Origin: Candidatus Termititenax persephonae
Lineage (GTDB): Bacteria; Margulisbacteria; Termititenacia; Termititenacales; Termititenacaceae
Length of the DNA: 64,000 nucleotides
NCBI GenBank assembly: GCA_003864475.1
Contig: BGZO01000003.1
Coordinates: forward strand, 1,789 to 65,788
Direction: 5' to 3'
The notes beneath the pieces are model-generated. The model did no database searches. It was given only the letters and a program-made list of their open reading frames with translations, and was not told the DNA's origin. Positions within the stretch are counted from its first letter, which is position 1. Every line of letters begins with the position of its first letter. Both the position numbers and the translations under genes were made by a program. Below are positions 1 through 64,000 of the stretch, one piece after another.

Positions 1-876
1 CACTGAGGCAAGGAGTTTGCCTTTACCGACCAAAAAATCATAGACATTATTATATAAATTAGGCAGGGCGCAATCTAATTGCGTTTTACATTTATTATCT
101 AGGTTTAAAAACTTATAACCTCTATATTTTTTAGAATTGGTCAAGCCATATATCTCCACTTCCGCACCACTATTGACAATTCTTATCCTAGCTTTTTCAA
201 AAAACAAATCCAACTCAAATACCGTATAGTTTTGACAATCCACGCCCTGCATAAAAAACTCCCCGCCCCTTGGTAAAATCAAGCGAACCGTTTTAGTGGG
301 GTCATGCTTATAAAAATCCACAAAATTATTTAATCCCTGCACACACTTAATTTGCAATCCAAAAAATTTCAACAAATCCACCAGGTGCGAACCGTTATGA
401 ATAAACCCCTTGCCATAAAAACCGCTCCCGGTTTGTAATCGCCCGTGTTTTCCTTTTCTGATTTCTAAAGCTAGTTTTTGCAACTCTGGCACAAAGCGGC
501 GGGTAAAGTTGACTTGCATCGGGATTTTCTTAGCCAGTTTTGTTATTGCCCTAGCGTCAGCCAAATCAGCGGCCAACGGCTTTTCCAAAATTATCAATCT
601 CGGATGCGCGGTGGCAGCTTGCCGCACATTTTCTAAATGAATTTTATCAGGAGTGGCGATAACAATCACATCCGCTTTTGGCAAACTGGTATACGCATTC
701 ACTTGCCATTTTTGGGCGGCCTGATTAGCTTTGGCAAAATCAACATCATAAAAACCCAATAAATTAAACCTAGATTGCTTAAGCACCGCATGGGCATGTG
801 TCAATACTTCAAGAGAATTAGGAAAATCAAGGCCGCTGGCAATCTGTCCCGCGCCGATAATTAAAACATTATACAT
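1..876 (-). CDS. Gfo/Idh/MocA-family NAD(P)-dependent oxidoreductase (C-terminal end runs off window start)
   Basis: Own reverse-strand translation from ATG 876-874: MYNVLIIGAGQIASGLDFPNSLEVLTHAHAVL...IATPDKIHLENV...RLIILEKPLAADL. It has an N-terminal Rossmann GxGxxA and the EKP motif. The frame stays open to position 1. Its start overlaps the stop of the upstream gene (ATGTATAA). It is absent from the ORF track because it is truncated. Confidence 0.75.
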   Translation of the reverse strand, partial: MYNVLIIGAGQIASGLDFPNSLEVLTHAHAVLKQSRFNLLGFYDVDFAKANQAAQKWQVNAYTSLPKADVIVIATPDKIHLENVRQAATAHPRLIILEKPLAADLADARAITKLAKKIPMQVNFTRRFVPELQKLALEIRKGKHGRLQTGSGFYGKGFIHNGSHLVDLLKFFGLQIKCVQGLNNFVDFYKHDPTKTVRLILPRGGEFFMQGVDCQNYTVFELDLFFEKARIRIVNSGAEVEIYGLTNSKKYRGYKFLNLDNKCKTQLDCALPNLYNNVYDFLVGKGKLLASV

Positions 877-1561
877 TATATAGAATCTTATACTTCATCT
901 CCGCTATCTTCCAGTCCTCTTCTGTGTCTATATCCTGAACCTCACTCTCAGGCAGAATCAAAGGCAAGGTATTTTTGCCATTCATCTTCTGCTCTCTCAG
1001 CAGGAATTCTGTCTTCGTAAAATAAAACTGTCCCGCATCATGATAGTATGGCTCCAAATCCTGTGAGCGCACATTGTAATTTTCTGGGTGCAGAAAATAC
1101 GCCTGCCCCTGTCGAATAACAAAACAACGCTGGGGCGGGTAGGAGAATCTTACCAATGGCAGGAGATTATCAAATTGCGGTTGTCTCAACAATAAAGCCA
1201 ACCCTTCTTGCAATCTCCCCGCTCTAATAAATGGTGCGCAAGGATAAACACAACACACGTGTTCAAACTTGCGACCACGTTCTTCATATTCCTGCAAAAC
1301 CTCTATCAAGACCGGTGCAGTCATCGCCATATCACTGGACATCTCCGGGCTACGATAAAAGGGGACTTGCGCCCCATATTTTTGGGCAATCTCCGCAATT
1401 TCTTGGTCATCCGTGGAAACCATCACTTCATCAAACACGCCGCTCCGCAACGCCGCTTCTATAGAGTAAGCAATGATGGGCTTACCCAAAAACTCTTTAA
1501 TGTTTTTCCTCGGTATCCTTTTACTGCCGCCGCGCGCGGGAATAATGGCAATTTTAGTCAT
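869..1561 (-). CDS. pseF: CMP-nonulosonic acid synthetase (pseudaminic acid cytidylyltransferase-like, NeuA/PseF family)
   Basis: N-terminus is MTKIAIIPARGGSKRIPRKNIKEFLGKPIIAYSIEAA...VMVSTDDQEIAEIAQKYGAQVPF, the acylneuraminate cytidylyltransferase signature. It is flanked by a Pse-associated methylase and a Gfo/Idh/MocA oxidoreductase, with overlapping start/stop codons. Confidence 0.75.
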   Translation of the reverse strand: MTKIAIIPARGGSKRIPRKNIKEFLGKPIIAYSIEAALRSGVFDEVMVSTDDQEIAEIAQKYGAQVPFYRSPEMSSDMAMTAPVLIEVLQEYEERGRKFEHVCCVYPCAPFIRAGRLQEGLALLLRQPQFDNLLPLVRFSYPPQRCFVIRQGQAYFLHPENYNVRSQDLEPYYHDAGQFYFTKTEFLLREQKMNGKNTLPLILPESEVQDIDTEEDWKIAEMKYKILYNV

Positions 1562-2187
1562 CTAACTTTTCCAGTAAAAACCAATTGAGATCATCATTGC
1601 AGTAATAATTGTCACGGTGATAGGTAAAACCATAATCCACCAGTTTAAGATTAGAAAATTTATCAAGCATTTCCCCTGCAAAATCCCGCTTAAATAACTT
1701 GCTACTATGCCCTCTATACAAGACTTCCACGGGTGTAGGATTATAATACTCAGCAATCATTATATATTGACTTGAAGCATCATATAATTTCTGATAAACA
1801 TTCTGCAATTCTTCGGGGTTAATATGAATCAAAACAGTCTTGATAAACACAAAATCTCTTTTATAATCCACATTAAAATCTAAAATAGATTGATTATACA
1901 CTTTAAAACCTTTGCTATGTAATATTTGTGTGGCCTTTTTATTAATTTCTACGGCACTAATTTCACAATCTGGCAACAATGATTGTATCGCCGTCAGATT
2001 GTTACCTGCGTTAGCACCAAATTCAATAATGGAATTTACCCCCCCCCCTCCCCGTTAAGCAATACTTAAAAATCTTAGAAAAAAGATTAATGTTGCCGCA
2101 AACATACGTCCTGCTGTCATTTCTAGAAATATAATCATCACCAAATTCACCAGACCAAAATTCTTCTTGTTCTGTTTTATATGTCAT
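1554..2187 (-). pseudogene. Pseudaminic-acid-biosynthesis-associated SAM methylase, frameshifted in a G10 tract (possible phase-variable OFF allele)
   Basis: ATG at 2187 reads MTYKTEQEEFWSGEFGDDYISRND...KYCLTGRGG and stops just after the G10 run. One G fewer joins it in frame to ORF 1554-1979, giving VNSIIEFGANAGNNLTAIQSLLPDCEISAVEIN. The SAM-binding glycine-rich motif lies in the part upstream of the annotated ORF. Confidence 0.7.
2039..2048. repeat. Homopolymer C10 on the plus strand (G10 on the coding strand), followed by T then C4
   Basis: Counted directly: ggaatttaCC CCCCCCCC t cccc g. Confidence 0.95.
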
Positions 2188-2337
2188 ATTACACCTCTCC
2201 TTAATAGGCTTTATTCACTAATGCCATTATTATTACTACAATTATAAGATAGGTATTTTAACCACGTTTAGTATTTTTGTACACTGTCAACGCTGGGAAT
2301 TTATCAAAAATAATATCGGAGGATGCAGCGGTTTACC

Positions 2338-3234
2338 CTAAAACATTTTTCTTGTACACGTTAATAGCGGAATCTTACCAAACAAATAATATCTGATGGT
2401 ATCGCCAATCACTTCTTTTGTAATCAATAATATTTTCCAAAATTTATAAATATATCGCTTGCGCAAAGACTTTTGTGGAAGTGGAATTGGGACATAATAA
2501 TTATACACATCGTCGTAAATACCGTGTTCCCGGCTAAATTCAAACATTTTCTCAGTGTAATATTGATTGCTTTTTTGAAGATAATCCATCGTTGCTTTAT
2601 CTCTCTGTATTCGAGTAACAGATTTTTTATTTTCTCTATAAAAATAGAAAACATCCGGAAGACAAACAGATTTATCAGCATAATAATAACATTGCAAATA
2701 GAAAAACATATCTTCTCTATATCCGATTTTAAATGTTGTATCCCATACTATATTATGTTTATCAAGCAGTTTTTTCTTAATCAAAGGACGGTGAGTATAA
2801 AGTTTTTCCCTAAAATTAACGCCGATTATAGCCTGTGAATGACCAATCTGTGTCTGCAAACTAAAATTATTTTCACAGACAACATTTCCACCTACCAAAT
2901 CAGCATCTATATGCATCGCATACCATAGCAACTTTTCATAGTAATCCATGGCCAACAAGTAATCATCGGCATCAACAAAATGCAAATAATCCCCTGTCGC
3001 CTGCGCCATAGACGCATTGCGTGCTGCGCTTTGCCCGGAGTTTTCTTGTGAAAAAACTTTTACCCTCTTGTCTAAATCCACATAATGTTTGGCAATTCTT
3101 TCTGTACCGTCTGTTGAGCCGTCATTGACCACTATAATTTCCAGATTTTTATGCGATTGCCATAGGATACTTTCCAGGCATTGAGCTAAATATTTTTCGC
3201 AGTTATACGCCGGTATGCAAACCGAAACGCGCAA
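2338..3234 (-). CDS. Family 2 glycosyltransferase (GT-A fold)
   Basis: (TTG start) RVSVCIPAYNCEKYLAQCLESILWQSHKNLEIIVVNDGSTDGT...FVDADDYL: the classic GT2 N-terminal motif and DxD. Confidence 0.85.
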   Translation of the reverse strand: MRVSVCIPAYNCEKYLAQCLESILWQSHKNLEIIVVNDGSTDGTERIAKHYVDLDKRVKVFSQENSGQSAARNASMAQATGDYLHFVDADDYLLAMDYYEKLLWYAMHIDADLVGGNVVCENNFSLQTQIGHSQAIIGVNFREKLYTHRPLIKKKLLDKHNIVWDTTFKIGYREDMFFYLQCYYYADKSVCLPDVFYFYRENKKSVTRIQRDKATMDYLQKSNQYYTEKMFEFSREHGIYDDVYNYYVPIPLPQKSLRKRYIYKFWKILLITKEVIGDTIRYYLFGKIPLLTCTRKMF

Positions 3235-3270
3235 CCTATTAACAGTCTGTTGTCGCAGTTCCAGTTGTTC

Positions 3271-3292
3271 GGGGGGGGGGGGGGGGGGGGGG
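3271..3292. repeat. Homopolymer G22 in the divergent intergenic region
   Basis: Counted directly: 22 consecutive G between gttc and taactcc. It lies 36 nt upstream of the TTG start of the GT2 gene (minus strand) and 81 nt upstream of the ATG of the methyltransferase (plus strand). Confidence 0.95.
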
Positions 3293-3373
3293 TAACTCCT
3301 TTCTTCGTTTTTACCAAGGAGAACATTCTGCCGGATTATTAGAAATTAAGATGAATAGCCAAGGGATGCTGTC

Positions 3374-4108
3374 ATGACCCTTGACTATAATATGGTCTAT
3401 AAAAAACAGTGTGAAACTTCTCATAAAAAGAAAATTTTTTGTCCCCTGCGTTATGAAAGACAAATGGATTATTTATTCGGATTGCTAAGGAAAGATTTTC
3501 GCGGGCGAACGGATTTGCGAGTGCTGGATGCTTGTTGTGGTTATGGGCGTTTGGTTTATTTTCTCAATAAGTTTAATAGTTTGCAGTCTTATACCGGGCT
3601 TGATTATTCTGCCGTACTGATTAACGAAGCCAGGAAAATGTTTAAGCAATACAGTAATATTAATTTTAAAACTGGCAATATCTTTAGATTAAGCGAGAAA
3701 TATAGTAAATATTTTGACTATACAATTAATTATAAAACTTTATCTTGGCTGCCTTATTACGAGCAATGTGTGCGGGGACTTATGAAAGCAACAAAAAATA
3801 AAATTTACCTAACGTCGTTATTTAATGATGGTGATTATGATTCGATATGTAAAGTGTATTCTCAGGCCAGTCGAACTACCGATTTTACTTATCTGAATAC
3901 TTATTCTTTGCCAAAATTCCGGCACTTTTGCCTTATCAATGAGGCAAAACAAGTAAGGGCTACCTCTATGAAATTAAGTATAGATTTAAAGAAGCCTCGA
4001 GATAAAAATAAGATAATGACCTATACGCAACGTTTGGCAACTGGGTATAATTTGGAGATTACGGGCAACACACTTTTAAATTGGAAGTTGATAGAAATTG
4101 TGCTTTAA
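3374..4108 (+). CDS. Class I SAM-dependent methyltransferase
   Basis: Motif I region is LRVLDACCGYGRLVYFL. The size and context (glycan locus) fit. Confidence 0.6.
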   Translation: MTLDYNMVYKKQCETSHKKKIFCPLRYERQMDYLFGLLRKDFRGRTDLRVLDACCGYGRLVYFLNKFNSLQSYTGLDYSAVLINEARKMFKQYSNINFKTGNIFRLSEKYSKYFDYTINYKTLSWLPYYEQCVRGLMKATKNKIYLTSLFNDGDYDSICKVYSQASRTTDFTYLNTYSLPKFRHFCLINEAKQVRATSMKLSIDLKKPRDKNKIMTYTQRLATGYNLEITGNTLLNWKLIEIVL

Positions 4109-4133
4109 CCATATATAGTCTATGATGTGAATT

Positions 4134-5159
4134 ATGTTTGATTATTCTGGGTTTTCAGAAAAAAAACTATTAAAATTGTGTGATGATTCTAGTGTTGTCA
4201 TAAATCCTTCCGACTGGCAATGCCATTGGACGGCTGGAATTTATTCTATAGGCAAGTGTTTGCGTGATTATGCTGGTTTTCCAGATAAATTACCATTAAA
4301 CATTTGTACGGAGCATGGGCCGGGGCATAGGATGTATGACCATATAGACAAACATGAAATTAATAACACAACTTATAGTTTTCTTGTTTCTACCAGCAAG
4401 ACAATGAATTTATATAAAACAAAGTCAGCCAAGAAAGTGTATCATTGTGTGTATCCGGTAATTGCTTACCGTAGAAAATATAATATAGAACAGACAAAAA
4501 CAGCGCGAGGAACGATTGTTTTTCCCGCACATTCCTTGCCTGAGGTAGATACTGTTTTTGATCTAGATGACTTTTGCCGGCAATTAAAAGCTTTGCCAGC
4601 AGAATTTCAGCCAATATGTGTTTGCTTGCATCAGCATGATGTCAATAAAGGACAACATAAGGAGTTTATTAAACGTGGTTTTCCAGTTTATACTGCTGGC
4701 AACAGTAAAGACAAGAATTACATTGATAGATTTTATTCTATACTGCAAAATTTTAAATATTCTATGTCAAACTCTTTCGGTTCTTATGTGTATTTTTCTG
4801 TGGAAATGGGCATACCTTTTTCTATTATAGGGACAGGCGTTGATTTTACTAATGTTCGCGACTCATATACTCATTTGCAGGATTGGGGCGGAGATTTCTG
4901 GAAAAACTATCATGTTTATTGTGAGATTTTTCATAATAAACCGCGTACATTGATAACTCCAGAACAAAAAGAATTTGTAGAAGCCGGAGTGGGTTTGACT
5001 AGTTCTATGACTCCTAGAAAAATGAACTTTATTTTATGGCGTGCTTACCGGTCGTATTTATTGTTTGATTATGGTTTATGGAGAATATTTAAAGATATTG
5101 GGCATAATATTAAAGATAAACTATATATGTTTTTTGCGAAAAAAATGAACAATAAGTGA
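4134..5159 (+). CDS. Hypothetical protein (no family recognised)
   Basis: A 341-aa ORF with no competing frame, tightly spaced after the methyltransferase gene in an AT-rich segment. Confidence 0.6.
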   Translation: MFDYSGFSEKKLLKLCDDSSVVINPSDWQCHWTAGIYSIGKCLRDYAGFPDKLPLNICTEHGPGHRMYDHIDKHEINNTTYSFLVSTSKTMNLYKTKSAKKVYHCVYPVIAYRRKYNIEQTKTARGTIVFPAHSLPEVDTVFDLDDFCRQLKALPAEFQPICVCLHQHDVNKGQHKEFIKRGFPVYTAGNSKDKNYIDRFYSILQNFKYSMSNSFGSYVYFSVEMGIPFSIIGTGVDFTNVRDSYTHLQDWGGDFWKNYHVYCEIFHNKPRTLITPEQKEFVEAGVGLTSSMTPRKMNFILWRAYRSYLLFDYGLWRIFKDIGHNIKDKLYMFFAKKMNNK

Positions 5160-5471
5160 TTGATTTGTTATTGAAAAATCTTTGACAATGTCTTATACCA
5201 GAATTTGTTAGATATGATAATTTATTTCAAAAAAAATATTGGGAATGGGAGTATATTATAAGATGCATAGAGTTTTTTGTAAAAAAACAAGAATGTATAG
5301 AGATTATTTATTTCCAGAAAAATTTATGATAAACTATCAAAATTAAGTATTTACAGATTATTTGATTTATTTAGAGATAGAGACATCAATTTGATGTATC
5401 TAATGAAATATTAGATGATATTTTCTTGATTACTGAAACGCAAAGAAGAGTAGAGACGTAGGGGAATAATT

Positions 5472-6515
5472 ATGATGCAAAAGTGTTTGCTCTGTGGCGA
5501 GAAGGCTGAATTAACAGAGAAAAATCATCCAGGGTATCAAGAACCTGACAAATTTGATATATATCATTGTCCCTGCTGTGATGTTAGTTTTTGTTGCCCG
5601 CAGCCAGAAACGCAACATATGTACGAATGTATATATAGTCAAACAGAGAAAATACCCGAATATGATAGATATGTTAAGTATGCTGCAGGTATAAAAAAAC
5701 AGAAACAACAGCTACGATGGCTGTCTGAGCAGGAGGAAACTTACTGGGCTGTAAATAAAGTTTTATCTAAAAAAGGGAGGAATAAAAAAGATTTAAAAAT
5801 TGTAGAAGTAGGCTGCGGTTTAGGCTATTTAACCTATGCCCTTGTTCAAGGTGGCTATTATACTGTTGGCTTGGATGTTTCACAAAACGCTATTGATAAT
5901 GCTATTAGTAATTATGGCAACCATTATATTTGCGCTGATATTTTTGAATTTTCAAAACAACATATTGGAGAATTTGATGTTGTTATATTGACAGAAGTTA
6001 TAGAGCATATTAGTAATCCATTAGATATGCTAAAAACTTTAGTGCAGTTATTAAAACTAAACGGACATATTGTTTTAACTACTCCGAATAAATCTTTTTT
6101 TTGCAAAGAACAGATTTGGTTTAGCACTATTCCACCAGTACATTTATATTGGTATAGTGAAAAAACGATGCGTTATATGGCAAAAAAATTAAGTGTAGGA
6201 TTATCTTTTGTAAATTTTTCTCGATATTATAAAGCGCATCCCTTTAGTATTAAACGATTGTCTCTCTATCCTAAATATCCTGTTTTAAATTCTTTAGGAC
6301 AAATAATTACACAACGCCGATCTCCCATAGGAAATGTTAATGTCGACAATGCCGACGCGGTAAAAAAATGGAAAATATTTGTCAAAAAAATCATTCCGCA
6401 TGCCTGTTACGATATATATATATATATACGAAAACAAATAGAAAGACGTATAGAAATAGCAGATTGCGGTAAAAGAGGATTAGTTATGGCTGTCGTTCTT
6501 AAAAAAAGAATATAG
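5472..6515 (+). CDS. SAM-dependent methyltransferase with N-terminal Cys4 zinc-ribbon
   Basis: N-terminus has CLLCGEK...HCPCCD (CxxC...CxxC). Motif I is KIVEVGCGLGYLTYAL, and DVVILTEVIEHI is the post-II/III region. Confidence 0.7.
   Translation: MMQKCLLCGEKAELTEKNHPGYQEPDKFDIYHCPCCDVSFCCPQPETQHMYECIYSQTEKIPEYDRYVKYAAGIKKQKQQLRWLSEQEETYWAVNKVLSKKGRNKKDLKIVEVGCGLGYLTYALVQGGYYTVGLDVSQNAIDNAISNYGNHYICADIFEFSKQHIGEFDVVILTEVIEHISNPLDMLKTLVQLLKLNGHIVLTTPNKSFFCKEQIWFSTIPPVHLYWYSEKTMRYMAKKLSVGLSFVNFSRYYKAHPFSIKRLSLYPKYPVLNSLGQIITQRRSPIGNVNVDNADAVKKWKIFVKKIIPHACYDIYIYIRKQIERRIEIADCGKRGLVMAVVLKKRI
6412..6428. repeat. (AT)8A dinucleotide microsatellite inside the methyltransferase coding region
   Basis: Read directly: g atatatatatatatata cg. 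It encodes DIYIYIR near codon 315 of 347. Confidence 0.9.
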
Positions 6516-7799
6516 GTGCTTAGTGAAAAAACGAGTATTAATAGGCGGGAAGGATATAGTACTTTCAAGATGAAGTACTCAATAATGTTGCCTTGCTACA
6601 ATGGTGGCAATTATCTGCGTGTAGGCATACAGACAATTATCTCCCAGAACTATACTGATTACGAGTTACTTGTCAGTGATGACCATTCTACGGATGGCAC
6701 AGCGGAATATATAGATACGTTAAAACACCCCAATATCAGAGTTTTACATACACCGCAAAAGATGAGCATGACGGAGCATTGGGAATGGCTATTGGCACAG
6801 GCATACGGCGAATGGCTTATTTATGTGGGACAGGACGATGGGTTGCAGGGATATTTTTTTGAATTGGCAGATATTTTGACTGAGCAGGCCGCGCGGAAGA
6901 AAATAAAAGCGATTGCTTCAGCTAGGGCATATTATTTTTGGCCTGGGTGCAGTTCGACCTATGGACATCGACATGTTGAATATGATGCCACATTTAAGTT
7001 AAAAATATGCAACAGTAGGATTGGATTGTTTAAAGCCCTTTTACTGCACAAAGGTTTTAATTATTTTTGTTTGCCGCAAATGTATACCACATCGATTTGG
7101 CATAGAAGTCTTATTGAACAGGCGCGAGCCAAGCAAAATAGTAAAGTTTTTTCCACACACCCGCAGGACGCTAATTTGGCGGCGCTTGCTTGCAGTATGA
7201 CCAAGTGTTATCTGTATTCACATGTTCCGCTAGGCTGGGTGGGTACTTCGCCCAAGAGTGCCGGACTAGCGGTTTCGAACAGAGAAAATATGGAGTTGAA
7301 AGCTGACTATCTGGCTAAGATAAAAAGCAGTAAGTTGAATTATTGTTCTAAGATAGGCAATTTTGAGGTGGGGTCGACGGTTTTGTATTTTTGGGGTGCG
7401 TTGCTTGAAACGAAGTGTTTGCAGAACTTTTTTTGGCGACATATTATTTCTTCTAGATTTATGACTTATTTAGTGGTTGCTTCTGCGAAAAAGGAACTAT
7501 ACCAAATTAAACAATTTAAGAAAAATTTGTTTACCGAAGTGGAACAAATTAATCGCTTAAATAAGCATATTGCAGAATTATTTTTTTGGTTTCTAGGAGT
7601 TTTTGAACGATTGAATGATTGCTGGCATTATCGGGTTATTGACAGAATAAGCAGGTTAAAAACTCATAAGCGAAAATTAAAGTATAATCTCTATACTGAT
7701 TCTTCTCAAGAAGAAGAAACCAGAAGTTTACCTGAGTTTTCAAGGGAAATAATGCTGAAAGTTAAAGCGATGAATATTCTAGAAGAATTGAGCAGATGA
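6516..7799 (+). CDS. Family 2 glycosyltransferase with long C-terminal extension
   Basis: YSIMLPCYNGGNYLRVGIQTIISQNYTDYELLVSDDHSTDGT...GQDDG. The track start is GTG 6516; the true start may be the internal MKYSIM. Confidence 0.75.
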   Translation: MLSEKTSINRREGYSTFKMKYSIMLPCYNGGNYLRVGIQTIISQNYTDYELLVSDDHSTDGTAEYIDTLKHPNIRVLHTPQKMSMTEHWEWLLAQAYGEWLIYVGQDDGLQGYFFELADILTEQAARKKIKAIASARAYYFWPGCSSTYGHRHVEYDATFKLKICNSRIGLFKALLLHKGFNYFCLPQMYTTSIWHRSLIEQARAKQNSKVFSTHPQDANLAALACSMTKCYLYSHVPLGWVGTSPKSAGLAVSNRENMELKADYLAKIKSSKLNYCSKIGNFEVGSTVLYFWGALLETKCLQNFFWRHIISSRFMTYLVVASAKKELYQIKQFKKNLFTEVEQINRLNKHIAELFFWFLGVFERLNDCWHYRVIDRISRLKTHKRKLKYNLYTDSSQEEETRSLPEFSREIMLKVKAMNILEELSR

Positions 7800-7837
7800 C
7801 TGTTTTAAGTATTATTTGTTTATGAGATAATACTAAG

Positions 7838-8563
7838 ATGTTTAATAAGCCGATTTTGTTCTTGATTTTTAATCGTTTGAATACTGCCAAGCAAGTGTTT
7901 TCAGTTATCAGACAAGTTCAGCCCAAATATTTGTATGTAGCTTCTGATGGTCCGCGCGTTGACAAGGAAAGCGAAAAAAAAGAAGTTGATAGCGTGCGGC
8001 AATATGTGTTGGCTAATGTTGACTGGGACTGTGAAGTAAAAACATTGTTTAGAGATAAAAATTTGGGTTGCGGCAGGGCAGTGTCTAGTGCGATTACGTG
8101 GTTTTTTGAGCAAGTGGAGCAGGGGATTATACTTGAAGACGATGTATTACCTTCTAAAAGTTTTTTTACTTATTGTGCTGAATTATTGGATAGATATAGA
8201 GATGATGAGAAAATTTATCACATTGCGGGGTGTAATGTTTTGGAGGATGTTGGCTTGAAAGATTCTTATTACTTTGCGCTTATGCCTGGGGTTTGGGGCT
8301 GGGCAACTTGGCGCAGAGCTTGGCAGAAGTATCAATATGATGTTGATGTACAAAGCCTGACAGAATTTATTAAACAAAGAAAAATAAACAGCGTATCCCC
8401 ACGACGTTGCGACCGCAGGCATTGGTTAAATATTTTTAAAAGTATGCAAGAACATAAAATAGACACTTGGGATTATCAATGGGTTTATACGGTTTTTAGA
8501 AGTAAAAGGGGTTATTTGAAGATGTATATACAAAATCATATTTGGCAGAGCATCATGAATTGA
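7838..8563 (+). CDS. GT-A nucleotide-diphospho-sugar transferase (GNT-I/HlpA-like), probably C-terminally truncated
   Basis: PILFLIFNRLNTAKQVFSVIRQVQPKYLYVASDGPR...GIILEDDVLPS...WGWATWRRAW. It is roughly 60 percent identical by eye to the N-terminal domain of ORF 21257-23203, but stops about 25 residues after WDYQW where the paralogue continues. Confidence 0.65.
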   Translation: MFNKPILFLIFNRLNTAKQVFSVIRQVQPKYLYVASDGPRVDKESEKKEVDSVRQYVLANVDWDCEVKTLFRDKNLGCGRAVSSAITWFFEQVEQGIILEDDVLPSKSFFTYCAELLDRYRDDEKIYHIAGCNVLEDVGLKDSYYFALMPGVWGWATWRRAWQKYQYDVDVQSLTEFIKQRKINSVSPRRCDRRHWLNIFKSMQEHKIDTWDYQWVYTVFRSKRGYLKMYIQNHIWQSIMN

Positions 8564-8687
8564 AGGACGTGAAGGTTGTCGATTAGATTCAGTAGAGTAT
8601 GTTTTGTGTCCGGGTGGGAGGCTTAAATACAATGACTAATCATGATTGGTGATTTTCGAAGCCTTATAAAATTCATAAATCATTATA

Positions 8688-9665
8688 ATGTCCTGCAAAT
8701 TGGTAGAACTTGTGGATTTGTGTAATAATAAATTTATGTCTAGTTTAGCCCCAATAATTGTTTTTATTTATAACCGCCCAGAGCATACCCGCCAGACAGT
8801 TGAAGCATTGCTTGCTAATGAATTGGCTGATAAATCAGATTTATTTATTTATTCCGATGCCGCCAAAGATGATTTAGCCATAGATAAAGTGCGAGAAGTT
8901 CGAGAATATATTAAAACAATAAAAGGTTTTAAATCTATAAATATTATTGAGCGTGAGAAAAATATAGGACTTGCTCATTCGATTATTGATGGGGTAACAA
9001 CTATAGTCAATGAATATGGTAGGGTTATCGTATTAGAGGATGACCTAGTAACATCGCCGTATTTTCTGAGCTATATAAATGATGCCTTGGAATTGTATGA
9101 ACATAATGAGAGTGTTGTAAGTATTCATGGATATATGTATCCGGGAAGGGAAAAATTGCCAGACTATTTTTTTCTGCGCGGGGCGGACTGCTGGGGCTGG
9201 GCTACCTGGCAGCGTGGCTGGAGTTTATTTAATCCTGATGCACAGTATTTGTTAAATGAGATTAAAAAACAAAACTTGCAAGAATTATTTAATTTTTCTA
9301 ATACTTATAACTACACAGGCATGTTGCAGAATCAAATTGACGGCAGGATTTCTTCTTGGGCTATCTGTTGGTATGCTAGTGCTTTTTTGGCTGACAAATA
9401 TACCCTGTATCCGAGGAAAAGTTTTGTACAGAATATTGGCATGGATGGCAGTGGGACTCATTGCGGGATAAATAACTTTTATAAAAAAGGAAAATTGTCT
9501 GCTACTTATAAGCCAATTAGGCTTATTCCGGTGGTAGATTCTAGGCAAGGCAGAAAAAAGATAGAAAAATTTTTAAAAAAAAATGCAGAGAGAAATATTG
9601 TTTTTCGGGTGTTGCAGAAAATATGTAAAAAAATAAAGCGATTATTATCTCCCAAAAATGGTTGA
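8688..9665 (+). CDS. GT-A nucleotide-diphospho-sugar transferase (same superfamily as 7838 and 21257)
   Basis: APIIVFIYNRPEHTRQTVEALL...VIVLEDDLVTSPYF...CWGWATWQRGW. The likely true start is the internal MSSLAP (about 8736). Confidence 0.7.
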   Translation: MSCKLVELVDLCNNKFMSSLAPIIVFIYNRPEHTRQTVEALLANELADKSDLFIYSDAAKDDLAIDKVREVREYIKTIKGFKSINIIEREKNIGLAHSIIDGVTTIVNEYGRVIVLEDDLVTSPYFLSYINDALELYEHNESVVSIHGYMYPGREKLPDYFFLRGADCWGWATWQRGWSLFNPDAQYLLNEIKKQNLQELFNFSNTYNYTGMLQNQIDGRISSWAICWYASAFLADKYTLYPRKSFVQNIGMDGSGTHCGINNFYKKGKLSATYKPIRLIPVVDSRQGRKKIEKFLKKNAERNIVFRVLQKICKKIKRLLSPKNG

Positions 9666-9982
9666 AATATTTTTGGACCGACACAATTTAAGACAGATTG
9701 CTGAAACGGCTTGAGAAAAAAAACAAGAACTATATAGCTTATCTAGAAATTAAGAGGGAATGTGATAAAGCCTGTCAAGAGGGTTTTGCGTGGCATCAAA
9801 ATGAAGTTAAGAATGATTCAGACTTATTAAAATGGGTTTTGAAAGAAAATTACTTGGACGACTAATTCCCAGAATTATTGACAGCTTTCTGATAGCTGGG
9901 ATGCAAATAGTCAGAGACTTGGTGTTGGATATTTTGTATAATAGCCTCAAGTAAACCTAGCCGCCTAGGGAGCATTTAATTA

Positions 9983-10747
9983 ATGGCTAATTTCAGTAAT
10001 CTTTATTCTCGATACTACGACCTGCTCTACCAGGACAAAGATTATCTTGGCGAGTTTCAATATGTTCAAAACCATATTGCGGCGTTTGCCAAAATCCCGG
10101 TCAAGTCAGTTTTAGACATAGGTTGCGGCACAGGCAAAACTTTAAAGTTATTTAAAGAAGCCGGATATGCGGTGGCCGGAGTGGACTTGTCAGAAGGCAT
10201 GTTGTCTGCGGCGCGGCAGTATTTGGGACAGGAAGAAGATTTAGTCTGTGCCAGAGCGGCGGATTTTAAGTTTGAGAAGAAATTTGATGTAATAACTTCT
10301 CTGTTTCATGTGCTGAGTTATCAGACGGAGAATGGCGAGTTGGAGAAGGTATTCGCGAATGCGGCTCAACATCTAGCCGAGGGCGGCGTGTTTTTATTTG
10401 ATTTTTGGTATGGACCAGCCGTGCTGTCGGATTTGCCAACCACGCGCACCAAGAAATTGGAGAATGCCGAGATAAAAGTTACACGGCAGACCACCCCAAT
10501 CATGCATTATAATGACAATATTGTGGAGGTAAATTTTGATCTTGCGATTTAGGACAAGAGAACTAGGCAAATTCAGCGGCTACAGGAAACCCATAAAATG
10601 CGGTATTTGTTTTGGCCAGAGATTAAATATTTGGCTGAAAAAGCTGGACTTGACTTGTTGGGCGCATACAAATGGCTGACAACTGAGCCGTTGTCGGAAA
10701 AAGCTTGGTATGGATTTGTGATTTGCGGCAGGAAATCCTTGGTTTAA
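9983..10747 (+). pseudogene. Class I SAM-dependent methyltransferase interrupted by one in-frame TAG (10550-10552)
   Basis: VLDIGCGTGKTLKLFKEAGYAVAGVDLSEGML is motifs I/II. After the TAG the same frame continues for 64 codons (DKRTRQIQRLQETHKMRYLFWPEIKYLAEKAGLDLL...WYGFVICGRKSLV) to TAA 10745-10747. That matches the usual C-terminal part of this fold. Confidence 0.7.
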
Positions 10748-10961
10748 GTTTTTACATTATACCCGCTAAAACTTGTTAATTTTATGAAGTTTTTACATTG
10801 TAATACATACAAAATAATGAGAAATTTCGTACCGAACTGGTTGCCTTGGATACCTAAAGACAGGTATAATTATTATAGTATTTACTGTAGAATTGTTGTT
10901 GTATATAGTGTATAATTGTGATAGTATGTAATGTAAAATCATTATAGTTTGCGGAGTTAAT

Positions 10962-12266
10962 ATGATAAATACGGCCAAAAAAGCTTATGCCAAGAGGATT
11001 ATAGAAGCCGAAATAACGGAACTGCTGGATATGTTGCCCGCGCTGGCAATTAATGGGGCAAAAGGTGTTGGCAAAACAGTTTCCGCTTCCCGGCTGGCTG
11101 GTTCTAGATTACAGCTTGATGAGCCAAACACTGCGGCCGTGATAGCGGCGGACTTGGAAGTTATTGCTAGAAATAAAAAACCCGTGCTGATTGATGAATG
11201 GCAAAAAATTCCTGTGGTCTGGGATTTTGTCCGGCGGCAGGTAGACGCTGATTTTTCTCCAGGGAGATATATTTTAACGGGCAGTGCTATGCCGCCTAAA
11301 GGAGTGTCCCTGCACAGCGGGGCGGGCAGAATAGTCAATGTGCGTATGCGACCGTTCTCTTTGCAGGAGAGGGATTTGGCTAGACCGCTGATTGGGATAG
11401 GTGATTTGCTGAAACATAAACCAGGGTTAGATTTTTCTGGCGCGACAAAAATTACGCTGAGCGACTATGCGGAAGAAATTGTAAGTTCTGGTTTCCCGGG
11501 CATTCGTCCGCTGGCACGCAGAGCGCAAAAGGCACAATTAGACGGTTATATTGAAAATATTATTACTAAAGAATTTGCGGAGCAGGGACGGGAATTGAGA
11601 AGGCCAGACACTTTTCGGCGCTGGCTGCGCGCTTATGCGGCGGCGACTGGCGGCACGGCTAGTTATGAGACTATCCTCCGCGCGGCGACCGGCGGGCAGG
11701 CCAATAAACCTTCTCCAATTACGACGCTGGGTTACAGGGATATGCTGAGCCAACTCTGGATACTGGATCAAATCGAACCGTGGTTGCCTTTGGCCAGTCC
11801 GTTTTCCGGTCTGGGGCAAAGCCCGAAACATTTTTTAGTGGATCCCGCGCTGAGTGCCCGCGTTTTGAATATAACCGTCGACCAGTTGGTCAAGACTCCC
11901 GACGCATTGTCTGCTGCGCTCGGACCGCAAGATGAGAAAATTATGCTTGGTCGGCTTTTTGAAAGCTTGGTCGCGCTGAGCTTACAAACTTATGCCAGAG
12001 CAAATGAAGCGAAGCTTAGCCATCTAAGAACTGCGAACGGCAGACATGAAGTTGATTTTATTATTGAAAAAAATAACAAATTAATTGGGCTGGAAGTAAA
12101 ACTTTCCGCTACCCTAAATAAAAATGATGTCCGGCATTTGAATTGGCTGGCGGAAACTTTTACGGACTATGAGGTGGTGAAAGTTGTTCTGACCGCCGGG
12201 CAGCATGCTTTTTACCGCAAAGAGGATGATATTTATGTTATTCCCGCAGTTCTGCTGGGTGTCTAA
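10962..12266 (+). CDS. AAA-type ATP-binding protein, COG1373-like (AAA_14 + DUF4143 architecture)
   Basis: Walker A is INGAKGVGKT and Walker B-like is PVLIDEW. The ~430-aa length and C-terminal GRHEVDFIIE...IGLEVK (restriction-endonuclease-like tail) are typical of this family. Confidence 0.65.
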   Translation: MINTAKKAYAKRIIEAEITELLDMLPALAINGAKGVGKTVSASRLAGSRLQLDEPNTAAVIAADLEVIARNKKPVLIDEWQKIPVVWDFVRRQVDADFSPGRYILTGSAMPPKGVSLHSGAGRIVNVRMRPFSLQERDLARPLIGIGDLLKHKPGLDFSGATKITLSDYAEEIVSSGFPGIRPLARRAQKAQLDGYIENIITKEFAEQGRELRRPDTFRRWLRAYAAATGGTASYETILRAATGGQANKPSPITTLGYRDMLSQLWILDQIEPWLPLASPFSGLGQSPKHFLVDPALSARVLNITVDQLVKTPDALSAALGPQDEKIMLGRLFESLVALSLQTYARANEAKLSHLRTANGRHEVDFIIEKNNKLIGLEVKLSATLNKNDVRHLNWLAETFTDYEVVKVVLTAGQHAFYRKEDDIYVIPAVLLGV

Positions 12267-12390
12267 AATGTGCTTTATCAAACAAATTTACGCTCTGGAC
12301 TGGCTGCTTGATAAATATTAAACTCATGCTTCCCAAGAGTGCCTTATTCGGGCAATAGGAAAAACACTTGAAATTAGGTAAAATAATCCA

Positions 12391-12804
12391 ATGATTGAAA
12401 ACGTAACCCATGATAATCAACTACTCGCAATCATAGTCAGGCATGATTATTATAAGGATGGCATTGAGTTTTTTACACCCGGCGATTTTTCCCAGCAATT
12501 GGCCTACATGAATCACAAAAAAGGTTACGTGATTCAGCCCCATGTGCATAATGTCGTGAGGCGGGAGGTTCTGTATACCAAGGAAGTTTTGGTCGTTAAG
12601 CGGGGCAGAATGCGCACGGATTTTTATACGGACGACCGGGAATATGTCTGCTCGCGGGAGCTGGCGACGGGCGATGTTTTATTGCTGGCCGCGGGTGGTC
12701 ATGGTTTTGAGATGCTGGCAGACACGGAGATGTATGAGATTAAGCAGGGGCCTTATGCGGGAGATAATGATAAGACCAGATTTATGCCTAAAATGCCAAA
12801 CTGA
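12391..12804 (+). CDS. Cupin-fold protein (polysaccharide-biosynthesis-associated; possible sugar isomerase or epimerase)
   Basis: The protein is 137 aa. KGYVIQPHVHNVV...GDVLLLAAGGHGFEML is a two-motif cupin pattern. It sits upstream of a sugar aminotransferase. Confidence 0.5.
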   Translation: MIENVTHDNQLLAIIVRHDYYKDGIEFFTPGDFSQQLAYMNHKKGYVIQPHVHNVVRREVLYTKEVLVVKRGRMRTDFYTDDREYVCSRELATGDVLLLAAGGHGFEMLADTEMYEIKQGPYAGDNDKTRFMPKMPN

Positions 12805-12871
12805 TGACGTATAATACATTATATATTTTGCTTATTTTTATTATTTATGTATAATATACTGCGCATGTTAA

Positions 12872-13237
12872 TTGAAAGTGGTTTTTGTGCAAAAAACCTT
12901 AAATAGACCGGAATATTTAACCAGACTAATCAGCTGGCGGGGTAAGTCAGACCTGATAAAGATAGTTACTGGAGTGCGCCGTTGCGGCAAATCCACTTTA
13001 TTTAAGTTATATCAAAATTATTTGCACAAATCCGGTGTCAGCCGGAAAGCAGTGCAGACTTTGAATCAGGTGGCGCAAACTGTACAGACTCAAGACACGC
13101 TGACGCGCGAGTTAAAATCTCTGCGGGGAGTTAAAGATAACTTCCGTAAATTTTTGTTGACACTGGATTATGGCCGCGTTTCGTATGACGGCATACAGCA
13201 CCAAAATGCCTTGAAGTGGCTGCTAGGACAGGAGTGA
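12872..13237 (+). pseudogene. Internally deleted remnant of a second COG1373-type ATPase
   Basis: The N-terminus RPEYLTRLISWRGKSDLIKIVTGVRRCGKSTL (Walker A) is joined directly to a short C-terminal tail. It is 121 aa against about 400 aa for the family, and the track start is TTG. Confidence 0.5.
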
Positions 13238-13243
13238 GATTTT

Positions 13244-14368
13244 ATGTATAGATTTATTCCCGTCTGCGAGCCGCTACTGTCCGGTAATGAATTGAGATAC
13301 GTAACCGAGGCCGTCTCGACTGGCTGGATTTCTTCGTCCGGCAAATATGTGACGAAATTTGAACAAGCTTTTGCGGATTATTGTGGGGTAAAATATGCCG
13401 TGGCTGTCTGCAACGGCACGGTCGCCCTGCATCTCCTGCTGACCGCCGCTGGTCTGGGCAAAGGCGACGAAGTGATTGTGCCGTCTTTTACGATGATAGC
13501 TTCGGCTTTTGCGGTGTGTTACACGGGTGCGCTGCCTGTCTTGGTGGATGCGGACAAAGACACTTGGAATATTGACACAGCCAAGATAGAAGAAAAAATT
13601 ACACCGAAAACCAAAGCCATAATGCCGGTGCATATATTTGGCAATCCCTGCCGTATGGCGGAAATCCAAAGAATAGCGCGGGAGCATAATCTGCTGGTTT
13701 TAGACGACGCGGCGGAAGCACACGGAGCCGAGTATGCTGGAGTAAAGGCCGGGAAATTAGCTGACCTCACGGCGTTCAGTTTTTTTGCCAATAAAAATCT
13801 GACGACCGGGGAAGGTGGCATGGTCGTTACCGACAGCCCGGAATACTATGACAAATTGCGCTATTACAGGAATGTTTGTTTTCCGCTGGACGCGCCGCGG
13901 GTCTACCAGCATGAGGATATCGGCTTTAATTATCGGATGTCCAATCTGCACGCGGCACTTGGGCTGGCGCAGGTGGAGAAGGCGGATTATTACCGCGGCT
14001 TGCGGATAAAAAACGCCGCTCTGTACCAGAAATACTTGACAGACATTGAGGGGATTCGACTACAGCGAGATGAGCCGCAGGGGCTGAATGTTCATTGGAT
14101 GAACGCCGTGCTGATTGAGCCGCGAGTTTTTGGCAGAACAAAAGAACAGGTTATCGAATATTTGCAACAAAATGGCATAGAAACACGTTTGTTATTTACG
14201 GGTATGCATCAACAAAATTCCTTGAAAAAATACGGCTGTGATTGTACTGGAGAATATCCTGTCTGTGATAAACTCACGGAAAACGGTTTTTATCTGCCGT
14301 CAGGATCTAATCTGACCGAGGATGAGATTGAGTTTGTTTGCGCGAAAATTAGAGAGGCGAGGGGTTGA
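13244..14368 (+). CDS. DegT/DnrJ/EryC1/StrS-family PLP sugar aminotransferase (perosamine-synthase-like)
   Basis: IPVCEPLLSGNELRYVTEAVSTGWISSSGKYVTKFEQAF...NGTVALHLLL...FSFFANKNLTTGEGGMV (the PLP lysine region). Confidence 0.85.
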   Translation: MYRFIPVCEPLLSGNELRYVTEAVSTGWISSSGKYVTKFEQAFADYCGVKYAVAVCNGTVALHLLLTAAGLGKGDEVIVPSFTMIASAFAVCYTGALPVLVDADKDTWNIDTAKIEEKITPKTKAIMPVHIFGNPCRMAEIQRIAREHNLLVLDDAAEAHGAEYAGVKAGKLADLTAFSFFANKNLTTGEGGMVVTDSPEYYDKLRYYRNVCFPLDAPRVYQHEDIGFNYRMSNLHAALGLAQVEKADYYRGLRIKNAALYQKYLTDIEGIRLQRDEPQGLNVHWMNAVLIEPRVFGRTKEQVIEYLQQNGIETRLLFTGMHQQNSLKKYGCDCTGEYPVCDKLTENGFYLPSGSNLTEDEIEFVCAKIREARG

Positions 14369-14393
14369 GATGCGGGTAGGGATATACGCGGGA
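14204..14393 (+). repeat. Copy A of a ~190-bp junction repeat (aminotransferase 3' end, stop, and the first 8 codons MRVGIYAG)
   Basis: Aligned by eye to 16266-16449. There is a perfect 38-nt core, tctaatctgaccgaggatgagattgagtttgtttgcgc, and overall identity of roughly 85 percent. Confidence 0.85.
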
Positions 14394-16067
14394 AACAATC
14401 TTAGTTTGAGTTTGTATAAAAAATGTTTTGCTATTACTTGGTTAGTTGGTTGCTTTTTGCTTATATTTCCTTCCAGAATATTCATTATAAAATATGTGGA
14501 AGTATTATTTTTACATAGAATGTTAGAAATGCCTTGGTTATGGCATGGACTGTTAATTTCTTGTGGCTTAGGCGGTGTGCTGATTTTCATTTTGCTTCAA
14601 TTTTTAACAATTTTATTTAAAGACAGAATATCCTCTAAAGCAAATAAATTAGCTTTGCTTGTTTTCGGGGTAATACAAATTTTAATTGTCTGCCTTATTT
14701 TGTATAAAGCAAATTGGGTGTTTGGTGATGACCACATGTTTATCTCAACTACAGCGATAGGTAAATATTTTGGTCTTGACTCATTAAGCGGCGGACGATT
14801 TTATCCGTTAGGACATTTCCATTTTAATTTGCTTGTCTGGATTGCTAATATTTTGAAAATTAAAAATGCTATTTCTGTTGTCCCGCATTTTATTCTGATT
14901 GTTTTTTTCTACTTATTGACCGCGAGCGGCTTGTATCTGTTATTTCGAGAAATATGCGGTGATAGACTTAACTTAATTGCCGTATTTTTTGCGGCGGTTT
15001 TTCCTCTGCTGGTATCAGCGTTTCAGGTTGTTTTCATGGAACTCATTTATCCCGAATCCATTGTTATTCCCTTGCTGATTTTTTTGCTGTACTTGCTGTA
15101 TAAAGGACAGATAACAGATAAAACAAAGTATTATATTGGGGCGGGTATTGTTGCGGTTTATGTACTTTATTGTAAAGAGCCGATTTCTGGTTCGTTTTTG
15201 GTTGTTGCTTTGACTAATCTTATTTTTTGTTTCAAGGAACAGACTACTAAAGAGAGAGTTTTTCATTTTCTGCTACTAATTAATACTGTGCTATATTTGG
15301 GATTATATTATTTTCTGGTTTTTAGGGATACAACTAGTTTTTATAATGTTGGACGTGTTAATTTTGATACGGCATTTTTTCTACCATTTTTTAATCCCAT
15401 ATACATCATGGGGTTTATACTGGCATTGGCGAGGGTGTTTTATGTCTTAGTTCGCAATGATAAGGCGCATTTATATTATGATAGTTTTTTGTTTGCCGGG
15501 GTAGCCTATCTGTTTGCTTATATATTATTACGATTAAACGGTGATTATTATTTATTGCCAGCGGTAATTTTATTTTTGCCATCTTTAGTTTATTGGACAA
15601 AGTATTTATATGTTAAGAAAAGAAATATAGCTTTGCTTTGGTTAATATTATTAATATTGATTTGTGGATTGAACTATCGCTGGGTAGTAAAAGGTGTGAT
15701 AAATATCCTGCAGGAGAGACGTACGTTTGTCCCATATGTTAGAGGACTTTGCGGACTACATGAGAAAAGGGAATTTATCTGGTATGAATCGGATAAGACG
15801 CTTGATGATAATAAGTTTTCTCAAGTTGTGCGGGATTATCAAAAATATGTTTTCAATGTTTTCCTAAATTATGTTATGGTCGATAAAGCAATGGATGATT
15901 TTTTTCTAGTAACACGGGATATTTCTTTTCTTAGCAGGAATGATATTGTTTTCTTCTATTCTAATCAGAATAATCAAGGGTCGCCGATGCCAATAAATTA
16001 TTTGGCCGAACAAGGATTTGAGTTGTATGCGGATTTATATGGAGTGCAAATATACGCCCAAGAATAG
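14370..16067 (+). CDS. Polytopic membrane protein, putative GT-C-type glycosyltransferase or polymerase (AT-rich cassette)
   Basis: A 565-aa protein with many hydrophobic segments and an early loop WVFGDDHMFISTT...GGRFYPLGH. The start ATG 14370 is preferred over track start 14322, which lies inside the aminotransferase gene. Confidence 0.55.
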   Translation: MRVGIYAGNNLSLSLYKKCFAITWLVGCFLLIFPSRIFIIKYVEVLFLHRMLEMPWLWHGLLISCGLGGVLIFILLQFLTILFKDRISSKANKLALLVFGVIQILIVCLILYKANWVFGDDHMFISTTAIGKYFGLDSLSGGRFYPLGHFHFNLLVWIANILKIKNAISVVPHFILIVFFYLLTASGLYLLFREICGDRLNLIAVFFAAVFPLLVSAFQVVFMELIYPESIVIPLLIFLLYLLYKGQITDKTKYYIGAGIVAVYVLYCKEPISGSFLVVALTNLIFCFKEQTTKERVFHFLLLINTVLYLGLYYFLVFRDTTSFYNVGRVNFDTAFFLPFFNPIYIMGFILALARVFYVLVRNDKAHLYYDSFLFAGVAYLFAYILLRLNGDYYLLPAVILFLPSLVYWTKYLYVKKRNIALLWLILLILICGLNYRWVVKGVINILQERRTFVPYVRGLCGLHEKREFIWYESDKTLDDNKFSQVVRDYQKYVFNVFLNYVMVDKAMDDFFLVTRDISFLSRNDIVFFYSNQNNQGSPMPINYLAEQGFELYADLYGVQIYAQE

Positions 16068-16265
16068 GAACTGAAAACAAAGAATATGTTACAATCAACT
16101 TGCAATGCAGAAAGATATATCAACACTGTTAGACGCCTATAATAGAAAAGACTTTCGATTATGCTGACGGAAATTTTGGTTTTAAATTGCAGCAAGCTTG
16201 GTTCGAGTAAAATAGTCTATGCTGGATTTAAATATTTTGGTAAAATTATAGTAGATGATTCTCAA

Positions 16266-16427
16266 ATGCATCAAAATGCCTTGAAAAAATGCGGACATGA
16301 TTGTATGGGAGCATGTCCTGTCTGTGACAAGTTTGTGGCGAACGGTTTTTATCCGCCGTCGGGGTCTAATCTGACCGAGGATGAGATTGAGTTTGTTTGC
16401 GCAAAAATTAGAGAGGCAAGAGGTTAA
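16266..16427 (+). pseudogene. Orphan 3' fragment of a DegT-family aminotransferase gene
   Basis: MHQNALKKCGHDCMGACPVCDKFVANGFYPPSGSNLTEDEIEFVCAKIREARG aligns with the last ~55 residues of ORF 13244-14368. No upstream aminotransferase body is present. Confidence 0.8.
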
Positions 16428-16449
16428 GATGCGGGTAGGGATATACGCT
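16266..16449 (+). repeat. Copy B of the ~190-bp junction repeat
   Basis: See copy A. The offset is 2059-2062 bp (one 3-nt indel). Confidence 0.85.
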
Positions 16450-17601
16450 GGGGTTACTTTCCCCAAGGCTGGCGGCGAGTTTACTTTATTATCTACGGTT
16501 ATACGTGATGTAGTTGTTTCTGCTTGTCCGTACGAATTGATTGTATTTATCGAGGACGAGGCAAGGCCATCGAGAATTAGAGAAGATAATATTTTATATG
16601 TTAATTTGATAGAACCACCGTCATTATTATTCCGAATCAGACGTAAAATCCTACGTTGGTTGCGTTATTATAGAGAACCAGTTTTAAATGACTTTTTTGA
16701 CAAAGTATTATGGCGGGAAAAAATAGATTTGCTCTGGCTGTTAAAGCCTTATAATTTAGATTTGAGTGTTCCCTATGTTTTTACAGTTTGGGATTTGGGA
16801 CATCGTATGTTGCCATGTTTCCCTGAAGTGGGCTTGCCTGCAGAGTGGAAAATGCGCGAAACGATGTATCAAAAAATGCTTTTACGCGCAACTTATATTA
16901 TCACGGGTAATGAAGTCGGCAAGCAAGAGATTTTGGCAAATTATCCTATTAATGCAGACAAGATAAAAATAATCCCCTTTCCTATTTCAAGTTTTTGTTT
17001 TGAGAAGCTGGCTGTTCCAGCTGATTTAGGTAATATAAAAAAACCGTTTGTCTTTTATCCTGCCCAATTTTGGGCGCATAAAAACCATGTCGCGCTGGTG
17101 GAAGCAATTGCTTGGTTGCGTGATAAAAAAAAGACAATCATCAACTGTTACTTTGTTGGGTCGGAGAAAAATAATCTTAATCAAGTAAAATATGCAATAA
17201 AAAAACATAATCTTGAAAACCAAGTTTTTATTTTAGGCTTTGTGGAATACGCGGAGCTTCGTTATTTGTATCAAAATGCCTTGGCAATGGTGTATATTTC
17301 CTTGATGGGTCCGAATAATCTGCCTCCACTGGAAGCTATTGCCTTGGGTTGTCCTGTGATTATTTCTAATATCCCTGGGCACATCGAGCAAATGGGTAAG
17401 GCGGGTTTATTTGTCAACGCATTTGTCCCGCAAGATATTGGGCGGGCAATTTTAACTCTTTATAAAAACCCAAAACGTTGTCGAGAGTTAATATCAAATG
17501 GTTTGATTTTGGCAAAGAAGTATAAGAATTATTCGTATTTTCAAGAAATGTTACGAGTTATCGAACAATACGCTTTGCAGTATAAAACATGGGCGGTTTG
17601 A
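16429..17601 (+). CDS. GT-B fold glycosyltransferase (GT4/GT1 family)
   Basis: FVFYPAQFWAHKNHVALVEA...LGFVEYAELRYLYQNALAMVYISLMGPNNLPPLEAIALGCPVIISN is the typical C-terminal GT4 domain. The start ATG 16429 follows stop 16427. Confidence 0.8.
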   Translation: MRVGIYAGVTFPKAGGEFTLLSTVIRDVVVSACPYELIVFIEDEARPSRIREDNILYVNLIEPPSLLFRIRRKILRWLRYYREPVLNDFFDKVLWREKIDLLWLLKPYNLDLSVPYVFTVWDLGHRMLPCFPEVGLPAEWKMRETMYQKMLLRATYIITGNEVGKQEILANYPINADKIKIIPFPISSFCFEKLAVPADLGNIKKPFVFYPAQFWAHKNHVALVEAIAWLRDKKKTIINCYFVGSEKNNLNQVKYAIKKHNLENQVFILGFVEYAELRYLYQNALAMVYISLMGPNNLPPLEAIALGCPVIISNIPGHIEQMGKAGLFVNAFVPQDIGRAILTLYKNPKRCRELISNGLILAKKYKNYSYFQEMLRVIEQYALQYKTWAV

Positions 17602-17603
17602 TT

Positions 17604-18419
17604 ATGTCCAAGTTTTCTGTCATTACCGTCTGCCGCAATGCCGAAAAAGATATTGGGCGTACTATAAATTCCGTGCTTAGTCAGGATTCCCGAGATTATG
17701 AATATATTATTATCGACGGGGCATCGACGGATAATACTATCTCCATAGTAAAACAATATGGCAAGAAGATAGCTAAATTTATTTCCGAACCAGACACGGG
17801 GATTTATCAAGCGATGAACAAAGGCATCGGGCTGGCGACTGGGAAATATCTTTTGTTTTTGAATGCTGGGGATTTATTCTTGCACGAGCGGATACTTAGT
17901 GTTATGGCCGGACAAATTGAGCAAAATCCAGCGGATGTGTTATATGGAGATTTGCTGATAACGGATATGCATAAAGGCAGTACTCTCTATAGAAATTCGG
18001 TCAGAAACATGCATAAGTTTTGGTTGTATCGCCATAATATTTTTCATCAATCCGCATTTATACGGAGAGAGTTGTTTGCTCAGGCGGGATTGTATGATGA
18101 ATCTTTTTCTTTAGCTGGGGACCATGAGTGGTTTGTGCGGCTGTTCACGCATTACAAAAATATTTGCCCATATTATTATGATTTTTGTGCCGCGCTTTTT
18201 GCGGTGGGGGGGCGTTCGGCGGGCGGTTTGCAGGACAAGAGATTATGTAAAGAATTGGCTTTGATTAGGGACAAATATTATGGTTTAGGTGCAAAGATTT
18301 TATGTTCCCAAGGCTGGTTATACCAAGTCTGGTGGCTGGGGTATAGAATTTGGCGGAGATACAAGTTAAAAACCAGTAATCTGGCAAAATGTTCTCATTC
18401 CGAAGGTCAGACGGTATGA
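17604..18419 (+). CDS. Family 2 glycosyltransferase (tandem paralogue 1)
   Basis: MSKFSVITVCRNAEKDIGRTINSVLSQDSRDYEYIIIDGASTDNT...FLNAGD. Confidence 0.8.
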   Translation: MSKFSVITVCRNAEKDIGRTINSVLSQDSRDYEYIIIDGASTDNTISIVKQYGKKIAKFISEPDTGIYQAMNKGIGLATGKYLLFLNAGDLFLHERILSVMAGQIEQNPADVLYGDLLITDMHKGSTLYRNSVRNMHKFWLYRHNIFHQSAFIRRELFAQAGLYDESFSLAGDHEWFVRLFTHYKNICPYYYDFCAALFAVGGRSAGGLQDKRLCKELALIRDKYYGLGAKILCSQGWLYQVWWLGYRIWRRYKLKTSNLAKCSHSEGQTV

Positions 18420-19186
18420 CAAGGTTTTCTATAATTACCGTTTGCCGCAATGCCGAACGGGATATTGAGCGTACTATAAATTCTGTGCTTGGTCAGGATT
18501 TTCCAGATTATGAATATATTATTATTGACGGTGTGTCGACAGATAATACTGTTTTATTGGTAAAACAATATGGCGAGAAAATAGCTAAATTTATTTCCGA
18601 GCCGGACACAGGAATTTATGACGCGATGAACAAGGGTATAAAATTGGCGGAAGGACAATATTTACTTTTCTTAAATGCCGGAGATACCTTGCTGCATGAA
18701 AATGTTTTGGCTATTGCGGCGAAACAACTGGCTGGACATAAAGTGGATGTGTTTTTTGGACAGATTGTCAGGCTAAATAGACAAACTGGCAAAGCGACAA
18801 TCAATCAACAGACAGCCTATTTAAATAAGCTGACATTGTTGGCTAATCAGCCCCAGCATCCCGCTTCCTTTATTGGCAGAGATGCTTTTGCCAAAGTTGG
18901 TTTATATGACACAACCTTGCGGATTTGCGGCGATTATGAATGGTTTTTGCGCGCTTTCTTGCGGTATAAATGTAGTTACCGTTATTATGATTTGCTCTGT
19001 TCGGTTTTCTCTCTTGGTGGTATCAGCACCACGGATGGTTATGTGCATGAGGAGACAAAAATTGTGCGAGAAAAATATTATAGTAAGTTTTGGCTGTTTA
19101 TATATGCGCATGGTTTTCTTTATTGGCAGACTTGTAAACTATCTATTTTTGGGGCAAGGTTATTAAGATTGTTTAAAAAAATATAA
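18416..19186 (+). CDS. Family 2 glycosyltransferase (tandem paralogue 2)
   Basis: MTRFSIITVCRNAERDIERTINSVLGQDFPDYEYIIIDGVSTDNT...FLNAGD. There is an ATGA overlap with the preceding gene. Confidence 0.8.
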   Translation: MTRFSIITVCRNAERDIERTINSVLGQDFPDYEYIIIDGVSTDNTVLLVKQYGEKIAKFISEPDTGIYDAMNKGIKLAEGQYLLFLNAGDTLLHENVLAIAAKQLAGHKVDVFFGQIVRLNRQTGKATINQQTAYLNKLTLLANQPQHPASFIGRDAFAKVGLYDTTLRICGDYEWFLRAFLRYKCSYRYYDLLCSVFSLGGISTTDGYVHEETKIVREKYYSKFWLFIYAHGFLYWQTCKLSIFGARLLRLFKKI

Positions 19187-19277
19187 CAGAACTGAAATAA
19201 TTTTTTAGTTGATTAAACATTTTTTTAAGAAAAGACGCTTTTTTATTGCAACATGTAATCCATGCTACAATAAATAT

Positions 19278-20282
19278 ATGGCAACTATTAAGAATTTGCC
19301 GCAAGTTTCCGTAATTATTCCTGTATATGGGACAGAGAAGTATTTGCCACGTTGCTTGGACAGTATTTTGGCGCAGACTTTTTCGGACTGGGAGTGTATT
19401 TTAGTTGACGATGTTTCGCCGGATAATTGCCCGCGCTTGTGCGATGAATATGCGGTAAAAGATAAGCGATTCAAAGTTGTCCATGAGCAAGAAAATTTGG
19501 GAGCTCCATTGGCTCGAAAATCTGGGATAGTTGTGGCATCGGGGGATTACCTTATTTGCATTGATAGCGACGATTGGATAGAGCCAACGATGCTGGCAAA
19601 AATGTATGCCCAAGCGGTAACTGGAGATTGTGGTGTGGTTTGTTGTGATTTTGTCAAAGAACGCCATGGACAGGTTGAAGGGTATTTGAAACAAGGGGCT
19701 TTTTGTGTGGATAAACCAGTAAATATCAAAAATCTATTGGGCAACAGAACCCTGCACAATGCCGCTAATAAATTGGTTAAGAGAGAAATATATAATCAGA
19801 TTATTTTTCCTAGATATTATGCCTCCGATGATTGGGTAATGGCGATACAGTTTGCCTACTATGCGGATAATATTGGCTATGTACCGGAGGCTTTGTACCA
19901 TTACTGTTTTAGCGCAGAGACAGACAATAATACTTGGAAGAGAAGCGCGGATAAAATCAGTCTAGACCATTATGAAAATTTCCGAATTATCGTAAGATTT
20001 TTAGAAGATAAATTTGGCACTAATATTGAAGTCTTAGAACCGGAATTGAGCGACGCGGTAAACTTGGTTAAATATCCTTTTGTGGAAAACAGAAAAATCC
20101 GTGACCTTAATAAATTAGTTGAACTGTATCCGCGTTCCAATAAGTTTATTTTTAATCGGACCTTAAAAATATCTTGGGCGGCTAGGATTGTTTTCTGGCT
20201 GGCGGCAAGGCGGATAATAGTCCCTTGGGCTTTTGAATTGAGAAGTTTGTATGAGAAAATTGTCAGTCTGGTAAAAAAATAA
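19278..20282 (+). CDS. Family 2 glycosyltransferase
   Basis: MATIKNLPQVSVIIPVYGTEKYLPRCLDSILAQTFSDWECILVDDVSPD...CIDSDDW. The internal ATG 19278 is preferred to track start 19209. Confidence 0.8.
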   Translation: MATIKNLPQVSVIIPVYGTEKYLPRCLDSILAQTFSDWECILVDDVSPDNCPRLCDEYAVKDKRFKVVHEQENLGAPLARKSGIVVASGDYLICIDSDDWIEPTMLAKMYAQAVTGDCGVVCCDFVKERHGQVEGYLKQGAFCVDKPVNIKNLLGNRTLHNAANKLVKREIYNQIIFPRYYASDDWVMAIQFAYYADNIGYVPEALYHYCFSAETDNNTWKRSADKISLDHYENFRIIVRFLEDKFGTNIEVLEPELSDAVNLVKYPFVENRKIRDLNKLVELYPRSNKFIFNRTLKISWAARIVFWLAARRIIVPWAFELRSLYEKIVSLVKK

Positions 20283-20296
20283 TTGGAGTTATAACC

Positions 20297-21256
20297 GTGA
20301 ATAAGTTATTGGAAACATCTTTAGAATTAAGCCGTAAAGTTTGTCGCCGCCTGCATTTGCAGAAAACTTATAAATTATCCTATGACTTATCCGGGCAGGT
20401 GGTGTCAGACTATCTGCGTGATTTATTGACGGCAGACAAACCCTGTATGATTGCCCGCCTAGGCGCGACGGAATTGAATTATCTAGCCAATTATCTAAGT
20501 GTGCGGGATAAACGAAATATTCTAGTAAAACTATATAAGTATTTGACTAATCAAATGGAGGAATTTTGGTGGTCGGCAGAACGCCGCCGGAAAATGAGCC
20601 TTTGGTCTGGTTTTTTTCCGTCTGACCAGGATAAGTTAAGCAAGTTTGCGGAACTCATGCTGGCTAGTCTGCCGCAGATTGATATGCTTGGTTCTTGGCT
20701 GCCTGAGGAACGCTATTTTGCCAAAGAACTGCGCGGCGCTAAGAAGGTTCCGCTGATTGACTTGGAGCCGTATTATCATGCTGAGCCGTGGACGATTGCC
20801 TTGCGCGGCAAAAAAGTTTTGGTCGTTCACCCCTTCAGCGCGACCATCGAGAGCCAGTACCAAAAACGCGAGAAATTATTTATGAATCCGGATGTCTTGC
20901 CGGAGTTTCATTTAGAGACTATCCAGGCCGTGCAGTCTATTGCGGGTACGCAGACCAAATATACAGATTGGTTTGCGGCCTTAGATGATATGAAAAAGCA
21001 AATTGCGCTGAAAGATTTTGACGTGGCGATTTTAGGTTGCGGCGCGTACGGTTTTCCGCTGGCGGCGTATATTAAAGGTCTCGGCAAAAAAGCTGTGCAT
21101 CTGGGCGGGTGCAGTCAGTTGCTTTTCGGGATTAAGGGCAAACGATTTGACCCTTACCTTTATATCAATCTTTTGTATAACAAGCACTGGGTGCGTCCGT
21201 CGGCGGAAGAAACGCCGCCCCGGGCAGAAATCGTGGAGGGAGGCTGTTACTGGTAG
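20297..21256 (+). CDS. Hypothetical protein, possibly a non-classical (GT-D/DUF1792-like) glycosyltransferase
   Basis: A 319-aa ORF in the operon (GTG start). KKVLVVHPFSATIESQ and ILGCGAYGFPLAAYIKGLGKKAVHLGG suggest a Rossmann-like sugar-modifying enzyme. The family assignment is uncertain. Confidence 0.4.
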   Translation: MNKLLETSLELSRKVCRRLHLQKTYKLSYDLSGQVVSDYLRDLLTADKPCMIARLGATELNYLANYLSVRDKRNILVKLYKYLTNQMEEFWWSAERRRKMSLWSGFFPSDQDKLSKFAELMLASLPQIDMLGSWLPEERYFAKELRGAKKVPLIDLEPYYHAEPWTIALRGKKVLVVHPFSATIESQYQKREKLFMNPDVLPEFHLETIQAVQSIAGTQTKYTDWFAALDDMKKQIALKDFDVAILGCGAYGFPLAAYIKGLGKKAVHLGGCSQLLFGIKGKRFDPYLYINLLYNKHWVRPSAEETPPRAEIVEGGCYW

Positions 21257-23203
21257 ATGAGTTTTGCCACACCAATATTATTTATTGTTTTCAATCGGCT
21301 GGACACGACGCGGCAGGTTTTTTCTGTCATTCGGCGGATTAAACCGAAATATTTGTATGTCGCTGCGGACGGAGCGCGTGCGGATAATGAGGGAGAAAAA
21401 CAAGCCGTGCAAGAAGTGCGCGATTATGTGTTGCAAAATATTGACTGGGCTTGCGAAACCAAGACTTTATTTCGCAATGAAAATCACGGCTCCGGACGCG
21501 GTGTGGCCGAGGCGATAACTTGGTTTTTTGCACAGGTCGAGCGGGGTATAGTTTTAGAGCATGATTGCCTGCCGTCTTTAAGTTTTTTTTCTTTTTGTGC
21601 GGAGCTTTTAGAAAGATATAAGAACGATAATAGAATTTATCATATTACCGGACATAATCCGCTGGGAAAAACAGAGACGGACGGCGCGAGTTATTATTTT
21701 GCCAGAGTGGAGCATTGCTGGGGTTTTGCGACTTGGCGGCGGGCTTGGCAGAAATACAGTTATGATATTCAGGGTTTGGACGACTTTATCCGGCAGAGAA
21801 AAATAACAAAAATATTCCGCCGCTCCTGCGACCAGAAATATTGGCTGGGGATTTTTCGCAAAATGGAGAAACATTGCTGGCAAACTTGGGATTATCAATG
21901 GACTTACACGATTTTTCAAAATGATGGCATTTGTATCAATCCTGCGGATAATCTGATTTCCAACATTGGTTTTGGGCAAGGCGCGGTGCATACTACTAAT
22001 TTAGCCTCGCCGTTTAATAACCAAAAGAGATACGAAATTACCGAGATTAAGCATCCATCCAAAGTGCAAGTAAATGAGCAGGCAGTCGAGGTTATCCAAA
22101 ATTTTTTGTTCGGCGTAGAGCCATTGTGGCGGAAGATAGTTTGCTGGCTACCGCGGAAAGCCCAAGGCTTATGCCGCAGACTTATCCAAGGGAACGGCAA
22201 GGTGATTTATTGGCTTTGGAAAGCTTTTATTTTTCCGCACCTTATTCTAAGGGAATTAAGAATTAGGGAACGTAAGGTAAGCTATGGACAAGAAAACCCA
22301 GACAAAACTTTTTATGTGATTGGCTGGGGAAAGTCTTGGGGCAGTTCCGGCTTGTTTTGTATGGTGCAAGCCACTTTCGCTTTGCTGGTTGACGCGGTGG
22401 AACGCGGGTTTGTCCCGGTGGTGGATTGGCAAAATTATCCCAGCCAGTATCTGCCGTCCAATTTGTTGCATAGAGAAAATGCTTGGGAATATTTTTTTGA
22501 ACAGCCAGGTGGGTATACCTTAGCAGATATTAGCAAAAGCAAGAATGTTATTTTAAGCCCGAAAGAATGTTTTAAGGCATATGGCAATTTTGCTGACATT
22601 AATATTGTTTATTACCGTAAATTGTTTAAGCAATATATTCGTTTTAACAAAGAGACTGCGGATTATCTAGCGGCGGAATATAAAGAGATTTTACAAGATA
22701 AAGGCAAGGTGTTGGGTGTGCTGTGCCGCGGTACTGATTACACTTTGAAAAAAACTGCCAGACACGCTATCCAGCCGGAAGTAACAGAGGTTATCAGAAG
22801 GGCTGCTTGGATTATGGCGGAGAGAAATTACCAATACATTTATTTGGCTACGGAAGACAAAAATAATTTTGAATTGTTTAAAGAGTATTTTGGTGCCAAA
22901 TTATTGGTCAATAAGCAAATTCGGTTTTCTCAGCAAGATTTGAGAGATGTGCGCTATATTTCAGAAATTGCTTTTTCTGCAAGGGCTGATATTAGAGGGG
23001 GTAAATATTTATTGGGACTACAGTATTTATCATCGCTTAATCTCTTGGCGCATTGTGCTGGCTTTGTCGGCGGCATCACTGCAGGCACATGGGGCGTACA
23101 TTTGTTGGCCACTGGTTTTGAATATGATTATGTTTATAATCTTGGCTCATATCCAGAAACATCTTGGCGTAGTCGGGTAAAAAGAATTCTAAGAATAATC
23201 TAA
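21257..23203 (+). CDS. Two-domain glycosyltransferase: N-terminal GNT-I/HlpA-like GT-A domain plus a C-terminal domain with a fucosyltransferase-superfamily-like RGxDY motif
   Basis: The N-terminus PILFIVFNRLDTTRQVFSVIRRIKPKYLYVAADGAR...GIVLEHDCLPS is paralogous to 7838. The C-terminal ~320 aa contain VLGVLCRGTDYTLKK and YIYLATEDKNN. Confidence 0.6.
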   Translation: MSFATPILFIVFNRLDTTRQVFSVIRRIKPKYLYVAADGARADNEGEKQAVQEVRDYVLQNIDWACETKTLFRNENHGSGRGVAEAITWFFAQVERGIVLEHDCLPSLSFFSFCAELLERYKNDNRIYHITGHNPLGKTETDGASYYFARVEHCWGFATWRRAWQKYSYDIQGLDDFIRQRKITKIFRRSCDQKYWLGIFRKMEKHCWQTWDYQWTYTIFQNDGICINPADNLISNIGFGQGAVHTTNLASPFNNQKRYEITEIKHPSKVQVNEQAVEVIQNFLFGVEPLWRKIVCWLPRKAQGLCRRLIQGNGKVIYWLWKAFIFPHLILRELRIRERKVSYGQENPDKTFYVIGWGKSWGSSGLFCMVQATFALLVDAVERGFVPVVDWQNYPSQYLPSNLLHRENAWEYFFEQPGGYTLADISKSKNVILSPKECFKAYGNFADINIVYYRKLFKQYIRFNKETADYLAAEYKEILQDKGKVLGVLCRGTDYTLKKTARHAIQPEVTEVIRRAAWIMAERNYQYIYLATEDKNNFELFKEYFGAKLLVNKQIRFSQQDLRDVRYISEIAFSARADIRGGKYLLGLQYLSSLNLLAHCAGFVGGITAGTWGVHLLATGFEYDYVYNLGSYPETSWRSRVKRILRII

Positions 23204-24121
23204 AGTTTTTTTCGTAAATAATCGTGCCTCGCGGTGATTGCGCCAGTTGAGGTAAGGAATATACAAGCCTAATTTCATTAGAATATAAAACCATAACCGT
23301 CGAAGTTTATTAGCTTTGTTTAAGAAATCACAATGCAAAAACGAACAGTCTTTAGCAATTAATTGTTTTAGGTTTTTAGCGTACATGAAATTATTGGCTC
23401 TTTGCTCAAAGCTTGCACCCTGTCCATAGGTGGGATACCCTTTTGATGTTGTATGCAGAGGATGGTTATATATTTTTTGTTGAAAATCTTTGCTCTTTAA
23501 CAAAAAACAATTATCTGTAATATAAAATCGTCCGACGTAAAAATTACCGATAATTTTGTTGGAACGCCACTCTTGACGATTATAATTGCGGACAGGATTG
23601 GCAATCAAGTAATCGGGATTTTGAGTGAGCAATTCACAGGCCTCTGGTATCCAGAGACCGTGTTTTGGATTTGGCAAAAAAACGTCAAGCATTAGATGCA
23701 ACACAAATTCAGTCTTAGCTAAATAAATGCCCGTAAGTGCGCCGAACAAATAATGCTGTCCTTGTCCCGGAAAATCCGGCTGGATTTCCAACTTTTCTGC
23801 TATTTCTGCTCTGTAATCGTCAACAAAATAAAACACATCCAATATACCTGCGTCAACTTTTTTCTGCGCGTATTTGCGGACTATCTCTGGGTGTTTAACA
23901 TTATTGATGATGAGTTGGCGGTAGGTAAATTTTATGCCGCAGTTTTTAATCATCTGGTCGAGATAGCTGGTTTTTAGCACGTAAGCCCAGTCTTTTTCCC
24001 AGCAGAGGGTTTGAAAAGTAATTGAGCGGGATGCGGCGGAATTGAGAAATGCCTTCTTTTTAGCTATCATGTTAGAAAATATTAACATAGAAGGAAGTTT
24101 TTTGAAAATTCTGCTCCTCAA
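23189..24121 (-). CDS. Hypothetical protein (only minus-strand gene within the 13-29 kb plus-strand block)
   Basis: A 310-aa ORF in an AT-rich segment, with no family recognised. Its start is uncertain (M1, M12 or M18) because the 5' end overlaps the divergent GT4 start region. Confidence 0.55.
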   Translation of the reverse strand: MRSRIFKKLPSMLIFSNMIAKKKAFLNSAASRSITFQTLCWEKDWAYVLKTSYLDQMIKNCGIKFTYRQLIINNVKHPEIVRKYAQKKVDAGILDVFYFVDDYRAEIAEKLEIQPDFPGQGQHYLFGALTGIYLAKTEFVLHLMLDVFLPNPKHGLWIPEACELLTQNPDYLIANPVRNYNRQEWRSNKIIGNFYVGRFYITDNCFLLKSKDFQQKIYNHPLHTTSKGYPTYGQGASFEQRANNFMYAKNLKQLIAKDCSFLHCDFLNKANKLRRLWFYILMKLGLYIPYLNWRNHREARLFTKKTLDYS

Positions 24122-25358
24122 TTATTCTGACACAGGCGGCGGCGCGGCCGTGGCGGCGGTCAGACTGCTTGCTGCTTTGCGCCAGCGCGGTGTGGATGCG
24201 GATTTGGGTGTGGTGGAAAAAAACACCAGCCAGCCCAGTATAATCTGCTTGAAAAAAGATAATTTGTTAAAAAAAATATTGCGCCGCTGGCGTGCTTATC
24301 TGCTACGTTTTGCTTTTCGTACGACAAACCCGATTCTGCACTCGGAAAACAAACAAACTTTGCTGGATATTGAGCGGATTAATAATTCAGATTATGACTT
24401 GGTGCATCTGCACTGGGTTAATTACAATGCGCTGGCCATAGAGGACATGGCGAAAATTAAAAAGCCGCTGGTCTGGACGCTGCATGACCATTGGGTTTTT
24501 GCCGGAGCGGAACATTATGCCAATATCTGGGAGAACGATGAGAGATTTATGGTTGGCTATACGCGGGCTAATCAGCCGCCCACAACTAAGGGCTTAGATA
24601 TTTGCCGTTGGACTTGGGAACGCAAGAAAAAATCTTGGGCGAAGGTAAAAATAGATTTTATTGCGCCGAGTAATTATGAGCAGAATTTGTTTGCGCAAAG
24701 CGCCTTATTTAAGGGGGGGGATAATCCTAGTGCGGTGATTCCCAATATTGTGCCGGAAGATATTTTTAAGCCTTTGGCTAAGTTTGCCTTGCGGCAGAAA
24801 TATGGCATACCGCAGGATAAGAAAGTTATTGGTTTTGGCGCATTGGATATTTCCTGCGAGAAGTCTGTCAAGGGCGGTCATCTGCTCTTAGAGGCTTTGC
24901 GGAAGATTCCAGAGCCGCAGGATTTTCACTTAGTGATTTTCGGCAGGGTGGATGCTTCTTTTAGCCGCGCGGTGGCGATGCCGTTGTTTTCCGCAGGCTG
25001 GGTAGACAAGCAAAATGTTCTGGCAGAGTTGTACAATCTTTGCGATGTTTTTGTCTGTCCGTCCGTACTGGAGAACCTGCCCAATGTCTGCCTAGAGGCT
25101 TTGTTTTGCGGAGTGCCTGTCGCGGCTTTTGCGACGGGCGGTATCCCGGACATAGTGGAGCATCGGCGGACGGGTTATTTAGCGAGACCGTTTGCGGCGG
25201 AGGATTTGGCCCAGGGCATTGCTTACTGCTCGGCCCAGGCGCCAAGATTATCCGAAAATTCTTTGCTCAAAGCCGGACAAGATTTTAACAATCGAGCCGT
25301 ACTGGAAAAGCATATCTCATTTTATGAAAATGTTTTAAAATGCCGTCCAGGAGCGTGA
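24102..25358 (+). CDS. GT-B fold glycosyltransferase (GT4 family)
   Basis: KILLLNYSDTGGGAAVAAVRLLAAL...VFVCPSVLENLPNVCLEALFCGVPVAAFATGGIPDIVEH is the E-x7-E type region. TTG 24102 is preceded by AAGGAAG. The track start ATG 24042 and ATG 24069 are alternatives. Confidence 0.8.
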   Translation: MKILLLNYSDTGGGAAVAAVRLLAALRQRGVDADLGVVEKNTSQPSIICLKKDNLLKKILRRWRAYLLRFAFRTTNPILHSENKQTLLDIERINNSDYDLVHLHWVNYNALAIEDMAKIKKPLVWTLHDHWVFAGAEHYANIWENDERFMVGYTRANQPPTTKGLDICRWTWERKKKSWAKVKIDFIAPSNYEQNLFAQSALFKGGDNPSAVIPNIVPEDIFKPLAKFALRQKYGIPQDKKVIGFGALDISCEKSVKGGHLLLEALRKIPEPQDFHLVIFGRVDASFSRAVAMPLFSAGWVDKQNVLAELYNLCDVFVCPSVLENLPNVCLEALFCGVPVAAFATGGIPDIVEHRRTGYLARPFAAEDLAQGIAYCSAQAPRLSENSLLKAGQDFNNRAVLEKHISFYENVLKCRPGA

Positions 25359-25361
25359 AAC

Positions 25362-26237
25362 GTGAGTTGTCTGGTCAGTGTCGTCCTCGGTTCTTATAAC
25401 CGCCGTAAGTTTTTGCCCCGTTGCCTCGACAGTGTGCGCCGGGAGTTGGCGGATGTGCCGCACGAGATTATCGTGGTGGACGGCGGCAGCACGGACGGGT
25501 CGCTCAGCTGGCTGGTCAAGCAGAAGGACATCCTGACCATAGTCCAGCACAACCGCGGCTCTTGGCGCGGGCGGCCAGTCCGGCGACGTTCTTGGGGCTA
25601 TTTTATGAATCTGGGATTTAAAGCGGCGCAGGGCAAGTATATCTGTATGCTTAGCGATGATTGCCTGGTGGTCCCCGGCGCGGTCAAGAAAGGCCTGGCG
25701 CTTTTTGAGCGGAAGCGGCGGGCGCGGCAGAAAATCGGTGCGCTGGCTTTTTATTGGCGCGACTGGCCAGTGGAAAATTTTTACGCCGTCTATGCTTTTG
25801 CGGGCGGGGTCTTAAATGTCAACCACGGCCTGTATCTGCGCGCGGCTCTGCAGGAGATTGGTTTTTTGGACGAAGAGACCTATCGGTTTTATGCGGGCGA
25901 TATTGATGTTTGTCTTCAACTTGCCGCCGCGGGATACAAAATAATACCTGCGGAAAATTCTTATATCGAGCATTACGCGCACGCTAATTTCCGCGCCCGT
26001 TTTGCCAATAACAAGCAAAATCAAGAGCGGGACAAGCGGGCGTTAATCAAGAAATGGAGTTTTAAGTACGGCACCAATCCTGAAAATTATGCCCGCCAGA
26101 CTTGGCCCAAAGATTTTCACGATTCTACGCGGACGATTCGTAAATTTTATTTATGGCATTTTTTGAACGGCTGGGAATATTTGCTCTGGGCTTATAAATT
26201 CTGCCGCAAAACTTTTGCGAAAGGTTCAGTAGGATGA
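25362..26237 (+). CDS. Family 2 glycosyltransferase
   Basis: LVSVVLGSYNRRKFLPRCLDSVRRELADVPHEIIVVDGGSTDGS...MLSDDC. GTG start. Confidence 0.8.
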   Translation: MSCLVSVVLGSYNRRKFLPRCLDSVRRELADVPHEIIVVDGGSTDGSLSWLVKQKDILTIVQHNRGSWRGRPVRRRSWGYFMNLGFKAAQGKYICMLSDDCLVVPGAVKKGLALFERKRRARQKIGALAFYWRDWPVENFYAVYAFAGGVLNVNHGLYLRAALQEIGFLDEETYRFYAGDIDVCLQLAAAGYKIIPAENSYIEHYAHANFRARFANNKQNQERDKRALIKKWSFKYGTNPENYARQTWPKDFHDSTRTIRKFYLWHFLNGWEYLLWAYKFCRKTFAKGSVG

Positions 26238-27586
26238 AAAATCGCAAGTGGTTGTTGGTTTTATGGTGTCTGGCTCTTTTGGCGTTTTTTCGTCTGGAAA
26301 TTTTCATCTCGCCGCTCGGACAAGATGAGTCAGTGTATGCCTATATGAGTCAGCAGGTCGGGCAGGGTGCGGTTTTGTACCGCGACGTTACCGACAATAA
26401 ACCGCCGGTGCTTTTTTGGCTGGCCGCCGCGGTAACGCGCTTGCCGGGCGTGAATCAAATCAACATCTTGATTTTAGATACTTTAATTGCCGCCTTGAGC
26501 GTTTGGCTATTCTACTTGCTGGCGTGTAAATTTACTGCAAATACTTTTTGGCTGACTACGGCCTTTATTATTTTTACCAACGCGCATCGTCTTTCCCAGG
26601 GCGGGTTTTTGACCGAACATTACGTGGTATTTTTTGTTTTGCTGGCTTGGTGGCTGTGGCTGCGCGACAAGCCGCTACCAGGGACGGATATTTTGGCGGG
26701 CGCATGTTTGGCCTTGGCCTTTTTGTCCAAACAGACTGCCTTGGCGACTTGCGCGGGCTGGGGTCTGTATATACTCCTGTATCTGCGCCGTGATTTTAAT
26801 CTTTTTTACCGCGGTCTGCGGGTCTTAGGTGGATTTCTGTCCGTACTGGCTTTAAGTTTGTTGTATCTGTATGCGCAGGGTGCGCTGGCTTATTTCTGGC
26901 AGGACTGTGTGGTTCATTTAATGCAGTACCGTGTGCAACAGGGACGCAATCCTTGGGGCGATTTTCTGGCAGTTATTGTGGATAATCTGGCCTCCGTGGC
27001 CTTGCTTTGGTTTATGCTGGCGCTGGCCTTATGCCAGCGCGGGACACAGAACACAAAATATAGAACCCTTATGTTGATTTGTTTATTTTTAGAATTTCTG
27101 GCTTTTACTGCGGGTAAGACTTTTTACGGACATCAGATTTTGCCGCTGGCTCCGGCGCTCGGTTTGCTTAGCGCTTTGTCTCTGCCTGAAAAATTTTATC
27201 TCAGATACGAAAAAGTTTTGTTAGCGCTTTTAGCGGTGTCTCTGTTGCTACAAACCTACTATACTTGGCGGGCTTTCAGGCAATTTCCTGACTTATTAGA
27301 TGATTATCGTGCGGCCAACTATATCGCACAAAACACCGCGCCGGAGGATTTTCTTTACGCGGCTTATGGTGATGCGCGTATCGCTTTCTTGTCCCGCCGT
27401 CGGCATTTTTATAAACGCGCGTATCTGGCACATGCCTATTCACCAGCGGAACAAATTTTTATGCAGAAAGAATTTGACCGATTGCGGCCGCTGTATTTGC
27501 TTAACGGCTGGCCGGCTTATGCTAATCCCGCCGCTTACCGTTTGGAAAAAGAGATTGGGCGGTATAAAATCTACAAACGCCAATGA
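26234..27586 (+). CDS. GT-C fold membrane glycosyltransferase (ArnT/PMT_2, GT39/83-like)
   Basis: The first loop is SPLGQDESVYAYMSQQVGQGAVLYRDVTDNKPPVLFWLAA, followed by about 10 hydrophobic segments. It overlaps its neighbours by 4 nt on both sides. Confidence 0.65.
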   Translation: MKNRKWLLVLWCLALLAFFRLEIFISPLGQDESVYAYMSQQVGQGAVLYRDVTDNKPPVLFWLAAAVTRLPGVNQINILILDTLIAALSVWLFYLLACKFTANTFWLTTAFIIFTNAHRLSQGGFLTEHYVVFFVLLAWWLWLRDKPLPGTDILAGACLALAFLSKQTALATCAGWGLYILLYLRRDFNLFYRGLRVLGGFLSVLALSLLYLYAQGALAYFWQDCVVHLMQYRVQQGRNPWGDFLAVIVDNLASVALLWFMLALALCQRGTQNTKYRTLMLICLFLEFLAFTAGKTFYGHQILPLAPALGLLSALSLPEKFYLRYEKVLLALLAVSLLLQTYYTWRAFRQFPDLLDDYRAANYIAQNTAPEDFLYAAYGDARIAFLSRRRHFYKRAYLAHAYSPAEQIFMQKEFDRLRPLYLLNGWPAYANPAAYRLEKEIGRYKIYKRQ

Positions 27587-28755
27587 AAGTCTGGTCAATC
27601 TTTTACGGTAACCTCTCGCTCAATCAAGGGCCGACGACGCATTTTACGGAGTTGACCAAATGCCTGACCAACGCCGGAGTTGAGGTAACCGCTTATGCGC
27701 CCGCGCTTGGCCGATACAGCGGACAAAATCAAAACTTCCCGCTGAAATATACTTGGACACTCAAGCTACCATTTGTCCGGGTAGTGGTCTATGACTTTTT
27801 ATTGGCCTTAAGATTGTTATTTACTTTTCCGAAGCCCGATATTTTTTATGTGCGGGTCGCTTATTTTTCTTTATTTACGCCGCTGTTGGCCAAAATTCTG
27901 CGCCGCAAATTGGTTTTGGAGATTAACGGTTTTGTCGTTGACGATGTTTTGTCTAAGGGCTGGCCTGCTCCCCTGCGCTGGGTCTCCATAAGTTGCGAAA
28001 AGTTTCTGCACAAAATTGCTGACGCGGCGATTTGCGTGTCCGCGACTATTAGCGAGGCCGTACAGCAATCTTTTGGCATCCCCCGGCGTAAACTGGTCGC
28101 GCTGGAAAACGGCGTGAATATTGAGCATTTTCGTCCGCTGGACAAGGCCAAGTGCCGGGCGGAGCTGGGTTTTGACAGCCAGATTAATTATATCGGCTAT
28201 GTCGGCTGTTTTACAGGCTGGGACGGGATTGAGCATATTGTTCACGCTTTGCCCGGGATACAGAAAACTTTTCCGCAGACCAAGGTTTTATTGGTCGGCG
28301 ACGGGGAACAAAGGAAATTCGTGGAGAGTGAAGTGCGCAGACTCAATTTGGCAAAAGAAGTTATTTTTACGGGCTATGTGCAGTATGCGGACTTGCCAAA
28401 ATATCTAAATGTTTTTACGGTGGCGGTCGCGCCCTACGGCGGCAGCGAGTCTATCCAGACGCGGAATAAAAAAGGCGGTCTGTCCTCGCTGAAAAGCAAA
28501 GAATATATCAGTTGCGGCTTGCCTGTGGTGGTGGCGGATATTTCCGGCGTGGCCTATCTCGCTGGTTTGGCGGGCTATGTCATCCCGCAGGGCGATAGGC
28601 AAAGTTTGACAGAAAAGGTTAAAATACTGCTGAGTAGCAAAAGTTTGCGCGAAAAGTTTGCCCGGGCAGGGCGTGAATACGCGGTCAAGAATTGTTCTTG
28701 GCAGAATGTCGCGGATAAAACAAAAGAAATATTGGCAGGAGTTCTAAAAAAATGA
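27583..28755 (+). CDS. GT-B fold glycosyltransferase (GT4 family)
   Basis: GYVGCFTGWDGIEHIVHALPGIQKTFPQTKVLLVGDGEQ...FTGYVQYADLPKYL...EYISCGLPVVVADISG. Confidence 0.8.
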   Translation: MKVWSIFYGNLSLNQGPTTHFTELTKCLTNAGVEVTAYAPALGRYSGQNQNFPLKYTWTLKLPFVRVVVYDFLLALRLLFTFPKPDIFYVRVAYFSLFTPLLAKILRRKLVLEINGFVVDDVLSKGWPAPLRWVSISCEKFLHKIADAAICVSATISEAVQQSFGIPRRKLVALENGVNIEHFRPLDKAKCRAELGFDSQINYIGYVGCFTGWDGIEHIVHALPGIQKTFPQTKVLLVGDGEQRKFVESEVRRLNLAKEVIFTGYVQYADLPKYLNVFTVAVAPYGGSESIQTRNKKGGLSSLKSKEYISCGLPVVVADISGVAYLAGLAGYVIPQGDRQSLTEKVKILLSSKSLREKFARAGREYAVKNCSWQNVADKTKEILAGVLKK

Positions 28756-29882
28756 CGGCGGATTTGGCGAGGCAAAATTTTACTTTATCTTTAATTATTC
28801 CTTGTTACAATGAGGAGAGGACTATCGCCGCCTGTCTCGAAAAAACGTGCAGTGTCGCGCAGGGGCAAAATTTTGCTTTGGAATTGATTGTGGTCGATGA
28901 TGCTTCGACTGATAACAGCCTGCGGGAATTGGCAAAAGTCGCACAAAAATATCCTAGGATTCGTGTCTTAAAACATCCGGTCAACCGCGGCAAAGGCGCG
29001 GCCTTGCGTACAGGCTTGGTGCAAGCGGTGGGTGATTTTGTCGGTATCCAAGATGCGGATGACGAGTACAATCCGCGCGAATACTTGACCTTGCTTCAAC
29101 CCTTGCTGAATAACCAAGCCGATGTGGTTTTCGGTTCGCGCTATCTGTGTCAGGACTCGCGTTATGTCTTGTACTTTTGGCACACTTGGATGAATAAATT
29201 TCTGACTTGGGTTTCTAATATGTTTACCAATCTGGATCTGACCGACATGGAAACCTGCTATAAATTATTTCGCCGGGCGGTTATCCAAAAAATTGCGCCG
29301 CAGTTGAAAGAAGAACGTTTCGGCTTTGAGCCGGAGATTACTGCCCGTGTCGCGCAGCTTGGCTGCCGTGTTTATGAATGCGCAATTTCCTACAATCCGC
29401 GTTCCTACGAGGAAGGCAAGAAAATCAATTGGCGGGACGGCATCCGGGCTTTGTACTGCATCCTGCATTACAGTGCGCATACCGCGCCCTTGCCGATGCA
29501 GATTATCTTGTACTTTTTTATTGGCGGGGTCTCGTTATTTGTCAATGTGTTTTGTTTTTACTTGCTGGGGCGTTTTGCTTGGCCCTTGCCTCACGCCATC
29601 GCGGGGTCTTTTGCCGCGTCGGCTTTGGCTAATTATTTGTTGTGCATCCATATCTTATTTCAACATAAGGCGCGTTGGAATACGCTGGGCGAGATTGTTG
29701 TTTATATTTTGGCGGTGGCGGTCATGGGTGTCATCGATTACGGTATTACTGGTGGTTTGCTGGCCTTGTTGTGGTCTCCACTGCGGAGCAAGTTTTGGGC
29801 GGCGGCGGTCGGCTTTGTTGGCAACTTTGTTTTGCGGCGCTGGGTTATTTTTCCTGAAAAGAAGAGGCCGATTTTAGTTTGA
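28752..29882 (+). CDS. Polyprenyl-phosphate glycosyltransferase-like GT2 (Dpm1/PpgS-like) fused to a C-terminal GtrA-like 4-TM domain
   Basis: LSLIIPCYNEERTI...LIVVDDASTDNS...IQDADDEYNP...GSRY...EEGKKINWRDG. The last ~125 aa, ILYFFIGGVSLFVNVFCFYLL...GFVGNFVLRRWVIF, are GtrA-family-like. Confidence 0.7.
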   Translation: MTADLARQNFTLSLIIPCYNEERTIAACLEKTCSVAQGQNFALELIVVDDASTDNSLRELAKVAQKYPRIRVLKHPVNRGKGAALRTGLVQAVGDFVGIQDADDEYNPREYLTLLQPLLNNQADVVFGSRYLCQDSRYVLYFWHTWMNKFLTWVSNMFTNLDLTDMETCYKLFRRAVIQKIAPQLKEERFGFEPEITARVAQLGCRVYECAISYNPRSYEEGKKINWRDGIRALYCILHYSAHTAPLPMQIILYFFIGGVSLFVNVFCFYLLGRFAWPLPHAIAGSFAASALANYLLCIHILFQHKARWNTLGEIVVYILAVAVMGVIDYGITGGLLALLWSPLRSKFWAAAVGFVGNFVLRRWVIFPEKKRPILV

Positions 29883-31509
29883 GTACATAAAAAAACAGAT
29901 TATTGGTGCCGTTGCTGTTCCAGTTGTTCGGCTCTAGTTCAATAGAGGAAGTGCTTATTTTTTCATACACCACTTCGTATTGCGCATAAGTATTTGTCCA
30001 CGGCGGTACGCTTAGTTTTTTCTCATTCCAGAAATCTTGGCAATATTGAAATTTCTGTTCGTCCAGCGGGGCATAAGTATCCAGAAAAGCAATGGTTTGA
30101 AAATCTGCCGGACGGTTCGGCAGATAATTAACACGGTCGGCGTATTTGTATTTTTGGCGGATATTTTTGAGCAGCGGCGCGTTAACATTGTCGTATTCGC
30201 CAATCAGATAGGGCTGATAGTGTTCGATTATTTTGACAAGTTCTTTTTCGTTCAGCGGAGTTTGCCGTCCGCGCAGGAAGCTGGGAAAGAAGAACAGAAA
30301 TATACCTGTATAGGCGGACAGTAGATACGCCAAGGTTTTGGTTTTTAGTTCGGGCAGGCTTTGGGCGATAACGTAGATAAACAGCGGCAGATAAACCAAA
30401 GCATTGCGCGTGGGAGTCAGGGTTAATTTTTGAGTAAAAACTAAACCGAGATAAGTCAGCAAACTGAAAACGACAAATAACCCTTCCGGTGTTTTGTAAC
30501 ATTTACGCAAGCCGAGAACAAAACCAGCCGTAAACAGGCCGCCGAAAATCCAGTAAAAAAAATTATCTGCCGCGACTGGGCTTAAAGTGTGCGTCAAAAC
30601 TAAAAACCCGTTGCGGAGCAGAAACCAAAAAATATTTTTATCCGGCGTGAATAAAAACTCGCCGTGCAGTCCGCTATTGTAAATTGCCGCGCCGGCGGTC
30701 GGCCTGACGAGCAGGATATAACACAGCGCGGGCAGACCAAAGGCTAAGTTTAGCAAACCACTGTAAATAAGTTTTTTGGCTTCTGGATAAGAGAAACGTT
30801 TAAGCCAAAAATTGACTAAATAATACGCGGGCAGTAAAAAAAATAGTTGATAATGTGCATAAACAAATAAAGTTGTCAGCCCGGCGGAAGTCAGCCAATG
30901 CTGGCGAAAAAAATTTTCCTGCCGGCTGTGCTGCAACAGCAGCAATAAGCCCGCCGCCGCCAGACAGCCGATAGCGTAGCTGTAGGATTGTTTGGCGAAA
31001 ATAATGTTTTCTAGAGACAAGGCGCCAATGAGAACGCCGAGCAGTAAGGCGGTGTGGTTGTTTTTTTTTAAAATAAAGCACAGCAATAAAATGGTCAGCA
31101 GGCTAAAGACACAAGACGGCAAACGTCCCATAAAAAGCAGAGTGTTGTAGTTTTGCTGGTCGTTGATTAGAAACGGTGTGATTAAAAATTGTAGCGGCGC
31201 ATTGCTGTTGGTCAGCGGGACAATCAGAAAACGGGCAAGATAAAAGGTTGCGTCAAAAATAAAGCGGGTCTGCGGATTTTCGTAAATATTTTTGATTAAG
31301 GTTTTTTGTCGGGAATGATACGCCGCGTTGAGCGGGTTGTCGATGATGTCCAGCAATTCTTGGCGATAGTCCGGGTGTTTGGCGCGCAGAATATCGATAA
31401 TAGTTATGGCATCGTCTAAGTGGACAAAATGCGTCCCCAAATCTGCCAAGCGCACGGCACAAGCCAGAAGGAGAATTAAAAGCAAACAGACTTTTTTTAA
31501 TTTACCCAT
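29845..31509 (-). CDS. Large polytopic membrane protein with C-terminal soluble domain (paralogue of 32474-34147); putative lipid-carrier-dependent glycosyltransferase, family not recognised
   Basis: A 554-aa protein with a signal/TM N-terminus, then GTHFVHLDD and a ~90-aa loop, about 11 hydrophobic segments and a C-terminal ~140-aa domain ending NGTNNLFFYVLKL. It is the last gene of a three-gene minus-strand operon with a GtrB-like GT2. Confidence 0.55.
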   Translation of the reverse strand: MGKLKKVCLLLILLLACAVRLADLGTHFVHLDDAITIIDILRAKHPDYRQELLDIIDNPLNAAYHSRQKTLIKNIYENPQTRFIFDATFYLARFLIVPLTNSNAPLQFLITPFLINDQQNYNTLLFMGRLPSCVFSLLTILLLCFILKKNNHTALLLGVLIGALSLENIIFAKQSYSYAIGCLAAAGLLLLLQHSRQENFFRQHWLTSAGLTTLFVYAHYQLFFLLPAYYLVNFWLKRFSYPEAKKLIYSGLLNLAFGLPALCYILLVRPTAGAAIYNSGLHGEFLFTPDKNIFWFLLRNGFLVLTHTLSPVAADNFFYWIFGGLFTAGFVLGLRKCYKTPEGLFVVFSLLTYLGLVFTQKLTLTPTRNALVYLPLFIYVIAQSLPELKTKTLAYLLSAYTGIFLFFFPSFLRGRQTPLNEKELVKIIEHYQPYLIGEYDNVNAPLLKNIRQKYKYADRVNYLPNRPADFQTIAFLDTYAPLDEQKFQYCQDFWNEKKLSVPPWTNTYAQYEVVYEKISTSSIELEPNNWNSNGTNNLFFYVLKLKSASSFQEK

Positions 31510-31517
31510 GGGCAGAA

Positions 31518-32474
31518 TTATTTATTTAATAATTTTTCGATAATATATCTTGGCCGCTGTTTGGTTTCCAGATAAATCTTGCCAATATATTCGCCAATGA
31601 CCCCGATAGAAAAAATAATCAAGCCGCCGATAGCCCAAAGCGAAACTGCTAAACTAGCCCAGCCGACTATGGTATGTCCAGAGAAATAACGGTAGATAGA
31701 CCAGACAATCATGGCCAAGCTGACCAAAAGCAACAATATGCCGAGTAAGGTAATCAGACGGATAGGTTTAATAGATAGAGACGTGATGCCTTCGAGCGCA
31801 AAATTCAGCATTTTGTAGAACGGATATTTGCTTGTGCCTGCCAGGCGTTTGGCACGCGTGTAATACTCTACGCCGGTTTTATACCCCAGCAGGGGAATAA
31901 TCCCGCGCAAGAAAAGATTTACTTCGCCATACTCTGCCAGCGCGTCTAAGGCTCGTCTGCCCATTAGACGAAAGTCCGCGTGATTATAAATGGTCTGGAC
32001 CCCCAGCAGGCTCATAAGTTTGTAAAAAGCCTGCGCGGTTATTTTTTTGAAGAGACCGTCTGTTTGGCGGTTATTGCGCACGCCGTAAACTATTTCACAG
32101 CCAGCTAGGAATTGCCGAACCATGCCGTCGATAACAGTGATGTCATCCTGCATATCGGCATCAATAGAAATAACCGCGTCGCAGGAGTCTTTGACGGTCA
32201 ATAGCCCGCAGAGCAAAGCGTTTTGGTGGCCGCGGTTTTTACTTAGTTTGATTCCGCTAAAAATTTGCGGACAACGGCGATGCTGTTCGGCAATCAATTC
32301 CCAGGTTTTGTCTTGTGAGCCGTCGTCGACAAAAACAACCTTAGATTTTTTCGAGACTAGCCGCGCGGACTGCAGAGCGCGGATTTTCTGCGCCAATTTT
32401 ACTGCGGTTTGCGGAAAAATTTCCTCTTCATTGTAGCAAGGAACGACAAGAGCTAGAGTAAGCATATTTGGCAT
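31518..32474 (-). CDS. Polyprenyl-phosphate glycosyltransferase (GtrB/ArnC-like GT2 with two C-terminal TM helices)
   Basis: LALVVPCYNEEEIF...VVFVDDGSQDKTWELI...KLSKNRGHQNALLCGL...ISIDADMQDD, plus two C-terminal hydrophobic helices. Confidence 0.8.
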   Translation of the reverse strand: MPNMLTLALVVPCYNEEEIFPQTAVKLAQKIRALQSARLVSKKSKVVFVDDGSQDKTWELIAEQHRRCPQIFSGIKLSKNRGHQNALLCGLLTVKDSCDAVISIDADMQDDITVIDGMVRQFLAGCEIVYGVRNNRQTDGLFKKITAQAFYKLMSLLGVQTIYNHADFRLMGRRALDALAEYGEVNLFLRGIIPLLGYKTGVEYYTRAKRLAGTSKYPFYKMLNFALEGITSLSIKPIRLITLLGILLLLVSLAMIVWSIYRYFSGHTIVGWASLAVSLWAIGGLIIFSIGVIGEYIGKIYLETKQRPRYIIEKLLNK

Positions 32475-34147
32475 TATAACTGAAGAATGTAGAAAAATAA
32501 ATTATTCGTACCGTTGGTGTTCCAATAATTCGGTTCGTGTTCGATATTGGTAGTGCTGATTTTCTCGTAAATTACTTTATATTGATTATACGGTGTTTCC
32601 CAGCGCTGATTGGTTCCAGCGTTCCAAATTTGCTGGGAGATATTGAAATGCGTCTCATTGAGTTCTTCCCACGTGCTGTAAAATAAGACTGTTTTATAGT
32701 TACGCGTTGGCTGATTTAGAAAAATATTATGGTCGCCGTCAACGTAATTGTATTGCCGGCGCACCTGCGGGAACATCGCCAGATGCAGAGAGTGTTCATA
32801 GCCCGCAATTAAATTCGGCTGATAGGTCTCAATAATCTTCAGCAATTCTTTTTCGTTAATCGGGTCGCGCCTGTCCTGAACAAATCCGGGGAAGAAGTAT
32901 AAAAAAATTCCCGTATAGACGAGCAGCAACAGATAGATAATGCTGTCCTTTAATTTTAATTCGGAGATGCTTTGGGCGATGGGATAAATGAAAAGCGGCA
33001 GGTAAACCAAGGATTGGCGGGTCGGGGTCATGGCCAGTTGCTGAATAGCAATCAACGCCAAATAAATGCCAAAGCAAAGTGTTAAGTAGAGAAATTCCGG
33101 CTGTCTGCGGATTTTGCCAAGCCCGCGCCAAAATGCCGCAAAGAACAATAGGCCAAACAGCCAGTAAAGAAGTTGGTCCGCGGTAACTGGGCTGAGGGTG
33201 TGCGTGATTACCAAAAAACTATTTCTGATAAAAAACCAAATGGGATAAAACAAAATATTTTGGCCGCTAGGCGTAAATAAAAATTCGCCGAATTTGCCTA
33301 TAACATAACGCCCAGACTCGACTTGGGCGCCGTGAATGAACAGCAGGAACAATAAAGTGGGCAGGCAGAGCAGAAAACTGACCGCACAGCTTTGCTTCAC
33401 TTTGAGGCTTTCCGCCGGATTATGGCGTTTTAGCCAAAAATTGGCCAAGTAATAGGCAGGCAAAAGAAACGCCACTTGATAGTGGGTGTAAGCGAGGACG
33501 GCGGCTAACACGCCGGAAGGCAGCCAGTATTTTTGGAAAAATTTATCTTCCTGACTGCGCTGAAACAAAAGTAGCAGGGTAGCCGAAGCCAGACAGCCGA
33601 AAGCGTAAGCGGGCGCAAATTTGGCTTGGATAATGCTCTCCAGCGACAGTGCGCAAATTAACATTCCGCCTAATGCGCCCGCGGTATTTGTTTTGCGGCG
33701 CAGAGTCAAAAAAATCAAACAGACGGTCAGCACCCCAAAAATAAAAGACGGCAGACGGCCCATCAATAAATTTAAGCGATAGCTATAGTTTGGCGAAGTA
33801 ATCAAGGTAAACAAGGTAGGCTGGATAGGGGCAATGTTAGAATCCAAAGGCAGAATCATAAATCTGGACAGGTACACCCCGGCCTCGAAAATAAATCTGG
33901 AGCGAGGATTGTCATATATTTTACGGATAAGTTTTTTTTGCCTGTCGTCATGATGCGGTCTGGCGGGGTCGTAAAGAGAGGTTAATAATTCTTGGCGAAA
34001 GCGCGGCTCCTGAGTACGGAAAACATCCGCGAACATAAAAACATCGTCATAGTGGGCGAAATGTGTGCTTAAATCGACACCCCGCGCGAAAAAAGCCAAA
34101 GCAAATATGAGCAGAAAACCGAGATGGCGCAGATATTTGGGCGGCAT
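32474..34147 (-). CDS. Large polytopic membrane protein with C-terminal soluble domain (paralogue of 29845-31509)
   Basis: A 557-aa protein with STHFAHYDD and the same loop, TM and C-terminal architecture, ending NGTNNLFFYILQL. Its stop shares nucleotide 32474 with the start of the GtrB-like gene. Confidence 0.55.
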   Translation of the reverse strand: MPPKYLRHLGFLLIFALAFFARGVDLSTHFAHYDDVFMFADVFRTQEPRFRQELLTSLYDPARPHHDDRQKKLIRKIYDNPRSRFIFEAGVYLSRFMILPLDSNIAPIQPTLFTLITSPNYSYRLNLLMGRLPSFIFGVLTVCLIFLTLRRKTNTAGALGGMLICALSLESIIQAKFAPAYAFGCLASATLLLLFQRSQEDKFFQKYWLPSGVLAAVLAYTHYQVAFLLPAYYLANFWLKRHNPAESLKVKQSCAVSFLLCLPTLLFLLFIHGAQVESGRYVIGKFGEFLFTPSGQNILFYPIWFFIRNSFLVITHTLSPVTADQLLYWLFGLLFFAAFWRGLGKIRRQPEFLYLTLCFGIYLALIAIQQLAMTPTRQSLVYLPLFIYPIAQSISELKLKDSIIYLLLLVYTGIFLYFFPGFVQDRRDPINEKELLKIIETYQPNLIAGYEHSLHLAMFPQVRRQYNYVDGDHNIFLNQPTRNYKTVLFYSTWEELNETHFNISQQIWNAGTNQRWETPYNQYKVIYEKISTTNIEHEPNYWNTNGTNNLFFYILQL

Positions 34148-34232
34148 AGACGGTAATTAAAGCATAGAAATATAAATAAAGCAGTAAACCTAGTCTAGGA
34201 AAAATCCTAAGATAGAGATAAAATAAACGCCA

Positions 34233-34595
34233 ATGCCTAAATTAATATCATTGCCGACTTACCGGGACGGCCGCGGCAGTTTGACTGTGGTGGAAAAAAT
34301 CCTGCCTTTTGAGATTAAGAGGATTTACTATATTTATAATTGCGCCGATTTGCCGCGCGGCGGGCATCGACATAAAAAAGCGATACAAGCCTTGATTTGC
34401 CTGAAGGGTTCTTGCGCGGTCGACTGGAATAACGGCCAGGCCAAAGGCACGGTTGACTTAAACCAGCCTGACCAAGTATTGATTGTGTTGCCGGAGGATT
34501 ACCATGTCATGCGTGATTTTACACCCGAGGCCGTGTTACTGGTAATTTCGTCGGAATATTTTGCCGCCGAGGATTATATAGACGAGGATTATTGA
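34233..34595 (+). CDS. FdtA/QdtA (WxcM C-terminal)-like dTDP-4-keto-6-deoxyhexose 3,4-ketoisomerase
   Basis: YRDGRGSLTVVEKILPFEIKRIYYIYNCADLPRGGHRHKKAIQALICLKGSC...EYFAAEDYI closely follows the FdtA pattern (RGxL..E...PF.IKR.YYI....RG.HAHKK..Q.L.CL.GSC). Confidence 0.8.
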   Translation: MPKLISLPTYRDGRGSLTVVEKILPFEIKRIYYIYNCADLPRGGHRHKKAIQALICLKGSCAVDWNNGQAKGTVDLNQPDQVLIVLPEDYHVMRDFTPEAVLLVISSEYFAAEDYIDEDY

Positions 34596-35680
34596 TGCTG
34601 GAATACGAAAATCTGGCGCGGCTTAACGCTCCCTTTCTAGCGCAATACCAAGACAAGTTTGCCGAGATTGCCCAAAAAGGCTGGTATATTTTGGGCAACG
34701 AAGTTTCCTTGTTTGAGCGGGAGTTTGCCGATTATTGTGGTGCGCGATACTGCGTCGGGGTCGCCAACGGTTTGGACGCGCTGACCTTATCTTTGCGGGC
34801 GTGCGCTTTCCCCCCCCAGTCAGAAATTCTTGTTCCCGCCAATACTTATATTGCGACAATTTTGGCGGTCTTGCAGGCCGGGCATATTCCCGTGCTGGTC
34901 GAGCCGGACATCCGTACCTATAATCTTGATGACAAACTTGTCGAAGCTAAAATAACCGCTAAGACTAAAGCCATTATGCCTGTGCATCTCTACGGACGGC
35001 TGTGCGCCATGCCCGAAATTTTATCTCTGGCGCAGAAATACCAGCTGAAAATAATCGAGGATGCCGCGCAGGCGCACGGCGCGGCCTTGAACGGGCGCAG
35101 GGCCGGGGCGTGGGGAGATTTGACAGCTTTTAGTTTTTATCCGACCAAAAATTTAGGGGCATTGGGCGACGGCGGCGCGGTAACCACAGACAACGCAGAG
35201 TATGCGGAGAGATTAAAAGCCCTGCGCAATTACGGCTCATCCCAAAAATATTATAACGCAATGCTTGGCGTGAATTCCCGTCTGGACGAAGTGCAGGCGG
35301 GTTTTCTGCGGATTAAATTAAAATCTCTAGACAAAATCAACGCGCATAAAAATAAATTGGCCGCTATTTATCAAGCGGAACTGCCTGGCCAATTCATCAA
35401 GCCTTGGGTCGCGCCGGAGTATTATCATGTCTACCACATTTACAATATCCGCCACCCTGAGCGCGACCGCCTGAAAAAATATTTGGCACAGCAGGGCATC
35501 AAGACGGAGATTCATTATCCCGTCGCGCCCAATAAACAACAAGCCCTGCGCGGTATCTTGGCTCAGCTAGCTACGCCGTTGGCGGAAGAAATCCACCGCA
35601 CGACGCTGACTTTACCGCTGTCCTATGCCCACACGGAGACGGATATTTTGCACGTCTGTAAAATCTTAAAAAAGTTCTAG
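34592..35680 (+). CDS. DegT-family PLP aminotransferase (FdtB/QdtB-like, dTDP-3-amino-3,6-dideoxyhexose forming)
   Basis: GWYILGNEVSLFEREFADYCGARYCVGVANGLDALTLSL...FSFYPTKNLGALGDGGAV. There is a 4-nt overlap with the isomerase gene. Confidence 0.8.
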   Translation: MMLEYENLARLNAPFLAQYQDKFAEIAQKGWYILGNEVSLFEREFADYCGARYCVGVANGLDALTLSLRACAFPPQSEILVPANTYIATILAVLQAGHIPVLVEPDIRTYNLDDKLVEAKITAKTKAIMPVHLYGRLCAMPEILSLAQKYQLKIIEDAAQAHGAALNGRRAGAWGDLTAFSFYPTKNLGALGDGGAVTTDNAEYAERLKALRNYGSSQKYYNAMLGVNSRLDEVQAGFLRIKLKSLDKINAHKNKLAAIYQAELPGQFIKPWVAPEYYHVYHIYNIRHPERDRLKKYLAQQGIKTEIHYPVAPNKQQALRGILAQLATPLAEEIHRTTLTLPLSYAHTETDILHVCKILKKF

Positions 35681-35717
35681 ATGGTTTTGCCGCGCGATTT
35701 GTAGTAAGATTTTGGCA

Positions 35718-36656
35718 ATGACTGGACAAAAAATATCTTTTGTTATTCCTTGTTATAACTCGGAGCATACGTTGGAGGCGGTAGTGGCCGATATTTTTAC
35801 GGCGATGCGCGGACACGGCTATGCCTTTGAGATTATTTTGGTTAATGATGCTTCCCAAGATAATGTTTGGCACAAGATTGAGGCCTTGGCCGCCCAGCAG
35901 GACAATATTATCGGTGTTTGTCTGGCGAAAAATTTTGGCGAAAATGCCGCGCTGATGGCGGGTTATGCGCAGGTCAGCGGCGATATTGTGATTTCGCTGG
36001 ACGATGACGGGCAAAATCCGCCGTCCGAGGCGTTCACTTTGCTTAATAAATTGAACGAAGGCTACGACGTAGTGTTTTCCGCTTATGCCAAGAAACAGCA
36101 TGGTATTTTCCGCAATATCGGCAGCCGGATTAATGATTTCATGGCGGAGATTTTGATAGGCAAGCCGCGTAATATTCAGGTCTACAGCTATAATGCCGCG
36201 CGCCGTTACATCATTGACGAGATTGTGAAATATAGCGGGCCGTATCCTTATATTACGGGCTTGTTTTTCCGCACGACCCGCAATGTGGCGAATGTAGTGG
36301 TCGAACATCGCAAACGCGCTCATGGCAAATCCGGCTATTCATTTGGTAAATTGGTTGGTCTCTGGCTGAACGGTTTTACAGCCTTTTCGGTCAAGCCTCT
36401 GCGCTTGGCTTCGCTCTTGGGCTTGCTTTTTTCTGCTTTGGGCGTTTTTTATATGGTTTTTTTGCTGTGGGAACGCCTGCACAATCCGCAAATGGTCATG
36501 GGCTACACTTCACTGATGGCGGTAATTATTTTTGTCGGCGGTGCGCTGATGGCAATGCTGGGACTTATCGGCGAGTATATCGGGCGGATTTATATTTCAA
36601 TCAATAACGCGCCGCAGTATGTTGTCAAGGCCATAAGCCGCCAGACAAATCAATAA
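35718..36656 (+). CDS. Polyprenyl-phosphate glycosyltransferase (ArnC/GtrB-like GT2 with two C-terminal TM helices)
   Basis: ISFVIPCYNSEHTL...IILVNDASQDN...LAKNFGENAALMAGY...ISLDDDGQNPP, then two C-terminal hydrophobic helices. Confidence 0.8.
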   Translation: MTGQKISFVIPCYNSEHTLEAVVADIFTAMRGHGYAFEIILVNDASQDNVWHKIEALAAQQDNIIGVCLAKNFGENAALMAGYAQVSGDIVISLDDDGQNPPSEAFTLLNKLNEGYDVVFSAYAKKQHGIFRNIGSRINDFMAEILIGKPRNIQVYSYNAARRYIIDEIVKYSGPYPYITGLFFRTTRNVANVVVEHRKRAHGKSGYSFGKLVGLWLNGFTAFSVKPLRLASLLGLLFSALGVFYMVFLLWERLHNPQMVMGYTSLMAVIIFVGGALMAMLGLIGEYIGRIYISINNAPQYVVKAISRQTNQ

Positions 36657-37793
36657 CGGTTCGATAGGAAAGCGGTAGACCAGCGACCCGGCAAAAACTA
36701 AGTGAATCGCGTTGAGCTGTACGATATAGAGCAGAGGATAGGTGAGCAGGACATAGTTTTTAGCTTGGCGAAAAATCCACAGCGTGTAAGCGGCGAGCAA
36801 GACCAGCGGCACGAAGCTACAGAAAATCACGGTGCTGGTCAGTGGATTGGTATATTGCGGGGCGCGCGGATACGGTCGCCAGAAGATATACATTTTTTTG
36901 ACTGCCAAGATTAAAACTTGCCGGGGATTTTCGCGGACAAATTTTTTCACTTCATCTTTGTACCAAGTCTGGCGTTTGTCCGGCGGCAGAGAGTTCATTA
37001 TCTTGTAGATTTCTTCCAGCGGCGGGGCCTCTTCGCCCCAAATGCCGCCGCCGGTCTTATTCAGAGGATTCAACCCGAGATAAAGGTTGTGGTCGGCATT
37101 GCCGCCCGTAAATGACCATTCGCCGCCGCGGCAATAATTATAAGTTCCCCAGCTCCCGATAAAACAAAGAACCAGCAGGCCAACCATGACGATTTTTGGC
37201 CAAGGAATTTTACGGAACAGAAAGAACGCGACTGCCAGCACAACATAAGGCAGAAACACCGTGCGCACCCAAGAGGTAAACCCAAACACCAGTCCCAGCA
37301 GGACGGCGGACGGCCAATCGCGTTTTTGGTCAAAAATTATGGAACAATAGATTGACAAAACCACCCAAAAAACAAACCAATGCTCCATGGACAACTGCGT
37401 CGCATAAAAAATCAGCCACGGATAAAATGCGCCAAGACCAGCCGCCCAGCGTCCTGCGGTCTCGGAGTTAAAAATCGCTGTTGTGATTTTGTACAAAAAA
37501 TAACAAAGCAAAAGCGCCACAACAGACTGGACTAATATTGACGGATAAATATAGCTGGTTTGACCGAAAATTTTAACTAAGGCCGCCAAGAATAAAATAA
37601 ACCCTGGCGGTTTGGCCATGCCGTAGCCTAGTCCTGCGGCCAAAGCCTCGGCGGTCGGAGCATACTGGCTGTGATAATCCGGTAATTGCTGATGCTGCCA
37701 ATACAGGCCTGCCAGGGCGCGCAAGAAAAAACCGCCGAGTAAAATAAACAGCCAATAATACTTATGATTTACCAATTGTTTGAAAAAATTCAT
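36597..37793 (-). CDS. GT-C fold membrane glycosyltransferase (PMT_2/ArnT-like)
   Basis: Multi-TM protein with the early loop ...GYGMAKPPGFILFLAAL. The internal start MNFFKQ (37793) is preferred. The 3' end overlaps the convergent GT2 gene by 60 nt. Confidence 0.55.
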   Translation of the reverse strand: MNFFKQLVNHKYYWLFILLGGFFLRALAGLYWQHQQLPDYHSQYAPTAEALAAGLGYGMAKPPGFILFLAALVKIFGQTSYIYPSILVQSVVALLLCYFLYKITTAIFNSETAGRWAAGLGAFYPWLIFYATQLSMEHWFVFWVVLSIYCSIIFDQKRDWPSAVLLGLVFGFTSWVRTVFLPYVVLAVAFFLFRKIPWPKIVMVGLLVLCFIGSWGTYNYCRGGEWSFTGGNADHNLYLGLNPLNKTGGGIWGEEAPPLEEIYKIMNSLPPDKRQTWYKDEVKKFVRENPRQVLILAVKKMYIFWRPYPRAPQYTNPLTSTVIFCSFVPLVLLAAYTLWIFRQAKNYVLLTYPLLYIVQLNAIHLVFAGSLVYRFPIEPLLICLAAYGLDNILRRVID

Positions 37794-37821
37794 GACCTTA
37801 AAACTATAGCATAAAACTAAC

Positions 37822-39120
37822 TTATTGGGGCAGAGCTGCGTCCTGTTCTGTAAAACCAAAATATTGCGCGGTATTTATAATCGCGCAGGCGGTTAATAAC
37901 GCAAAAAATGGTGCGCGAAAACGACTGTCGCCCATAATCGCACTTGTTGCCGCCAGATAAGCGCTCAAAAGAATAAGCGCAAGCTGTGCCAAGTGGAAAG
38001 TTTTCTGGTAATTAGCGATTAAGCTAAAAATAAAAATCAAGTAAACAAAAGCTAAATAAACCGCGTACAAGCCGGAAACAACATAGGCTAAAGTACTCGG
38101 CAAGATACTAAAAAGATAAGTCTGCGACGGGCCAAACAGCAGGACGAACAAACCACTGAAACTGCACCAAAGATAAGCGGGAAAGTTTGCCCGGATAAAG
38201 TTCCAGCCGTATTTTTTCTGTAAGACACTTAATTGCGCGGCGTTCAGGTTTGCGGCCTGCGGATATTGCCGGGTAAACAACTGGTCGTGGTAAGTCTGCG
38301 CCGCTTTTTCGTCTAGGCTACTTTGTGCCATCGTGATAATCGGCGCGTAATATTTTTGCATATTGTAATTGGCAATGGTCGAGAAAATAAAAACTCCCGA
38401 GTGTGTGTAATTACGGTATGACCAACCGCCGAACATGACGACAAAGCAAATTAAAAATAACAGCGGGCCGAACAAGGAAATCTTTCTGAAGCTGAAAAAT
38501 AAAAATAATAGAACAATAACCAACAGATTGAAGTACATTAAAATCGGGCGTGTCCAAAGCGCATAATTAAGCGCCAGACTAAAAAGCAGAAAGTCGCTGG
38601 GCCGCTGGCCTTGCGTGCAGAAGCGGATTAGAAAATAAAAAGCCAGAATCAAGCAAAATTCAAACAAAGTTTCGGGAGCGATATTCCAAGAGTGAATATA
38701 AGAGGTTAGATTGGGCAGCAAGGCCGCTCCGCCCAGTGCGGCAAGGCTAGGCGTTACGCGCAGCAGGATTAACGCGCGGTACAGCAAATACAATCCCCAC
38801 GCCGCCAATAAAATTTGTCCCAGCACAACGGCGGTATTATTTTGACCAAGCGCATAAATCGCCGCCAAGAATAACGGATAGCCGGGCGTGCGGTTGTAAT
38901 CCGGCGTAGCGCCGTCGATGCTGAAAAAAGCGTGCAACCGGAGGTTTTGTGCGGTTTGCACGTAATCAGCCGTGTCATGACTGATAATCGGTTGCCCGTG
39001 ATTTAGCGTAAAAAACAAAAGTACCGAGACGCAACAATAGGCCGCGCAAATATAATAAATCTTATTTTTATTGAGAAATTTGAGCATAAATTTATTTACT
39101 GCCAACGAAATTAAATTCAC
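37822..39120 (-). CDS. GT-C fold membrane glycosyltransferase (PMT_2/ArnT-like)
   Basis: A 432-aa multi-TM protein with the first loop HDTADYVQTAQNL...YNRTPGYPLFLAAIYAL. The start is GTG 39120 or the internal ATG 39087. Confidence 0.55.
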   Translation of the reverse strand: MNLISLAVNKFMLKFLNKNKIYYICAAYCCVSVLLFFTLNHGQPIISHDTADYVQTAQNLRLHAFFSIDGATPDYNRTPGYPLFLAAIYALGQNNTAVVLGQILLAAWGLYLLYRALILLRVTPSLAALGGAALLPNLTSYIHSWNIAPETLFEFCLILAFYFLIRFCTQGQRPSDFLLFSLALNYALWTRPILMYFNLLVIVLLFLFFSFRKISLFGPLLFLICFVVMFGGWSYRNYTHSGVFIFSTIANYNMQKYYAPIITMAQSSLDEKAAQTYHDQLFTRQYPQAANLNAAQLSVLQKKYGWNFIRANFPAYLWCSFSGLFVLLFGPSQTYLFSILPSTLAYVVSGLYAVYLAFVYLIFIFSLIANYQKTFHLAQLALILLSAYLAATSAIMGDSRFRAPFFALLTACAIINTAQYFGFTEQDAALPQ

Positions 39121-39234
39121 AGCTTGAACAAGTATATCAGAAAGATTTAGATTCGAGAATATGGACAGGGAATACCTTTAAGACCGTCGCGCAGGGGGAG
39201 AGTTGGCTGTTGCTGGCGTTTAGTTGGATGAGAA

Positions 39235-39975
39235 ATGTGTGTTATAATTTTTTACTTTAATGGGGGGAATATTTTGAAGCTCAGTGTCATCATACCGATT
39301 TACAATGAATACAATAATATTGACGCAGTTATTCAGGCTATCAAGGCAGTGGCTTTGCCGGAGCAGGTTGACGCGTTGGAATTGATTTTGGTGGACGATG
39401 GGTCGCATGATGGCACGGCACAAAAATTGGCAAGCTACAAAAATGATAAAATGATAATCGTCCATTCCTCGCGCTTTAATTTTGGCAAAGGCATGGCGAC
39501 ACGTATCGGCTTGACTTATGTAACTGGCGACATAGTTTTGATTCAGGATGCGGATTTGGAATACGACCCCAATGATTATCCTGTTCTGCTCAAGCCGATT
39601 ATTGAGGATAATGCCGCGATAGTTTACGGGTCGCGGTTTCTCAAAAAATCTCGGCCCCGCGGTATGGCTTTTCAGAATTGGCTGGCCAATCAATTGTTAA
39701 AAATTGCCGCCAATATTTTGTATGGGGCAAGGTTGACAGACGAAGCCACCGCCTACAAGATGTTTAAGACGGAAGCGATTAAGGCGCTCAATCTCAAAGC
39801 CAAGCGTTTTGAACTTTGCCCGGAACTGACGGCCAAGGCTTTGAAAAAAGGCTACAAAATCGTGGAAGTGCCTATTAACTACAAAGGACGCACGGTGGAA
39901 GAGGGCAAAAAGATAAAATGGCATGACGGTTTTGCGGCGATTTGGACCTTGTGCAAGTACCGATTTGTCGATTAA
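39235..39975 (+). CDS. Dpm1/PpgS-like GT2 (soluble; paralogue of the catalytic domain of 28752-29882)
   Basis: [16 protein letters not shown]...[12 protein letters not shown]...[13 protein letters not shown]...GSRF...[11 protein letters not shown]. The true start may be TTG 39274. Confidence 0.75.
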
Positions 39976-40051
39976 GCGGAAACTGCCGCGCACCAGCGGG
40001 CGCGGCCAGACTAAACATCAGACTTTTTTTCTGCTAGAATATCCCGCGCAA

Positions 40052-40127
40052 GCCGAGATAGCTCAGCTGGTAGAGCAGCGCATTCGTAATGCGCGGGTCG
40101 CAGGTTCAATTCCTGTTCTCGGCTCCA
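40052..40127 (+). tRNA. tRNA-Thr (anticodon CGU), CCA encoded
   Basis: GCCGAGA-TA-GCTC-AGCTGGTA-GAGC-A-GCGCA-TTCGTAA-TGCGC-GGGTC-GCAGG-TTCAATT-CCTGT-TCTCGGC-T-CCA folds by hand into a cloverleaf. The anticodon loop is TT-CGT-AA. Confidence 0.9.
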
Positions 40128-40216
40128 GAAATTAAGATTTGGTGTAGATTTACGAAAAAATTATAAAGTTATAATTTTTCTACCCAATTATCTTAAAGAA
40201 AATACGAGGGAGTTAA

Positions 40217-43200
40217 ATGTCGATGAGAAAAAAATCAACCAAAACCAAACAACCTGCCAAAAACAAAAGAAAGCTGGGGGCAGTTATTTTAGGCGGTGTG
40301 GTTTTAGCGGCAGCTGTTTTCTTGGTTTACCATTGGTCAGGCCAATCCATTCCCACCCCGGCGGAAACGTCCGCCGCGGTTCACCTAAAAAGGACAACCA
40401 AAATCTTGGCAGTCAATGATACCCTGTCCAATCTGACCTCTAATTACAAATATCCCCAGCCCGTTGAGGTCAAGACAGTAAAGATTCCCTACCGCTTGGG
40501 CGGAGTAAAAATCACTTCCATAAATCCGAATGGCTTTTTGTTTACTGACACGCTGGCTTTTGTTTTCGCTAGGGACATTTTTGCCGCTGGCGAGGAAGTA
40601 TCCGCGGAAAAACTGATTTCTCTGCCGGGCTTGGACGGTGCCGAGCGGAGATTGAATGCCAATACCGTAAAGTATTTTATCGAAACGGATTTAAAGTACG
40701 GACAAACTTACCAGGGCAGGCTCACGTACGGCGGACAGAGTTTGGATTTTTCTTTTGTTAAGCCGTTGGTGATTGGGGCTTATTACCAAACTATTGAGCA
40801 GAAACCCCATTTTATAGTCAATGTTTTTTTGGGCGACCAAGGTCAAGATGAAAGTAAACATCCCCGGTTTGAGGAGATAAAAGAAATATTGGCAGAACAG
40901 CTTTACCTTGAGGCCGTCAAGGACAATAAAACTGTGCGGTCGAGCGTAACCGTTGAAAAATATAACTCCGGCAGATATTTGATTAAACCCAGCTTGGCTT
41001 TTTCTAAAAATGTTGCTTTAACTTTAAAGTCTTTTGAGAACGGCATCGTGAAGAACCGCAGTGGCGCTGCCTTAGCCGTGGAGAATGGTTATATAGCCCA
41101 AGACTTTACGCTGGAGAGCATATCTTCCGCCAATAGAATATTAGCTGCTATTGATTTTAATTTTTCCAAAAGAGTTACTTGGCCGGAGTTTATTCGGCAC
41201 CTGAAAATTACCCCTTGGCCGACCGGGCTGAATTTGGAAAAGTTATATGCCGATGATTATTATTATTCACGCTACGGCTCGACCACGATGACTCTGCCCA
41301 CCGACTTGTTCCAGCAGGGGGTAACTTATAATTTTCTGGTTTCCGCCGCCCTAGAAAACACCGACGCGGAAAAGTTAAACGAAGAGATTGAGTTTGCTTT
41401 GGTTCTGGCGGAAGCCGCCCCGCTGCTGGAGTTGGAGACGGGCATCAATGTTGTCGAGGCCGATTTTCCTTATTATTCTTTTAAGTCTAGGAATATCCAT
41501 GCCGTCAATGTTGCGGTGTTCGAGGCCGATAAAAATAAGATTGTCGAGGCGCTGCAGAGCAATCTGTTTAGCAGCACAGCTAAAGAAGCCCAGCCCCAGG
41601 CCAAGCTGTCTAAACTCGGCAAATTAACTGGCAATTATCGTGTTACCGGCAATCGGGACAATTACCTGTGGTATCATAAAATAGACTTGGCGCGGCCAGG
41701 AATATATTTTGCCGCGCTAACCCCGTCCCCGGAGGACTTGGCGCGGCTGGGCAGGATGTCCCCGCGCGCTCAGAGTACCATTATCAACGTAACTAATCTG
41801 GGTTTAGTCGTCAAAAAATCCCTGCAGAATATTGCCGTCTGGACGACGGAGCTTAGCAGCGGCCAGCCGGCGGCGGACGTGGTGCTGGCTTTTTATGACA
41901 GGCGCGGCAAAAAAATAGCTTCAGCCCAGACTAATGCGGACGGTTATTGCGCTATTCCCTTGGCCATCGCTAAATTAAAAGCGGACATTTATATTATCGC
42001 CAGCAAAGGCGACGACACTGCCATACTGGCCACCACCGCCAGCCAGTTTGACTCCAATTTGGAGGCTTGGGAATTTGGGATTAATCAGGTTGATTTTGAC
42101 ACTTTTTTGGCAGGGGATAACAAGCGTTATTTTGTCGTTTCCGACAGCCCGATTTATAAGCCGGGAGCGGAGATTAATTATAAACTCTATGTCCGTGAAT
42201 ACAATGAAAATAATCTGGCCTACAGCCGAGGCCAGGCCACGGTTGAGATTAGGGATGCGCAATGGGATATTGCTTACAAAAAAGAACTCCAGCTAAAAGA
42301 CGCTTCCAGCGCCGCGGACAGCTTTAGATTGAAGAGCAATGGTAAGCTGGGGGAATATACTATTGGGATAAGAACGCAGGACGATTATTTTTTAAGAGTC
42401 GGCAGTTTTGTGGTGGCGGATTACCGCGCCCCGAAAACTAAATTTAGAGTCAAACCGGAGCGCAGTTTTACCTATCCTAATGCCGTCGAAACTGTCGCTA
42501 TTTCCGCCGATTATTATTCCGGACAGCCCATCAAAAACGCTCCCATCACCTTAGCCTCCAAATATCATAACGGCAGTTATTACTATGGAGAATGGGACAG
42601 CCCTTATAATAATTATACGTTTTATCAGCCTGATTATTTTACTTCGCTGACCCGCCAAGAAAGCCTGAGTAGCGGCTCGACAGGCCGAACCGTTTGGCGG
42701 CAAAACATTCTTAATCAACAGTTAAAACACCCCATTGCCTTGAGCCTAGAATTCACTCTGCAGGACGGAGGCCTGAATGAAAAGATTTCACAATATCTTG
42801 ATTACACGATTTATCCCGCGGAGTTCAAAATCGGCATTAAACAAAAAGGCTTTAGCAATAAAATCAATGAGGTCAATGAATTTGATTTTATTACCTTGAG
42901 CCATGACGACAAATTAGTGTCAGAGCAAATCACCTATGCCATTTTTCTGGATAAAATTTACACCGTCCGGGAAAAAGGCGTGGGTAATTCTTTCGAATAT
43001 CTCAACAGTATCACGCCGGAAAAAGTGGCGGAAGGCGTGCTAACCACTTCCCTGCGTGATTCCGTAACCCTCAAAAAATCTTTGGCCAGAGCCGGGCATT
43101 ACTATATTCTCGCCAGGGGCGTGGACCGCAGCGGGCGCGTTACCACTACCAAGCTGGATTTTTATGTCAACAGCGGCGACTATAACTGGGGACGCTACAA

Positions 43201-45922
43201 CCATGACCGTATCGACATTCTTACGGACAAGAAAACTTATGCGCCCGGCGATGATTTAAAAATATTGATTAAGTCTCCTTACCGCACGGCGACCGGCCTA
43301 GTTACTATTGAAACCAATTCGCTTAAAGAATATCAGCTGATTGAGATTGATAATAACGCGCCGCTCATCACTTGGAAAGTCAAAGAGGAATATTATCCCA
43401 ATTGTTATATTTCGGTTTGTCTGGTGCAGGGCAGGGTCGGTCAGCCGATTAAAGTAGCGGAAAACGGGCAACAGCAAATTGATTTGGGCAAACCGTCATT
43501 CAAAATAGGCTATCAACAGATTAAGGTTACTAAAAAAGAGCGGGATATCCAGGTGCAGGTTCAGGCGGAAAAACGGGAATATTCTCCTGGGGACAAGGTA
43601 AATGTCAAGGTCAACTTTAGCAACACCAAATATGCCCAGCCGACCAATTACTGCGTCTTAGTGGTCAATAACGCGCTGTTTGATTTGGCTTCCTTGCGCA
43701 CCAATATCGGCGAGGTAATGAACCCGGACATCCCCTTGCTGGTCAAGAATTATACTACTTACAATCGTCTGGTCGGTCGCAGGCTTTTTGGCAAAAAAGG
43801 CGCGGTCGCCGGGGGCGGCGGCGGATTGCTGGACGAGTCCGGACAGATGCGGAAAGAATTTAAGGATATTATTTATTTTGCGCCTTATCTAAAGTCCACC
43901 GCCGAACAGACTGGTTCTTTTAGCTTTACTTTGCCTGACAATGCCGGAGAATTTAAGGTGCTTGTCTTTGCCGACCAAGGGCCGGATATGTTTGGGCAGG
44001 GGCAGTTAATTTTAAAATCCAGCCAGGCCTTGCTTATCGAGAATGCCCTGCCCAATTTCCTCCGAAGCGCCGACAAGACCCGCAGTGGAGTGCTGGTTTT
44101 CAATAATACCAACGTGGCGCAATCAGCCAGCCTAGAGGCGCGCTGGAGCTTAGACGAGACGGCGCTGGACAGGACGACCCAAGACTTTACGCTTGCTGAC
44201 CAGCAACGCCTTGATTTTGACATCTCTATCCCGGAGTTTTATCAAGAGGCGGCCAAAACTCTCAACGTGCTGGTCGCCGCCCAAACCAAGCAAAACCAAG
44301 ACAGGGTAAAATTTTCTCTGCCAGTCTATCGGAATACTGTCCAAAAAGTAACCGCCCTGAATAAGTTGATTTTAACTAATCAGGACGGTGTTTTTTCCGG
44401 CACGGCCAATCTGCGGCTGACGGAACCGCCGGAAAACTTGCTGGAAAATCTTAGCCAAGTCAAGGTCAGTTTTGACCGCGACCTGGCCGCTTTATTAAAA
44501 GCTCCGGCGGAATATCTAATCTACTATCCGCATGCCTGCTGGGAACAAAAGCTGGGCATGTTAATCGGCAATGCGGCAATATCTAAATCGCCTGAATCTT
44601 CCGCGGCACAAAAGAAAGTAGCCCAAAAAAATATCGACCTGATTTTGGCGGAGCATAATAAATATCAAGCAGGCAATGGCCTATATGGTTATTGGCCGGG
44701 CGGACTCAGCCACTCGCATTACCTAAGCATCTATACTTTGTCCGCGCTCAATTATGCCAAAAGCTTAGGGCTGGCCATAGATGAAAATATGCGCCAAGAA
44801 CTGGTAAAAACTTTACGAAAGGCTTTGGTTCAGGATAACCCGGACGCTTATCGTGCCAAGCCAGTTAGGCACTATTTGCTTTATGAGCTGAGCCGGGCGG
44901 GAACAGACGTGCTTCCTTTCCTTGAGCAACGGGATGCCAATTTGACTATTGAGGACAAGCTCTACAGATTGTTTTTGCTGCATAAATATAATGTTTTTCC
45001 TCAAGAATTGGCAAGTCTGAAGCAGGAAGTTATTGCCAATATTTATATCGACCAGTCTGACCGAGCGGCGCTTAAACCTGCTCAGTTTGCTTTATGGCAG
45101 CACGCCACGCCGGTCAAACTTACGGCTCTGGCTCTGCGCCTCCTCGCGGACATCCCGGACATGGAGCCATATACTTTGCGCCTGCTGAATTATCTTCTTC
45201 AGGAAAAGAGGCATGACAACAGGTGGTACAATACGCATGACAATGCGCAGGTCATCATGTCGATTCACAATATCGGGGACAAGTACTTTAGCGGCAATTT
45301 AAATGGTGTCCTGACAGTTGCTGGCGAGGAAGTTTATTCCGGCAGGGTGGATAGCAAGACTAAACCAATAAAACTGGCTAGCGCCAAGCTGACAGGCGAA
45401 AAAACTATCACGGCCGCCATAACCGTCCAAGGGAGCGCCTCGGCGGCGGCCTTTTATAAACTAGAGGTTACCCAGCACCTCAAACAGCTGGCCCAGCATG
45501 ACGACAAATCTTTTAAAGTCAGGACAGAATATTTTGATTTGAATCGGCGCCGGGTCAATTCTTTTAAAAAGGGCGAGAGTTATATTGTGAGAATAAACTT
45601 TAGTTCCTATGAAGACAATACGTTTGTGGTTTGTTCCGATGAACTGCCGGCCGCGCTGCTGCCCGTGGATTTTAACCAACTAAATACTTCCAGCGTTTTG
45701 GCGGACAGCTTAAAAATGAATGTGCGGCCCTCTTATCAGGAAGTCAGACAGAATCGAGTGAGTTATTATTTTGATACACTGCCGCGCGGCAATTATTATG
45801 TGGAATACGCCGCCCAAGCCGGCGCGGCGGGAGACTATTTTGACCCCGGAGCCTTGGCCGAAAACATGTATGCTCCCGACGTGCGCGGCACAGAGAAGGC
45901 TAGCCGAATAATTTGTGATTAA
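40217..45922 (+). CDS. Bacterial alpha-2-macroglobulin family protein (YfhM/ECAM-like), N-terminal membrane anchor, thioester motif present
   Basis: A 1901-aa protein. The N-terminus is basic, followed by the hydrophobic helix LGAVILGGVVLAAAVFLVY. CWEQ (CxEQ thioester) is at nt 44537-44548 in YYPHACWEQKLG. A GAGGGAG ribosome-binding site lies 5 nt upstream. The gene is followed by pbpC. Confidence 0.85.
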   Translation: MSMRKKSTKTKQPAKNKRKLGAVILGGVVLAAAVFLVYHWSGQSIPTPAETSAAVHLKRTTKILAVNDTLSNLTSNYKYPQPVEVKTVKIPYRLGGVKITSINPNGFLFTDTLAFVFARDIFAAGEEVSAEKLISLPGLDGAERRLNANTVKYFIETDLKYGQTYQGRLTYGGQSLDFSFVKPLVIGAYYQTIEQKPHFIVNVFLGDQGQDESKHPRFEEIKEILAEQLYLEAVKDNKTVRSSVTVEKYNSGRYLIKPSLAFSKNVALTLKSFENGIVKNRSGAALAVENGYIAQDFTLESISSANRILAAIDFNFSKRVTWPEFIRHLKITPWPTGLNLEKLYADDYYYSRYGSTTMTLPTDLFQQGVTYNFLVSAALENTDAEKLNEEIEFALVLAEAAPLLELETGINVVEADFPYYSFKSRNIHAVNVAVFEADKNKIVEALQSNLFSSTAKEAQPQAKLSKLGKLTGNYRVTGNRDNYLWYHKIDLARPGIYFAALTPSPEDLARLGRMSPRAQSTIINVTNLGLVVKKSLQNIAVWTTELSSGQPAADVVLAFYDRRGKKIASAQTNADGYCAIPLAIAKLKADIYIIASKGDDTAILATTASQFDSNLEAWEFGINQVDFDTFLAGDNKRYFVVSDSPIYKPGAEINYKLYVREYNENNLAYSRGQATVEIRDAQWDIAYKKELQLKDASSAADSFRLKSNGKLGEYTIGIRTQDDYFLRVGSFVVADYRAPKTKFRVKPERSFTYPNAVETVAISADYYSGQPIKNAPITLASKYHNGSYYYGEWDSPYNNYTFYQPDYFTSLTRQESLSSGSTGRTVWRQNILNQQLKHPIALSLEFTLQDGGLNEKISQYLDYTIYPAEFKIGIKQKGFSNKINEVNEFDFITLSHDDKLVSEQITYAIFLDKIYTVREKGVGNSFEYLNSITPEKVAEGVLTTSLRDSVTLKKSLARAGHYYILARGVDRSGRVTTTKLDFYVNSGDYNWGRYNHDRIDILTDKKTYAPGDDLKILIKSPYRTATGLVTIETNSLKEYQLIEIDNNAPLITWKVKEEYYPNCYISVCLVQGRVGQPIKVAENGQQQIDLGKPSFKIGYQQIKVTKKERDIQVQVQAEKREYSPGDKVNVKVNFSNTKYAQPTNYCVLVVNNALFDLASLRTNIGEVMNPDIPLLVKNYTTYNRLVGRRLFGKKGAVAGGGGGLLDESGQMRKEFKDIIYFAPYLKSTAEQTGSFSFTLPDNAGEFKVLVFADQGPDMFGQGQLILKSSQALLIENALPNFLRSADKTRSGVLVFNNTNVAQSASLEARWSLDETALDRTTQDFTLADQQRLDFDISIPEFYQEAAKTLNVLVAAQTKQNQDRVKFSLPVYRNTVQKVTALNKLILTNQDGVFSGTANLRLTEPPENLLENLSQVKVSFDRDLAALLKAPAEYLIYYPHACWEQKLGMLIGNAAISKSPESSAAQKKVAQKNIDLILAEHNKYQAGNGLYGYWPGGLSHSHYLSIYTLSALNYAKSLGLAIDENMRQELVKTLRKALVQDNPDAYRAKPVRHYLLYELSRAGTDVLPFLEQRDANLTIEDKLYRLFLLHKYNVFPQELASLKQEVIANIYIDQSDRAALKPAQFALWQHATPVKLTALALRLLADIPDMEPYTLRLLNYLLQEKRHDNRWYNTHDNAQVIMSIHNIGDKYFSGNLNGVLTVAGEEVYSGRVDSKTKPIKLASAKLTGEKTITAAITVQGSASAAAFYKLEVTQHLKQLAQHDDKSFKVRTEYFDLNRRRVNSFKKGESYIVRINFSSYEDNTFVVCSDELPAALLPVDFNQLNTSSVLADSLKMNVRPSYQEVRQNRVSYYFDTLPRGNYYVEYAAQAGAAGDYFDPGALAENMYAPDVRGTEKASRIICD

Positions 45923-48158
45923 CTGGCGCTGGTTACTTTTCGCTGTCCTGTGCGGGGGTATTTTACTGTTTGGCGGCTGGCGGTTTTATAATCCGCTGTC
46001 CGGTCGAGAGTTGAAGACTTATAGTTTTTATGACCGGCAGGGTCGGCTGATTGGTATCCTGTCCGCGGACGGCGGCCCCGTCAGGACTTGGGTTGCTTTA
46101 GACAAAATCAGTCCGGCGGCGCAAAATGTTTTTATCAGTCTGGAAGACCAGCGGTTTTACCGCCACGCGGGTATAGATTTTTGGGCAGTCGGACGGGCCA
46201 TGCTTGAGAACGGCAGGCAGGGAAAATTAACCTCAGGCGCTTCAACAATTACCCAGCAGTTGGCCAAAAATATTCTGAATAACCAAAAGAGAAATCTCTG
46301 GCATAAAATGGTCGAGGCTCTGCTAGCGGTTTATCTGGAGATAAAATATTCCAAGGCGGAGATTTTAGAGAATTATTTTAACCGTATCTATTACGGCAAC
46401 TTAATCGGCGGAATCAATACCGCCGCGAGATTTTATTTTCAGAAAACCCCGCAGGAATTAAACGTCAAAGAAGCTGTCGCGCTGGCTTTGTTGGCCAAAT
46501 CCCCGGTCGTTAATCAGCAACGCTTATTTGACCATACGCTGGCCAAGGAGATTGACCGCGGATTGGCTTACTTGGCTGACCGCGGCGTAATCACCAAAGA
46601 AGAGCAGGACTACTACCAAAAAGTGCCTCTAGCGGTCAAGCCAGCGCTCAATGAAAAAATATTGGCTCCCAATTTTTTATATGCCGTTTTAAAAGCAGAG
46701 GCGCGGCAGAAAAAACAGAGAACTAAAATTACCACCACCCTCGACTATGAATTACAAGCCGCCGTTGTCAATATTATCAAGGAAGAGTTGGCGCGGCTAA
46801 AAGATAAGCATATCAATAACGCGGCGGCCATCGTCATTGAAAATAAAAGCGGCGAAATATTGGCCTATGTCGGTTCCGCAGACTTTTATGATTCCAGCCA
46901 TGCGGGACAGATTGACGGGGTATTGTCTTACCGACAGCCTGGTTCGGCCCTCAAGCCTTTTTTGTATTATCTGGCGCTGGAGAATGGCTTTTCTCCCGCA
47001 ACCATCCTGCCCGACATCAAAATGTCTTTCCCTGCCGGGAATGGTGTCTATAATCCCCGCAATTATGATGACCAGTATCACGGCCCGGTAACTTTGCGGC
47101 ACGCTCTGGGCAATTCTTTGAATATTCCGGCCATTTATTTGCTCTCTCAAGTAGGGGGCGGCAAGTTTTTAGCGCTTTTACAGCAATTAGGATTTAAGAA
47201 TCTGACCCGCAGTCCGGAGCATTACGGTCTGGGCTTGGCTCTGGGCAATGGAGAGGTCAGTTTATTTGAAATAAGCAAGGCCTATGCTTGCTTGGCCAAT
47301 GCGGGGATTTATTTTAAGAATTTGCTGTTTACCAAGGAGGAGCAGTTGGAGCGTCTGGGCTTGCTGGCGGCGGACAAAGTTTTTCTTATAACTGACCTGC
47401 TGAGCGATAATGCCGCGAGGGAAGCCGCTTTCGGGCCAAACAACAGCCTGAAGCTGCCCTTTCCGGCGGCGGCTAAAACTGGCACCACCAAAGATTTCCG
47501 GGACAACTGGGCTGTCGGTTACACTACCGAGGTTACTGTGGGTGTCTGGGTCGGCAACCATGACCAGAGCGAGATGCGTAATAGCAGTGGAATTACCGGA
47601 GCCGGCCCGTTGTTTCGAAAAATACTTCTGAAAACCAGTGCAAAGTATCCAGCCGGAAAATTTGCCCAGCCCGCGGAGATAGTCAGCCGAAATATTTGTC
47701 TGGAGTCCGGTCTGCTGTCCGGGTCAAATTGCCTCAAAACAAGGTCAGAGTTTTTTAGTCCCCATAATTTACCTCCGGCAGTCTGCGCCCAGCACGCCAT
47801 CCTCCGGGGGCGGCCAACATTTATTTATCCGGCAATTTATCGAGACTGGCTGGCGGAAAATTTCCCCCGGCAAGAATATGCCCTGCAGGAAGACCGTCCG
47901 CTTAAGCCAAGTAAATTCCACATCTTGTATCCGCCGCACGATGCTTACTTTGCTGTCGACCCTGTGCTCAGTCGGGAAGACCAGCGGCTGACCCTAAAAG
48001 TAGACAATGAATTGGCGACCGAGTGGTACGTGGACGGGCAATTTATTGGGCAGTCTGGTTTAACTAAAAATGTCGCCTGGCAGTTGGAGCAGGGGACGCA
48101 CACCATCGAAGCTTGGCAGGACAAGCAGGGTACGGCGGTCAGGATTAACGTCTATTAA
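45915..48158 (+). CDS. pbpC: Penicillin-binding protein 1C (bifunctional GT51 transglycosylase / transpeptidase)
   Basis: EDQRFYRHAGID and GASTITQQLAKN are GT51 motifs. GSALKPF (SxxK), SLN and KTGTT are transpeptidase motifs. It has a C-terminal PBP1C-type domain. The GTG start overlaps the A2M stop by 8 nt. Confidence 0.85.
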   Translation: MINWRWLLFAVLCGGILLFGGWRFYNPLSGRELKTYSFYDRQGRLIGILSADGGPVRTWVALDKISPAAQNVFISLEDQRFYRHAGIDFWAVGRAMLENGRQGKLTSGASTITQQLAKNILNNQKRNLWHKMVEALLAVYLEIKYSKAEILENYFNRIYYGNLIGGINTAARFYFQKTPQELNVKEAVALALLAKSPVVNQQRLFDHTLAKEIDRGLAYLADRGVITKEEQDYYQKVPLAVKPALNEKILAPNFLYAVLKAEARQKKQRTKITTTLDYELQAAVVNIIKEELARLKDKHINNAAAIVIENKSGEILAYVGSADFYDSSHAGQIDGVLSYRQPGSALKPFLYYLALENGFSPATILPDIKMSFPAGNGVYNPRNYDDQYHGPVTLRHALGNSLNIPAIYLLSQVGGGKFLALLQQLGFKNLTRSPEHYGLGLALGNGEVSLFEISKAYACLANAGIYFKNLLFTKEEQLERLGLLAADKVFLITDLLSDNAAREAAFGPNNSLKLPFPAAAKTGTTKDFRDNWAVGYTTEVTVGVWVGNHDQSEMRNSSGITGAGPLFRKILLKTSAKYPAGKFAQPAEIVSRNICLESGLLSGSNCLKTRSEFFSPHNLPPAVCAQHAILRGRPTFIYPAIYRDWLAENFPRQEYALQEDRPLKPSKFHILYPPHDAYFAVDPVLSREDQRLTLKVDNELATEWYVDGQFIGQSGLTKNVAWQLEQGTHTIEAWQDKQGTAVRINVY

Positions 48159-48189
48159 CTAGCCGCCGCTTAACTTAAACTGCAGCGTA

Positions 48190-48218
48190 TTCTACGGCGC
48201 AGATTATCGATGTATAAT
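48190..48218 (+). promoter_or_regulatory. Sigma70-like promoter candidate (TTCTAC, 17-nt spacer, TG-TATAAT) immediately upstream of uvrB
   Basis: Read directly. The -10 hexamer ends 8 nt before the uvrB ATG (48227), and there is no Shine-Dalgarno sequence in between. Confidence 0.35.
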
Positions 48219-48226
48219 GCCGGCCT

Positions 48227-50167
48227 ATGTTCCAGCTGCGCTCTGAATATCAGCCGGCGGGCGACCAGCCCCGCGCCATAGCCCGTTTGACAGAAATAAT
48301 GTCCGGCGGCGGGGCGGCTGTGCTGTTAGGCGTGACCGGCTCCGGCAAGACTTTCACGGTTGCCAACGTTATCCAAAATATCCAAAAACCGACGCTGGTC
48401 ATAGCCCACAATAAAACTTTGGCGGCACAGCTCTACAGCGAGTTCCGGGAGTTTTTTCCCGATAATGCTGTGGAATATTTCGTCAGTTATTACGATTATT
48501 ATCAGCCGGAAGCCTATATCCCGGCGACGGATACTTATATCGAAAAAGACGCTTCTATCAATCAGGAGATTGACCGCCTGCGCCACTCCGCGACCAAGGC
48601 CTTGATGACCAGACAGGACGTGATTGTGGTCGCTTCGGTTTCCTGTATCTACGGTCTGGGTCTGCCGGAGGAATATTTCCAAACGGTGTTTTATTTGCAA
48701 CAGGGCAGGTCTATCTCGCGCGAGGCCGTCATCAAGCGGCTGGTGGAGATGCACTATGAGCGCAACGATGTCGATGTCAGCCGCGGCAAATTTCGCGTCA
48801 AGGGCGACACTATTGAGCTGGTGCCTCCTGACCAGTTCAACAGCATCCGGCTGGAATTTTTCGGTGATGAGCTGGAAAAAATCACGGAACTAAATGCGGC
48901 GGACAAAATGCCCCGGCGCAATCTGACGGACATTGCTATTTATCCCGGCAAGCATTACGTAACCGACCAAGAAAAACTGGCGATTGCTTTGCAAAATATT
49001 CAGCGGGAGATGGAGGAACAGGTGGCCGCCTTTGAAAAGGCAAAAAATCTGGTCGCCGCCCAGCGCATCAAACAGCGTACGCTCTATGACCTGGAGATGA
49101 TTCGTGAAATCGGTTATTGCAGCGGCATTGAAAATTATTCACGGCATCTCGACAGGCGTTTGGCCGGCTCGCCGCCCGGCACTTTGCTAGATTATTTCCC
49201 GCAGGACTTCCTCTTAGTTGTTGACGAGTCGCACGTTACCGTCTCACAGATTGGCGGCATGTCAGCCGGGGATAGGGCGCGTAAGGACAGGCTGGTGGAG
49301 TACGGTTTTCGCCTGCCCTCTGCTCGAGACAACCGCCCGCTGACTTTTCGTGAATTTAACGCAAAAATCAAGGACGTGATTTATGTTTCGGCGACACCAG
49401 CGGAGTATGAACTGGCGCAGGCTGGCCGGGACAATATAGTGGAGCAGATTATCCGCCCGACTGGCTTGGTCGACCCGCAGGTGGAGATTAAGCCTATTGC
49501 GGAGCAGGTGCCGGACTTGATAAAAGAGGCGGAAAAAGTTATCGCGCGGCGGGAGCGCGTGCTGGTAACCGCCTTGACCAAGCGCATGTCCGAGGAACTG
49601 AGCCAGTTTTTGCTGGGCAAGGGTTTTAAAGTCTGTTATCTGCATTCGGATATTGAGACGCTGGAGAGGGTCAGAATACTCAACGACTTGCGGGCGGGCA
49701 AATACGATATTTTGGTCGGGGTAAATCTTCTGCGCGAGGGTTTGGATTTGCCGGAGGTGTCGCTCATCGCCATACTTGACGCGGACAAAGAGGGTTTTTT
49801 GCGCTCCGAGCGTTCACTGATTCAGACTATTGGCCGGGCGGCGCGTAATATCAACGGGCGTGTGATTCTCTATGCGGACACGCTGACCGAGAGCTTGGAT
49901 ACGGCGGTCAAGGAGACCAACCGCCGCCGCGCCATTCAAATGGCCCACAATCAGGAGCAGGGGATTACACCGGAAACCATCAAAAAGAATATTAAGAAAT
50001 CGGTCGTCGCAGACGAGACCGTCTTGACTCAAAAACCGCCGCTCAAAAATCCGCTGGAATTATTGGAGTACGTTGAGCATTTGCGCCAGGAAATGTTCGG
50101 CGCCGCCGAGCGGCTGGATTTTGAGCGCGCGGCTCTGCTGAGGGACAAACTGAAAGAATTGGAGTAG
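48227..50167 (+). CDS. uvrB: Excinuclease ABC subunit B
   Basis: [17 protein letters not shown]...[12 protein letters not shown] (Walker A)...DESH...and the C-terminal UVR domain [15 protein letters not shown]. Confidence 0.95.
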
Positions 50168-50180
50168 AATAACGCGCACT

Positions 50181-51434
50181 ATGGGCATGACCATTACCGA
50201 AAAAATTCTAGCGCGCGCGGCTGGGCGCAAGCAGGTTTCGCCAGGCGAGGTTGTTTTTGCCAAGGTCGACATCGCCTTGGCGCATGATGTAACTTCGGAT
50301 TTGGCGATTGACATTGTGGAAAAAGATTTTGGCGGTAGGATTTGGAATCCCGCCAAGATAATTGTTTTACCCGACCACGGCGTGCCGAATAAAGACATTC
50401 AAGTCGCGACGCTGGTCAAAAGACTCCTCGATTTTGCGGAACGGAAAAAAATTAAAAATATTTACAGCGTGGAGACTGGCGACTATGGAGTTTGTCATAC
50501 CATGCTGGCCTACCGTGGTTTTGTGCGGCCAGGGCAGGTGATTGTCGGCGCGGACTCGCATACCTGCCAGCATGGCAGTCTGGGCGCCTTCTCCACCGGC
50601 ATCGGCTCGACGGAGCTGGGCAATGTTTGGGCGACCGGGAAGCTGTGGTTTCGGGTGCCGGAGACGATTAAGATAGAGGTCAACGGGGAATTGCCGCGGG
50701 AGGTCATGGCCAAGGATTTGGTCTTGCGCGTCATCGGCGACCTCGGCGTGGACGGAGCCTTGTATCTGGCTATGGAATGGACAGGCTCCGCTATCGCGGC
50801 GCTGTCTATCGACGAGCGGATGACGCTGACCAATATGGCGATTGAATGCGGCGCGAAGTCGGGAATCATCGCGCCCGATCAAAAAACCATGGATTTTGTC
50901 CAAGCGCGGACTAAGGAAAATTTCGCGCCGCTGTATTCCGACGCGGACGCTAATTATGCCCGGACGCTGACTTATCAGGCGGAGGATTTCGTGCCGCTGG
51001 TGGCGAAGCCTTATCTGCCGTCCAATGTCGCGCCCGCCCGGGATTGCCAGGACGTGCTAATCCAGCAAGCCTATATTGGCTCCTGCACGGGCGGCAAGTA
51101 TGAGGATTTTGTCGCGGCGGCGGAAGTTTTAAAGGGGCAGAAAAAGGCCCCGCATGTCCGTTTGCTCATCGTGCCAGCGACCACGGAGATTCAACGGCAG
51201 ATTATCCAAGACGGCTTGTATGATATTTTTATGGCGGCGGGCGGCGTGCTGGTTTCGGCGGGCTGCAACGCCTGTCTGGGTTATCATGGCGGGGTTTTGG
51301 CGGCGGGCGAGACGGCTGTCTCCACCACCAACCGCAATTTTCGCGGACGGATGGGGCATGTGGATTCTAGGGTTTATCTGGCCTCGCCACGGACTGCCGC
51401 GAAGTCCGCGGTGGCGGGGCATATTACTGCTTAG
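50181..51434 (+). CDS. leuC: Aconitase-family dehydratase large subunit (3-isopropylmalate dehydratase LeuC type 2, or homoaconitase-like)
   Basis: MTITEKILARAAG...DIALAHDVTS...GADSHTC...GSCTGG...TTNRNFRGRMG (Fe-S cluster cysteines). 417 aa. Confidence 0.8.
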   Translation: MGMTITEKILARAAGRKQVSPGEVVFAKVDIALAHDVTSDLAIDIVEKDFGGRIWNPAKIIVLPDHGVPNKDIQVATLVKRLLDFAERKKIKNIYSVETGDYGVCHTMLAYRGFVRPGQVIVGADSHTCQHGSLGAFSTGIGSTELGNVWATGKLWFRVPETIKIEVNGELPREVMAKDLVLRVIGDLGVDGALYLAMEWTGSAIAALSIDERMTLTNMAIECGAKSGIIAPDQKTMDFVQARTKENFAPLYSDADANYARTLTYQAEDFVPLVAKPYLPSNVAPARDCQDVLIQQAYIGSCTGGKYEDFVAAAEVLKGQKKAPHVRLLIVPATTEIQRQIIQDGLYDIFMAAGGVLVSAGCNACLGYHGGVLAAGETAVSTTNRNFRGRMGHVDSRVYLASPRTAAKSAVAGHITA

Positions 51435-51443
51435 GAGTTTTAG

Positions 51444-51956
51444 ATGGCTGACATAATGGGCAGAGTATTTGTGGTCGGGGACGACATCGACACGGACCAG
51501 ATTATCCCGGCGCGCTACCTGACGACCATGGACCCGCAGGAACTGGCGCGGAACGCCATGCGCGACCTTGACCCCCGCTACGGAGCCTTTCTCACGGCGG
51601 ACAATAAATGTGTTTATCAGATTATCGTGGCGCGGCATAATTTTGGCTGCGGCTCGTCCCGCGAACATGCGCCGATTGCCTTAGCGGCGGCGGGTATCCG
51701 GGCGGTCATCGCCAATTCTTTTGCCCGGATTTATTACCGCAATTCGGTCAACGGCGGGCGGAGCATTTATCCGCTGGAGACTGCCGATGATATTGCCGCG
51801 CAGGTTAAGACGGGCGACGAGCTGGAAATTGATTTGGACAAATTGCTGGTCAGGAAGTTGGTCAACGGTCAGACATTTGCGCTCAAAGATTTCGGGCCGC
51901 TCAAGGAGATTATCGATTGCGGCGGCCTGACCGCTTATAATAAGCAACACCCCTAA
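51444..51956 (+). CDS. leuD: Aconitase-family dehydratase small subunit (LeuD type 2)
   Basis: VFVVGDDIDTDQIIPARYL...NFGCGSSREHAP.AL...GI.AVIA.SFARIYYRN. 170 aa. Confidence 0.8.
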   Translation: MADIMGRVFVVGDDIDTDQIIPARYLTTMDPQELARNAMRDLDPRYGAFLTADNKCVYQIIVARHNFGCGSSREHAPIALAAAGIRAVIANSFARIYYRNSVNGGRSIYPLETADDIAAQVKTGDELEIDLDKLLVRKLVNGQTFALKDFGPLKEIIDCGGLTAYNKQHP

Positions 51957-51994
51957 CACATTGTCTCACTTTTTTTATTTACGCTATTTTGCCA

Positions 51995-52074
51995 ATGTCT
52001 CGCTACCGCGAGACACCCCTCAGGCAAAAATCTGCCGCGCAGATTTTTGCCAGCTCCCCTTGTCAAGGGGAGCT
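51995..52074. repeat. Left hairpin array (modules a-b-c) flanking the DUF559 gene
   Basis: Module a is GTCTCGC-tacc-GCGAGAC followed by ACCCCTC (51997-52021). Module b is GGCAAAAATCTGC-cgc-GCAGATTTTTGCC (52023-52051). Module c is AGCTCCCCTTG-t-CAAGGGGAGCT (52052-52074). Confidence 0.85.
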
Positions 52075-52081
52075 AACTTTT

Positions 52082-52456
52082 TCAGTTGGACAGGCTGTCT
52101 TTTATAGACTTCAAGACGGCTGTTAAATTGTGCTTTATTTGTTCGTTTGTGAAACGCAGGAATTTTATGTCGAGATTTTCGATAATCCGCTGGCGGTCTT
52201 TGTCTAGCGCCGACTGCCTGTCTGTTTGGTGTATGCCGCCGTCCACCTCGACAGCCAGTTTCCGCGCCGGGCAATAAAAATCCAGCACAAAAGCTTTCAC
52301 ACCATACTGCCGCCTGAATCTAAGGCCTAATTTATTGTTTTTAAGCGCCGTCCAGAGAATAAGTTCCGCAACGGTCATGTTTTTCCGCAAACGCCTGCGC
52401 GTGTCGATGTGTCTTTTCATGTTGTATATCTTCGTCACGTCCCGATTATACATCAC
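52082..52456 (-). CDS. DUF559 (Vsr-like) endonuclease domain protein
   Basis: RRRLRKNMTVAELILWTALKNNKLGLRFRRQYGVKAFVLDFYCPARKLAVEVDGGIH...RQRIIENLDIKFLRFTNEQI matches the DUF559 pattern. Confidence 0.8.
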   Translation of the reverse strand: MMYNRDVTKIYNMKRHIDTRRRLRKNMTVAELILWTALKNNKLGLRFRRQYGVKAFVLDFYCPARKLAVEVDGGIHQTDRQSALDKDRQRIIENLDIKFLRFTNEQIKHNLTAVLKSIKDSLSN

Positions 52457-52466
52457 GTAATTGGTT

Positions 52467-52590
52467 ATCTCCCCTTACTAAGGGGAGATGTCTTAAATCT
52501 GCTTGAAGCAAGCAGATTTAAGACAGAGGGGTGTCTGCGCTAGCAGACATGACGAAGCTGCCGGAGGGGTGTCTTGCGTCAGCAAGGCAT
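52467..52590. repeat. Right hairpin array (modules c-b-a-a), mirror image of the left array
   Basis: Module c is ATCTCCCCTTA-c-TAAGGGGAGAT (52467-52489). Module b is GTCTTAAATCTGCTTG-aag-CAAGCAGATTTAAGAC (52490-52524). Module a is GAGGGGT-GTCTGC-gcta-GCAGAC-AT (52526-52550). The second, weaker a copy is GAGGGGT-GTCTTGC-gtca-GCAAGGC-AT (52564-52590). Confidence 0.85.
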
Positions 52591-52731
52591 CACAGTGCGC
52601 AAAAAAGGCTTTGCCCCAAGCTGTTTTACTGTGTCATTGTGCAATATTGACCAGCTTTTTGACAAAAATTATTTAGAAATTGGCATAAAAAGTGTTTCTT
52701 TAATCTACACCACTTGATAAAGGAGCGCGGA

Positions 52732-53193
52732 ATGGCCACAAAAACTAAAGTAAACAGGGTTTCGAACATAACGAAATACCTGAAAAAAAACACCAAAGAG
52801 CAAAACCCCCAGAAGTTCTTATTGGAATTGGACGACATTGTTAATCATGAACTGGAAATGGTTGAGAATACTGCCAAGGAAGAGTCCGTCAAAAACACGA
52901 TTCGCGAGATTAACCGCGGTGTGGTCAAAGCGCAGGTCGCCAAGCAGTACCGGGAGGCTTTCAAGCGCCTGGAATATTATCTCAAGGGCAAGCTTTTTTA
53001 TATTGCCTATAAGGAATCCCGGAAATTCATCAAGTTTAAGGAAATCGATGCCATTGTTGACAAGGCGACCTTGTTCAGTTTCGTTAATGAGATTGAGACA
53101 GGGCAGGAGTACGCTTGGAAATTGATTGACAACCTTGTCGATGATTATCTGCGTAATTTCTTGTACGGAATTTTTACATATCTTTATTTCTAA
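52732..53193 (+). CDS. Hypothetical protein
   Basis: A 153-aa ORF from ATG 52732, preceded by AAAGGAG. It is lysine/glutamate-rich and predicted helical. No family recognised. Confidence 0.5.
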   Translation: MATKTKVNRVSNITKYLKKNTKEQNPQKFLLELDDIVNHELEMVENTAKEESVKNTIREINRGVVKAQVAKQYREAFKRLEYYLKGKLFYIAYKESRKFIKFKEIDAIVDKATLFSFVNEIETGQEYAWKLIDNLVDDYLRNFLYGIFTYLYF

Positions 53194-53207
53194 GTTATCA
53201 TGCGCGG

Positions 53208-54287
53208 GTGAAATTTACCGTCGTCAAAAAGTCCGTGAAGTCCGCGGCGCGTGCTGGTTTATTGGAGACCGCGCACGGCGTGATTGAGACCCCGGTTTTT
53301 ATGCCGGTGGGGACGCTGGGTACGGTCAAATCGCTGACCCCGGACTTGGTTGCCGAGCAGGGAGCCCAAATCATCTTGGCCAATACTTATCATTTATTCT
53401 TGCGTCCCGGCGCGGACTTGATAGCCCGGGCAGGCGGTTTGCACCAATTTATGCATTGGGACAAGCCTTTACTGACGGACTCCGGCGGGTTTCAGGTTTT
53501 TTCGCTGGCCAAACTGCGCCGCATAGACCGGGACGGCGTGGAGTTCCAGTCGCCCTTGGACGGTGGCGCGCGGCATAAATTCACGCCGGAATTGGTCGTG
53601 GACATTCAACGCCAGCTCGGCTCAGACATTATGATGCCGCTCGATGTCTGCTCCAATCCCCATGACCCGAAAGAAAAAATCGCGGAAGATTTGCAAATCA
53701 CGCTCGCCTGGGCGCGGCGGGCGCGTCTGGCGGCCAGGAATGGCGAAGCCGCCGGGCGGCCAGCGCTTTTCGGCATAGTCCAAGGCGGTCTGCACGAGGA
53801 CTTGCGGCAAGAGGCGGCGGCGCGGCTGCGGGAATTGGATTTTCCCGGATACGCCGTCGGCGGCGTGTCGGTCGGCGAGCCGGAGGAGGACTTGTACCGT
53901 ATCGCCCAGTCCACTGCCGCGCTTTTACCGGTGGAGAAACCGCGTTATTTGATGGGCGTGGGGTTGCCGCAAAATTTATTACAATGTGTGCCTTTTGGCA
54001 TCGACATGTTTGACGCGGTTTTGCCGACACGTTTGGCGCGGCATAATTCTTTTTTCACACCGCTGGGTTTGGCAAGCATACTGAACGCCGCTTATGCGGA
54101 GGATTGGGCCCCGCTGGTGGACGGCTGTGATTGTTATGCCTGCCGCCATTTTTCCCGCGCCTACCTTAGACATCTGGCCAGGGCCAAGGAGATTCTGGCG
54201 ATTGTCCTGTTGACTATGCATAATATTCGATATTTGGTAAACTTAATGCGTGATTTGCGGCAGAAAATTTTGTGCGGCGAAGTTTAG
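53208..54287 (+). CDS. tgt: tRNA-guanine transglycosylase (queuine tRNA-ribosyltransferase)
   Basis: ARAGLLETAHGVIETPVFMPVGT.GTVK...ILANTYHL.LRPG...LTDSGGFQV...and the zinc site CDCYACRH..RAYLRHL. Confidence 0.95.
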   Translation: MKFTVVKKSVKSAARAGLLETAHGVIETPVFMPVGTLGTVKSLTPDLVAEQGAQIILANTYHLFLRPGADLIARAGGLHQFMHWDKPLLTDSGGFQVFSLAKLRRIDRDGVEFQSPLDGGARHKFTPELVVDIQRQLGSDIMMPLDVCSNPHDPKEKIAEDLQITLAWARRARLAARNGEAAGRPALFGIVQGGLHEDLRQEAAARLRELDFPGYAVGGVSVGEPEEDLYRIAQSTAALLPVEKPRYLMGVGLPQNLLQCVPFGIDMFDAVLPTRLARHNSFFTPLGLASILNAAYAEDWAPLVDGCDCYACRHFSRAYLRHLARAKEILAIVLLTMHNIRYLVNLMRDLRQKILCGEV

Positions 54288-54315
54288 TGAGCCGCAGGGG
54301 GGCAAGGGCGCTTTA

Positions 54316-55632
54316 ATGAACAAGACTCTCCAGAACAAACTGATTATGACGGCGATTTTTGTCCTATTTTTGGCGGCGGCCTTGGTTGTCTGGAAAATTC
54401 CGATTCGCTACGGTCTAGACTTGCAGGGCGGCACGCGCTTGGTCATTGAGGCGCAGGACACGGATACCGTCAAGGTCAATCAAGATGTCCTCACTGGCGT
54501 GATTAACGTCATCGACAGCCGCATCAATGGTTTTGGGATTACCGAGCCGACCATTCAAGCCAAGGGCAGCCGCCAGATTGTCATTGAGATACCCGGCGCG
54601 AGCGCGTCAGAAAATGCCCGGGCGATTGCTTTGATTGGCGAGACGGCCCTGCTGGAATTCAAAGAAGCGGAGCGGGTGCCGGGCGATCTCTCGCTTTTGA
54701 GCGAAAAAGAGCGCACGGATTTTATCGGCGACGGAGAATTGGCAGAATACGAGCAGTATGACCAGCGGGGCAATCTTGTCCGTACCGAGCAAATCATTTT
54801 GCGCAAGACCGTGCTGACGGGCAATGATTTGAAATTTGTCGTGCCTAGCACGGGCGAATACAATCAGCCCGTGGTCTCCTTGGAGTTCACGCCGGAAGGT
54901 GCGCGAAAATTTTATGCGGCGACTTTGCGCTCGGTGGGCAAACCGCTGGCCATCCTGTTGGATGGCCGGATTATCTCCGCGCCCAATGTCAATGAGCCGA
55001 TTGCGGGCGGGCGGGCGCAAATCTCCGGCTCTTTTACGGTGCAGGAGATGCAGGACATGGTAATCAAGCTCCGCGCCGGGTCGTTGCCCGTGCCAATCGA
55101 GCTGGTCGAAAATAAAATGGTCGGGCCGAGCCTGGGCGCGGACGCGGTGGCGCGTTCTATCACGGCGGCTTGGGTGGCTCTGTTGCTCGTGGCGCTGGGA
55201 ATGCTAATCCTTTACCGTTTCAATGGCTTGATTGCCTGCGCCGCGCTGGTTATTTACGCGACCTTGGTTTATGCCGCGTTGGTTCTGCTCAACGCGACGC
55301 TGACCCTGCCGGGTATCGCTGGCTTGATACTCTCGGTTGGCATGGCTGTTGACGCTAATATCATCATCTACGAACGGTTGAAAGAAGAATTGCGCGGCGG
55401 GCTGGCTCAGTCGGCGGCGATTAGCAAGGCCTTCGATAAGTCGCTCTCGGCGATACTGGACGGTAATATCACGACGATTATCGGGACACTTTTCCTCTTT
55501 ATCCTCGGCACGGGGCCGATTAAGGGTTTTGCTGTAACGCTGTTGATTGGCGTAATCTTGTCGATGTTCAGTGCGCTGGTCGTAACGCGCCTGTTGATGC
55601 AGAATATTTATGCCGCCAAGGAGAGTAAATGA
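54316..55632 (+). CDS. secD: Protein translocase subunit SecD
   Basis: GLDLQGG.RLV.E...P1 periplasmic domain...the C-terminal six-TM region with GIAGLILSVGMAVDANIIIYERLKEE. ATG 54316 is preferred over track start 54250, which overlaps tgt. Confidence 0.9.
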   Translation: MNKTLQNKLIMTAIFVLFLAAALVVWKIPIRYGLDLQGGTRLVIEAQDTDTVKVNQDVLTGVINVIDSRINGFGITEPTIQAKGSRQIVIEIPGASASENARAIALIGETALLEFKEAERVPGDLSLLSEKERTDFIGDGELAEYEQYDQRGNLVRTEQIILRKTVLTGNDLKFVVPSTGEYNQPVVSLEFTPEGARKFYAATLRSVGKPLAILLDGRIISAPNVNEPIAGGRAQISGSFTVQEMQDMVIKLRAGSLPVPIELVENKMVGPSLGADAVARSITAAWVALLLVALGMLILYRFNGLIACAALVIYATLVYAALVLLNATLTLPGIAGLILSVGMAVDANIIIYERLKEELRGGLAQSAAISKAFDKSLSAILDGNITTIIGTLFLFILGTGPIKGFAVTLLIGVILSMFSALVVTRLLMQNIYAAKESK

Positions 55633-56471
55633 TGGACTTTATAAAACTCAGCAAGTTTTCTTTCGCGCTTTCCTTTTTGTTTATTGCCGCCAGCCTGGTC
55701 GCGATTGGCTTCCAGGGTTTCAATCTCGGCATTGATTTTACGGGCGGCACGTCTTTGATTGTCAATTTTGCTGAACGACCGAATCTCGACCAGCTGCGTA
55801 CTGTTTTGTCCGCGGAACGGGTGCAGATTACCACGCTGGAAAATGATTTTGTGATTAAAACTGCCGCTTTTTCGGAACAGCATAAAGATGAACTGCTGCA
55901 AATCTTGGACGATAATTTTGGTGAGACGCGGTTGCTGGATTATGAGGCTATCGGCCCGTCGGCGGGCAGTGAGTTGCAAAATCAGGCCTATCTTTTGACT
56001 GTTTTGGTCTTGGCCGGGATATTGATTTACATCACTTTTCGCTTCGAATTGTGGACGGGTCTGGCGGCGGTGGCGGGACTTCTGCATGACGTGATTATCA
56101 CGCTGGGTTTTGTCTCGTGGCTGGGTCTGGATTTTAATATCTCTATGATTGCCGCGATTTTGACGATAATCGGTTATTCCATCAATGCGACGATTATCAT
56201 TTTTGACCGGGTGCGGGAAAATCTCGGCAGTAAAGAATATGCGGGCGCGGACTTGGCGTTGATTGCCAATCAAGCCCTGTTGAGCGTTCTGGGACGCTGT
56301 ATCAATACGTCGGTAACAACGATTTTGGCGGTTTTGGCGGTCTATCTCTTTGGCGGCTTGAGCATTAAGGCTTTTGCGCTGACGATGCTCATCGGTTTCA
56401 CTGTCGGCGCCTACTCCTCAATCTTCATTGCCGCGCCGCTCTATGTTTTCTTGCGGCGGCGGCGGTTCTGA
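55629..56471 (+). CDS. secF: Protein translocase subunit SecF
   Basis: GIDFTGGT...LLHDVIITLGF...IAAILTIIGYSINATIIIFDRVREN. It overlaps the secD stop. Confidence 0.9.
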   Translation: MMDFIKLSKFSFALSFLFIAASLVAIGFQGFNLGIDFTGGTSLIVNFAERPNLDQLRTVLSAERVQITTLENDFVIKTAAFSEQHKDELLQILDDNFGETRLLDYEAIGPSAGSELQNQAYLLTVLVLAGILIYITFRFELWTGLAAVAGLLHDVIITLGFVSWLGLDFNISMIAAILTIIGYSINATIIIFDRVRENLGSKEYAGADLALIANQALLSVLGRCINTSVTTILAVLAVYLFGGLSIKAFALTMLIGFTVGAYSSIFIAAPLYVFLRRRRF

Positions 56472-56475
56472 ATAT

Positions 56476-56943
56476 ATGATGACTTTTGTCCATTGGCAGG
56501 TTTTTTTACTCTCTGTCATCCCGTTGCTGGAATTGCGCGCCTCGATACCTTACGGTTTTTTGGCAGACTTGTCGCCGCTGGTCGTTTTGCTTTTGAGCAT
56601 TATTGGTTCTTGGCTGCCCGCTTTTTTTGTCGTATTCGTCTTGGAACATATCGAGCCGTTTTTGCGTAAGATAAAATTACTCAACGCTTTTCTGGACAGA
56701 CTCTACGCCAAGACCCGTTCCAAGAGCGAGAACATTCGAAGATGGGAGTTTTGGGGTCTGGTTTTGTTTATCGGAGTGCCGTTGCCCGGGACTGGCGTAT
56801 GGACAGGCTCGCTGGCCGGGTACTTGCTTGGTCTGGACAAAACCAAGGTCATCATTGCGTCTCTGCTCGGCACGACGCTGGCCGGGACTATCATGGCCGT
56901 CCTGATGTCTACCGGAGTTTGGGTCATACATTCCGTTACTTAA
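56476..56943 (+). CDS. Small membrane protein (COG2426-like putative small multidrug export protein)
   Basis: LLSVIPLLELRASIPYG...GVPLPGTGVWTGSLAGYLLGL. About 155 aa with 4 hydrophobic segments. Confidence 0.5.
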   Translation: MMTFVHWQVFLLSVIPLLELRASIPYGFLADLSPLVVLLLSIIGSWLPAFFVVFVLEHIEPFLRKIKLLNAFLDRLYAKTRSKSENIRRWEFWGLVLFIGVPLPGTGVWTGSLAGYLLGLDKTKVIIASLLGTTLAGTIMAVLMSTGVWVIHSVT

Positions 56944-56967
56944 TCGGCAGATATTTTTAGCCTTATT

Positions 56968-57408
56968 TCACGTAATTTTGAATTCTCGTTGTAATTCACG
57001 CTCAATGTCTTTTTGTTTCTTCTTTTCCTTCTTGTCATACATTTTTTTTGGCTGACCCAGCCCCAGCAACACTTTCACATAACGATTTTTTTTAATGTAA
57101 ACTTTGAGCGGCACGAGCGCCAGTCTTTTTTGCTGAATCCGCCCGACGAGCTTGTCAATTTCGCGGCGTTTGAGGAGGAGTTTTCGTTCCCGGGTTTCCG
57201 CGGGGTTGTGCCGATTGCCCTGCGCGTACGGCGCGACATACATATTGACCAGATAGAGTTCGCCGCCTTTGACCCGGGCAAAACTTTCCTTGATGCTGGC
57301 GCTTCCCGCGCGGATAGACTTGACCTCACAGCCGACCAGCAGGATGCCCGCCTCTAAGGTTTCCAAAATGGCATAGTCAAATCCAGCCTTGCGGTTTATA
57401 ATTTCCAT
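56968..57408 (-). CDS. smpB: SsrA-binding protein SmpB
   Basis: NRKAGFDYAILETLEAGILLVGCEVKSIRAG.ASIKESFARV..GELYLVNMYVAPY...RERKLLLKRREIDKL. Confidence 0.95.
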   Translation of the reverse strand: MEIINRKAGFDYAILETLEAGILLVGCEVKSIRAGSASIKESFARVKGGELYLVNMYVAPYAQGNRHNPAETRERKLLLKRREIDKLVGRIQQKRLALVPLKVYIKKNRYVKVLLGLGQPKKMYDKKEKKKQKDIERELQREFKIT

Positions 57409-57481
57409 TTAGTTAATATAGCATAATTAATAAGAACAGTGATTTAAATCAGTAAATCAAGTGAATGAGCGGAGGCGCGGC

Positions 57482-57694
57482 ATGGCGGAGTTTATTTTTA
57501 TCAAATGCCCCAATTGCCAAATGCCCATCAAAATCGACCGCGCCAAAAAATATCACGATTGCGAGGAGTGCAAATATGAGTTTCGGCTGGAGCAAGTCGA
57601 GGGCTTGGCCGCGGAAACACCCTCCAAGCCAAGCCAAGACGGCGCTAAGGAATCCTTGCTGGCAAGACTGAAAAAATTGCAAAACCCCGGCTAA
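57482..57694 (+). CDS. Small zinc-ribbon protein (hypothetical)
   Basis: MAEFIFIKCPNCQMPIK...HDCEECKYEF (CxxC...CxxC). A GGAGG ribosome-binding site lies 6 nt upstream of ATG 57482. The gene is divergent from smpB. Confidence 0.45.
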   Translation: MAEFIFIKCPNCQMPIKIDRAKKYHDCEECKYEFRLEQVEGLAAETPSKPSQDGAKESLLARLKKLQNPG

Positions 57695-57713
57695 AATCTG
57701 GTATAATCGCCAA

Positions 57714-60017
57714 GTGCGGGGGGTATTCACAGCAGCGGCTTGGGGTCTAGTCCTGACGGCGTTTTTGGCCGCCGAGAAAATGCCTGTCTCCCTGCGGGGC
57801 GACACGCTGATTTATCAAGGCGATAGTCTGTTTGCTTCCGGTAACGCGCGGCTGGTTTACGACGAGCGGGAAGTGCTGGCCGACACTATTCTTATCGATA
57901 CCCGCACCAACCGCGTCGAAGTTACGGGGTTAAGGGCGCCGCTGTTGCCGGAGACCAGTGCGCAGAAAATTTTTATTAATTTTTACGAGGGCGGCAGTGT
58001 CTTGACCGACCAGCGCTGGCAGGGCAGGCAGGCCGGCTTGACGACCTGTGATTTGTTGGAACCGCATTACCGCCTCGCCGCCCGGGAGTTCCTTTACTAT
58101 CCTGACGACAAAGTGGTTGCCTATCATTTGACCGCACATTTTTGGTTCTCGCCCGTGCCGCTTTTTTACACGCCGTATTATGCTTTTTATACCGGGCCGC
58201 GGCGGGTGGTTTTTACTTTTCCGAAAATCGGTTCTAATACGGTCGAGGGCAATTTTATCAAGACTGAGACCTTATATTTTCTCGATGCGCACAATGAGGG
58301 CGGTGTGCTGTGGGACGCGATGTCGCTCAAAGGCAATGGCAGCGGGTGGTGGCACCGTTATGATTATGGTCAGCCTGGCTTTTTTTACCTCTACCATGTG
58401 CCGGAGCGGGAGCAGCGTCCCCTGCGGGAGAGCGTCGTCCTGCGCTGGCAACAGAAATTATCTTTTGCTGAGCAGCAGTTGGAGCTGGACCACCGTTACC
58501 GCAAGATGTACCTGTTGCCGCAGGGTTATGACGACACGCTGGCGGACACTTTGCGTTACAGCTACCGCCAAGACAAGGATTGGCTGCAGACCGAGTATTC
58601 TTTTCGCGAGGATTATCAGGCGGAGCGCGAGTCCCAGCATTTGCAGTCCAATTCGACTATCGGAGCGCAGACCAATCAAACCGTCTGGCAAAAAGACTTT
58701 CGCCGCGCTGACGGCTACCGTTATGAGGCCCTGAATATCGACGAGCGCTATCAGCTGAGCGACGAGTGGCAGTACCGTATCAATCCAGTTTATTACCGGG
58801 TCAAGACGACGCAGGATGAATTTTATGAACAGCGTCTGGACTTGGCGCATACTTTGGAGCTGTCGCCGCAGGAGAAGAAGTATTTTGAGAAAATGACCGT
58901 CGAGGCCAATTATTATTATGACTTGGACCAAGGCACGGTAACGACGGACACGCTCTCCGCCGAATGGCTGGAGAAAACGCCGCAGATTACCGTCAAGGCG
59001 GTGCGGCAGAATATCGGAGGTGCGGATGAGGACGCGGCGTGGTTTTCGCTGGACTCCAGCTACAGCAGTGGCTGGATACGCGAGTCCAAATATTTTGGCT
59101 ACGTCAACGGGCGCGAACGGCGGAGATTTTTTGAGACCGCGAAATACACGGCAGACTACGCTTGGCACAAAACTTTTCGGTTGCCGGGGGCGCAGCTTAC
59201 CCTGCTCGAAAGTTATGCCCAGACGGCTTACGCCACCCAGGATCAACACTATCAATTCTCCGACCGCCCGTATCTGCTGACCGATTGGTGGGGGTTTTTC
59301 AAGAACAAATTGGAGTATGAACGGACACAGGGCGAGGGCGGCTCGCCGTTCTTTTATGATGACCCGCGGCAATACTTGACGCGCCGCGGCAAACATACCG
59401 CCGGGCTGTATCAAAGCTCAAGGTGGGAGCTGACCGCGACGCTGGCCAAAGATTTTGAGAACAATCTCTACGATGACGATCTCTACAATCTGCGCGTCGA
59501 CCCGTGGGAAAACGGCAGGGCGCTCTTCAATCTGGCGACCGGGCAGAGCCGCTACACCGCATTGTACCGCGACTTGGTTGGCAGTATGCAGCTGCGTTAC
59601 GGCCAGAGTACGGGGCGTTTGAGCTTTACCAAGGATATTAACCGCAATGTCGAGGACAATGAATACGCTGGCAAGCTGAAAACTGCGTCCAGCGAATTGG
59701 ACTTTTATCTTGGCGAACCTTATACGGAGGGGTCAGCTTGGAATTTCTGGCTTAGGGAATGGCATTTTTTAATCAAAAATACTTATGATTTTAACACCGC
59801 CTATTACAATCTCGACACTTTTGGCCTAGGCAAGGACTTGCATTGCTGGTACATGCGCTATCATTTCACGCCGCTGCGCAAGGAGTGGTATGTGGTCTTT
59901 TCGCTCAAGGCCTTTCCCGAACAGGAATTCAAGCTGACGGGCAATGAGGACAATGAATTTAATTTTGACGCGTTCTCCGACACGCTCAGCGCGACTGAAG
60001 TAAGGAGATATGAATGA
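57714..60017 (+). CDS. LptD/OstA-like outer-membrane protein
   Basis: A signal-like N-terminus is followed by an OstA-like segment, LRGDTLIYQGDSLFASGNARLVYDEREVLADTILIDTRTNRVEVTG. A ~650-aa Tyr/Trp/Asp-rich region follows, compatible with a large beta-barrel. GTG start. Confidence 0.55.
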   Translation: MRGVFTAAAWGLVLTAFLAAEKMPVSLRGDTLIYQGDSLFASGNARLVYDEREVLADTILIDTRTNRVEVTGLRAPLLPETSAQKIFINFYEGGSVLTDQRWQGRQAGLTTCDLLEPHYRLAAREFLYYPDDKVVAYHLTAHFWFSPVPLFYTPYYAFYTGPRRVVFTFPKIGSNTVEGNFIKTETLYFLDAHNEGGVLWDAMSLKGNGSGWWHRYDYGQPGFFYLYHVPEREQRPLRESVVLRWQQKLSFAEQQLELDHRYRKMYLLPQGYDDTLADTLRYSYRQDKDWLQTEYSFREDYQAERESQHLQSNSTIGAQTNQTVWQKDFRRADGYRYEALNIDERYQLSDEWQYRINPVYYRVKTTQDEFYEQRLDLAHTLELSPQEKKYFEKMTVEANYYYDLDQGTVTTDTLSAEWLEKTPQITVKAVRQNIGGADEDAAWFSLDSSYSSGWIRESKYFGYVNGRERRRFFETAKYTADYAWHKTFRLPGAQLTLLESYAQTAYATQDQHYQFSDRPYLLTDWWGFFKNKLEYERTQGEGGSPFFYDDPRQYLTRRGKHTAGLYQSSRWELTATLAKDFENNLYDDDLYNLRVDPWENGRALFNLATGQSRYTALYRDLVGSMQLRYGQSTGRLSFTKDINRNVEDNEYAGKLKTASSELDFYLGEPYTEGSAWNFWLREWHFLIKNTYDFNTAYYNLDTFGLGKDLHCWYMRYHFTPLRKEWYVVFSLKAFPEQEFKLTGNEDNEFNFDAFSDTLSATEVRRYE

Positions 60018-60817
60018 TGTATAATCACTTAATGTGGCGGAGACATTTTAAAACACCGATTTATTCCCCGGAGCAAGGGGGATTGTCCAAAATCTTGGCC
60101 AAGCTTAGGCGGGCAGGTTCTGTTTTGCTCCTCTGCCCGCTCCTACTTTTTTTCTTGCTTGGCTGTGCGCGGGTGGTTACGGACAAGTCTTTGACTGACC
60201 CTAGCACCGGGCAGACGCTAACCGTTACCGAGGCGCAATTTACTTTTACCTTTGCCTCTCCGCCCGCGCAAAATCCCGGGCAAAATTACTACCTTATTCT
60301 GGCCGCCGACCCGCTGACCGAGCCGGTCAATAAGGTGCATCCTTACGATGTTGGCAGCGGCGGCGGTAAATATTTTGCTTCGCCCGAGGCTGCGGATTTG
60401 GTTTCTACCAATCAAAATTTACGCAACACTTATTTTAACGGACAGACCGCCGAGGAAATCAATCTCGATGACATTTATGCGGCTCATTTTAATCATTGGC
60501 GGCAGTATTATCTCTACAATCATTCCGGCCCACAGCGGCTGTACCAAGCCCCTTTTGTGTCGGCCAACGTTCCCAGCCTGACGGTCATCAATCATCCTGC
60601 GCCGCGCGTTTCCGGCGGAGTTTTATACTGGACTATTTCTTTGCCGCCCGGCCTGCGTAATTTTTATTTTGCGCTGGTTGCCGTGCAGGACGAACGTAAA
60701 TATACGGACAGCGTGATTGAGGAGTCGCAGATTGGGGTGAACGCCCAGCGGCATTTGTCCCGTGCGCCCAGCAATCCGGCCATTCAAGCCTATACTGTCG
60801 ATTTGGTGGAGTACTGA
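60014..60817 (+). CDS. Putative lipoprotein (lipobox LLGC), unknown function
   Basis: LLLCPLLLFFLLGCARV is a lipobox. ATGA overlaps with the LptD-like gene upstream, and TGATG overlaps with lnt downstream. Confidence 0.55.
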   Translation: MMYNHLMWRRHFKTPIYSPEQGGLSKILAKLRRAGSVLLLCPLLLFFLLGCARVVTDKSLTDPSTGQTLTVTEAQFTFTFASPPAQNPGQNYYLILAADPLTEPVNKVHPYDVGSGGGKYFASPEAADLVSTNQNLRNTYFNGQTAEEINLDDIYAAHFNHWRQYYLYNHSGPQRLYQAPFVSANVPSLTVINHPAPRVSGGVLYWTISLPPGLRNFYFALVAVQDERKYTDSVIEESQIGVNAQRHLSRAPSNPAIQAYTVDLVEY

Positions 60818-62385
60818 TGCTGACGGCTCTTAATATTTTCTTGGTGTGCGGCTCGGCTTGGCTGACCACGCTGGCTTTTCCGCCGCACAATCTCTTTGGG
60901 CTGGCCTTTGGCAGTCTGCTGCCGTTTTTTGGGGTTATTTACCGTGAGCCTTCCTACAAAAATACTTTTTTGTATGCGCTGTTGTTCGGCTTGGTTTTTT
61001 ATCTGCGCCTGCTGGTTTCACTGCTGGAGCTGAGGTTGTATGTCTCGCCAGTTTTGATTTTTTGCGGCTGGCTATTTCTGGCTTTGGCGCAGGCCTTATT
61101 CATCGCCGTGGCCATTCTGCTCGGCAAGTTCATTCAGCGGCATCCTGTTTTTAAAGGTTTTCCCGCCAGCCTGACGGACATTCTCGGTTATGCTTTTGCT
61201 TGGGTCTTCTTGGACTGGCTGCGCTCGCTGGGCGGCTCCGGCTTCACGCTGGGCGGTCTGGCTTATTCGCAGTATTTATTCACGGATTTTATCCAATTGG
61301 CGCGGCTGACCGGGCCTTACGGCTTGACCTTAATTCTGGTCCTGCTTAATGTTTTCTGGGGCGTGCTGTTGGCGCGGCTGATTGACCAGAGGCAAAACCC
61401 CAAAATAACCCGCGCCGAGTGGATTGATTGGGGCATTGCCGCGTCCGTCCTGCTCTTGGCCACAGGGTTAATCATTTTGGGCGGCGGCCTGACAATTTAT
61501 TTTCAAAATCGGCAGACCGCTAAGCCTGTTGAACGCAAGCTGGTTACGGTTTTTCAGCCCGCCGTGCCGCAGGAAGATAAGCTCTCGCTGGCCGCCCATG
61601 CGGACTTAAAGACACAATATTTGGAAGACATCCGCGCTTTCTCGCAGACAGCGACGACCGACTTGCTGGTCTTGCCCGAGACAATCCTCGGCGAGTTCTT
61701 GCTCAATAACAAAGAGTTTATGTTCGCGCTACGCGACGCTTTGGATTTTTCGATTATTTTCGGGGTGCCGCGGCAGGACGAGTTGTCGCCGGATTTTCGT
61801 TACTATAATTCCGTGGCGCTGGTCAACCGTTATGGCGGCGTAACTATCCTGCATGACAAAAAATATTTAGTGCCTTTCGGCGAGTACCTGCCTGGCAAAT
61901 TTTTATTTTCTTGGCTGGTTGCCGCCTCGGGTTTTTTTGACTCCGAATACACGACGGGGCGCAAGGACAGCAGCCGGGAGACTGGCTACGCGGCGGCGAT
62001 TTGTTTCGAGTCGACTTTTCCCTATCAAACCCGCGACCAAATTGGCCGCGGCGGCAGGCTGTTGCTCGTCCTGACCAACGACGCTTGGTTCGGTCAAGCG
62101 CCTTTTCTGGACATGCACCTGTCCTGCGCCGTCCTGCGCGCCGTGGAGAACAACCGCTATGCCGTGCAGTCCGCCAATACAGGCCGTTCCGCCATCATTG
62201 ACAATCACGGGCGCATCCTGCGCCTCTCCTCCCTCAATGCCAAAGAGTGGCTGACCGCCGAGACCGTCCTGCTGACCCGCAAAACCATTTACACTTATTT
62301 TGGCGAGTTGGCGGTCTACCTCGCCTTGGTCTTTTTTTGTCTCTATTTTTACCTGCTCTTGTTCAAGGAAGGGAAGGGGCGGTAG
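60817..62385 (+). CDS. lnt: Apolipoprotein N-acyltransferase
   Basis: An N-terminal multi-TM domain is followed by a CN-hydrolase domain with VLPETIL (Glu), HDKKYLVPFGEYLP (Lys) and AAAICFESTF (Cys). Confidence 0.85.
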   Translation: MLTALNIFLVCGSAWLTTLAFPPHNLFGLAFGSLLPFFGVIYREPSYKNTFLYALLFGLVFYLRLLVSLLELRLYVSPVLIFCGWLFLALAQALFIAVAILLGKFIQRHPVFKGFPASLTDILGYAFAWVFLDWLRSLGGSGFTLGGLAYSQYLFTDFIQLARLTGPYGLTLILVLLNVFWGVLLARLIDQRQNPKITRAEWIDWGIAASVLLLATGLIILGGGLTIYFQNRQTAKPVERKLVTVFQPAVPQEDKLSLAAHADLKTQYLEDIRAFSQTATTDLLVLPETILGEFLLNNKEFMFALRDALDFSIIFGVPRQDELSPDFRYYNSVALVNRYGGVTILHDKKYLVPFGEYLPGKFLFSWLVAASGFFDSEYTTGRKDSSRETGYAAAICFESTFPYQTRDQIGRGGRLLLVLTNDAWFGQAPFLDMHLSCAVLRAVENNRYAVQSANTGRSAIIDNHGRILRLSSLNAKEWLTAETVLLTRKTIYTYFGELAVYLALVFFCLYFYLLLFKEGKGR

Positions 62386-62408
62386 GCGGGTACAACAATC
62401 ACCCGCCT
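62384..62408 (+). terminator. Stem-loop overlapping the lnt stop codon (8-bp GC-rich stem, 9-nt loop, no U-tract)
   Basis: AGGCGGGT-acaacaatc-ACCCGCCT, read directly. Confidence 0.3.
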
Positions 62409-62454
62409 TGCGAACATATAAGCCCAACTACGCGGGCAATTAAAATATCCTCTA

Positions 62455-62545
62455 CGCGGCGGGAAATTTCAGAAAAAATTTGCATCGATTTTTTAGAACT
62501 GCCGATAAATCAATTATGTTTATTCCGGGAATAAATCCGCCGCCT
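62455..62545. repeat. Copy 1 of a direct repeat (HEPN gene 3' end plus downstream region)
   Basis: 82 nt (62464-62545) are identical to 63919-64000. One extra G in copy 2 lies just upstream. The offset is 1455 bp. Confidence 0.9.
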
Positions 62546-62918
62546 GTTTTTGGAGAAAACTTTTTAGAGTCTTGGCATCCTGTATGGCCTGCAATACATC
62601 ATCTTTTTCTATAGCCATATCCGTGGGATATTTTGACTGCACCCCGTACTCTGTTAGTTCAGAGCAGGCATAGAGAATTTCTGAAAACACTGGATTTATT
62701 TTTTCACAAAGCTTACATAAAACAGCCAAATCATGAATATGCGGCGGCTCTTTGGCTGTACGTGCGATTAGAAAACCTTTTAAATATTTTTCTGCCGCTT
62801 GCTGACAGAGGTAACAGATTATTTCGTATGGAGCAGGGTGCATGTTCAATAAATGCTCTGCCGCATATAAATCCTTTTCGGCAAATTCGCGCCAGCGGCG
62901 ATAATCTAAGCTATCCAT
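62520..62918 (-). CDS. HEPN domain protein (putative toxin of an MNT-HEPN pair)
   Basis: A 132-aa protein. ...AEKYLKGFLIARTAKEPPHIHDLAVL contains an R-x6-H motif. There is an 8-nt overlap with the upstream nucleotidyltransferase gene. Confidence 0.75.
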   Translation of the reverse strand: MDSLDYRRWREFAEKDLYAAEHLLNMHPAPYEIICYLCQQAAEKYLKGFLIARTAKEPPHIHDLAVLCKLCEKINPVFSEILYACSELTEYGVQSKYPTDMAIEKDDVLQAIQDAKTLKSFLQKQAADLFPE

Positions 62919-63234
62919 ACAAAAGTATTCCCTCTCTGGCTACCTGGCGTTCCAGCGTTGGCGCCGCTTGGCGCTGTCGAAAAACACTTTGTTTGCTGGT
63001 CAATATGTCTGCCGGCATTTCTTTCTTTCGGTCAATCGCCTTGCGTATCTTGATTGCCGCGTCGATGTTGCGCAGTTCGACCTTATCGTCCAGCACCACG
63101 TAAAAATCCAGGTCAGAATCTTGATGCGGCTTGCCGTAAGCATACGAGCCGAACAGATATATCTGCTCGACAGGCAGGGTGGCGACGATGATGTTTTTTA
63201 TCAAGTCGATTTGTTCTTGCACTTTAGGGTTCAT
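62911..63234 (-). CDS. Minimal nucleotidyltransferase (MNT) domain protein (putative antitoxin)
   Basis: IYLFGSYAYGKPHQDSDLDFYVVLDD is the GS-x10-DxD polymerase-beta-type NTase motif. Confidence 0.8.
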   Translation of the reverse strand: MNPKVQEQIDLIKNIIVATLPVEQIYLFGSYAYGKPHQDSDLDFYVVLDDKVELRNIDAAIKIRKAIDRKKEMPADILTSKQSVFRQRQAAPTLERQVAREGILLYG

Positions 63235-63265
63235 GGGTTAATTTTAACATATTTTGCCCCGCCGC

Positions 63266-63568
63266 CTAATTTCCGCCGCTTACCGTTTCGCCGTTTTCGT
63301 ACAGGCACTCTGGAGCAAGGTCTATCTCGCCATTGTTCCAGACTGGTGCGCCGTATTTTATCCGCACACGTTCAAACAATGCTTTGTTTTTTAGCGGACG
63401 AAAAACCGGGTATTTGAGCAACGGCTTAAAATCATAGTTTTTTTCCTCGCCAGTAGAAAAACGCACCCGCAGTTTGTAATCAGCAAGAGCGCGAATTTTA
63501 GTAACGGTCAGCACTTCCTGATGATTGTCCGGCGTGCCTGCATAAACGATGCCATCAACTTCGTACAT
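63266..63568 (-). CDS. DUF2442 domain protein
   Basis: A 100-aa protein. ...VTKIRALADYKLRVRFSTGEEKNYDFKPLL...GAPVWNNGEIDLAPECLY is typical of DUF2442. It is paired with a DUF4160 gene. Confidence 0.65.
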   Translation of the reverse strand: MYEVDGIVYAGTPDNHQEVLTVTKIRALADYKLRVRFSTGEEKNYDFKPLLKYPVFRPLKNKALFERVRIKYGAPVWNNGEIDLAPECLYENGETVSGGN

Positions 63569-63579
63569 TTCCTAAACTC

Positions 63580-63840
63580 CTAGGGCTTTATTTTTCCAAA
63601 CTTTTCTTTGCGGACTGCCTTGTTCCACGCCGCGTACAGCTCATCTTCGCGCAGGATTATCCATGCCAAAACGCGCCGCATTTCTTTAACAGGCAAACTA
63701 CCACCCAATAACTCTCCATCTATAGCGATTGTCGCTTTGTATTTATTATAAATAACATGGATATGCGGTTTATGATGACGTTTGATATCTTCAAAGTACA
63801 TCTGAATAATAACGCCCTGAAACCTGCACAACTCCGGCAT
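63580..63840 (-). CDS. DUF4160 domain protein
   Basis: MPELCRFQGVIIQMYFEDIKRHHKPHIHVIYNKYKATIAIDG... is typical of the DUF4160 N-terminus. Confidence 0.7.
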   Translation of the reverse strand: MPELCRFQGVIIQMYFEDIKRHHKPHIHVIYNKYKATIAIDGELLGGSLPVKEMRRVLAWIILREDELYAAWNKAVRKEKFGKIKP

Positions 63841-63908
63841 CGCTAATTCCTTTCATGTTAGCCTCTTAGAATTATATCACACCGGAATAGTAAATAACCG
63901 TAGCGCGG

Positions 63909-64000
63909 CGCGGCGGGGAAATTTCAGAAAAAATTTGCATCGATTTTTTAGAACTGCCGATAAATCAATTATGTTTATTCCGGGAATAAATCCGCCGCCT
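63909..64000. repeat. Copy 2 of the direct repeat; includes the last 26 nt (63975-64000) of a second HEPN-type gene running off the window
   Basis: Identical to 62464-62545 over 82 nt, including the stop codon (TTA at 63975-63977 on the plus strand). Confidence 0.9.

What the first reader, a model, noticed from the sequence alone, without database searches (positions are those of the whole stretch)
1554..2187. G10 tract splits the pseudaminic-acid-associated methylase: candidate phase-variable (contingency) gene
Reading the minus strand from ATG 2187 gives MTYKTEQEEFWSGEFGDDYISRND...KYCLTGRGG. The frame terminates a few codons after a run of 10 G (plus-strand C10 at 2039-2048, then T and C4). 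With 9 or 12 G the frame joins ORF 1554-1979. That restores VNSIIEFGANAGNNLTAIQSLLPDCEISAVEIN, the glycine-rich SAM-binding motif that the annotated 141-aa ORF lacks.

Length-variable poly-G tracts in flagellin or surface nonulosonic-acid glycosylation loci are the classic on/off switch of Campylobacter. The same design here sits next to a pseF-like gene in a very different genome. It suggests stochastic switching of a sugar-methylation step.
Basis: partly seen in the sequence, partly recalled or inferred. Interest (0 to 1): 0.6.

Follow-up and report, generated by a model that had tools for sequence, protein, structure and literature searches.

The report
Poly-G switch in pseudaminic-acid methylase gene
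A run of ten G's breaks a sugar-methylating enzyme gene in an uncultured Margulisbacteria genome that carries dozens of such runs, so it is most likely an ordinary slippage-driven on/off switch for a surface-sugar decoration, caught "off", in a bacterial group where such switches were not known.

Summary
On the minus strand, GGGG-A-G10 (window 2039-2048) shifts the frame of a gene that, read with G9 or G12, gives a 210-aa protein. That protein matches TIGR03587 (pseudaminic-acid-associated methylase) end to end at 264 bits (cut-off 112). As assembled (G10), translation stops after 54 aa, and the 141-aa downstream ORF lacks the SAM-binding motif.

The contingency-gene reading is well supported but only indirectly.
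- The genome has 42 G/C runs of 10 nt or more against about 0.25 expected.
- Other genomes of the same family share this excess. Sister lineages do not.
- Other tract-bearing genes are glycosyltransferases, methyltransferases and lipoproteins, found both in and out of frame.
- The tract encodes a 4-residue insertion, in a loop before motif I, that no homologue has.
- Among about 160 homologous genes, only two others carry a long G run. Both are in frame and sit in a different loop.

Switching itself could not be tested.

The organism has MutS and MutL but no flagellin, so the target is a surface glycan, not flagella. Verdict: a new member of a known kind. The lineage-wide tract repertoire is the more interesting result.

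The parts
2039..2048 (-). G10 homopolymer on the coding strand (plus-strand C10). It follows GGGG-A (2053-2049) and is followed by TAA. This is the slippage-prone tract.
   Evidence: ORF lengths across the tract are 54 aa at G10, 210 aa at G9 and 169 aa at G11.
2023..2187 (-). 5' fragment of the methylase gene as assembled. ATG is at 2187. There are 47 native codons, then GGGKFHY, then TGA. Product is 54 aa.
   Evidence: The N-terminal part matches TIGR03587 positions 1-41.
1554..2039 (-). 3' part of the methylase gene, in the -1 frame relative to ATG 2187. It includes SAM-binding motif I (IIEFGANAGNNL, about 2030-1995). The 141-aa ORF called from TTG 1979 lies within it.
   Evidence: TIGR03587 positions 28-203 match at 215 bits.
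2194..2202 (-). Ribosome-binding site AAGGAGAGG, 6 nt upstream of ATG 2187.
   Evidence: Read from the sequence.
2255..2283 (-). Promoter-like site (TGTACA, 17 nt, TAAAAT) in the 150-bp gap between the GT2 gene and the methylase gene. Consensus match only.
869..1561 (-). pseF (CMP-pseudaminic acid synthetase). Its ATG (1561-1559) overlaps the methylase stop (TAA 1556-1554) as ATGACTAA. Translational coupling and polarity from the OFF state are therefore possible (inferred).
   Evidence: TIGR03584 at 302.6 bits, cut-off 205.7. Overlap read.
1..876 (-). Gfo/Idh/MocA-type oxidoreductase gene downstream of pseF. It runs off the window. Further downstream on the contig are a glycosyltransferase-like gene and a PseC/LegC-like aminotransferase.
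2338..3234 (-). Family-2 glycosyltransferase gene directly upstream of the methylase gene.
   Evidence: PF00535 at 127 bits.
3271..3292 (-). Second tract of the locus: C22 on the coding strand of the GT2 gene. It lies 37 nt upstream of the gene's TTG start and inside a short ORF from ATG 3326. One extra base would fuse that ORF to the GT2 frame (329 aa). It acts either in the leader or in the N-terminal extension.
   Evidence: The stated length is uncertain (7 tracts at exactly 20 nt plus 3 at 21-22 nt in the assembly).

Best explanation
The gene encodes a class I SAM-dependent methyltransferase of the TIGR03587 family. This family travels with pseudaminic acid (Pse) biosynthesis genes and most likely adds a methyl group to Pse or to one of its nucleotide-sugar precursors.

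In this Margulisbacteria genome the gene has acquired a poly-G tract. The tract encodes a short Gly/Arg insertion in the loop just before strand beta-1 and the SAM-binding motif. Slipped-strand mispairing during replication changes the tract length.
- G9 or G12 gives the full 210/211-aa enzyme (ON).
- G10, as assembled, gives a 54-aa peptide. G11 gives a 50-aa peptide that stops at the TAA directly after the tract. Both are OFF.

Cells in the population would therefore differ, heritably but reversibly, in whether their Pse-containing surface glycan is methylated. Because the pseF start codon overlaps the methylase stop codon, the OFF state may also lower pseF translation and so Pse display as a whole.

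What is shown:
- the tract and its frame logic
- the family assignment
- the Pse pathway in the genome
- the lineage-wide excess of tracts
- the insertion character of the tract

What is inferred:
- that the tract length really varies
- the substrate of the enzyme
- the polar effect on pseF
- the ecological benefit, such as varying the surface towards phages, partner cells or the host
For: 1. Frame logic and full-length family match. There is no other lesion in either half of the gene.

2. A Pse pathway is present. pseF is adjacent (302 bits). PseB (511 bits), PseC (456), PseH (115) and PseI (464) lie on contig C25.

3. The genome has 56 G/C runs of 8 nt or more and 42 of 10 nt or more, against 7.5 and 0.25 expected. 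A/T runs show no such tail.

4. The excess is a lineage trait. Counts of G10/C10 words:
- own genome: 247
- same genus: 228, 362 and 145 (18 and 22 in the two smallest, most incomplete genomes)
- the other genus of the family: 63 and 50
- the sister family, other class members and most of the phylum: 0-6, at most 31

5. About 24 tracts lie in genes with a clear frame effect. About 11 are OFF: two GT2 genes, an FkbM methyltransferase, a Methyltransf_24 gene, DUF5672, a radical SAM gene, a transglutaminase-like gene and two lipoproteins. About 13 are ON. Most OFF tracts lie within codons 10-50.

6. The tract region is a 4-residue insertion absent from all 65 genomic homologues and from the nearest relatives (67% identity, 203-205 aa).

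7. Among about 160 homologous genes, only two others have a G/C run longer than 6. These are G12 and G14, in frame (DMGGGGE and DLGGGGE), in a different loop, in two 0.9-Mb 'Holosporaceae' MAGs. Those MAGs hold only 4 and 2 tracts of 10 nt or more in total.

8. An AlphaFold model of one of these homologues (pLDDT 92) places both tract-encoded stretches in loops of a class I methyltransferase fold. TM-score is 0.71 to N-terminal and other N-methyltransferases.

9. An orthologous membrane GT2 gene (67% identity) in the other genus of the family also carries a 5' tract, of different length, at the same place.

10. Precedent: C. jejuni Cj1325, an acetimidino-N-methyltransferase, has tract lengths G8-11 with G9 in frame (PMC3025981).
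Against: - No direct evidence of length variation.
- No second assembly of this gene exists in the genome, metagenome or protein collections.
- The methylase and pseF are absent from the seven other genomes of the family, so orthologues cannot be compared.
- MutS and MutL are intact. Slippage would be corrected better than in Campylobacter, although Neisseria shows that mismatch-repair-proficient bacteria can still phase-vary.
- This is a 90%-complete MAG. A consensus over a population may hide or misstate the tract length.
- The biochemical activity of TIGR03587 proteins has never been shown. NCBI classes the model as 'hypoth_equivalog'.
Confidence: 0.7

Rival explanations
1. Assembly or consensus artefact. 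The dominant allele in the sample is really G9 (gene intact), and G10 is a homopolymer miscall or a minority variant chosen by the assembler. The tract would still be slippage-prone, but the 'split gene' would not exist.
For: The genome is a fragmented MAG of 201 contigs. Many contigs break at G/C tracts. There are 7 tracts of exactly 20 nt plus 3 at 21-22 nt, which suggests the assembler struggled with homopolymers.
Against: Ten bases is far below any k-mer ceiling. Tracts of similar length in the same assembly are found both in frame and out of frame, so there is no systematic +1 bias. Poly-G read-tail artefacts cannot create a tract whose two flanks continue the same gene.
Confidence: 0.12
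2. Fixed pseudogene. A +1 slip in a horizontally acquired accessory gene that is no longer needed and is on its way to loss. There is no adaptive switching.
For: The methylase and pseF are unique to this species within its family, and the locus is G+C-poor (33-38% against 49.8%), as expected for recently acquired, dispensable DNA. Other genes in the locus look damaged according to earlier notes of this scan, which I did not check.
Against: There is no second lesion in 210 codons, and the HMM match is end to end. The tract is itself a derived insertion that no homologue has. The same gene family gained long in-frame G tracts independently in two other genomes. A single -1 slip restores the gene.
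Confidence: 0.1
3. Leaky expression without DNA switching. RNA polymerase slippage on G10, or ribosomal frameshifting, produces a constant fraction of full-length enzyme. The tract would then set the expression level rather than an on/off state.
For: Transcriptional slippage on long homopolymers restores frames in some bacteria; this is from my own background knowledge and was not tested. Several long tracts in this genome sit in promoter or leader modules, where they would act as dimmers rather than switches.
Against: Nothing in the sequence points to a programmed frameshift site (no slippery heptamer and no downstream structure was sought or seen). Known slippage rescue mostly involves A/T runs. 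This does not explain why the tracts are inserted.
Confidence: 0.08

Closest known systems
Campylobacter jejuni Cj1325/6 (PtmH-type acetimidino-N-methyltransferase) and the other poly-G genes of the flagellin glycosylation locus (Cj1295, maf genes)
   Same: - An intragenic poly-G tract of 8-11 nt switches a methyltransferase that decorates a nonulosonic acid.
- G9 is the in-frame length (PMC3025981).
- The gene sits among other tract-bearing glycan genes (PMC6321876).
   Different: - The sugar there is legionaminic acid on flagellin. Here there is no flagellin gene and the pathway is Pse.
- The methyltransferase found upstream of pseF is described as non-homologous to PtmH (PMC13317340). I did not test this myself.
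- Campylobacter lacks MutS/MutL-type repair (my own knowledge). This genome has both.
Neisseria and Haemophilus lipooligosaccharide glycosyltransferase genes with poly-G/C tracts (lgtA, lgtC, lgtG), and genome-wide 'phasomes'
   Same: - Mismatch-repair-proficient bacteria with tens of homopolymer tracts in surface-glycan genes and in promoters.
- ON and OFF alleles are mixed within one genome (PMC5084427 listed; otherwise my own knowledge).
   Different: - Those are pathogens or commensals of animals in Pseudomonadota.
- This is an uncultured Margulisbacteria lineage, with its own tract context (G(n)TAA) and tracts up to about 20 nt.
TIGR03587 pseudaminic-acid-biosynthesis-associated methylases of other bacteria and archaea
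   Same: - Same family (264 bits) and the same position directly upstream of, and overlapping, pseF.
- More than 7,900 relatives at E of 1e-30 or better.
   Different: - All but two of about 160 inspected genes have no G/C run longer than 6.
- None has the 4-residue insertion.
- The activity of the family is itself uncharacterised.
TIGR03587 genes of two 'Holosporaceae' MAGs (JAIRMQ010000037, JAIRZD010000016)
   Same: - A long poly-G tract (G12, G14) inside the same gene family, again next to pseF.
- These small genomes have very few such tracts.
   Different: - The tract lies about 40 codons further downstream, in another loop, and is in frame (ON).
- The proteins are only 51-56% identical to this one, so the tracts arose independently.

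Membership tests
TIGR03587 (pseudaminic acid biosynthesis-associated methylase) | Full-length match to the family model above its curated cut-off | tested here: met
   The read-through protein scores 264 bits against a cut-off of 112. Residues 3-207 align to model positions 1-203 of 204. The two fragments as assembled score 215 and 42 bits.
TIGR03587 (pseudaminic acid biosynthesis-associated methylase) | Genomic association with pseudaminic acid biosynthesis genes | tested here: met
   pseF overlaps its stop codon. PseB, PseC, PseH and PseI are all above cut-off on contig C25.
TIGR03587 (pseudaminic acid biosynthesis-associated methylase) | Class I SAM-dependent methyltransferase fold with a glycine-rich motif I | tested here: met
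   The motif EFGANAGNNL aligns with the invariant E..G.N of 42 homologues. The AlphaFold model of a homologue has pLDDT 92.4 and TM-score 0.71 to NTMT1, BpumL, NodS and TylM1. No Pfam family reaches E 0.001 by sequence.
TIGR03587 (pseudaminic acid biosynthesis-associated methylase) | Methylation of pseudaminic acid or a precursor | not testable with these tools
   This needs biochemistry. The model itself is a 'hypothetical equivalog'.
Simple-sequence contingency locus (phase-variable gene) | Homopolymer of 8 nt or more inside the reading frame, where a one-base change toggles between the full product and an early stop | tested here: met
   products are 54 aa at G10, 210 aa at G9, and an immediate TAA at G11.
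Simple-sequence contingency locus (phase-variable gene) | Tract length polymorphic within a population or between close strains | not testable with these tools
No other copy of the gene at more than 67% identity exists in any collection searched.
Simple-sequence contingency locus (phase-variable gene) | Tracts over-represented in the genome and concentrated in surface-structure genes | tested here: met
   42 tracts of 10 nt or more against 0.25 expected. They lie in glycosyltransferase, methyltransferase and lipoprotein genes and in fibre-gene promoter modules. Relatives in the family share the excess.
Simple-sequence contingency locus (phase-variable gene) | Tract is a derived feature maintained at the locus, not part of the conserved protein | tested here: met
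   It is a 4-residue insertion relative to all homologues. It maps to a loop between helix 25-39 and strand 47-51 of the model.
PtmH / Cj1325-6 methyltransferase family | Sequence homology to the Campylobacter N-methyltransferase | not tested
   No Campylobacter sequence was fetched. PMC13317340 states that the methyltransferase upstream of pseF is non-homologous to PtmH. The search of the family of a 'Campylobacteraceae' MAG (61 genomes) found 15 TIGR03587 matches above cut-off, 14 of them intact and one broken by three stop codons, and none carrying a G/C run of 7 nt or more.

The most novel reading that the evidence does not exclude
The methylase tract is one element of a large, family-wide 'phasome' in Margulisbacteria (said by earlier notes to be from termite guts). 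This phasome comprises 40 or more poly-G/C tracts in glycan-modifying enzymes, lipoprotein genes and conserved promoter modules of a fibre-like gene family. It is maintained despite intact MutS and MutL.

The tracts carry a common G(n)TAA (= TTA-C(n)) context. This context occurs in 70% of long tracts against 6-9% of short runs, and in either orientation relative to the gene.

That signature, together with orthologues that carry G in one genus and C in the other at the same site, would point to a dedicated way of creating or renewing tracts rather than chance expansion. Horizontally acquired genes such as this methylase would be 'wired into' the switch repertoire after arrival.
Probability: 0.35. 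Interest if true: 0.65.

Novelty: new member of a known kind. Interest (0 to 1): 0.42.

Why it matters
Homopolymer contingency loci are textbook for a few animal pathogens (Campylobacter, Neisseria, Haemophilus, Helicobacter). This case shows the same design in a non-flagellated, uncultured Margulisbacteria lineage, on a nonulosonic-acid decoration step, as part of a repertoire of dozens of tracts shared by the family.

If the tracts really switch, surface-glycan and fibre heterogeneity is probably central to how these symbionts deal with phages, partner cells or hosts.

It also matters for annotation. Pipelines will call many of these genes 'pseudogenes' or fragments, as with the 141-aa ORF here, and so understate the glycan capacity of such MAGs.

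Independent gain of poly-G tracts in the same uncharacterised methylase family in three genomes marks that enzyme as a decoration whose presence is advantageous only some of the time.

Tried and rejected
- **Read evidence.** This was the decisive test and it remains undone.

- **Other assemblies of the same gene.**
  - An exact look-up of PseF found nothing.
  - The metagenome scan gave at most 63% identity.
  - The 5.8-billion-protein search gave at most 67% identity, apart from the window's own 141-aa ORF.
  - No ON allele could therefore be found.

- **Orthologues in relatives.** The methylase and pseF are absent from all seven other genomes of the family.

- **Homology to Cj1325/6.** The family reached through a 'Campylobacteraceae' MAG had genomes of 1.3-3.2 Mb. 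Of the 15 TIGR03587 matches above cut-off, 14 were intact and one was broken by three stop codons, and none carried a G/C tract of 7 nt or more. I relied on the literature instead.

- **Provenance of the two 'Holosporaceae' MAGs.** Their isolate names suggest a termite-gut series. Three literature look-ups did not confirm it, so I make no claim.

- **Poly-G read-tail or chimeric-join artefact.** Rejected for intragenic tracts, because both flanks continue one gene and the excess is shared by other assemblies of the family.

- **Sequence search of PDB.** No relative was found. Only fold comparison was informative.

- **Fusing ORFs on contig C25 across its G14 tract.** The two ORFs are in the same frame and separated by a stop. 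That tract is not a frameshift site.

Full report
**The observation**

On the minus strand the sequence reads ...TGC TTA ACG GGG AGG GGG GGG GGT AAA TTC CAT TAT TGA.
- The G10 occupies window 2048-2039. It is preceded by GGGG-A and followed by TAA.
- The reading frame opens at ATG 2187, six bases after a strong ribosome-binding site (AAGGAGAGG). It ends after 54 codons.
- In the frame of the downstream ORF, a TAA lies three codons before the tract. No ATG, GTG or TTG follows until TTG 1979.
- The 141-aa ORF that a gene caller would report therefore begins after the SAM-binding motif VNSIIEFGANAGNNL.
- G9 or G12 joins the two parts into 210 or 211 codons. G11 brings the TAA directly after the tract into frame (and direct reading).

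**What the gene is**

The read-through protein matches NCBIfam TIGR03587, 'pseudaminic acid biosynthesis-associated methylase'. The match runs from position 1 to 203 of 204 at 264 bits, against a cut-off of 112. Neither half has another lesion.
- The stop codon of the gene overlaps the start of pseF as ATGACTAA (TIGR03584, 302.6 bits).
- Downstream on the same strand lie an oxidoreductase, a glycosyltransferase-like gene and a PseC/LegC-like aminotransferase.
- Upstream lies a family-2 glycosyltransferase.
- The core pathway is on contig C25: PseB 511 bits, PseC 456, PseH 115 and PseI 464.
- The enzyme family has no solved relative by sequence.
- An AlphaFold model of a homologue (pLDDT 92.4) is a class I methyltransferase. 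Its nearest solved structures are amine N-methyltransferases: NTMT1/NRMT, plantazolicin BpumL, NodS and TylM1, at TM-score about 0.7. N-methylation of a Pse substituent is therefore plausible but only a hint.

**The organism**

The window lies in a 1.83-Mb, 201-contig, roughly 90%-complete MAG with 49.8% G+C.
- Its MutS is 74-80% identical to proteins that NCBI names 'Candidatus Margulisbacteria bacterium'.
- Earlier notes of this scan say it comes from a termite gut. I did not check that.
- All eight genomes of its family have MutS and MutL.
- None of them has a flagellin gene. The Pse is therefore destined for a surface polysaccharide or a non-flagellar glycoprotein, not for flagella.
- The methylase and pseF occur only in this species within the family, and the locus is G+C-poor (33-38%). 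The module was probably acquired horizontally.

**Is the tract more than chance?**

Within a 33%-G+C gene, the chance of a run of 10 or more is about 8e-5.
- Genome-wide, G/C run counts fall by a factor of 5.5 per base from 3 to 7 nt. The distribution then flattens into a tail up to 22 nt.
- There are 56 runs of 8 or more and 42 runs of 10 or more, against 7.5 and 0.25 expected. A/T runs have no such tail.
- The excess is shared by other assemblies of the family. G10/C10 word counts are 228, 362 and 145 in the larger genomes of the same genus, and 63 and 50 in the other genus.
- Outside the family, counts are 0-6 in most genomes and at most 31 in any.
- This argues against an artefact of one assembly.
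- Tracts at contig ends, and a peak of seven tracts at exactly 20 nt, show that the lengths of the longest tracts are not reliable. A 10-nt tract is not affected.

**Genomic context of the tracts**

I lengthened or shortened each tract by one base in a script and asked for the longest ORF across it. About 24 tracts lie in genes with a clear frame effect.
- About 11 are out of frame as assembled:
  - this methylase
  - the neighbouring GT2 gene
  - a membrane GT2
  - an FkbM methyltransferase
  - a Methyltransf_24 protein
  - a DUF5672 protein
  - a radical-SAM protein
  - a transglutaminase-like protein
  - two lipoproteins
- About 13 are in frame, including GT1 and GT4 glycosyltransferases, a DegT aminotransferase, an ankyrin lipoprotein and several giant proteins.
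- Most out-of-frame tracts lie within codons 10-50.
- Other tracts sit in conserved non-coding modules upstream of fibre-like genes.

A mixture of ON and OFF states, 5' location and enrichment in surface-glycan genes is the anatomy of a contingency-locus repertoire.

**Evidence specific to this gene**

- Aligned with 65 genomic homologues and with the nearest relatives in the protein collection (67% identity, 203-205 aa), the tract region is a 4-residue insertion. The sequence is ...KYCLTGRGGVNS... against ...GKTQGVCS... in relatives. No other sequence has this insertion.
- In the structural model the insertion falls in the loop between a helix and strand beta-1.
- Among about 160 homologous genes from genomes and metagenomes, only two others contain a G/C run longer than 6.
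- Those two are G12 and G14, both in frame, encoding GGGG in a different loop, in two 0.9-Mb 'Holosporaceae' MAGs. Those MAGs have only four and two tracts of 10 nt or more in their whole genomes.
- Three independent gains of a long G tract in loops of one small enzyme are hard to explain except by selection for switchability.
- In the other genus of the Margulisbacteria family, the orthologue of the membrane GT2 (67% identity) also has a 5' tract at the same place, of different length.

**What could not be shown**

Length variation is the defining property of a switch, and it was not tested.
- No second copy of this strain's gene exists in the collections.
- The alternatives therefore remain open: a miscalled or minority length (the gene is really G9), a fixed pseudogene, or leaky expression by transcriptional slippage. 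I rate them together at about 0.3.

**Mechanism proposed**

Replication slippage toggles the tract between lengths divisible by three (enzyme made) and other lengths (50- or 54-aa peptide without a SAM site). This gives a mixed population with methylated and unmethylated Pse on the surface.

Because pseF has only a weak ribosome-binding site of its own and overlaps the methylase stop codon, the OFF state may also reduce CMP-Pse synthesis. This is an inference from the sequence. No terminator-like site lies between the two genes.

**Comparison with what is known**

- The closest functional precedent is C. jejuni Cj1325/6. It is an acetimidino-N-methyltransferase for a legionaminic-acid derivative, with tract lengths G8-11 and G9 in frame (PMC3025981). 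It sits within a flagellin-glycosylation locus full of poly-G genes (PMC6321876; PMC3068675).
- A 2026 survey of Clostridium notes a methyltransferase directly upstream of pseF that is non-homologous to PtmH (Cj1325/6) and of unknown role (PMC13317340). That description fits TIGR03587.
- This case therefore works like the Campylobacter example but uses a different enzyme family, a different sugar target (no flagella) and a mismatch-repair-proficient host. In that last respect it resembles Neisseria more closely.

**Verdict**

It is a new member of a known kind.

The more interesting result lies around it: a family-wide repertoire of poly-G/C tracts in Margulisbacteria with an unexplained common sequence context. 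G(n) is followed by TA in 31 of 44 long tracts against 6-9% of short runs.

Noticed in passing
window 3271-3292 (and 3186-3326, 2338-3234): A second tract, 1.2 kb from the first. It is C22 on the coding strand, 37 nt upstream of the TTG start of the GT2 gene, inside a short ORF from ATG 3326. One extra base would fuse that ORF to the GT2 frame (329 aa). It could act in the leader or as an N-terminal frameshift switch. The length is uncertain.
   Followed up: partly
whole genome (G000), e.g. window 2036-2048; contigs C21:17833, C27:2664, C28:19816, C38:1541: Long G tracts share a 3' context. G(n) is followed by TA in 31 of 44 tracts of 9 nt or more, and by TAA in 55%. For G4-G7 runs the figure is 6-9%. 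After removing repeated flanks it is still 25 of 33. The pattern holds whether G or C is on the coding strand, and also in the sister genus (8 of 11). Selection for a stop codon cannot explain both orientations. Unexplained.
   Followed up: partly
G000 contigs C4:26574, C5:51616, C18:22, C59:5750, C67:506, C79:3156, C84:1, C98:707, C124:1898, C154:841 and others: About a dozen copies of a conserved non-coding module. Its layout is: GC-rich hairpin, GTGTTAAGTRRCATTTA, C(11-22), AATTTTTGGCTTAGRTACGCCAAAAA (hairpin), about 70 nt, a ribosome-binding site, then ATG of 'MASPYTG...' fibre-like genes. It looks like a promoter or leader cassette with a variable-length tract. Many contigs end in it.
   Followed up: partly
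G000 contig C40:6639, 9108, 10946, 12617 and the C91 end: A second conserved upstream module: ATTTCATGCAAGT, C(11-12), ATCGATATATAGGCAT...GGGAGGTGATTAA, ATG. It is repeated four or five times in tandem gene units. One copy has 11 and the others 12 bases in the tract.
   Followed up: partly
G000 C5:27477 vs L187 (G006:C51); G000 C6:51272 vs L182 (G006:C13:448): Two orthologue pairs between the two genera of the family carry a tract at the same place in the protein but with the opposite base on the coding strand. The pairs are FTGGGVTT against TATPPPPAIS, and TFTPPPPTNS against HSPGGGGRPK. Tracts appear to be replaced or regained rather than simply inherited.
   Followed up: partly
G000 C27:2664 and L190 5531-5544 (G006:C66): The same composite repeat, C(n)(AC)n, encoding PPPPPP-HTHTHT, occurs in an FkbM methyltransferase gene in one genus and in a Glyco_tranf_2_5 gene in the other.
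   Followed up: no
L101 (G000 contig C25:12000-24310): This is the core Pse operon: PseB, PseC, a formyltransferase-like gene, PseH, FkbH, a VOC protein, FkbM and PseI. It carries a C16 tract 78 nt upstream of pseH and a G14 tract 81 nt upstream of the FkbM gene. The contig ends in a C9 run right after pseI.
   Followed up: partly
L038 4377-4388; L054 6264-6277; L191-L194: Two 0.9-Mb 'Holosporaceae' MAGs have in-frame G12 and G14 tracts in their TIGR03587 genes. Their few other long tracts lie in paralogous TadE-like proteins and in a putative outer-membrane protein. These look like small contingency repertoires in reduced genomes.
   Followed up: partly
window 24713-24720 and 34810-34817: A G8 in a GT4-type glycosyltransferase gene (24042-25358) and a C8 in a DegT aminotransferase gene (34592-35680). 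Both are in frame, and both are at the lower length limit for slippage tracts.
   Followed up: no
G000 C7:23902 (C20) and C7:29860 (C14): Two putative lipoprotein genes have a poly-C tract immediately upstream of the lipobox signal peptide (...LLSLFVVGC, ...LLAFFSAGC). Both are out of frame as assembled.
   Followed up: no
G000 C8:26002: A G12 tract lies at the junction of a TetR-family regulator ORF and an outer-membrane efflux protein (OEP) ORF. As assembled, the two read as one 671-aa frame.
   Followed up: no

Follow-up and report, generated by a model that had tools for sequence, protein, structure and literature searches.

Organization of the locus

The window, the whole stretch of 64,000 nucleotides that we analyzed, comes from Candidatus Termititenax persephonae, in which the two large genes considered here carry the locus tags NO2_0184 (554 aa) and NO2_0186 (557 aa). 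This organism is a termite-gut bacterium and an ectosymbiont. Three minus-strand genes follow one another in the order 557 aa, GT2, and 554 aa, and a gene encoding a GT2-GtrA fusion lies on the plus strand (Table 1). The stop codon of the first gene overlaps the start codon of the second in the sequence TAATG, nucleotide 32474 being common to both, and an 8-nt gap (31510-31517, TTCTGCCC) separates the second gene from the third. The 1-nt overlap together with the 8-nt gap indicates co-translation of the operon. The 554-aa gene and the fusion gene are convergent and overlap by 38 nt (29845-29882). A preliminary description of this DNA had reported these reading frames, the shared nucleotide, the gap, and the convergent fusion, and our check of the ORFs and junctions bears them out; it also supports translational coupling of both large genes to a probable synthase of the GtrB/ArnC/PgfS type.

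Table 1. Genes, domains, and motifs of the locus, with positions counted along the window
Feature	Position	Strand	Basis or location
376-aa fusion of a GT2 with a GtrA/DPMS transmembrane domain	28752-29882	+	ORF, Pfam
GT2 domain of the fusion (PF00535, 6.9e-35)	28788-29294	+	Pfam
GtrA/DPMS transmembrane domain of the fusion (PF04138, 2e-11)	29511-29852	+	Pfam
554-aa predicted GT-C-fold membrane glycosyltransferase (NO2_0184), final gene of the operon	29845-31509	-	ORF, AlphaFold/Foldseek
C-terminal alpha/beta domain of 554 aa, predicted periplasmic	29848-30267	-	AlphaFold
PTR, residues 366-368 of 554 aa	30406-30414	-	Motif and conservation
HFVHLDD, residues 27-33 of 554 aa	31411-31431	-	Motif and conservation
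318-aa probable GtrB/ArnC/PgfS-type polyprenyl-phosphate glycosyl synthase, middle gene of the operon	31518-32474	-	ORF and PF00535
GEYIG motif of the 318-aa GT2	31581-31595	-	Motif position
DADMQ motif of the 318-aa GT2	32148-32162	-	Motif position
557-aa predicted GT-C-fold membrane glycosyltransferase, gene 1 of the operon	32474-34147	-	ORF; 100% match to NO2_0186
C-terminal ~133-aa alpha/beta domain of 557 aa, predicted periplasmic, ending NGTNNLFFYILQL	32477-32875	-	AlphaFold secondary structure, topology
PTR, residues 375-377 of 557 aa	33017-33025	-	Short predicted periplasmic loop, TM9-TM10
HFAHYDD, residues 29-35 of 557 aa	34043-34063	-	Start of first periplasmic loop (predicted)
ArnC-like candidate synthase, adjoining FdtA/DegT	35712-36656		
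DPM1-like candidate synthase	39235-39975		

The two GT2 proteins

The middle gene encodes a 318-aa GT2 with a PF00535 domain (Pfam) and two C-terminal transmembrane (TM) helices, which aligns end to end with Escherichia coli ArnC at 27% identity (E = 2e-30). Its best NCBIfam match is PgfS (1.6e-62, 211.5 bits, full length; equivalog cut-off, 500), and it also matches the ArnC model over its full length (4e-37, 127.9 bits; equivalog cut-off, 529). The protein falls below both equivalog cut-offs, and its architecture is like that of GtrB, ArnC, and PgfS. Judging from the sequence, the product is probably a GtrB/ArnC/PgfS-type polyprenyl-phosphate sugar synthase; the “GtrB-like GT2” previously placed between the paralogues is upheld by the full-length ArnC and PgfS alignments, by the two TM helices, and by the presence of DADMQ and GEYIG.

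The best NCBIfam matches of the 376-aa fusion are AglJ, PpgS, and a dolichyl-phosphate hexose transferase. Since its PF04138 domain is fused to a DPMS/AglJ-like GT2, a simpler interpretation makes this protein a second synthase of lipid-linked sugar, probably of the DPMS type, with only a putative role as a flippase. In related genomes, proteins orthologous to its GT2 portion are devoid of PF04138, no GtrA domain was found in any other locus of the family that we examined, and the island yielded neither a stand-alone flippase gene nor a small multi-TM ORF. All three Gtr functions had been attributed to this locus: we retain the synthase and the GT-C transferase and regard the flippase as a candidate function only, given that PF04138 is here a DPMS-type TM domain and that no separate flippase gene was found.

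Fold and family of the large proteins

The 557- and 554-aa proteins share 47% identity over their full length (E = 2e-161), as expected from the earlier claim of paralogy, and are old paralogues that each retain the core motifs. AlphaFold modeled the 554-aa protein with a pLDDT of 94.8 and a pTM of 0.93 and the 557-aa protein with a pLDDT of 76.9. The best 24 Foldseek matches of the former in the PDB are all GT-C enzymes, as are nearly all of the best 23 of the latter, in both cases with a probability of ~1.0; they include STT3, ALG9/12, AftA, Pmt4, ArnT, PglB, AglB, Emb, AftB, and ALG3. The likeness to solved GT-C enzymes is moderate, with TM-scores of 0.40 to 0.46 and a best E value of ~1e-3 (0.40 to 0.51 over the best 23 and 24 matches of the two models), and the 554-aa model has no near structural match (top TM-score, ~0.45). 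According to these models, both proteins have a GT-C fold.

An independent link to GT-C enzymes comes from the 557-aa sequence, which matches Pfam PMT_2 (PF13231) with 37.9 bits (gathering threshold, 26.1), positions 24 to 158 of the model aligning with its TM2-TM7 core. Only 4 of 43 relatives reach PMT_2 (E ≤ 0.01), and the remaining 39, including the 554-aa paralogue, fall short; two relatives touch the TMEM260-like model weakly. The 554-aa protein has no Pfam or NCBIfam match (hmmscan, E ≤ 1). PMT, YfhO/PgfM, and GtrC-type families have models in these libraries, and at the same threshold neither protein matched PMT (GT39, PF02366), YfhO/PgfM, or GtrC-type models, nor any NCBIfam model, those of ArnT included. 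Aligning E. coli ArnT with a profile of 109 family sequences gave a probability of 2% (hhalign), a sequence-profile search found no relatives in the PDB, and the PMT_2 protein encoded within the window itself (26234-27586) has no profile similarity to the family. These searches support the previous statement that the proteins could not be placed in any named family. Yet “unrecognised” was too strong a word, since the 557-aa protein passes the PMT_2 threshold and some relatives are annotated as “ArnT-like glycosyltransferase,” an automated label that is the most specific one among relatives otherwise lacking functional names. The family comprises ~558 clusters at 50% identity, scattered among Margulisbacteria, Omnitrophota, Bdellovibrionota, Bacteroidota, and others. 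Within the GT-C superfamily, the 554- and 557-aa proteins belong to a sequence family that is uncharacterized and sparsely distributed.

Topology and conserved residues

The topology given here is a prediction that combines hydropathy with the secondary structure of the AlphaFold models and the positive-inside rule. Hydropathy and AlphaFold agree on ~11 TM segments followed by an alpha/beta domain of ~130 to 140 aa at the C terminus. Across 109 sequences, the content of K plus R per residue is 0.20 to 0.26 in the six predicted inside loops and 0 to 0.08 in the outside loops EL1, EL3, and EL4. The layout described before (~11 TM segments and a C-terminal soluble domain of ~140 aa) agrees with both lines of evidence, and the positive-inside pattern of the 109 relatives places the first loop (EL1), with its HxDD motif, outside. 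The HFAHYDD, HFVHLDD, and C-terminal NGTNNLFFY motifs are present in the large proteins as had been stated. The “conserved ~90-aa loop” holds within the Termititenax-type clade; the wider family keeps only its two ends, HxDD and AP.Q at about residues 106 to 109.

Thirty-eight positions are conserved in 85% or more of the sequences, and almost all of them map to outside loops or outer helix halves. In numbering of the 557-aa protein, D34 is invariant and D35 is conserved in 94% of 109 relatives; P375 and R377 are likewise invariant in 109 sequences, and T376 is conserved in 92%. HxDD, R131, Y223, and PTR all fall on the predicted periplasmic side. This conservation, together with the fold matches, favors the earlier likening of these proteins to GT-C enzymes. 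We propose D34-D35 as the catalytic acidic pair of the 557-aa protein and regard R377 as a candidate ligand of the donor phosphate. Both paralogues retain D34, D35, Y123, R131, Y223, P375, and R377. Within the C-terminal domain of the 557-aa protein, R426, G546, and N548 are conserved, and the nearly invariant D428 (D in 95% of the family) is replaced by T in the 554-aa copy.

The glycan island and homologous loci

The operon is surrounded by a glycan island of ~40 kb, rich in sugar-nucleotide and glycosyltransferase genes. Its products include four candidate synthases, the 318-aa GT2 among them, and six or more proteins that are GT-C-like or multipass. An alpha-2-macroglobulin and PBP1C gene pair adjoins the island, consistent with a diderm, periplasm-bearing cell.

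We surveyed the neighborhoods of 33 non-redundant homologous loci. About eight of them encode a synthase-like GT2 no more than 3 kb away, which is of the GtrB type in only four; among the loci surveyed, linkage to a polyprenyl-phosphate GT2 is no general rule. GtrB-type or DPM1-type synthases occur within 3 kb in L002, L004, L008, L013, L017, and L019. The examined flanks of ~22 of the 33 loci contain no recognizable lipid-sugar synthase, which argues that the family needs no dedicated neighbor. The commonest neighbors are not of the GtrB type but are a DPM1-like GT2, orthologous to the gene at 39235-39975 (62 to 82% identical), and a soluble GT2 of ~250 aa. The pair of GT-C and GtrB genes is conserved in L003, where the GT2 is 84% identical and the gap measures 9 nt. 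Paired paralogues recur in the window, L010, L023, and L031, and most homologous loci, including the close relatives L002, L003, and L017, have a single copy within 8 to 10 kb on either side.

Proposed function and alternatives

We consider it probable that the operon constitutes a lipid-linked-sugar-dependent module for periplasmic glycosylation. The analysis shows the gene order and coupling, the GT-C fold, the GtrB-type architecture, and the clustering of conserved residues on what is predicted to be the outer side; the nature of donor and acceptor, the flipping, and how the paralogues share the work are inferred. On the cytoplasmic side of the inner membrane, the 318-aa GT2 would load a sugar from a nucleotide sugar onto polyprenyl (undecaprenyl) phosphate; the lipid-linked sugar would then be flipped by a flippase; and on the periplasmic side each GT-C paralogue would pass that sugar to an acceptor whose synthesis the island directs. 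Each paralogue would have 11 TM helices, its N terminus inside, and its first loop and C-terminal domain in the periplasm. The HxDD aspartates after TM1 may act as a catalytic base or a metal site, like those of other GT-C_A enzymes, and the invariant arginines R131 and R377 may hold the donor phosphate. That the large proteins would use a polyprenyl-phosphate-linked donor is suggested by the adjacent, coupled GtrB-type synthase. Most likely, the paralogues would differ in the acceptor position that they modify or in the linkage that they form, one donor feeding both specificities. Several observations weigh against this reading: the moderate structural similarity, the failure of profile searches to connect the family with PDB entries or ArnT, the ~22 loci without a recognizable synthase in the examined flanks, the three further candidate synthases of the island that could provide the donor, the lack of a dedicated flippase gene there, and the T at D428 of the 554-aa copy.

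Alternatively, the paralogues may act sequentially on one acceptor, possibly a protein, one attaching the first sugar and the other extending or decorating it. In favor of this, the Pgf system likewise combines a single GT-A synthase with a pair of GT-C enzymes (PMC11092751), PgfS is the best full-length NCBIfam match of the 318-aa GT2, and the paralogues are old, having diverged to 47% identity, with a difference at D428 in the 554-aa copy. Yet the PgfS score is far under its cut-off, PgfM1 and PgfM2 are YfhO-domain proteins whereas the large proteins have no YfhO match, and the surroundings, with their sugar-nucleotide and glycosyltransferase genes, are of a polysaccharide type and revealed no evident target protein rich in Ser/Thr; we judge sequential action unlikely.

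The large proteins could also be GT-C enzymes that draw their donor from another synthase, whether that at 35712-36656, at 39235-39975, or at 28752-29882, or one elsewhere in the genome. The island's four candidate synthases and its several GT-C-like or multipass proteins leave room for such an arrangement, and related loci favor DPM1-like or soluble GT2 proteins over GtrB-type ones, but the translational coupling of the 318-aa GT2 between the paralogues and the GT-C and GtrB pair conserved in L003 make it quite improbable. We give little credence to an obligate heterodimer catalyzing one reaction, like Pmt1-Pmt2 or EmbA-EmbB, which would account for co-transcription around the donor synthase and would suit the tightly coupled operon, the recurrence of paired paralogues, and the GT-C heterodimers among the structural matches (6p25, Pmt1-Pmt2; 7bvc, EmbA-EmbB), since the single copy within 8 to 10 kb in most loci implies that no paralogous partner is required for the enzyme to work.

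Beyond the glycosylation module itself, a more far-reaching interpretation combines several proposals and is, taken jointly, rather unlikely: the proteins would form a new CAZy-level GT-C family whose C-terminal domain is a new acceptor-recognition module, whose members in most lineages work without a dedicated synthase on a shared or unusual lipid-linked donor, and whose Termititenax pair builds an attachment glycan or glycosylates surface proteins. If true, the paralogue pair would mediate attachment of the ectosymbiont to its hosts via surface glycans or glycoproteins.

Comparison with known systems

Systems composed of a synthase, a flippase, and a GT-C enzyme have precedents (PMC11127046). 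As in the classical three-component example, the GtrA-GtrB-GtrC O-antigen glucosylation of Shigella and Salmonella (PMC11127046), the window encodes a probable GT2 polyprenyl-phosphate sugar synthase that has a DADxQ metal motif and two TM helices at its C terminus, along with GT-C-fold transferases whose active site is predicted to face the periplasm, all within a surface-glycan locus. Unlike that system, its transferases match no GtrC-type Pfam model and are two paralogues rather than one, there is no stand-alone GtrA, the GtrA-like domain occurring only in the opposite-strand GT2 fusion, and the locus belongs to a Margulisbacterium and is no prophage cassette.

The ArnC-ArnT-ArnE/F pathway of lipid A aminoarabinose modification is similar in its synthase, the alignment of ArnC with the 318-aa GT2 covering both proteins in full (27% identity), and in ArnT (GT83; PDB 5ezm and 5f15), which resembles the large proteins in size (~550 aa), overall fold (TM-score, 0.43 to 0.46), and a C-terminal domain in the periplasm, predicted here. 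However, the sequences of ArnT and the family have no detectable relationship (hhalign, 2%; no NCBIfam ArnT match), 11 TM helices are predicted instead of 13, the family has a different set of conserved motifs (HxDD, PTR), and there is no ArnE/F-type flippase. Among PMT_2 and TMEM260-like families of the GT-C clan, PMT_2 matches the core of the 557-aa protein, yet the family possesses a conserved C-terminal domain of its own.

Protein O-glycosylation in Streptococcus mutans (PgfS, PgfM1, PgfE, and PgfM2; PMC11092751) provides a precedent for one synthase, PgfS, serving two GT-C enzymes, PgfM1 and PgfM2; loss of PgfM1 abolishes glycosylation, whereas loss of PgfM2 alters only glycoprotein mobility (PMC11092751). 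Both systems unite one GtrB-like synthase and two GT-C proteins in one cluster, with an acidic motif in an extracytoplasmic loop that we propose to be catalytic here. Unlike Pgf, the large proteins lack the YfhO domain, the operon has no epimerase, and no protein acceptor is indicated.

Compared by description only, the pentofuranose three-component system of Citrobacter youngae ORF12 (GT136; PMC11127046) differs in having a donor made from PRPP via a phosphoribosyl synthase instead of a GtrB-type GT2, a MATE flippase, and a CBM domain. The likeness is that ORF12, a GT-C enzyme without sequence similarity to existing glycosyltransferase families, was recognized by its predicted fold and gene context, and that it bears an extra beta-rich periplasmic domain after TM11 (PMC11127046). 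The family is new and uncharacterized, but the kind of system, three-component periplasmic glycosylation, is already known: as a whole, the locus resembles ordinary systems for decorating surface glycans, here assembled from enzymes of an unstudied family.

Sequence and fold of the large proteins

The two large membrane proteins of the window match Candidatus Termititenax persephonae at 100% identity, the 557-aa protein being NO2_0186 and the 554-aa protein NO2_0184. This Margulisbacterium is known as a termite-gut ectosymbiont. Neither protein has a match in NCBIfam. Pfam places PMT_2, a model of the GT-C clan, in the 557-aa copy (residues 130-265; 37.9 bits, the gathering score being 26.1) and finds no match at all for the 554-aa copy. 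A word-indexed search returned only 11 close relatives; an exhaustive profile search gathered 558 clusters (50% identity) at E<=1e-3, 233 of them at E<=1e-30; most are 540-630 aa long, and the alignments span the full length with the C-terminal domain. The relatives are named "hypothetical protein" or "ArnT-like glycosyltransferase" in their sources. Among 43 diverse members, four reach PMT_2 and two touch a TMEM260-like model. Profile searches of PDB sequences with two family alignments found no relative, and against the 109-sequence family profile hhalign gave E. coli ArnT a probability of 2% and the window's own PMT_2 protein (26234-27586) one of 0.8%.

AlphaFold models were built for the 557-aa protein from an 11-sequence alignment (pLDDT 76.9) and for the 554-aa protein from the 109-sequence alignment (pLDDT 94.8, pTM 0.93). 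When both were compared with the PDB using Foldseek, the best 23-24 matches were GT-C enzymes with probability ~1.0 (STT3, ALG9, ALG12, AftA, Pmt4, ArnT, PglB, AglB, EmbA, AftB, and ALG3), followed by unrelated membrane proteins at <0.2. Yet the highest TM-scores were only 0.40-0.51 and the best E-values ~1e-3. At the level of predicted structures, these matches settle the fold as GT-C without a close solved relative, in agreement with the GT-C likeness suggested in the preliminary description. The accompanying claim that the proteins belong to no named family stands insofar as every other test of family-level membership failed, but it is tempered by the marginal PMT_2 match of one copy. Given these failed tests, and since the family has its own motif set and its own C-terminal domain, the large proteins are an uncharacterised family within the GT-C superfamily and not a new kind of system.

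Predicted topology and conserved residues

Topology was derived from the AlphaFold helices together with loop K+R content over 109 sequences. K+R per residue is 0.20-0.26 in six predicted inside segments and 0-0.08 in the long outside loops EL1, EL3, and EL4. The predicted topology has an inside N-terminus and 11 TM helices; the first loop (residues 28-122 of the 557-aa protein, whose numbering is used for positions in the family), a flexible loop (272-325), a short loop (368-378), and a C-terminal alpha/beta domain (425-557) are predicted to be periplasmic. The periplasmic placement of the HxDD loop, proposed earlier, is thus retained as a prediction.

Six positions are invariant over the 109 sequences: D34, Y123, R131, Y223, P375, and R377. 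The 38 positions with at least 85% conservation all lie in outside loops or outer helix halves, except G342 and G393. This concentration on the outer face is the pattern expected of a GT-C active site facing the periplasm at the membrane surface. By analogy with ArnT, PglB, and PMT, the catalytic Asp would directly follow TM1, and Arg residues would engage the donor phosphate. All core residues are kept in both paralogues.

Gene layout and paralogy

Reading of the junctions agreed with the gene arrangement first reported, namely, a shared nt 32474, an 8-nt gap, and convergence with a plus-strand gene. The stop codon of the 557-aa gene overlaps the next start within TAATG at nt 32474, the 8-nt spacer TTCTGCCC precedes the start of the 554-aa gene, and the 3' ends of the latter and of the plus-strand gene overlap by 38 nt. 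Scans of the 28.5-34.7 kb region for promoters and terminators performed no better than on shuffled sequence, and transcript ends were not definable.

The two large proteins are indeed paralogues, with 47% identity over the whole length (E 2e-161), an HF(A/V)H(Y/L)DD motif following TM1, and a C-terminal NGTNNLFFY. A neighbour-joining tree groups the 557-aa protein with P0002 (92% bootstrap) and places the 554-aa protein at the base of the Termititenax-type clade (76%), so that a recent tandem duplication was rejected as the origin of the two copies. Besides the window, three loci in other genomes or contigs carry paralogue pairs, and the pairs of other lineages are in convergent, divergent, or tandem orientation. 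Since one of them (L023) is only 25% identical, the family is characterised by duplication that is either repeated or ancient.

D428 is 95% conserved in the family, including the 557-aa copy, and is T in the 554-aa paralogue, a sequence difference that may mark a functional one. This residue adjoins the near-invariant R426 at the start of the C-terminal domain (29848-30267 in the 554-aa protein).

Features of the window and of loci with homologues of the large proteins (L numbers)
Feature	Locus	Position	Strand	Remarks
557-aa large protein	Window	32474-34147	minus	ORF list
318-aa GT2	Window	31518-32474	minus	ORF list
554-aa large protein	Window	29845-31509	minus	ORF list
376-aa GT2 with GtrA/DPMS domain	Window	28752-29882	plus	ORF list; converges on minus-strand string
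Further GT-C-like or multipass membrane proteins (four)	Window	14322-16067; 26234-27586; 36597-37859; 37822-39120		
ArnC-like synthase-like GT2	Window	35712-36656		TM pair; ArnC 1.8e-58; DDDGQ and GEYIG motifs
DPM1/AglJ-like synthase-like GT2	Window	39235-39975		
Family-gene pair	L010	3728-5317 and 5452-6897	+ and -	Two copies close together
Family-gene pair	L023	7036-8763 and 10001-11713	- and +	25% identical
Family-gene pair	L031	8001-11413		Two copies close together
Orthologues of GT2 part of 376-aa protein	L002; L003; L017	12993-13850; 8890-9711; ~13895-14653		
GtrB-type GT2 within 3 kb	Window, L003, L013, L017			Full length, including TM pair
DPM1/DPMS-type GT2 within 3 kb	L002, L003, L004, L008, L017, L019/L036			
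Conserved soluble ~250-aa GT2	L001; L002; L004; L023; L024	2658-3410; 9807-10565; 9767-10522; 11710-12480; 2588-3358		Abuts family gene (L001, L002, L004, L023/L024)

The 318-aa synthase and its linkage to the family

The 318-aa protein, a GT2, has two TM helices at its C-terminus and aligns over its full length with the NCBIfam models PgfS (1.6e-62) and ArnC (4e-37), both under their equivalog cut-offs, and is 27% identical to E. coli ArnC (E 2e-30). Its motifs include GEYIG and DADMQ, which corresponds to DADLQD, the metal-binding motif described for GtrB (PMC5526996). With these alignments, the TM pair, and the two motifs, the protein is, on sequence grounds, a polyprenyl-phosphate sugar synthase. 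The transferred sugar could not be named from GT2 matches, every one of which falls below its equivalog cut-off.

Related loci occur in Ca. Termititenax aidoneus, other Margulisbacteria, Omnitrophota, Bacteriovoracales/Bdellovibrionota, Bacteroidota (Aquirufa, Flavobacteriales), a Burkholderiales MAG, FCPU426, and metagenome contigs; among the sources and names examined, the family is found only in uncultured or poorly studied lineages. We surveyed ~33 non-redundant loci by tblastn with the window's GT2s, using E. coli ArnC (27% identity) as a sensitivity control. Neither of the extremes raised in the preliminary description, homologues always next to a GtrB-like gene or never linked to a polyprenyl-phosphate GT2, was found. 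A GtrB-type GT2 lies within 3 kb at only four loci including the window, one of which (L003) has an 84% orthologue of the 318-aa GT2 across a 9-nt gap. GtrB-type or DPM1/DPMS-type synthases together are within 3 kb at 8/33 loci, so the proposal is not refuted; at ~22 loci, the available flanks contain none of the three neighbour GT2 types listed in the table. Synthase linkage characterises the Termititenax-type clade together with the lineages closest to it.

The third type, the soluble ~250-aa GT2 found in several lineages, may be a conserved functional partner. Its copies are 49-69% identical to each other, even where identity between the adjacent GT-C genes is only ~28-35%. As its assignment is only generically GT2 and the window lacks an orthologue, it was set aside.

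The 376-aa fusion and the search for a flippase

The plus-strand 376-aa protein contains PF00535 and a complete PF04138 ("GtrA/DPMS, transmembrane domain" in Pfam), and its top NCBIfam matches are AglJ, PpgS, and dolichyl-phosphate hexose transferase. PfDPMS likewise consists of a GT-A domain and a TM domain (PMC5526996), and by this analogy the simplest reading of the protein is a DPMS-type synthase that carries a 4-TM domain itself. At three loci its GT2 part has orthologues of 66-70% identity; they measure 273-285 aa where gene-called (L002, L003), and the alignments end at about residue 260. The GtrA domain has no match in any other related locus, the fusion being confined to T. persephonae among these loci, and a search of the island for a stand-alone GtrA/SMR-type small membrane ORF gave only spurious overlapping ORFs. 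The claim that all three Gtr functions are present is therefore not established.

The surrounding glycan island

Positions 1-40 kb of the window form one large glycan island with several GT2 and GT4 enzymes, methyltransferases, a cytidylyltransferase, two DegT aminotransferases, and FdtA. Six GT-C-like or multipass proteins, including the 554/557-aa pair, fall within ~25 kb, an unusual density, beside four polyprenyl-phosphate-sugar-synthase-like GT2s (the 318-aa, 376-aa, ArnC-like, and DPM1/AglJ-like proteins). This density suggests a surface glycan with many periplasmic additions. The 581-aa PMT_2-like protein at 14322-16067 was rejected as a third paralogue (hhalign probability 7%).

At 34233-36656, an FdtA-like 3,4-ketoisomerase and a DegT aminotransferase directly precede the ArnC-like GT2; by analogy with Ara4N in the Arn pathway, they may load a 3-amino-3,6-dideoxyhexose onto a lipid carrier. 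Low-GC blocks (0.33-0.36) at 2001-10000 and 14001-16000, in an island otherwise of 0.45-0.50 GC, suggest mosaic or laterally acquired modules. An AAA_14/DUF4143 ATPase gene (10962-12266) sits at a boundary between low and higher GC. A 648-aa ORF (21257-23203) has no Pfam or NCBIfam match, and a 310-aa minus-strand ORF (23189-24121), without a Pfam match, overlaps the TTG start of a GT4 gene at 24042, so the start of one of these two genes may be miscalled. Nothing in the window was recognised as a Wzx, Wzy, or ABC exporter. Directly after the island (40217-48158), an alpha-2-macroglobulin gene (1901 aa) lies immediately upstream of, and overlaps by 8 nt, a gene for a PBP1C-type penicillin-binding protein (747 aa), a pairing that fits a diderm envelope.

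Proposed function and comparison with known systems

Of the models considered, a periplasmic glycosylation module using a lipid-linked sugar has the best support. The 318-aa GT2 would form an undecaprenyl-phosphate sugar, a flippase would carry it across the inner membrane, and each GT-C paralogue would add the sugar to a glycan acceptor on the periplasmic side, with the position or linkage probably differing between the two. By analogy with PgfM1 and PgfM2 (PMC11092751), the paralogues might instead act sequentially, possibly on proteins, which we consider unlikely. Less probable still, they could form an obligate heterodimer like Pmt1-Pmt2 or EmbA-EmbB. We likewise give only a slight chance to a donor made by one of the other three synthases rather than by the 318-aa GT2, whose gene lies between those of the paralogues.

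GT-C enzymes that decorate extracytoplasmic surface glycans generate antigenic and adhesive diversity, and new families are still founded on evidence of this kind, such as GT136 in 2024. Many GT-C clades still lack a name, so the result is useful to a specialist rather than surprising. Neither Pfam nor NCBIfam has a model dedicated to the family, and among solved structures none superposes closely. With such a model and the biochemical characterisation of one member, cell-envelope glycan loci of candidate phyla would be better annotated, and the work might also inform how Termititenax ectosymbionts attach to their hosts. The logic of the proposed module would be that common to the Gtr, Arn, Pgf, and GT136 "three-component" systems (PMC11127046). 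A module of this type does not challenge the current understanding of such systems.

Follow-up and report, generated by a model that had tools for sequence, protein, structure and literature searches.

A recently inserted FdtA/FdtB cassette in Candidatus Termititenax persephonae probably loads a 3-amino-3,6-dideoxy sugar onto a membrane lipid carrier

We find that a small gene cassette of the termite-gut bacterium Candidatus Termititenax persephonae (Margulisbacteria) probably directs the synthesis of a 3-amino-3,6-dideoxy sugar and its loading onto a membrane lipid carrier, from which it would be attached outside the cytoplasm. The N-acylation step that is normal in such pathways is apparently missing from this route. 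The cassette lies in the 64,000-nt stretch of DNA that we analyzed (the window) and consists of fdtA, fdtB and a gene for an ArnC-like GT2. These three genes and the two GT-C genes that complete the original prediction were all recovered at their predicted positions.

The cassette genes, all on the + strand, occupy 2.5 kb between two GT-C genes whose orthologs are contiguous, with no cassette between them, in the sister genome G001 (Candidatus Termititenax aidoneus). FdtA is absent from every close relative that we compared. The 4-nt overlap of fdtA and fdtB noted earlier is real, and the GT2 gene follows 31-37 nt behind on the same strand; the trio is a recently inserted single operon in a hypervariable surface-glycan island. 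An AT-rich spacer of 85 nt (34148..34232), which separates fdtA from the divergent GT-C gene at 32474-34147 (- strand), is the left edge of the insertion and presumably its promoter region. The trio had been described as converging on two GT-C genes. The convergent genes are present, but the arrangement came about because the cassette was inserted there.

The first gene (34233..34595, + strand) encodes an FdtA/QdtA-type dTDP-4-keto-6-deoxyglucose 3,4-ketoisomerase of 120 aa (PF05523, E = 1.7e-30), whose closest solved structure is FdtA 2pa7 (E = 9.6e-24). The catalytic histidine pair is retained: PRGGHRHKK in the window protein corresponds to PRGFHAHKK in FdtA, and His45/His47 align with His49/His51. 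This isomerase, the only FdtA in the genome, is a cupin fold alone with no fused acetyltransferase domain. The second gene (34592..35680, + strand) encodes an FdtB/QdtB/WlaRG-type PLP 3-aminotransferase of 362 aa (DegT family PF01041, E = 4.8e-102). Its closest solved structures are 7n63, WlaRG 5u1z and QdtB 3frk (E = 1e-108 to 1e-103), its PLP lysine is residue 186, in YPTK, and its sequence predicts dTDP-3-keto-6-deoxyhexose as the substrate. Family matches and solved relatives thus agree with the isomerase and aminotransferase assignments made originally. A genome search for the dTDP-sugar precursor genes, as the original prediction had proposed, located RmlA on contig C10 and RmlB on C1 and C36.

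The third gene (35712..36656, + strand) encodes an ArnC-like polyprenyl-phosphate GT2 of 314 aa, with a GT-A domain; residues 97-99 form a DDD motif, and the C-terminal end carries two TM helices. Its start is TTG 35712 or ATG 35718; the database start at 35772 is disfavored because the conserved VIPCYN strand would be lost. The 37-nt gap behind fdtB reported earlier holds for the ATG and shrinks to 31 nt for the TTG. Against NCBIfam models the protein scores 198 bits with ArnC, below the 529-bit cut-off, and 158 bits with PgfS; against solved structures it matches ArnC (E = 5e-53), GtrB (2e-39) and DPMS (2e-14). In trees it groups with ArnC (98% support), apart from GtrB/PgfS-like entries, and clustering with GtrB, PgfS or Dpm1 was not seen. 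Orthologs of the GT2 are found in G001 (72% identical) and L002/G007 (63%), identities that are ordinary for the island, and in one relative the gene lies between WecB and Wzt. These genomes have no FdtA/FdtB; the ancestral donor was therefore something other than the FdtA/FdtB product, probably a UDP-HexNAc, which counts against the pathway that we propose below. In the window the GT2 gene has moved from its G001 position to directly behind fdtB, and the three genes therefore stand together.

At the position equivalent to ArnC Gln80, in the K-N-F-G-E donor loop, the window GT2 carries Glu77 (GAA codon, 35940..35942, + strand). The sister-species ortholog has Gln (CAG) at this position, as do the L002/G007 orthologs, and among the 120 nearest homologs the window protein itself is the only one whose K-N-F-G-Q loop has Glu in place of Gln. 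Among the best 120 homologs of the GT2 from locus L096, Glu is found in 112 of the 113 sequences in which the motif could be read. In our alignment, Glu is present in all six FdtA/FdtB-adjacent ArnC-like GT2s (five members of an Fdt-linked clade plus the window GT2) versus none of 68 others (Fisher p = 5e-9). Judged from these sequences, Glu is the hallmark of a GT2 clade that is widespread and separate from the subfamily of the window protein. The other two donor loops of the window GT2 likewise converge on the Fdt-linked clade, at Asn16 and Asn102. Eight Glu-form loci were sampled; all have an adjoining FdtB-like aminotransferase and none has an acyltransferase. ArnC Asn77, three residues upstream of Gln80, hydrogen-bonds the nucleotide (bioRxiv 10.1101/2025.01.29.634835), so the replacement of Gln by Glu could serve to recognize dTDP instead of the amine, a second point against our best explanation.

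Both downstream GT-C genes are ArnT/PMT-like, as predicted. The first, “a” (36597..37793, - strand, ~398 aa), overlaps the GT2 gene tail to tail by 60 nt and is PMT_2/ArnT-like (PF13231, E = 1.2e-7, above the cut-off). Its ORF is open up to 37859, with an internal ATG as the likely start. The protein has about 7 TM helices, is 74% identical to its G001 ortholog and has a homolog in a Sulfurimonas DegT-GT2(E) operon (E = 7e-21); it is a candidate periplasmic transferase. The second, “b” (37822..39120, - strand), is a 432-aa ORF, for which the database gene call starts at 38961, and a paralog of “a” (E = 3e-9). A Pfam scan of “b” itself gave no match, and its homologs match PF13231 or PF02366. 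The best PDB match to its AF2 model (pLDDT 91.8) is ArnT 5f15 (E = 2.9e-5), followed by other GT-C enzymes only, and D49 and Y53 in the first outer loop are invariant; the model thus confirms a predicted ArnT-like fold. Separately, the neighboring module at 28752-34147 was counted among Gtr three-component (GtrA/GtrB/GtrC) systems.

The absence of an N-acyltransferase from the window was borne out by a Pfam scan of all ORFs of at least 110 aa, none of which matches Hexapep, GNAT or Formyl_trans_N. Elsewhere in the genome, a MAG of 201 contigs that is 89.9% complete, we find no convincing FdtC/QdtC-type, GNAT or formyl-type sugar N-acyltransferase, also in line with the original prediction. Hexapep matches are LpxA, CysE and two further proteins, one like GlmU and the other like an NTP-transferase; formyltransferase matches are Fmt, PurN and PurU plus a single protein encoded within a pseudaminic-acid cluster; and the GNATs nearest to FdtB-linked GNATs stand among housekeeping genes. 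With E. coli ArnD as a phmmer query, no relative was found in the genome, whose sole PF01522 protein lies in an unrelated cluster on C28. Because of the completeness of the MAG, an acyltransferase may have been missed, and we count this against our best explanation as well.

Other genomes show the same association. An LbH, GNAT or formyltransferase gene occurs in 0/9 Glu-form loci versus 15/27 Gln-form loci with an aminotransferase (p = 0.0046). The window FdtB falls with 100% tree support in an acyltransferase-poor clade, in which 12 of 13 loci have no acyltransferase within 5 kb; counting full-context loci only, one is present in 1/6 inside this clade versus 21/24 outside (p = 0.002). Adjacency of FdtA/FdtB to a GT2 of a different subclade is seen at L096 and L097 (other Margulisiibacteriota), L108, L191 and L153, the last also with an ArnE/F-like pair, and a looser arrangement at L095, L190 and L192. 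Acyltransferase-free FdtA/FdtB modules with an ArnC-like GT2 recur in other bacteria.

Based on these data, we tentatively propose that the inserted operon delivers a non-acylated 3-amino-3,6-dideoxyhexose via undecaprenyl phosphate (Und-P) to a GT-C. RmlA and RmlB, whose genes lie elsewhere in the genome, would supply dTDP-4-keto-6-deoxyglucose; FdtA would shift the keto group to C3 and FdtB would aminate it to dTDP-3-amino-3,6-dideoxyhexose (Fuc3N or Qui3N). The GT2 would then load this sugar directly, without N-acylation, onto Und-P at the inner membrane face, and after flipping, one of the adjacent ArnT-like GT-Cs would attach it in the periplasm to an envelope glycan or LPS. No flippase gene is found within the cassette, a further point against this pathway. 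The Arn-like reading of the original prediction is plausible because of the cassette insertion, Glu77, the Glu-form GT2 clade and the acyltransferase-poor FdtB clade. The gene identities, the ArnC side of the GT2, the missing acyltransferase and the recurrence of such modules held up; we infer which sugar nucleotide the GT2 uses, that the amine stays free, that the lipid-linked sugar is flipped and what accepts it. A C8 tract inside fdtB (34810-34817) means that the aminotransferase may be switchable, which also counts against this pathway.

Like the Arn system of E. coli and Salmonella (ArnB, ArnA, ArnC, ArnD, ArnE/F, ArnT), the module combines a DegT-family sugar aminotransferase, an ArnC-type Und-P glycosyltransferase (ArnC being its closest solved relative) and an ArnT-like GT-C (ArnT being the top fold match of “b”), with a predicted transfer of an amino sugar in the periplasm. 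However, the Arn donor is UDP-Ara4N and the one predicted here a C3-aminated dTDP-6-deoxyhexose, neither an ArnA-type formyltransferase nor an ArnD deformylase was found, the cassette has no ArnE/F pair, and the GT2 falls short of the ArnC cut-off and replaces the Gln of the NxGQ loop by Glu. In Francisella (FlmF2/NaxD/FlmK), Bordetella (LgmA/B/C) and mycobacteria (PpgS/Rv3779), a Pren-P GT2 and a GT-C, a pairing shared by the window, decorate an envelope acceptor with a cationic hexosamine. There the N-acetyl sugar is loaded and then deacetylated on the lipid carrier, whereas no acetyltransferase or linked deacetylase was found here. O-antigen glucosylation by Gtr systems follows the same logic, in which a monosaccharide is linked to a lipid, flipped by a flippase and transferred by a GT-C, but the window GT2 is on the ArnC branch, the cassette has no GtrA gene and the predicted donor is an amino sugar.

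A somewhat unlikely alternative is that the FdtA/FdtB product takes this same route after N-acylation or N-formylation by an unlinked or unrecognized enzyme. Xanthomonas campestris wxc region 3 (wxcK aminotransferase, wxcL GT2, wxcM acetyltransferase/isomerase, wxcN, wxcO) offers a precedent in which the N-acetylated form is delivered on a lipid carrier. There too an isomerase and an aminotransferase lead to a 3-amino-3,6-dideoxyhexose, and the sugar genes are linked to a GT2 and membrane proteins; WxcL was reportedly described by Vorholter et al. in 2001 as GtrB-like, and WxcN as GtrA-like. The sugar is N-acetylated because WxcM has an LbH acetyltransferase domain, whereas the window isomerase is a bare cupin with no linked acetyltransferase. 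To our knowledge, characterized amino-sugar carrier pathways other than Arn likewise load the N-acyl form, which counts against free-amine loading. So does the finding that ArnC accepts the formylated sugar only (bioRxiv 10.1101/2025.01.29.634835). In Xanthomonas, the Fuc3NAc side branches need both wxcK and wxcN and are lost in mutants of either (PMC4878081), and the region is termed a “modification and transport” region (PMC13133917). Ten percent of our genome is missing, three island ORFs (4134-5159, 23189-24121 and 12391-12804) have no family assignment, and there are about ten GNATs. However, the formyltransferase-like protein and PseH-like GNAT on C25 belong to a complete PseB/PseC/PseI-type cluster, and two C6 GNATs that weakly resemble FdtB-linked GNATs (E = 2e-11 and 6e-9) lie among proA, holB and PSP1. 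The acyltransferase-free Glu-form loci and the acyltransferase-poor clade of the window FdtB also argue against prior acylation, as elsewhere the enzyme is almost always adjacent.

It is unlikely that the adjacency is incidental, FdtA/FdtB having arrived as a two-gene unit that feeds a cytoplasmic GT2/GT4 while the ArnC-like GT2 keeps its orthologs' donor (UDP-HexNAc or similar) and supplies the GT-C genes' products, as in the sister species. The GT2 orthologs in FdtA-less genomes fit this idea, as do the more than 15 cytoplasmic glycosyltransferases of the island and the linkage of the nearest FdtA/FdtB relatives (L092, L094, L101-L103, L182) to a soluble GT8-like transferase, not an ArnC-like GT2. 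Yet no GT8-like partner was found in the genome, the GT2 gene has left its G001 position for that behind fdtB, and Glu77, Asn16 and Asn102, unique in its subfamily, all match the Fdt-linked clade. Lastly, an assembly or binning artefact (chimeric strain joins at the cassette junctions, or a consensus error at the Glu codon) is conceivable for a fragmented MAG with a strain-rich island but very improbable, as intact ORFs flank the cassette on either side within its 69.8-kb contig, the GC across the region is 0.45-0.51 with no composition break, and two bases would have to change to turn CAG into GAA.

The acyltransferase-free FdtA/FdtB-GT2 design, which recurs in many other bacteria, has so far been unstudied. 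Prior N-acylation of the sugar, as for the Fuc3NAc side branches of the Xanthomonas wxc system, would make the finished decoration neutral. Under our proposed pathway, and by analogy with Arn, it is possible that a free amine is placed on an envelope acceptor and that the decoration has a charge-modifying role of the antimicrobial-peptide-resistance type.

The sugar-nucleotide genes of the cassette can be assigned with confidence. The product of fdtA (34233-34595, forward strand) matches PF05523 at 105.9 bits (E = 1.7e-30; Pfam cut-off 23) and keeps the catalytic His49/His51 pair, its GHRH (residues 44-47) aligning with FHAH of 2pa7. It scores 86.7 bits against FdtA and 78.3 bits against QdtA, a gap too small to separate a galacto from a gluco product. 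The product of fdtB (34592-35680, forward strand) has the DegT fold (PF01041, 342 bits), and its PLP lysine, Lys186, in place of the histidine of the dehydratases, is invariant in our alignment A1. It is nearer to the 3-aminotransferases 7n63, WlaRG and QdtB (350-366 bits) than to ArnB, WecE and PseC-type enzymes (81-133 bits). The original prediction looked to the wider genome for rmlA and rmlB; a genome search found RmlA and two RmlB, and therefore the precursor is available. An in-frame C8 tract lies within fdtB (34810-34817), and slippage there would turn the amino-sugar branch off.

The third gene encodes a GT2 (35712-36656, forward strand) with a GT-A domain (PF00535), DDD at 97-99 and C-terminal TM helices at 230-248 and 261-279, and the protein aligns over its full length with ArnC and GtrB structures. 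In a tree of 77-83 homologues it groups with E. coli ArnC (98% support), on the ArnC side and separate from the GtrB/PgfS-like rows, one of which is the neighbouring GT2 at 31518-32474. Against the ArnC equivalog NF007986 it scores 198 bits, under the curated cut-off of 529 bits. The database start at 35772 would cut off the conserved VIPCYN nucleotide-binding strand. At its other end the gene overlaps the first of two convergent, paralogous GT-C genes tail to tail by 60 nt (36597-36656).

This GT-C gene, 'a' (36597-37793, reverse strand, its reading frame open to 37859), matches PF13231 at 32.5 bits (cut-off 26.1 bits) and shares 74% identity with its orthologue from the sister species Ca. 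T. aidoneus, which is without FdtA. GT-C 'b' (37822-39120, reverse strand) has no Pfam match; its structure model is confident (pLDDT 91.8), the best PDB match is ArnT, and all further significant matches are GT-C enzymes. In the first outer loop, D49 of 'b' is invariant in 24 homologues and 'a' carries PDYH after TM1; such acidic residues are characteristic of ArnT/PMT_2-like GT-C enzymes, with a putative catalytic role. Family matches, catalytic residues and the fold model thus bear out the predicted gene identities: FdtA, FdtB, an ArnC-like GT2 and two GT-C enzymes. No flippase ORF (GtrA, EamA) is present in 34148-39120; the GT2 at 28752-29882 carries a fused GtrA domain, and the sole ArnE-like gene of the genome is remote and in an unrelated place (C2:60701-61102). 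The cassette probably feeds a lipid-carrier route. Divergent from GT-C 'b' is a short DPM1/AglJ-like GT2 of 246 aa (39235-39975) that lacks C-terminal TM helices. Since L161 and L169, two metagenome loci, have similar short GT2s directly beside FdtB, this GT2 is a possible alternative lipid-sugar synthase for 'a' and 'b'.

We find a separate ArnC-like GT2 clade that is physically joined to FdtA/FdtB-type genes. Its members are L096 and L097, from other Margulisiibacteriota genomes; L095 (G011:C17); L108, a compact FdtA-FdtB-GT2-methyltransferase-515-aa membrane protein locus among housekeeping genes; and L153 (FdtB-GT2-FdtA-EamA-EamA). At the position equivalent to ArnC Gln80, in a K/R-N-x-G-Q loop, Glu is present in 5/5 of these members and in the window GT2 (Glu77); all other aligned GT2s, including two orthologues from genomes without FdtA, have Gln, Lys, Arg, His or Ala. 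We refer to enzymes with Glu or Gln here as Glu-form and Gln-form. The L096 GT2 shares 60-68% identity with its top 120 database homologues, which come from Sulfurimonas gotlandica, Sulfuricurvum, Desulfonatronum and Chlorobiaceae among others and have Glu in 112 of 113 readable sequences; the single Gln member lies beside a UDP-glucose dehydrogenase and epimerases, with no aminotransferase nearby. Three context look-ups among these homologues gave DegT-GT2-GtrA-methyltransferase-membrane proteins, FdtA-DegT-GT2, and FdtA-2,3-dehydratase-ketoreductase-DegT-GT2-GtrA. The Sulfurimonas DegT-GT2 operon, of the Glu form, also contains a homologue of GT-C 'a' (E = 7e-21). Loci L161 and L169 do not qualify as FdtB-ArnC-like pairs and were removed from the Glu-form set, their GT2s being short, DPM1/AglJ-like and devoid of TM helices.

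The window GT2 shares features of this clade without belonging to it by descent. It clusters with Gln-form orthologues from Ca. T. aidoneus and from a family-level relative (L002, genome G007) with 96-100% support, not with L095, L096, L097, L108 or L153. Of its 120 nearest homologues in a collection of 5.8 billion proteins, Gln occurs in 119 and Glu only in the window protein, whose codon 77 is GAA where the sister species has CAG (Gln). Asn16 and Asn102, likewise specific to the window GT2, also agree with the Fdt-linked clade; they belong to the two remaining donor-contacting loops of the ArnC structure paper (bioRxiv 10.1101/2025.01.29.634835). In a tally of all residues diagnostic of the clade the window GT2 has 4, tied with two unrelated sequences, and the Glu77 position alone is exclusive. 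With Glu77, an fdtB directly upstream and no acyltransferase, the window GT2 resembles the clade. We read the loop residues as a convergent adaptation of the window GT2 to the donor class of the Fdt-linked clade; the Glu form would have arisen a second time here, when Gln was replaced by Glu in a GT2 from a different subfamily. An alternative is that the Glu reports dTDP versus UDP and not the amine, because in ArnC the nucleotide is bound by Asn77, three residues before Gln80 (bioRxiv 10.1101/2025.01.29.634835). A weak counter-example to a pure dTDP reading is L144, whose GtrB-like GT2 beside FdtA-FdtB has Ala at the Gln80 position; an acetyltransferase-like gene lies 4 kb from this FdtA-FdtB/GT2 group.

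LbH, GNAT and formyltransferase genes are found at 0/9 Glu-form loci (the window counted), versus a GNAT at 15/27 Gln-form loci with a nearby aminotransferase (Fisher p = 0.0046), where the typical arrangement is DegT-GNAT-GT2-EamA-EamA-large membrane protein. In an FdtB tree of 84 loci, the window enzyme falls in a clade of 13 (100% support), with L108 as sister. Twelve of these 13 loci are free of an acyltransferase inside 5 kb, and the exception is an LbH gene 4.6 kb off, in another operon and on the other strand. When only full-context loci are counted, an acyltransferase is present at 1/6 inside this clade versus 21/24 outside it (p = 0.002).

The original prediction held that the window encodes no acyltransferase, and no ORF in it matches Hexapep, GNAT or formyltransferase models (an LbH hexapeptide regular expression over-flagged ORFs and was replaced by phmmer seeds and Pfam). 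It also allowed that one might be encoded elsewhere, and across the genome candidates occur only in other contexts. The Hexapep model picks out LpxA, CysE and two proteins that resemble, respectively, GlmU and an NTP-transferase, while the formyltransferase hits comprise Fmt, PurN, PurU and a 223-aa protein on contig C25. With 23 acyltransferases that adjoin FdtA/FdtB elsewhere as queries, the genome gave only LpxA, CysE and two tandem GNATs on contig C6, whose neighbours are the housekeeping genes proA, holB and PSP1. An ArnA query matched Fmt, PurN, epimerases and the C25 formyltransferase-like protein (C25:16968-17639, E = 9e-11), of which the best solved relative is the Fmt-like 1zgh. We rejected this protein as the missing enzyme, for it is located inside a PseB-PseC-...-PseH-PseI cluster unlinked to the cassette. 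That cluster (C25:13650-24276) is of the pseudaminic-acid type, with PseB-like and PseC-like genes, the 223-aa formyltransferase-like gene, a PseH-like GNAT and a NeuB/PseI-like synthase; its matching cytidylyltransferase-like gene is in the window (869-1561). An unlinked acyltransferase that intervenes before lipid-carrier loading is unlikely in our estimation. Loading of the non-acylated amine onto the lipid carrier is a somewhat better prospect, which we put forward tentatively.

The history of the locus bears on whether the GT2 and fdtA-fdtB work together at all. The MAG (1.83 Mb, 201 contigs) is 89.9% complete, and its next relative after the same-genus Ca. T. aidoneus is a termite-gut Margulisiibacteriota MAG. 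FdtA is absent from 8/8 genomes of the same genus, family or order. Positions 1-40000 of the window form a single large glycan island with many GT2/GT4 genes and methyltransferases; it also encodes two aminotransferases of the DegT family, four GT2s of the polyprenyl-phosphate type and six PMT_2-like GT-C enzymes. The island of Ca. T. aidoneus is collinear with it save for two differences: there, the orthologues of GT-C genes 32474-34147 and 36597-37859 abut, and the counterparts of 26234-27586 and 27583-28755 flank the GT2 orthologue (72% identity). The fdtA-fdtB-GT2 segment is therefore a 2.5-kb unit inserted, in opposite orientation, between these two GT-C genes. The family-level relative has its GT2 orthologue (63% identity) between WecB and Wzt, in a Gmd-Wzm-WecB-Wzt cluster (L002/L189, G007:C23) syntenic with C25:8081-12066 of the window genome (67-92% identity). 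The ArnC-like GT2 is inserted there in the relative, and has moved to the fdtA-fdtB cassette in the window genome. Because orthologues occur in genomes lacking FdtA, the GT2 lineage worked earlier without FdtA/FdtB, which is the main argument that the adjacency is incidental; set against the Fdt-linked GT2 clade and the shared Glu, Asn16 and Asn102 residues, we find this explanation unlikely.

Elsewhere in the island, a second amino-sugar unit (12391-16067) comprises a 137-aa ORF, a second DegT gene (13244-14368) and an overlapping PMT_2 GT-C gene (14322-16067). An AAA_14/DUF4143 ATPase gene, together with a decayed copy of such a gene, interrupts this unit. The 137-aa ORF (12391-12804), a cupin candidate, has no family or PDB match. 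Further homopolymer tracts of the island are C10 (2039-2048), G22 (3271-3292), G7 (18206-18212) and G8 (24713-24720).

Related loci offer a view of the sugars and acceptors that may be involved. In L190 (Sulfurimonas gotlandica GD1), L192 (Desulfonatronum), L095 and L108, operons contain a Glu-form GT2, a 3-aminotransferase and a GtrA/EamA flippase, often with a class-I methyltransferase, with an NDP-hexose 2,3-dehydratase and ketoreductase in two and a B12-radical-SAM enzyme in one. These antibiotic-style deoxyamino-sugar pathways are apparently wired to a lipid carrier. The class-I methyltransferases of L108, L190 and L192 are homologous (28-39% identity), L095 also has one, and their presence hints at N-methylation in these lineages; those that follow Glu-form GT2s have no orthologue in the window genome. 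Large membrane proteins 3' of the GT2 in L096, L097 (DUF2079), L108 and L190 have no recognisable relation to one another, and the acceptor is probably not conserved across Glu-form loci. L097 adjoins a GT9 heptosyltransferase gene, which points loosely to LPS as its acceptor. The nearest relatives of the window FdtA/FdtB (55-58% identity; L092, L094, L101-L103 and L182, several from Margulisiibacteriota) have no acyltransferase nearby and are linked to a ~320-aa soluble protein with FCTLFDS...DADLYFF motifs, a GT8-like look and no Pfam match; it has no homologue in the window genome. An isolated FdtA-FdtB pair in L106 (7634-9104) directly follows a PorV (type IX secretion) gene and precedes housekeeping genes, with no transferase or acyltransferase nearby.

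The Arn pathway is the nearest mechanistic model. The Arn-like interpretation in the original prediction is supported in part, by the gene identities, the ArnC-side GT2 and the lack of a linked acyltransferase. Neither the ArnA formyltransferase nor the ArnD deformylase is in the window, and phmmer with ArnD found no match in the genome. The genome's one polysaccharide deacetylase, on contig C28, was rejected as an ArnD analogue, with no phmmer similarity to ArnD and an unrelated context. Because these defining partners are missing and the GT2 falls under the equivalog cut-off, the cassette is not an Arn system. For the sugar, the nearest precedent is wxc region 3 of Xanthomonas campestris, where the aminotransferase wxcK and the small membrane protein wxcN are each required for Fuc3NAc side branches, alongside a GT2 (wxcL) and a fused acetyltransferase-isomerase (wxcM) (PMC4878081, PMC13133917). 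The window and the Glu-form loci differ from that region in the consistent absence of an acyltransferase and in the Glu signature. A literature search for an FdtA/ArnC-type module, or a ketoisomerase with an undecaprenyl/ArnT route, found no paper.

More speculatively, a large, uncharacterised ArnC-like class with Glu in the NxG(Q/E) loop may take non-acylated dTDP-3-amino-deoxyhexoses directly, and the window would then represent a second origin of it upon joining fdtA-fdtB. This class has members in Margulisiibacteriota, Sulfurimonas, Desulfonatronum, Chlorobiaceae and others, with sugars that may be N-methylated or 2-deoxygenated at some loci. To our knowledge, all characterised amino-sugar carrier pathways (Ara4N, GalN, GlcN) proceed via an N-acylated lipid intermediate and then a deacylase. 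If true, direct loading of a free or methylated 3-amino-6-deoxyhexose would skip this acylate-then-deacylate detour, a different biochemical solution, and the sugar class would be new to periplasmic glycan decoration. The sugar specificity of ArnC/GtrB-type enzymes is, as far as we know, poorly understood so far, and the Gln/Glu position offers a simple, testable marker of donor choice. Pathways that put cationic amino sugars on the envelope have a major part in determining polymyxin and host-peptide resistance; the cassette may have such a role in Termititenax, where no gene in the analysed data points to a particular acceptor. The main significance lies in the widespread acyltransferase-free Glu-form clade and its apparent second origin in the window. 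Termititenax is an ectosymbiont; located in a glycan island that is hypervariable and prone to slippage, the cassette probably contributes to strain-specific surface variation.
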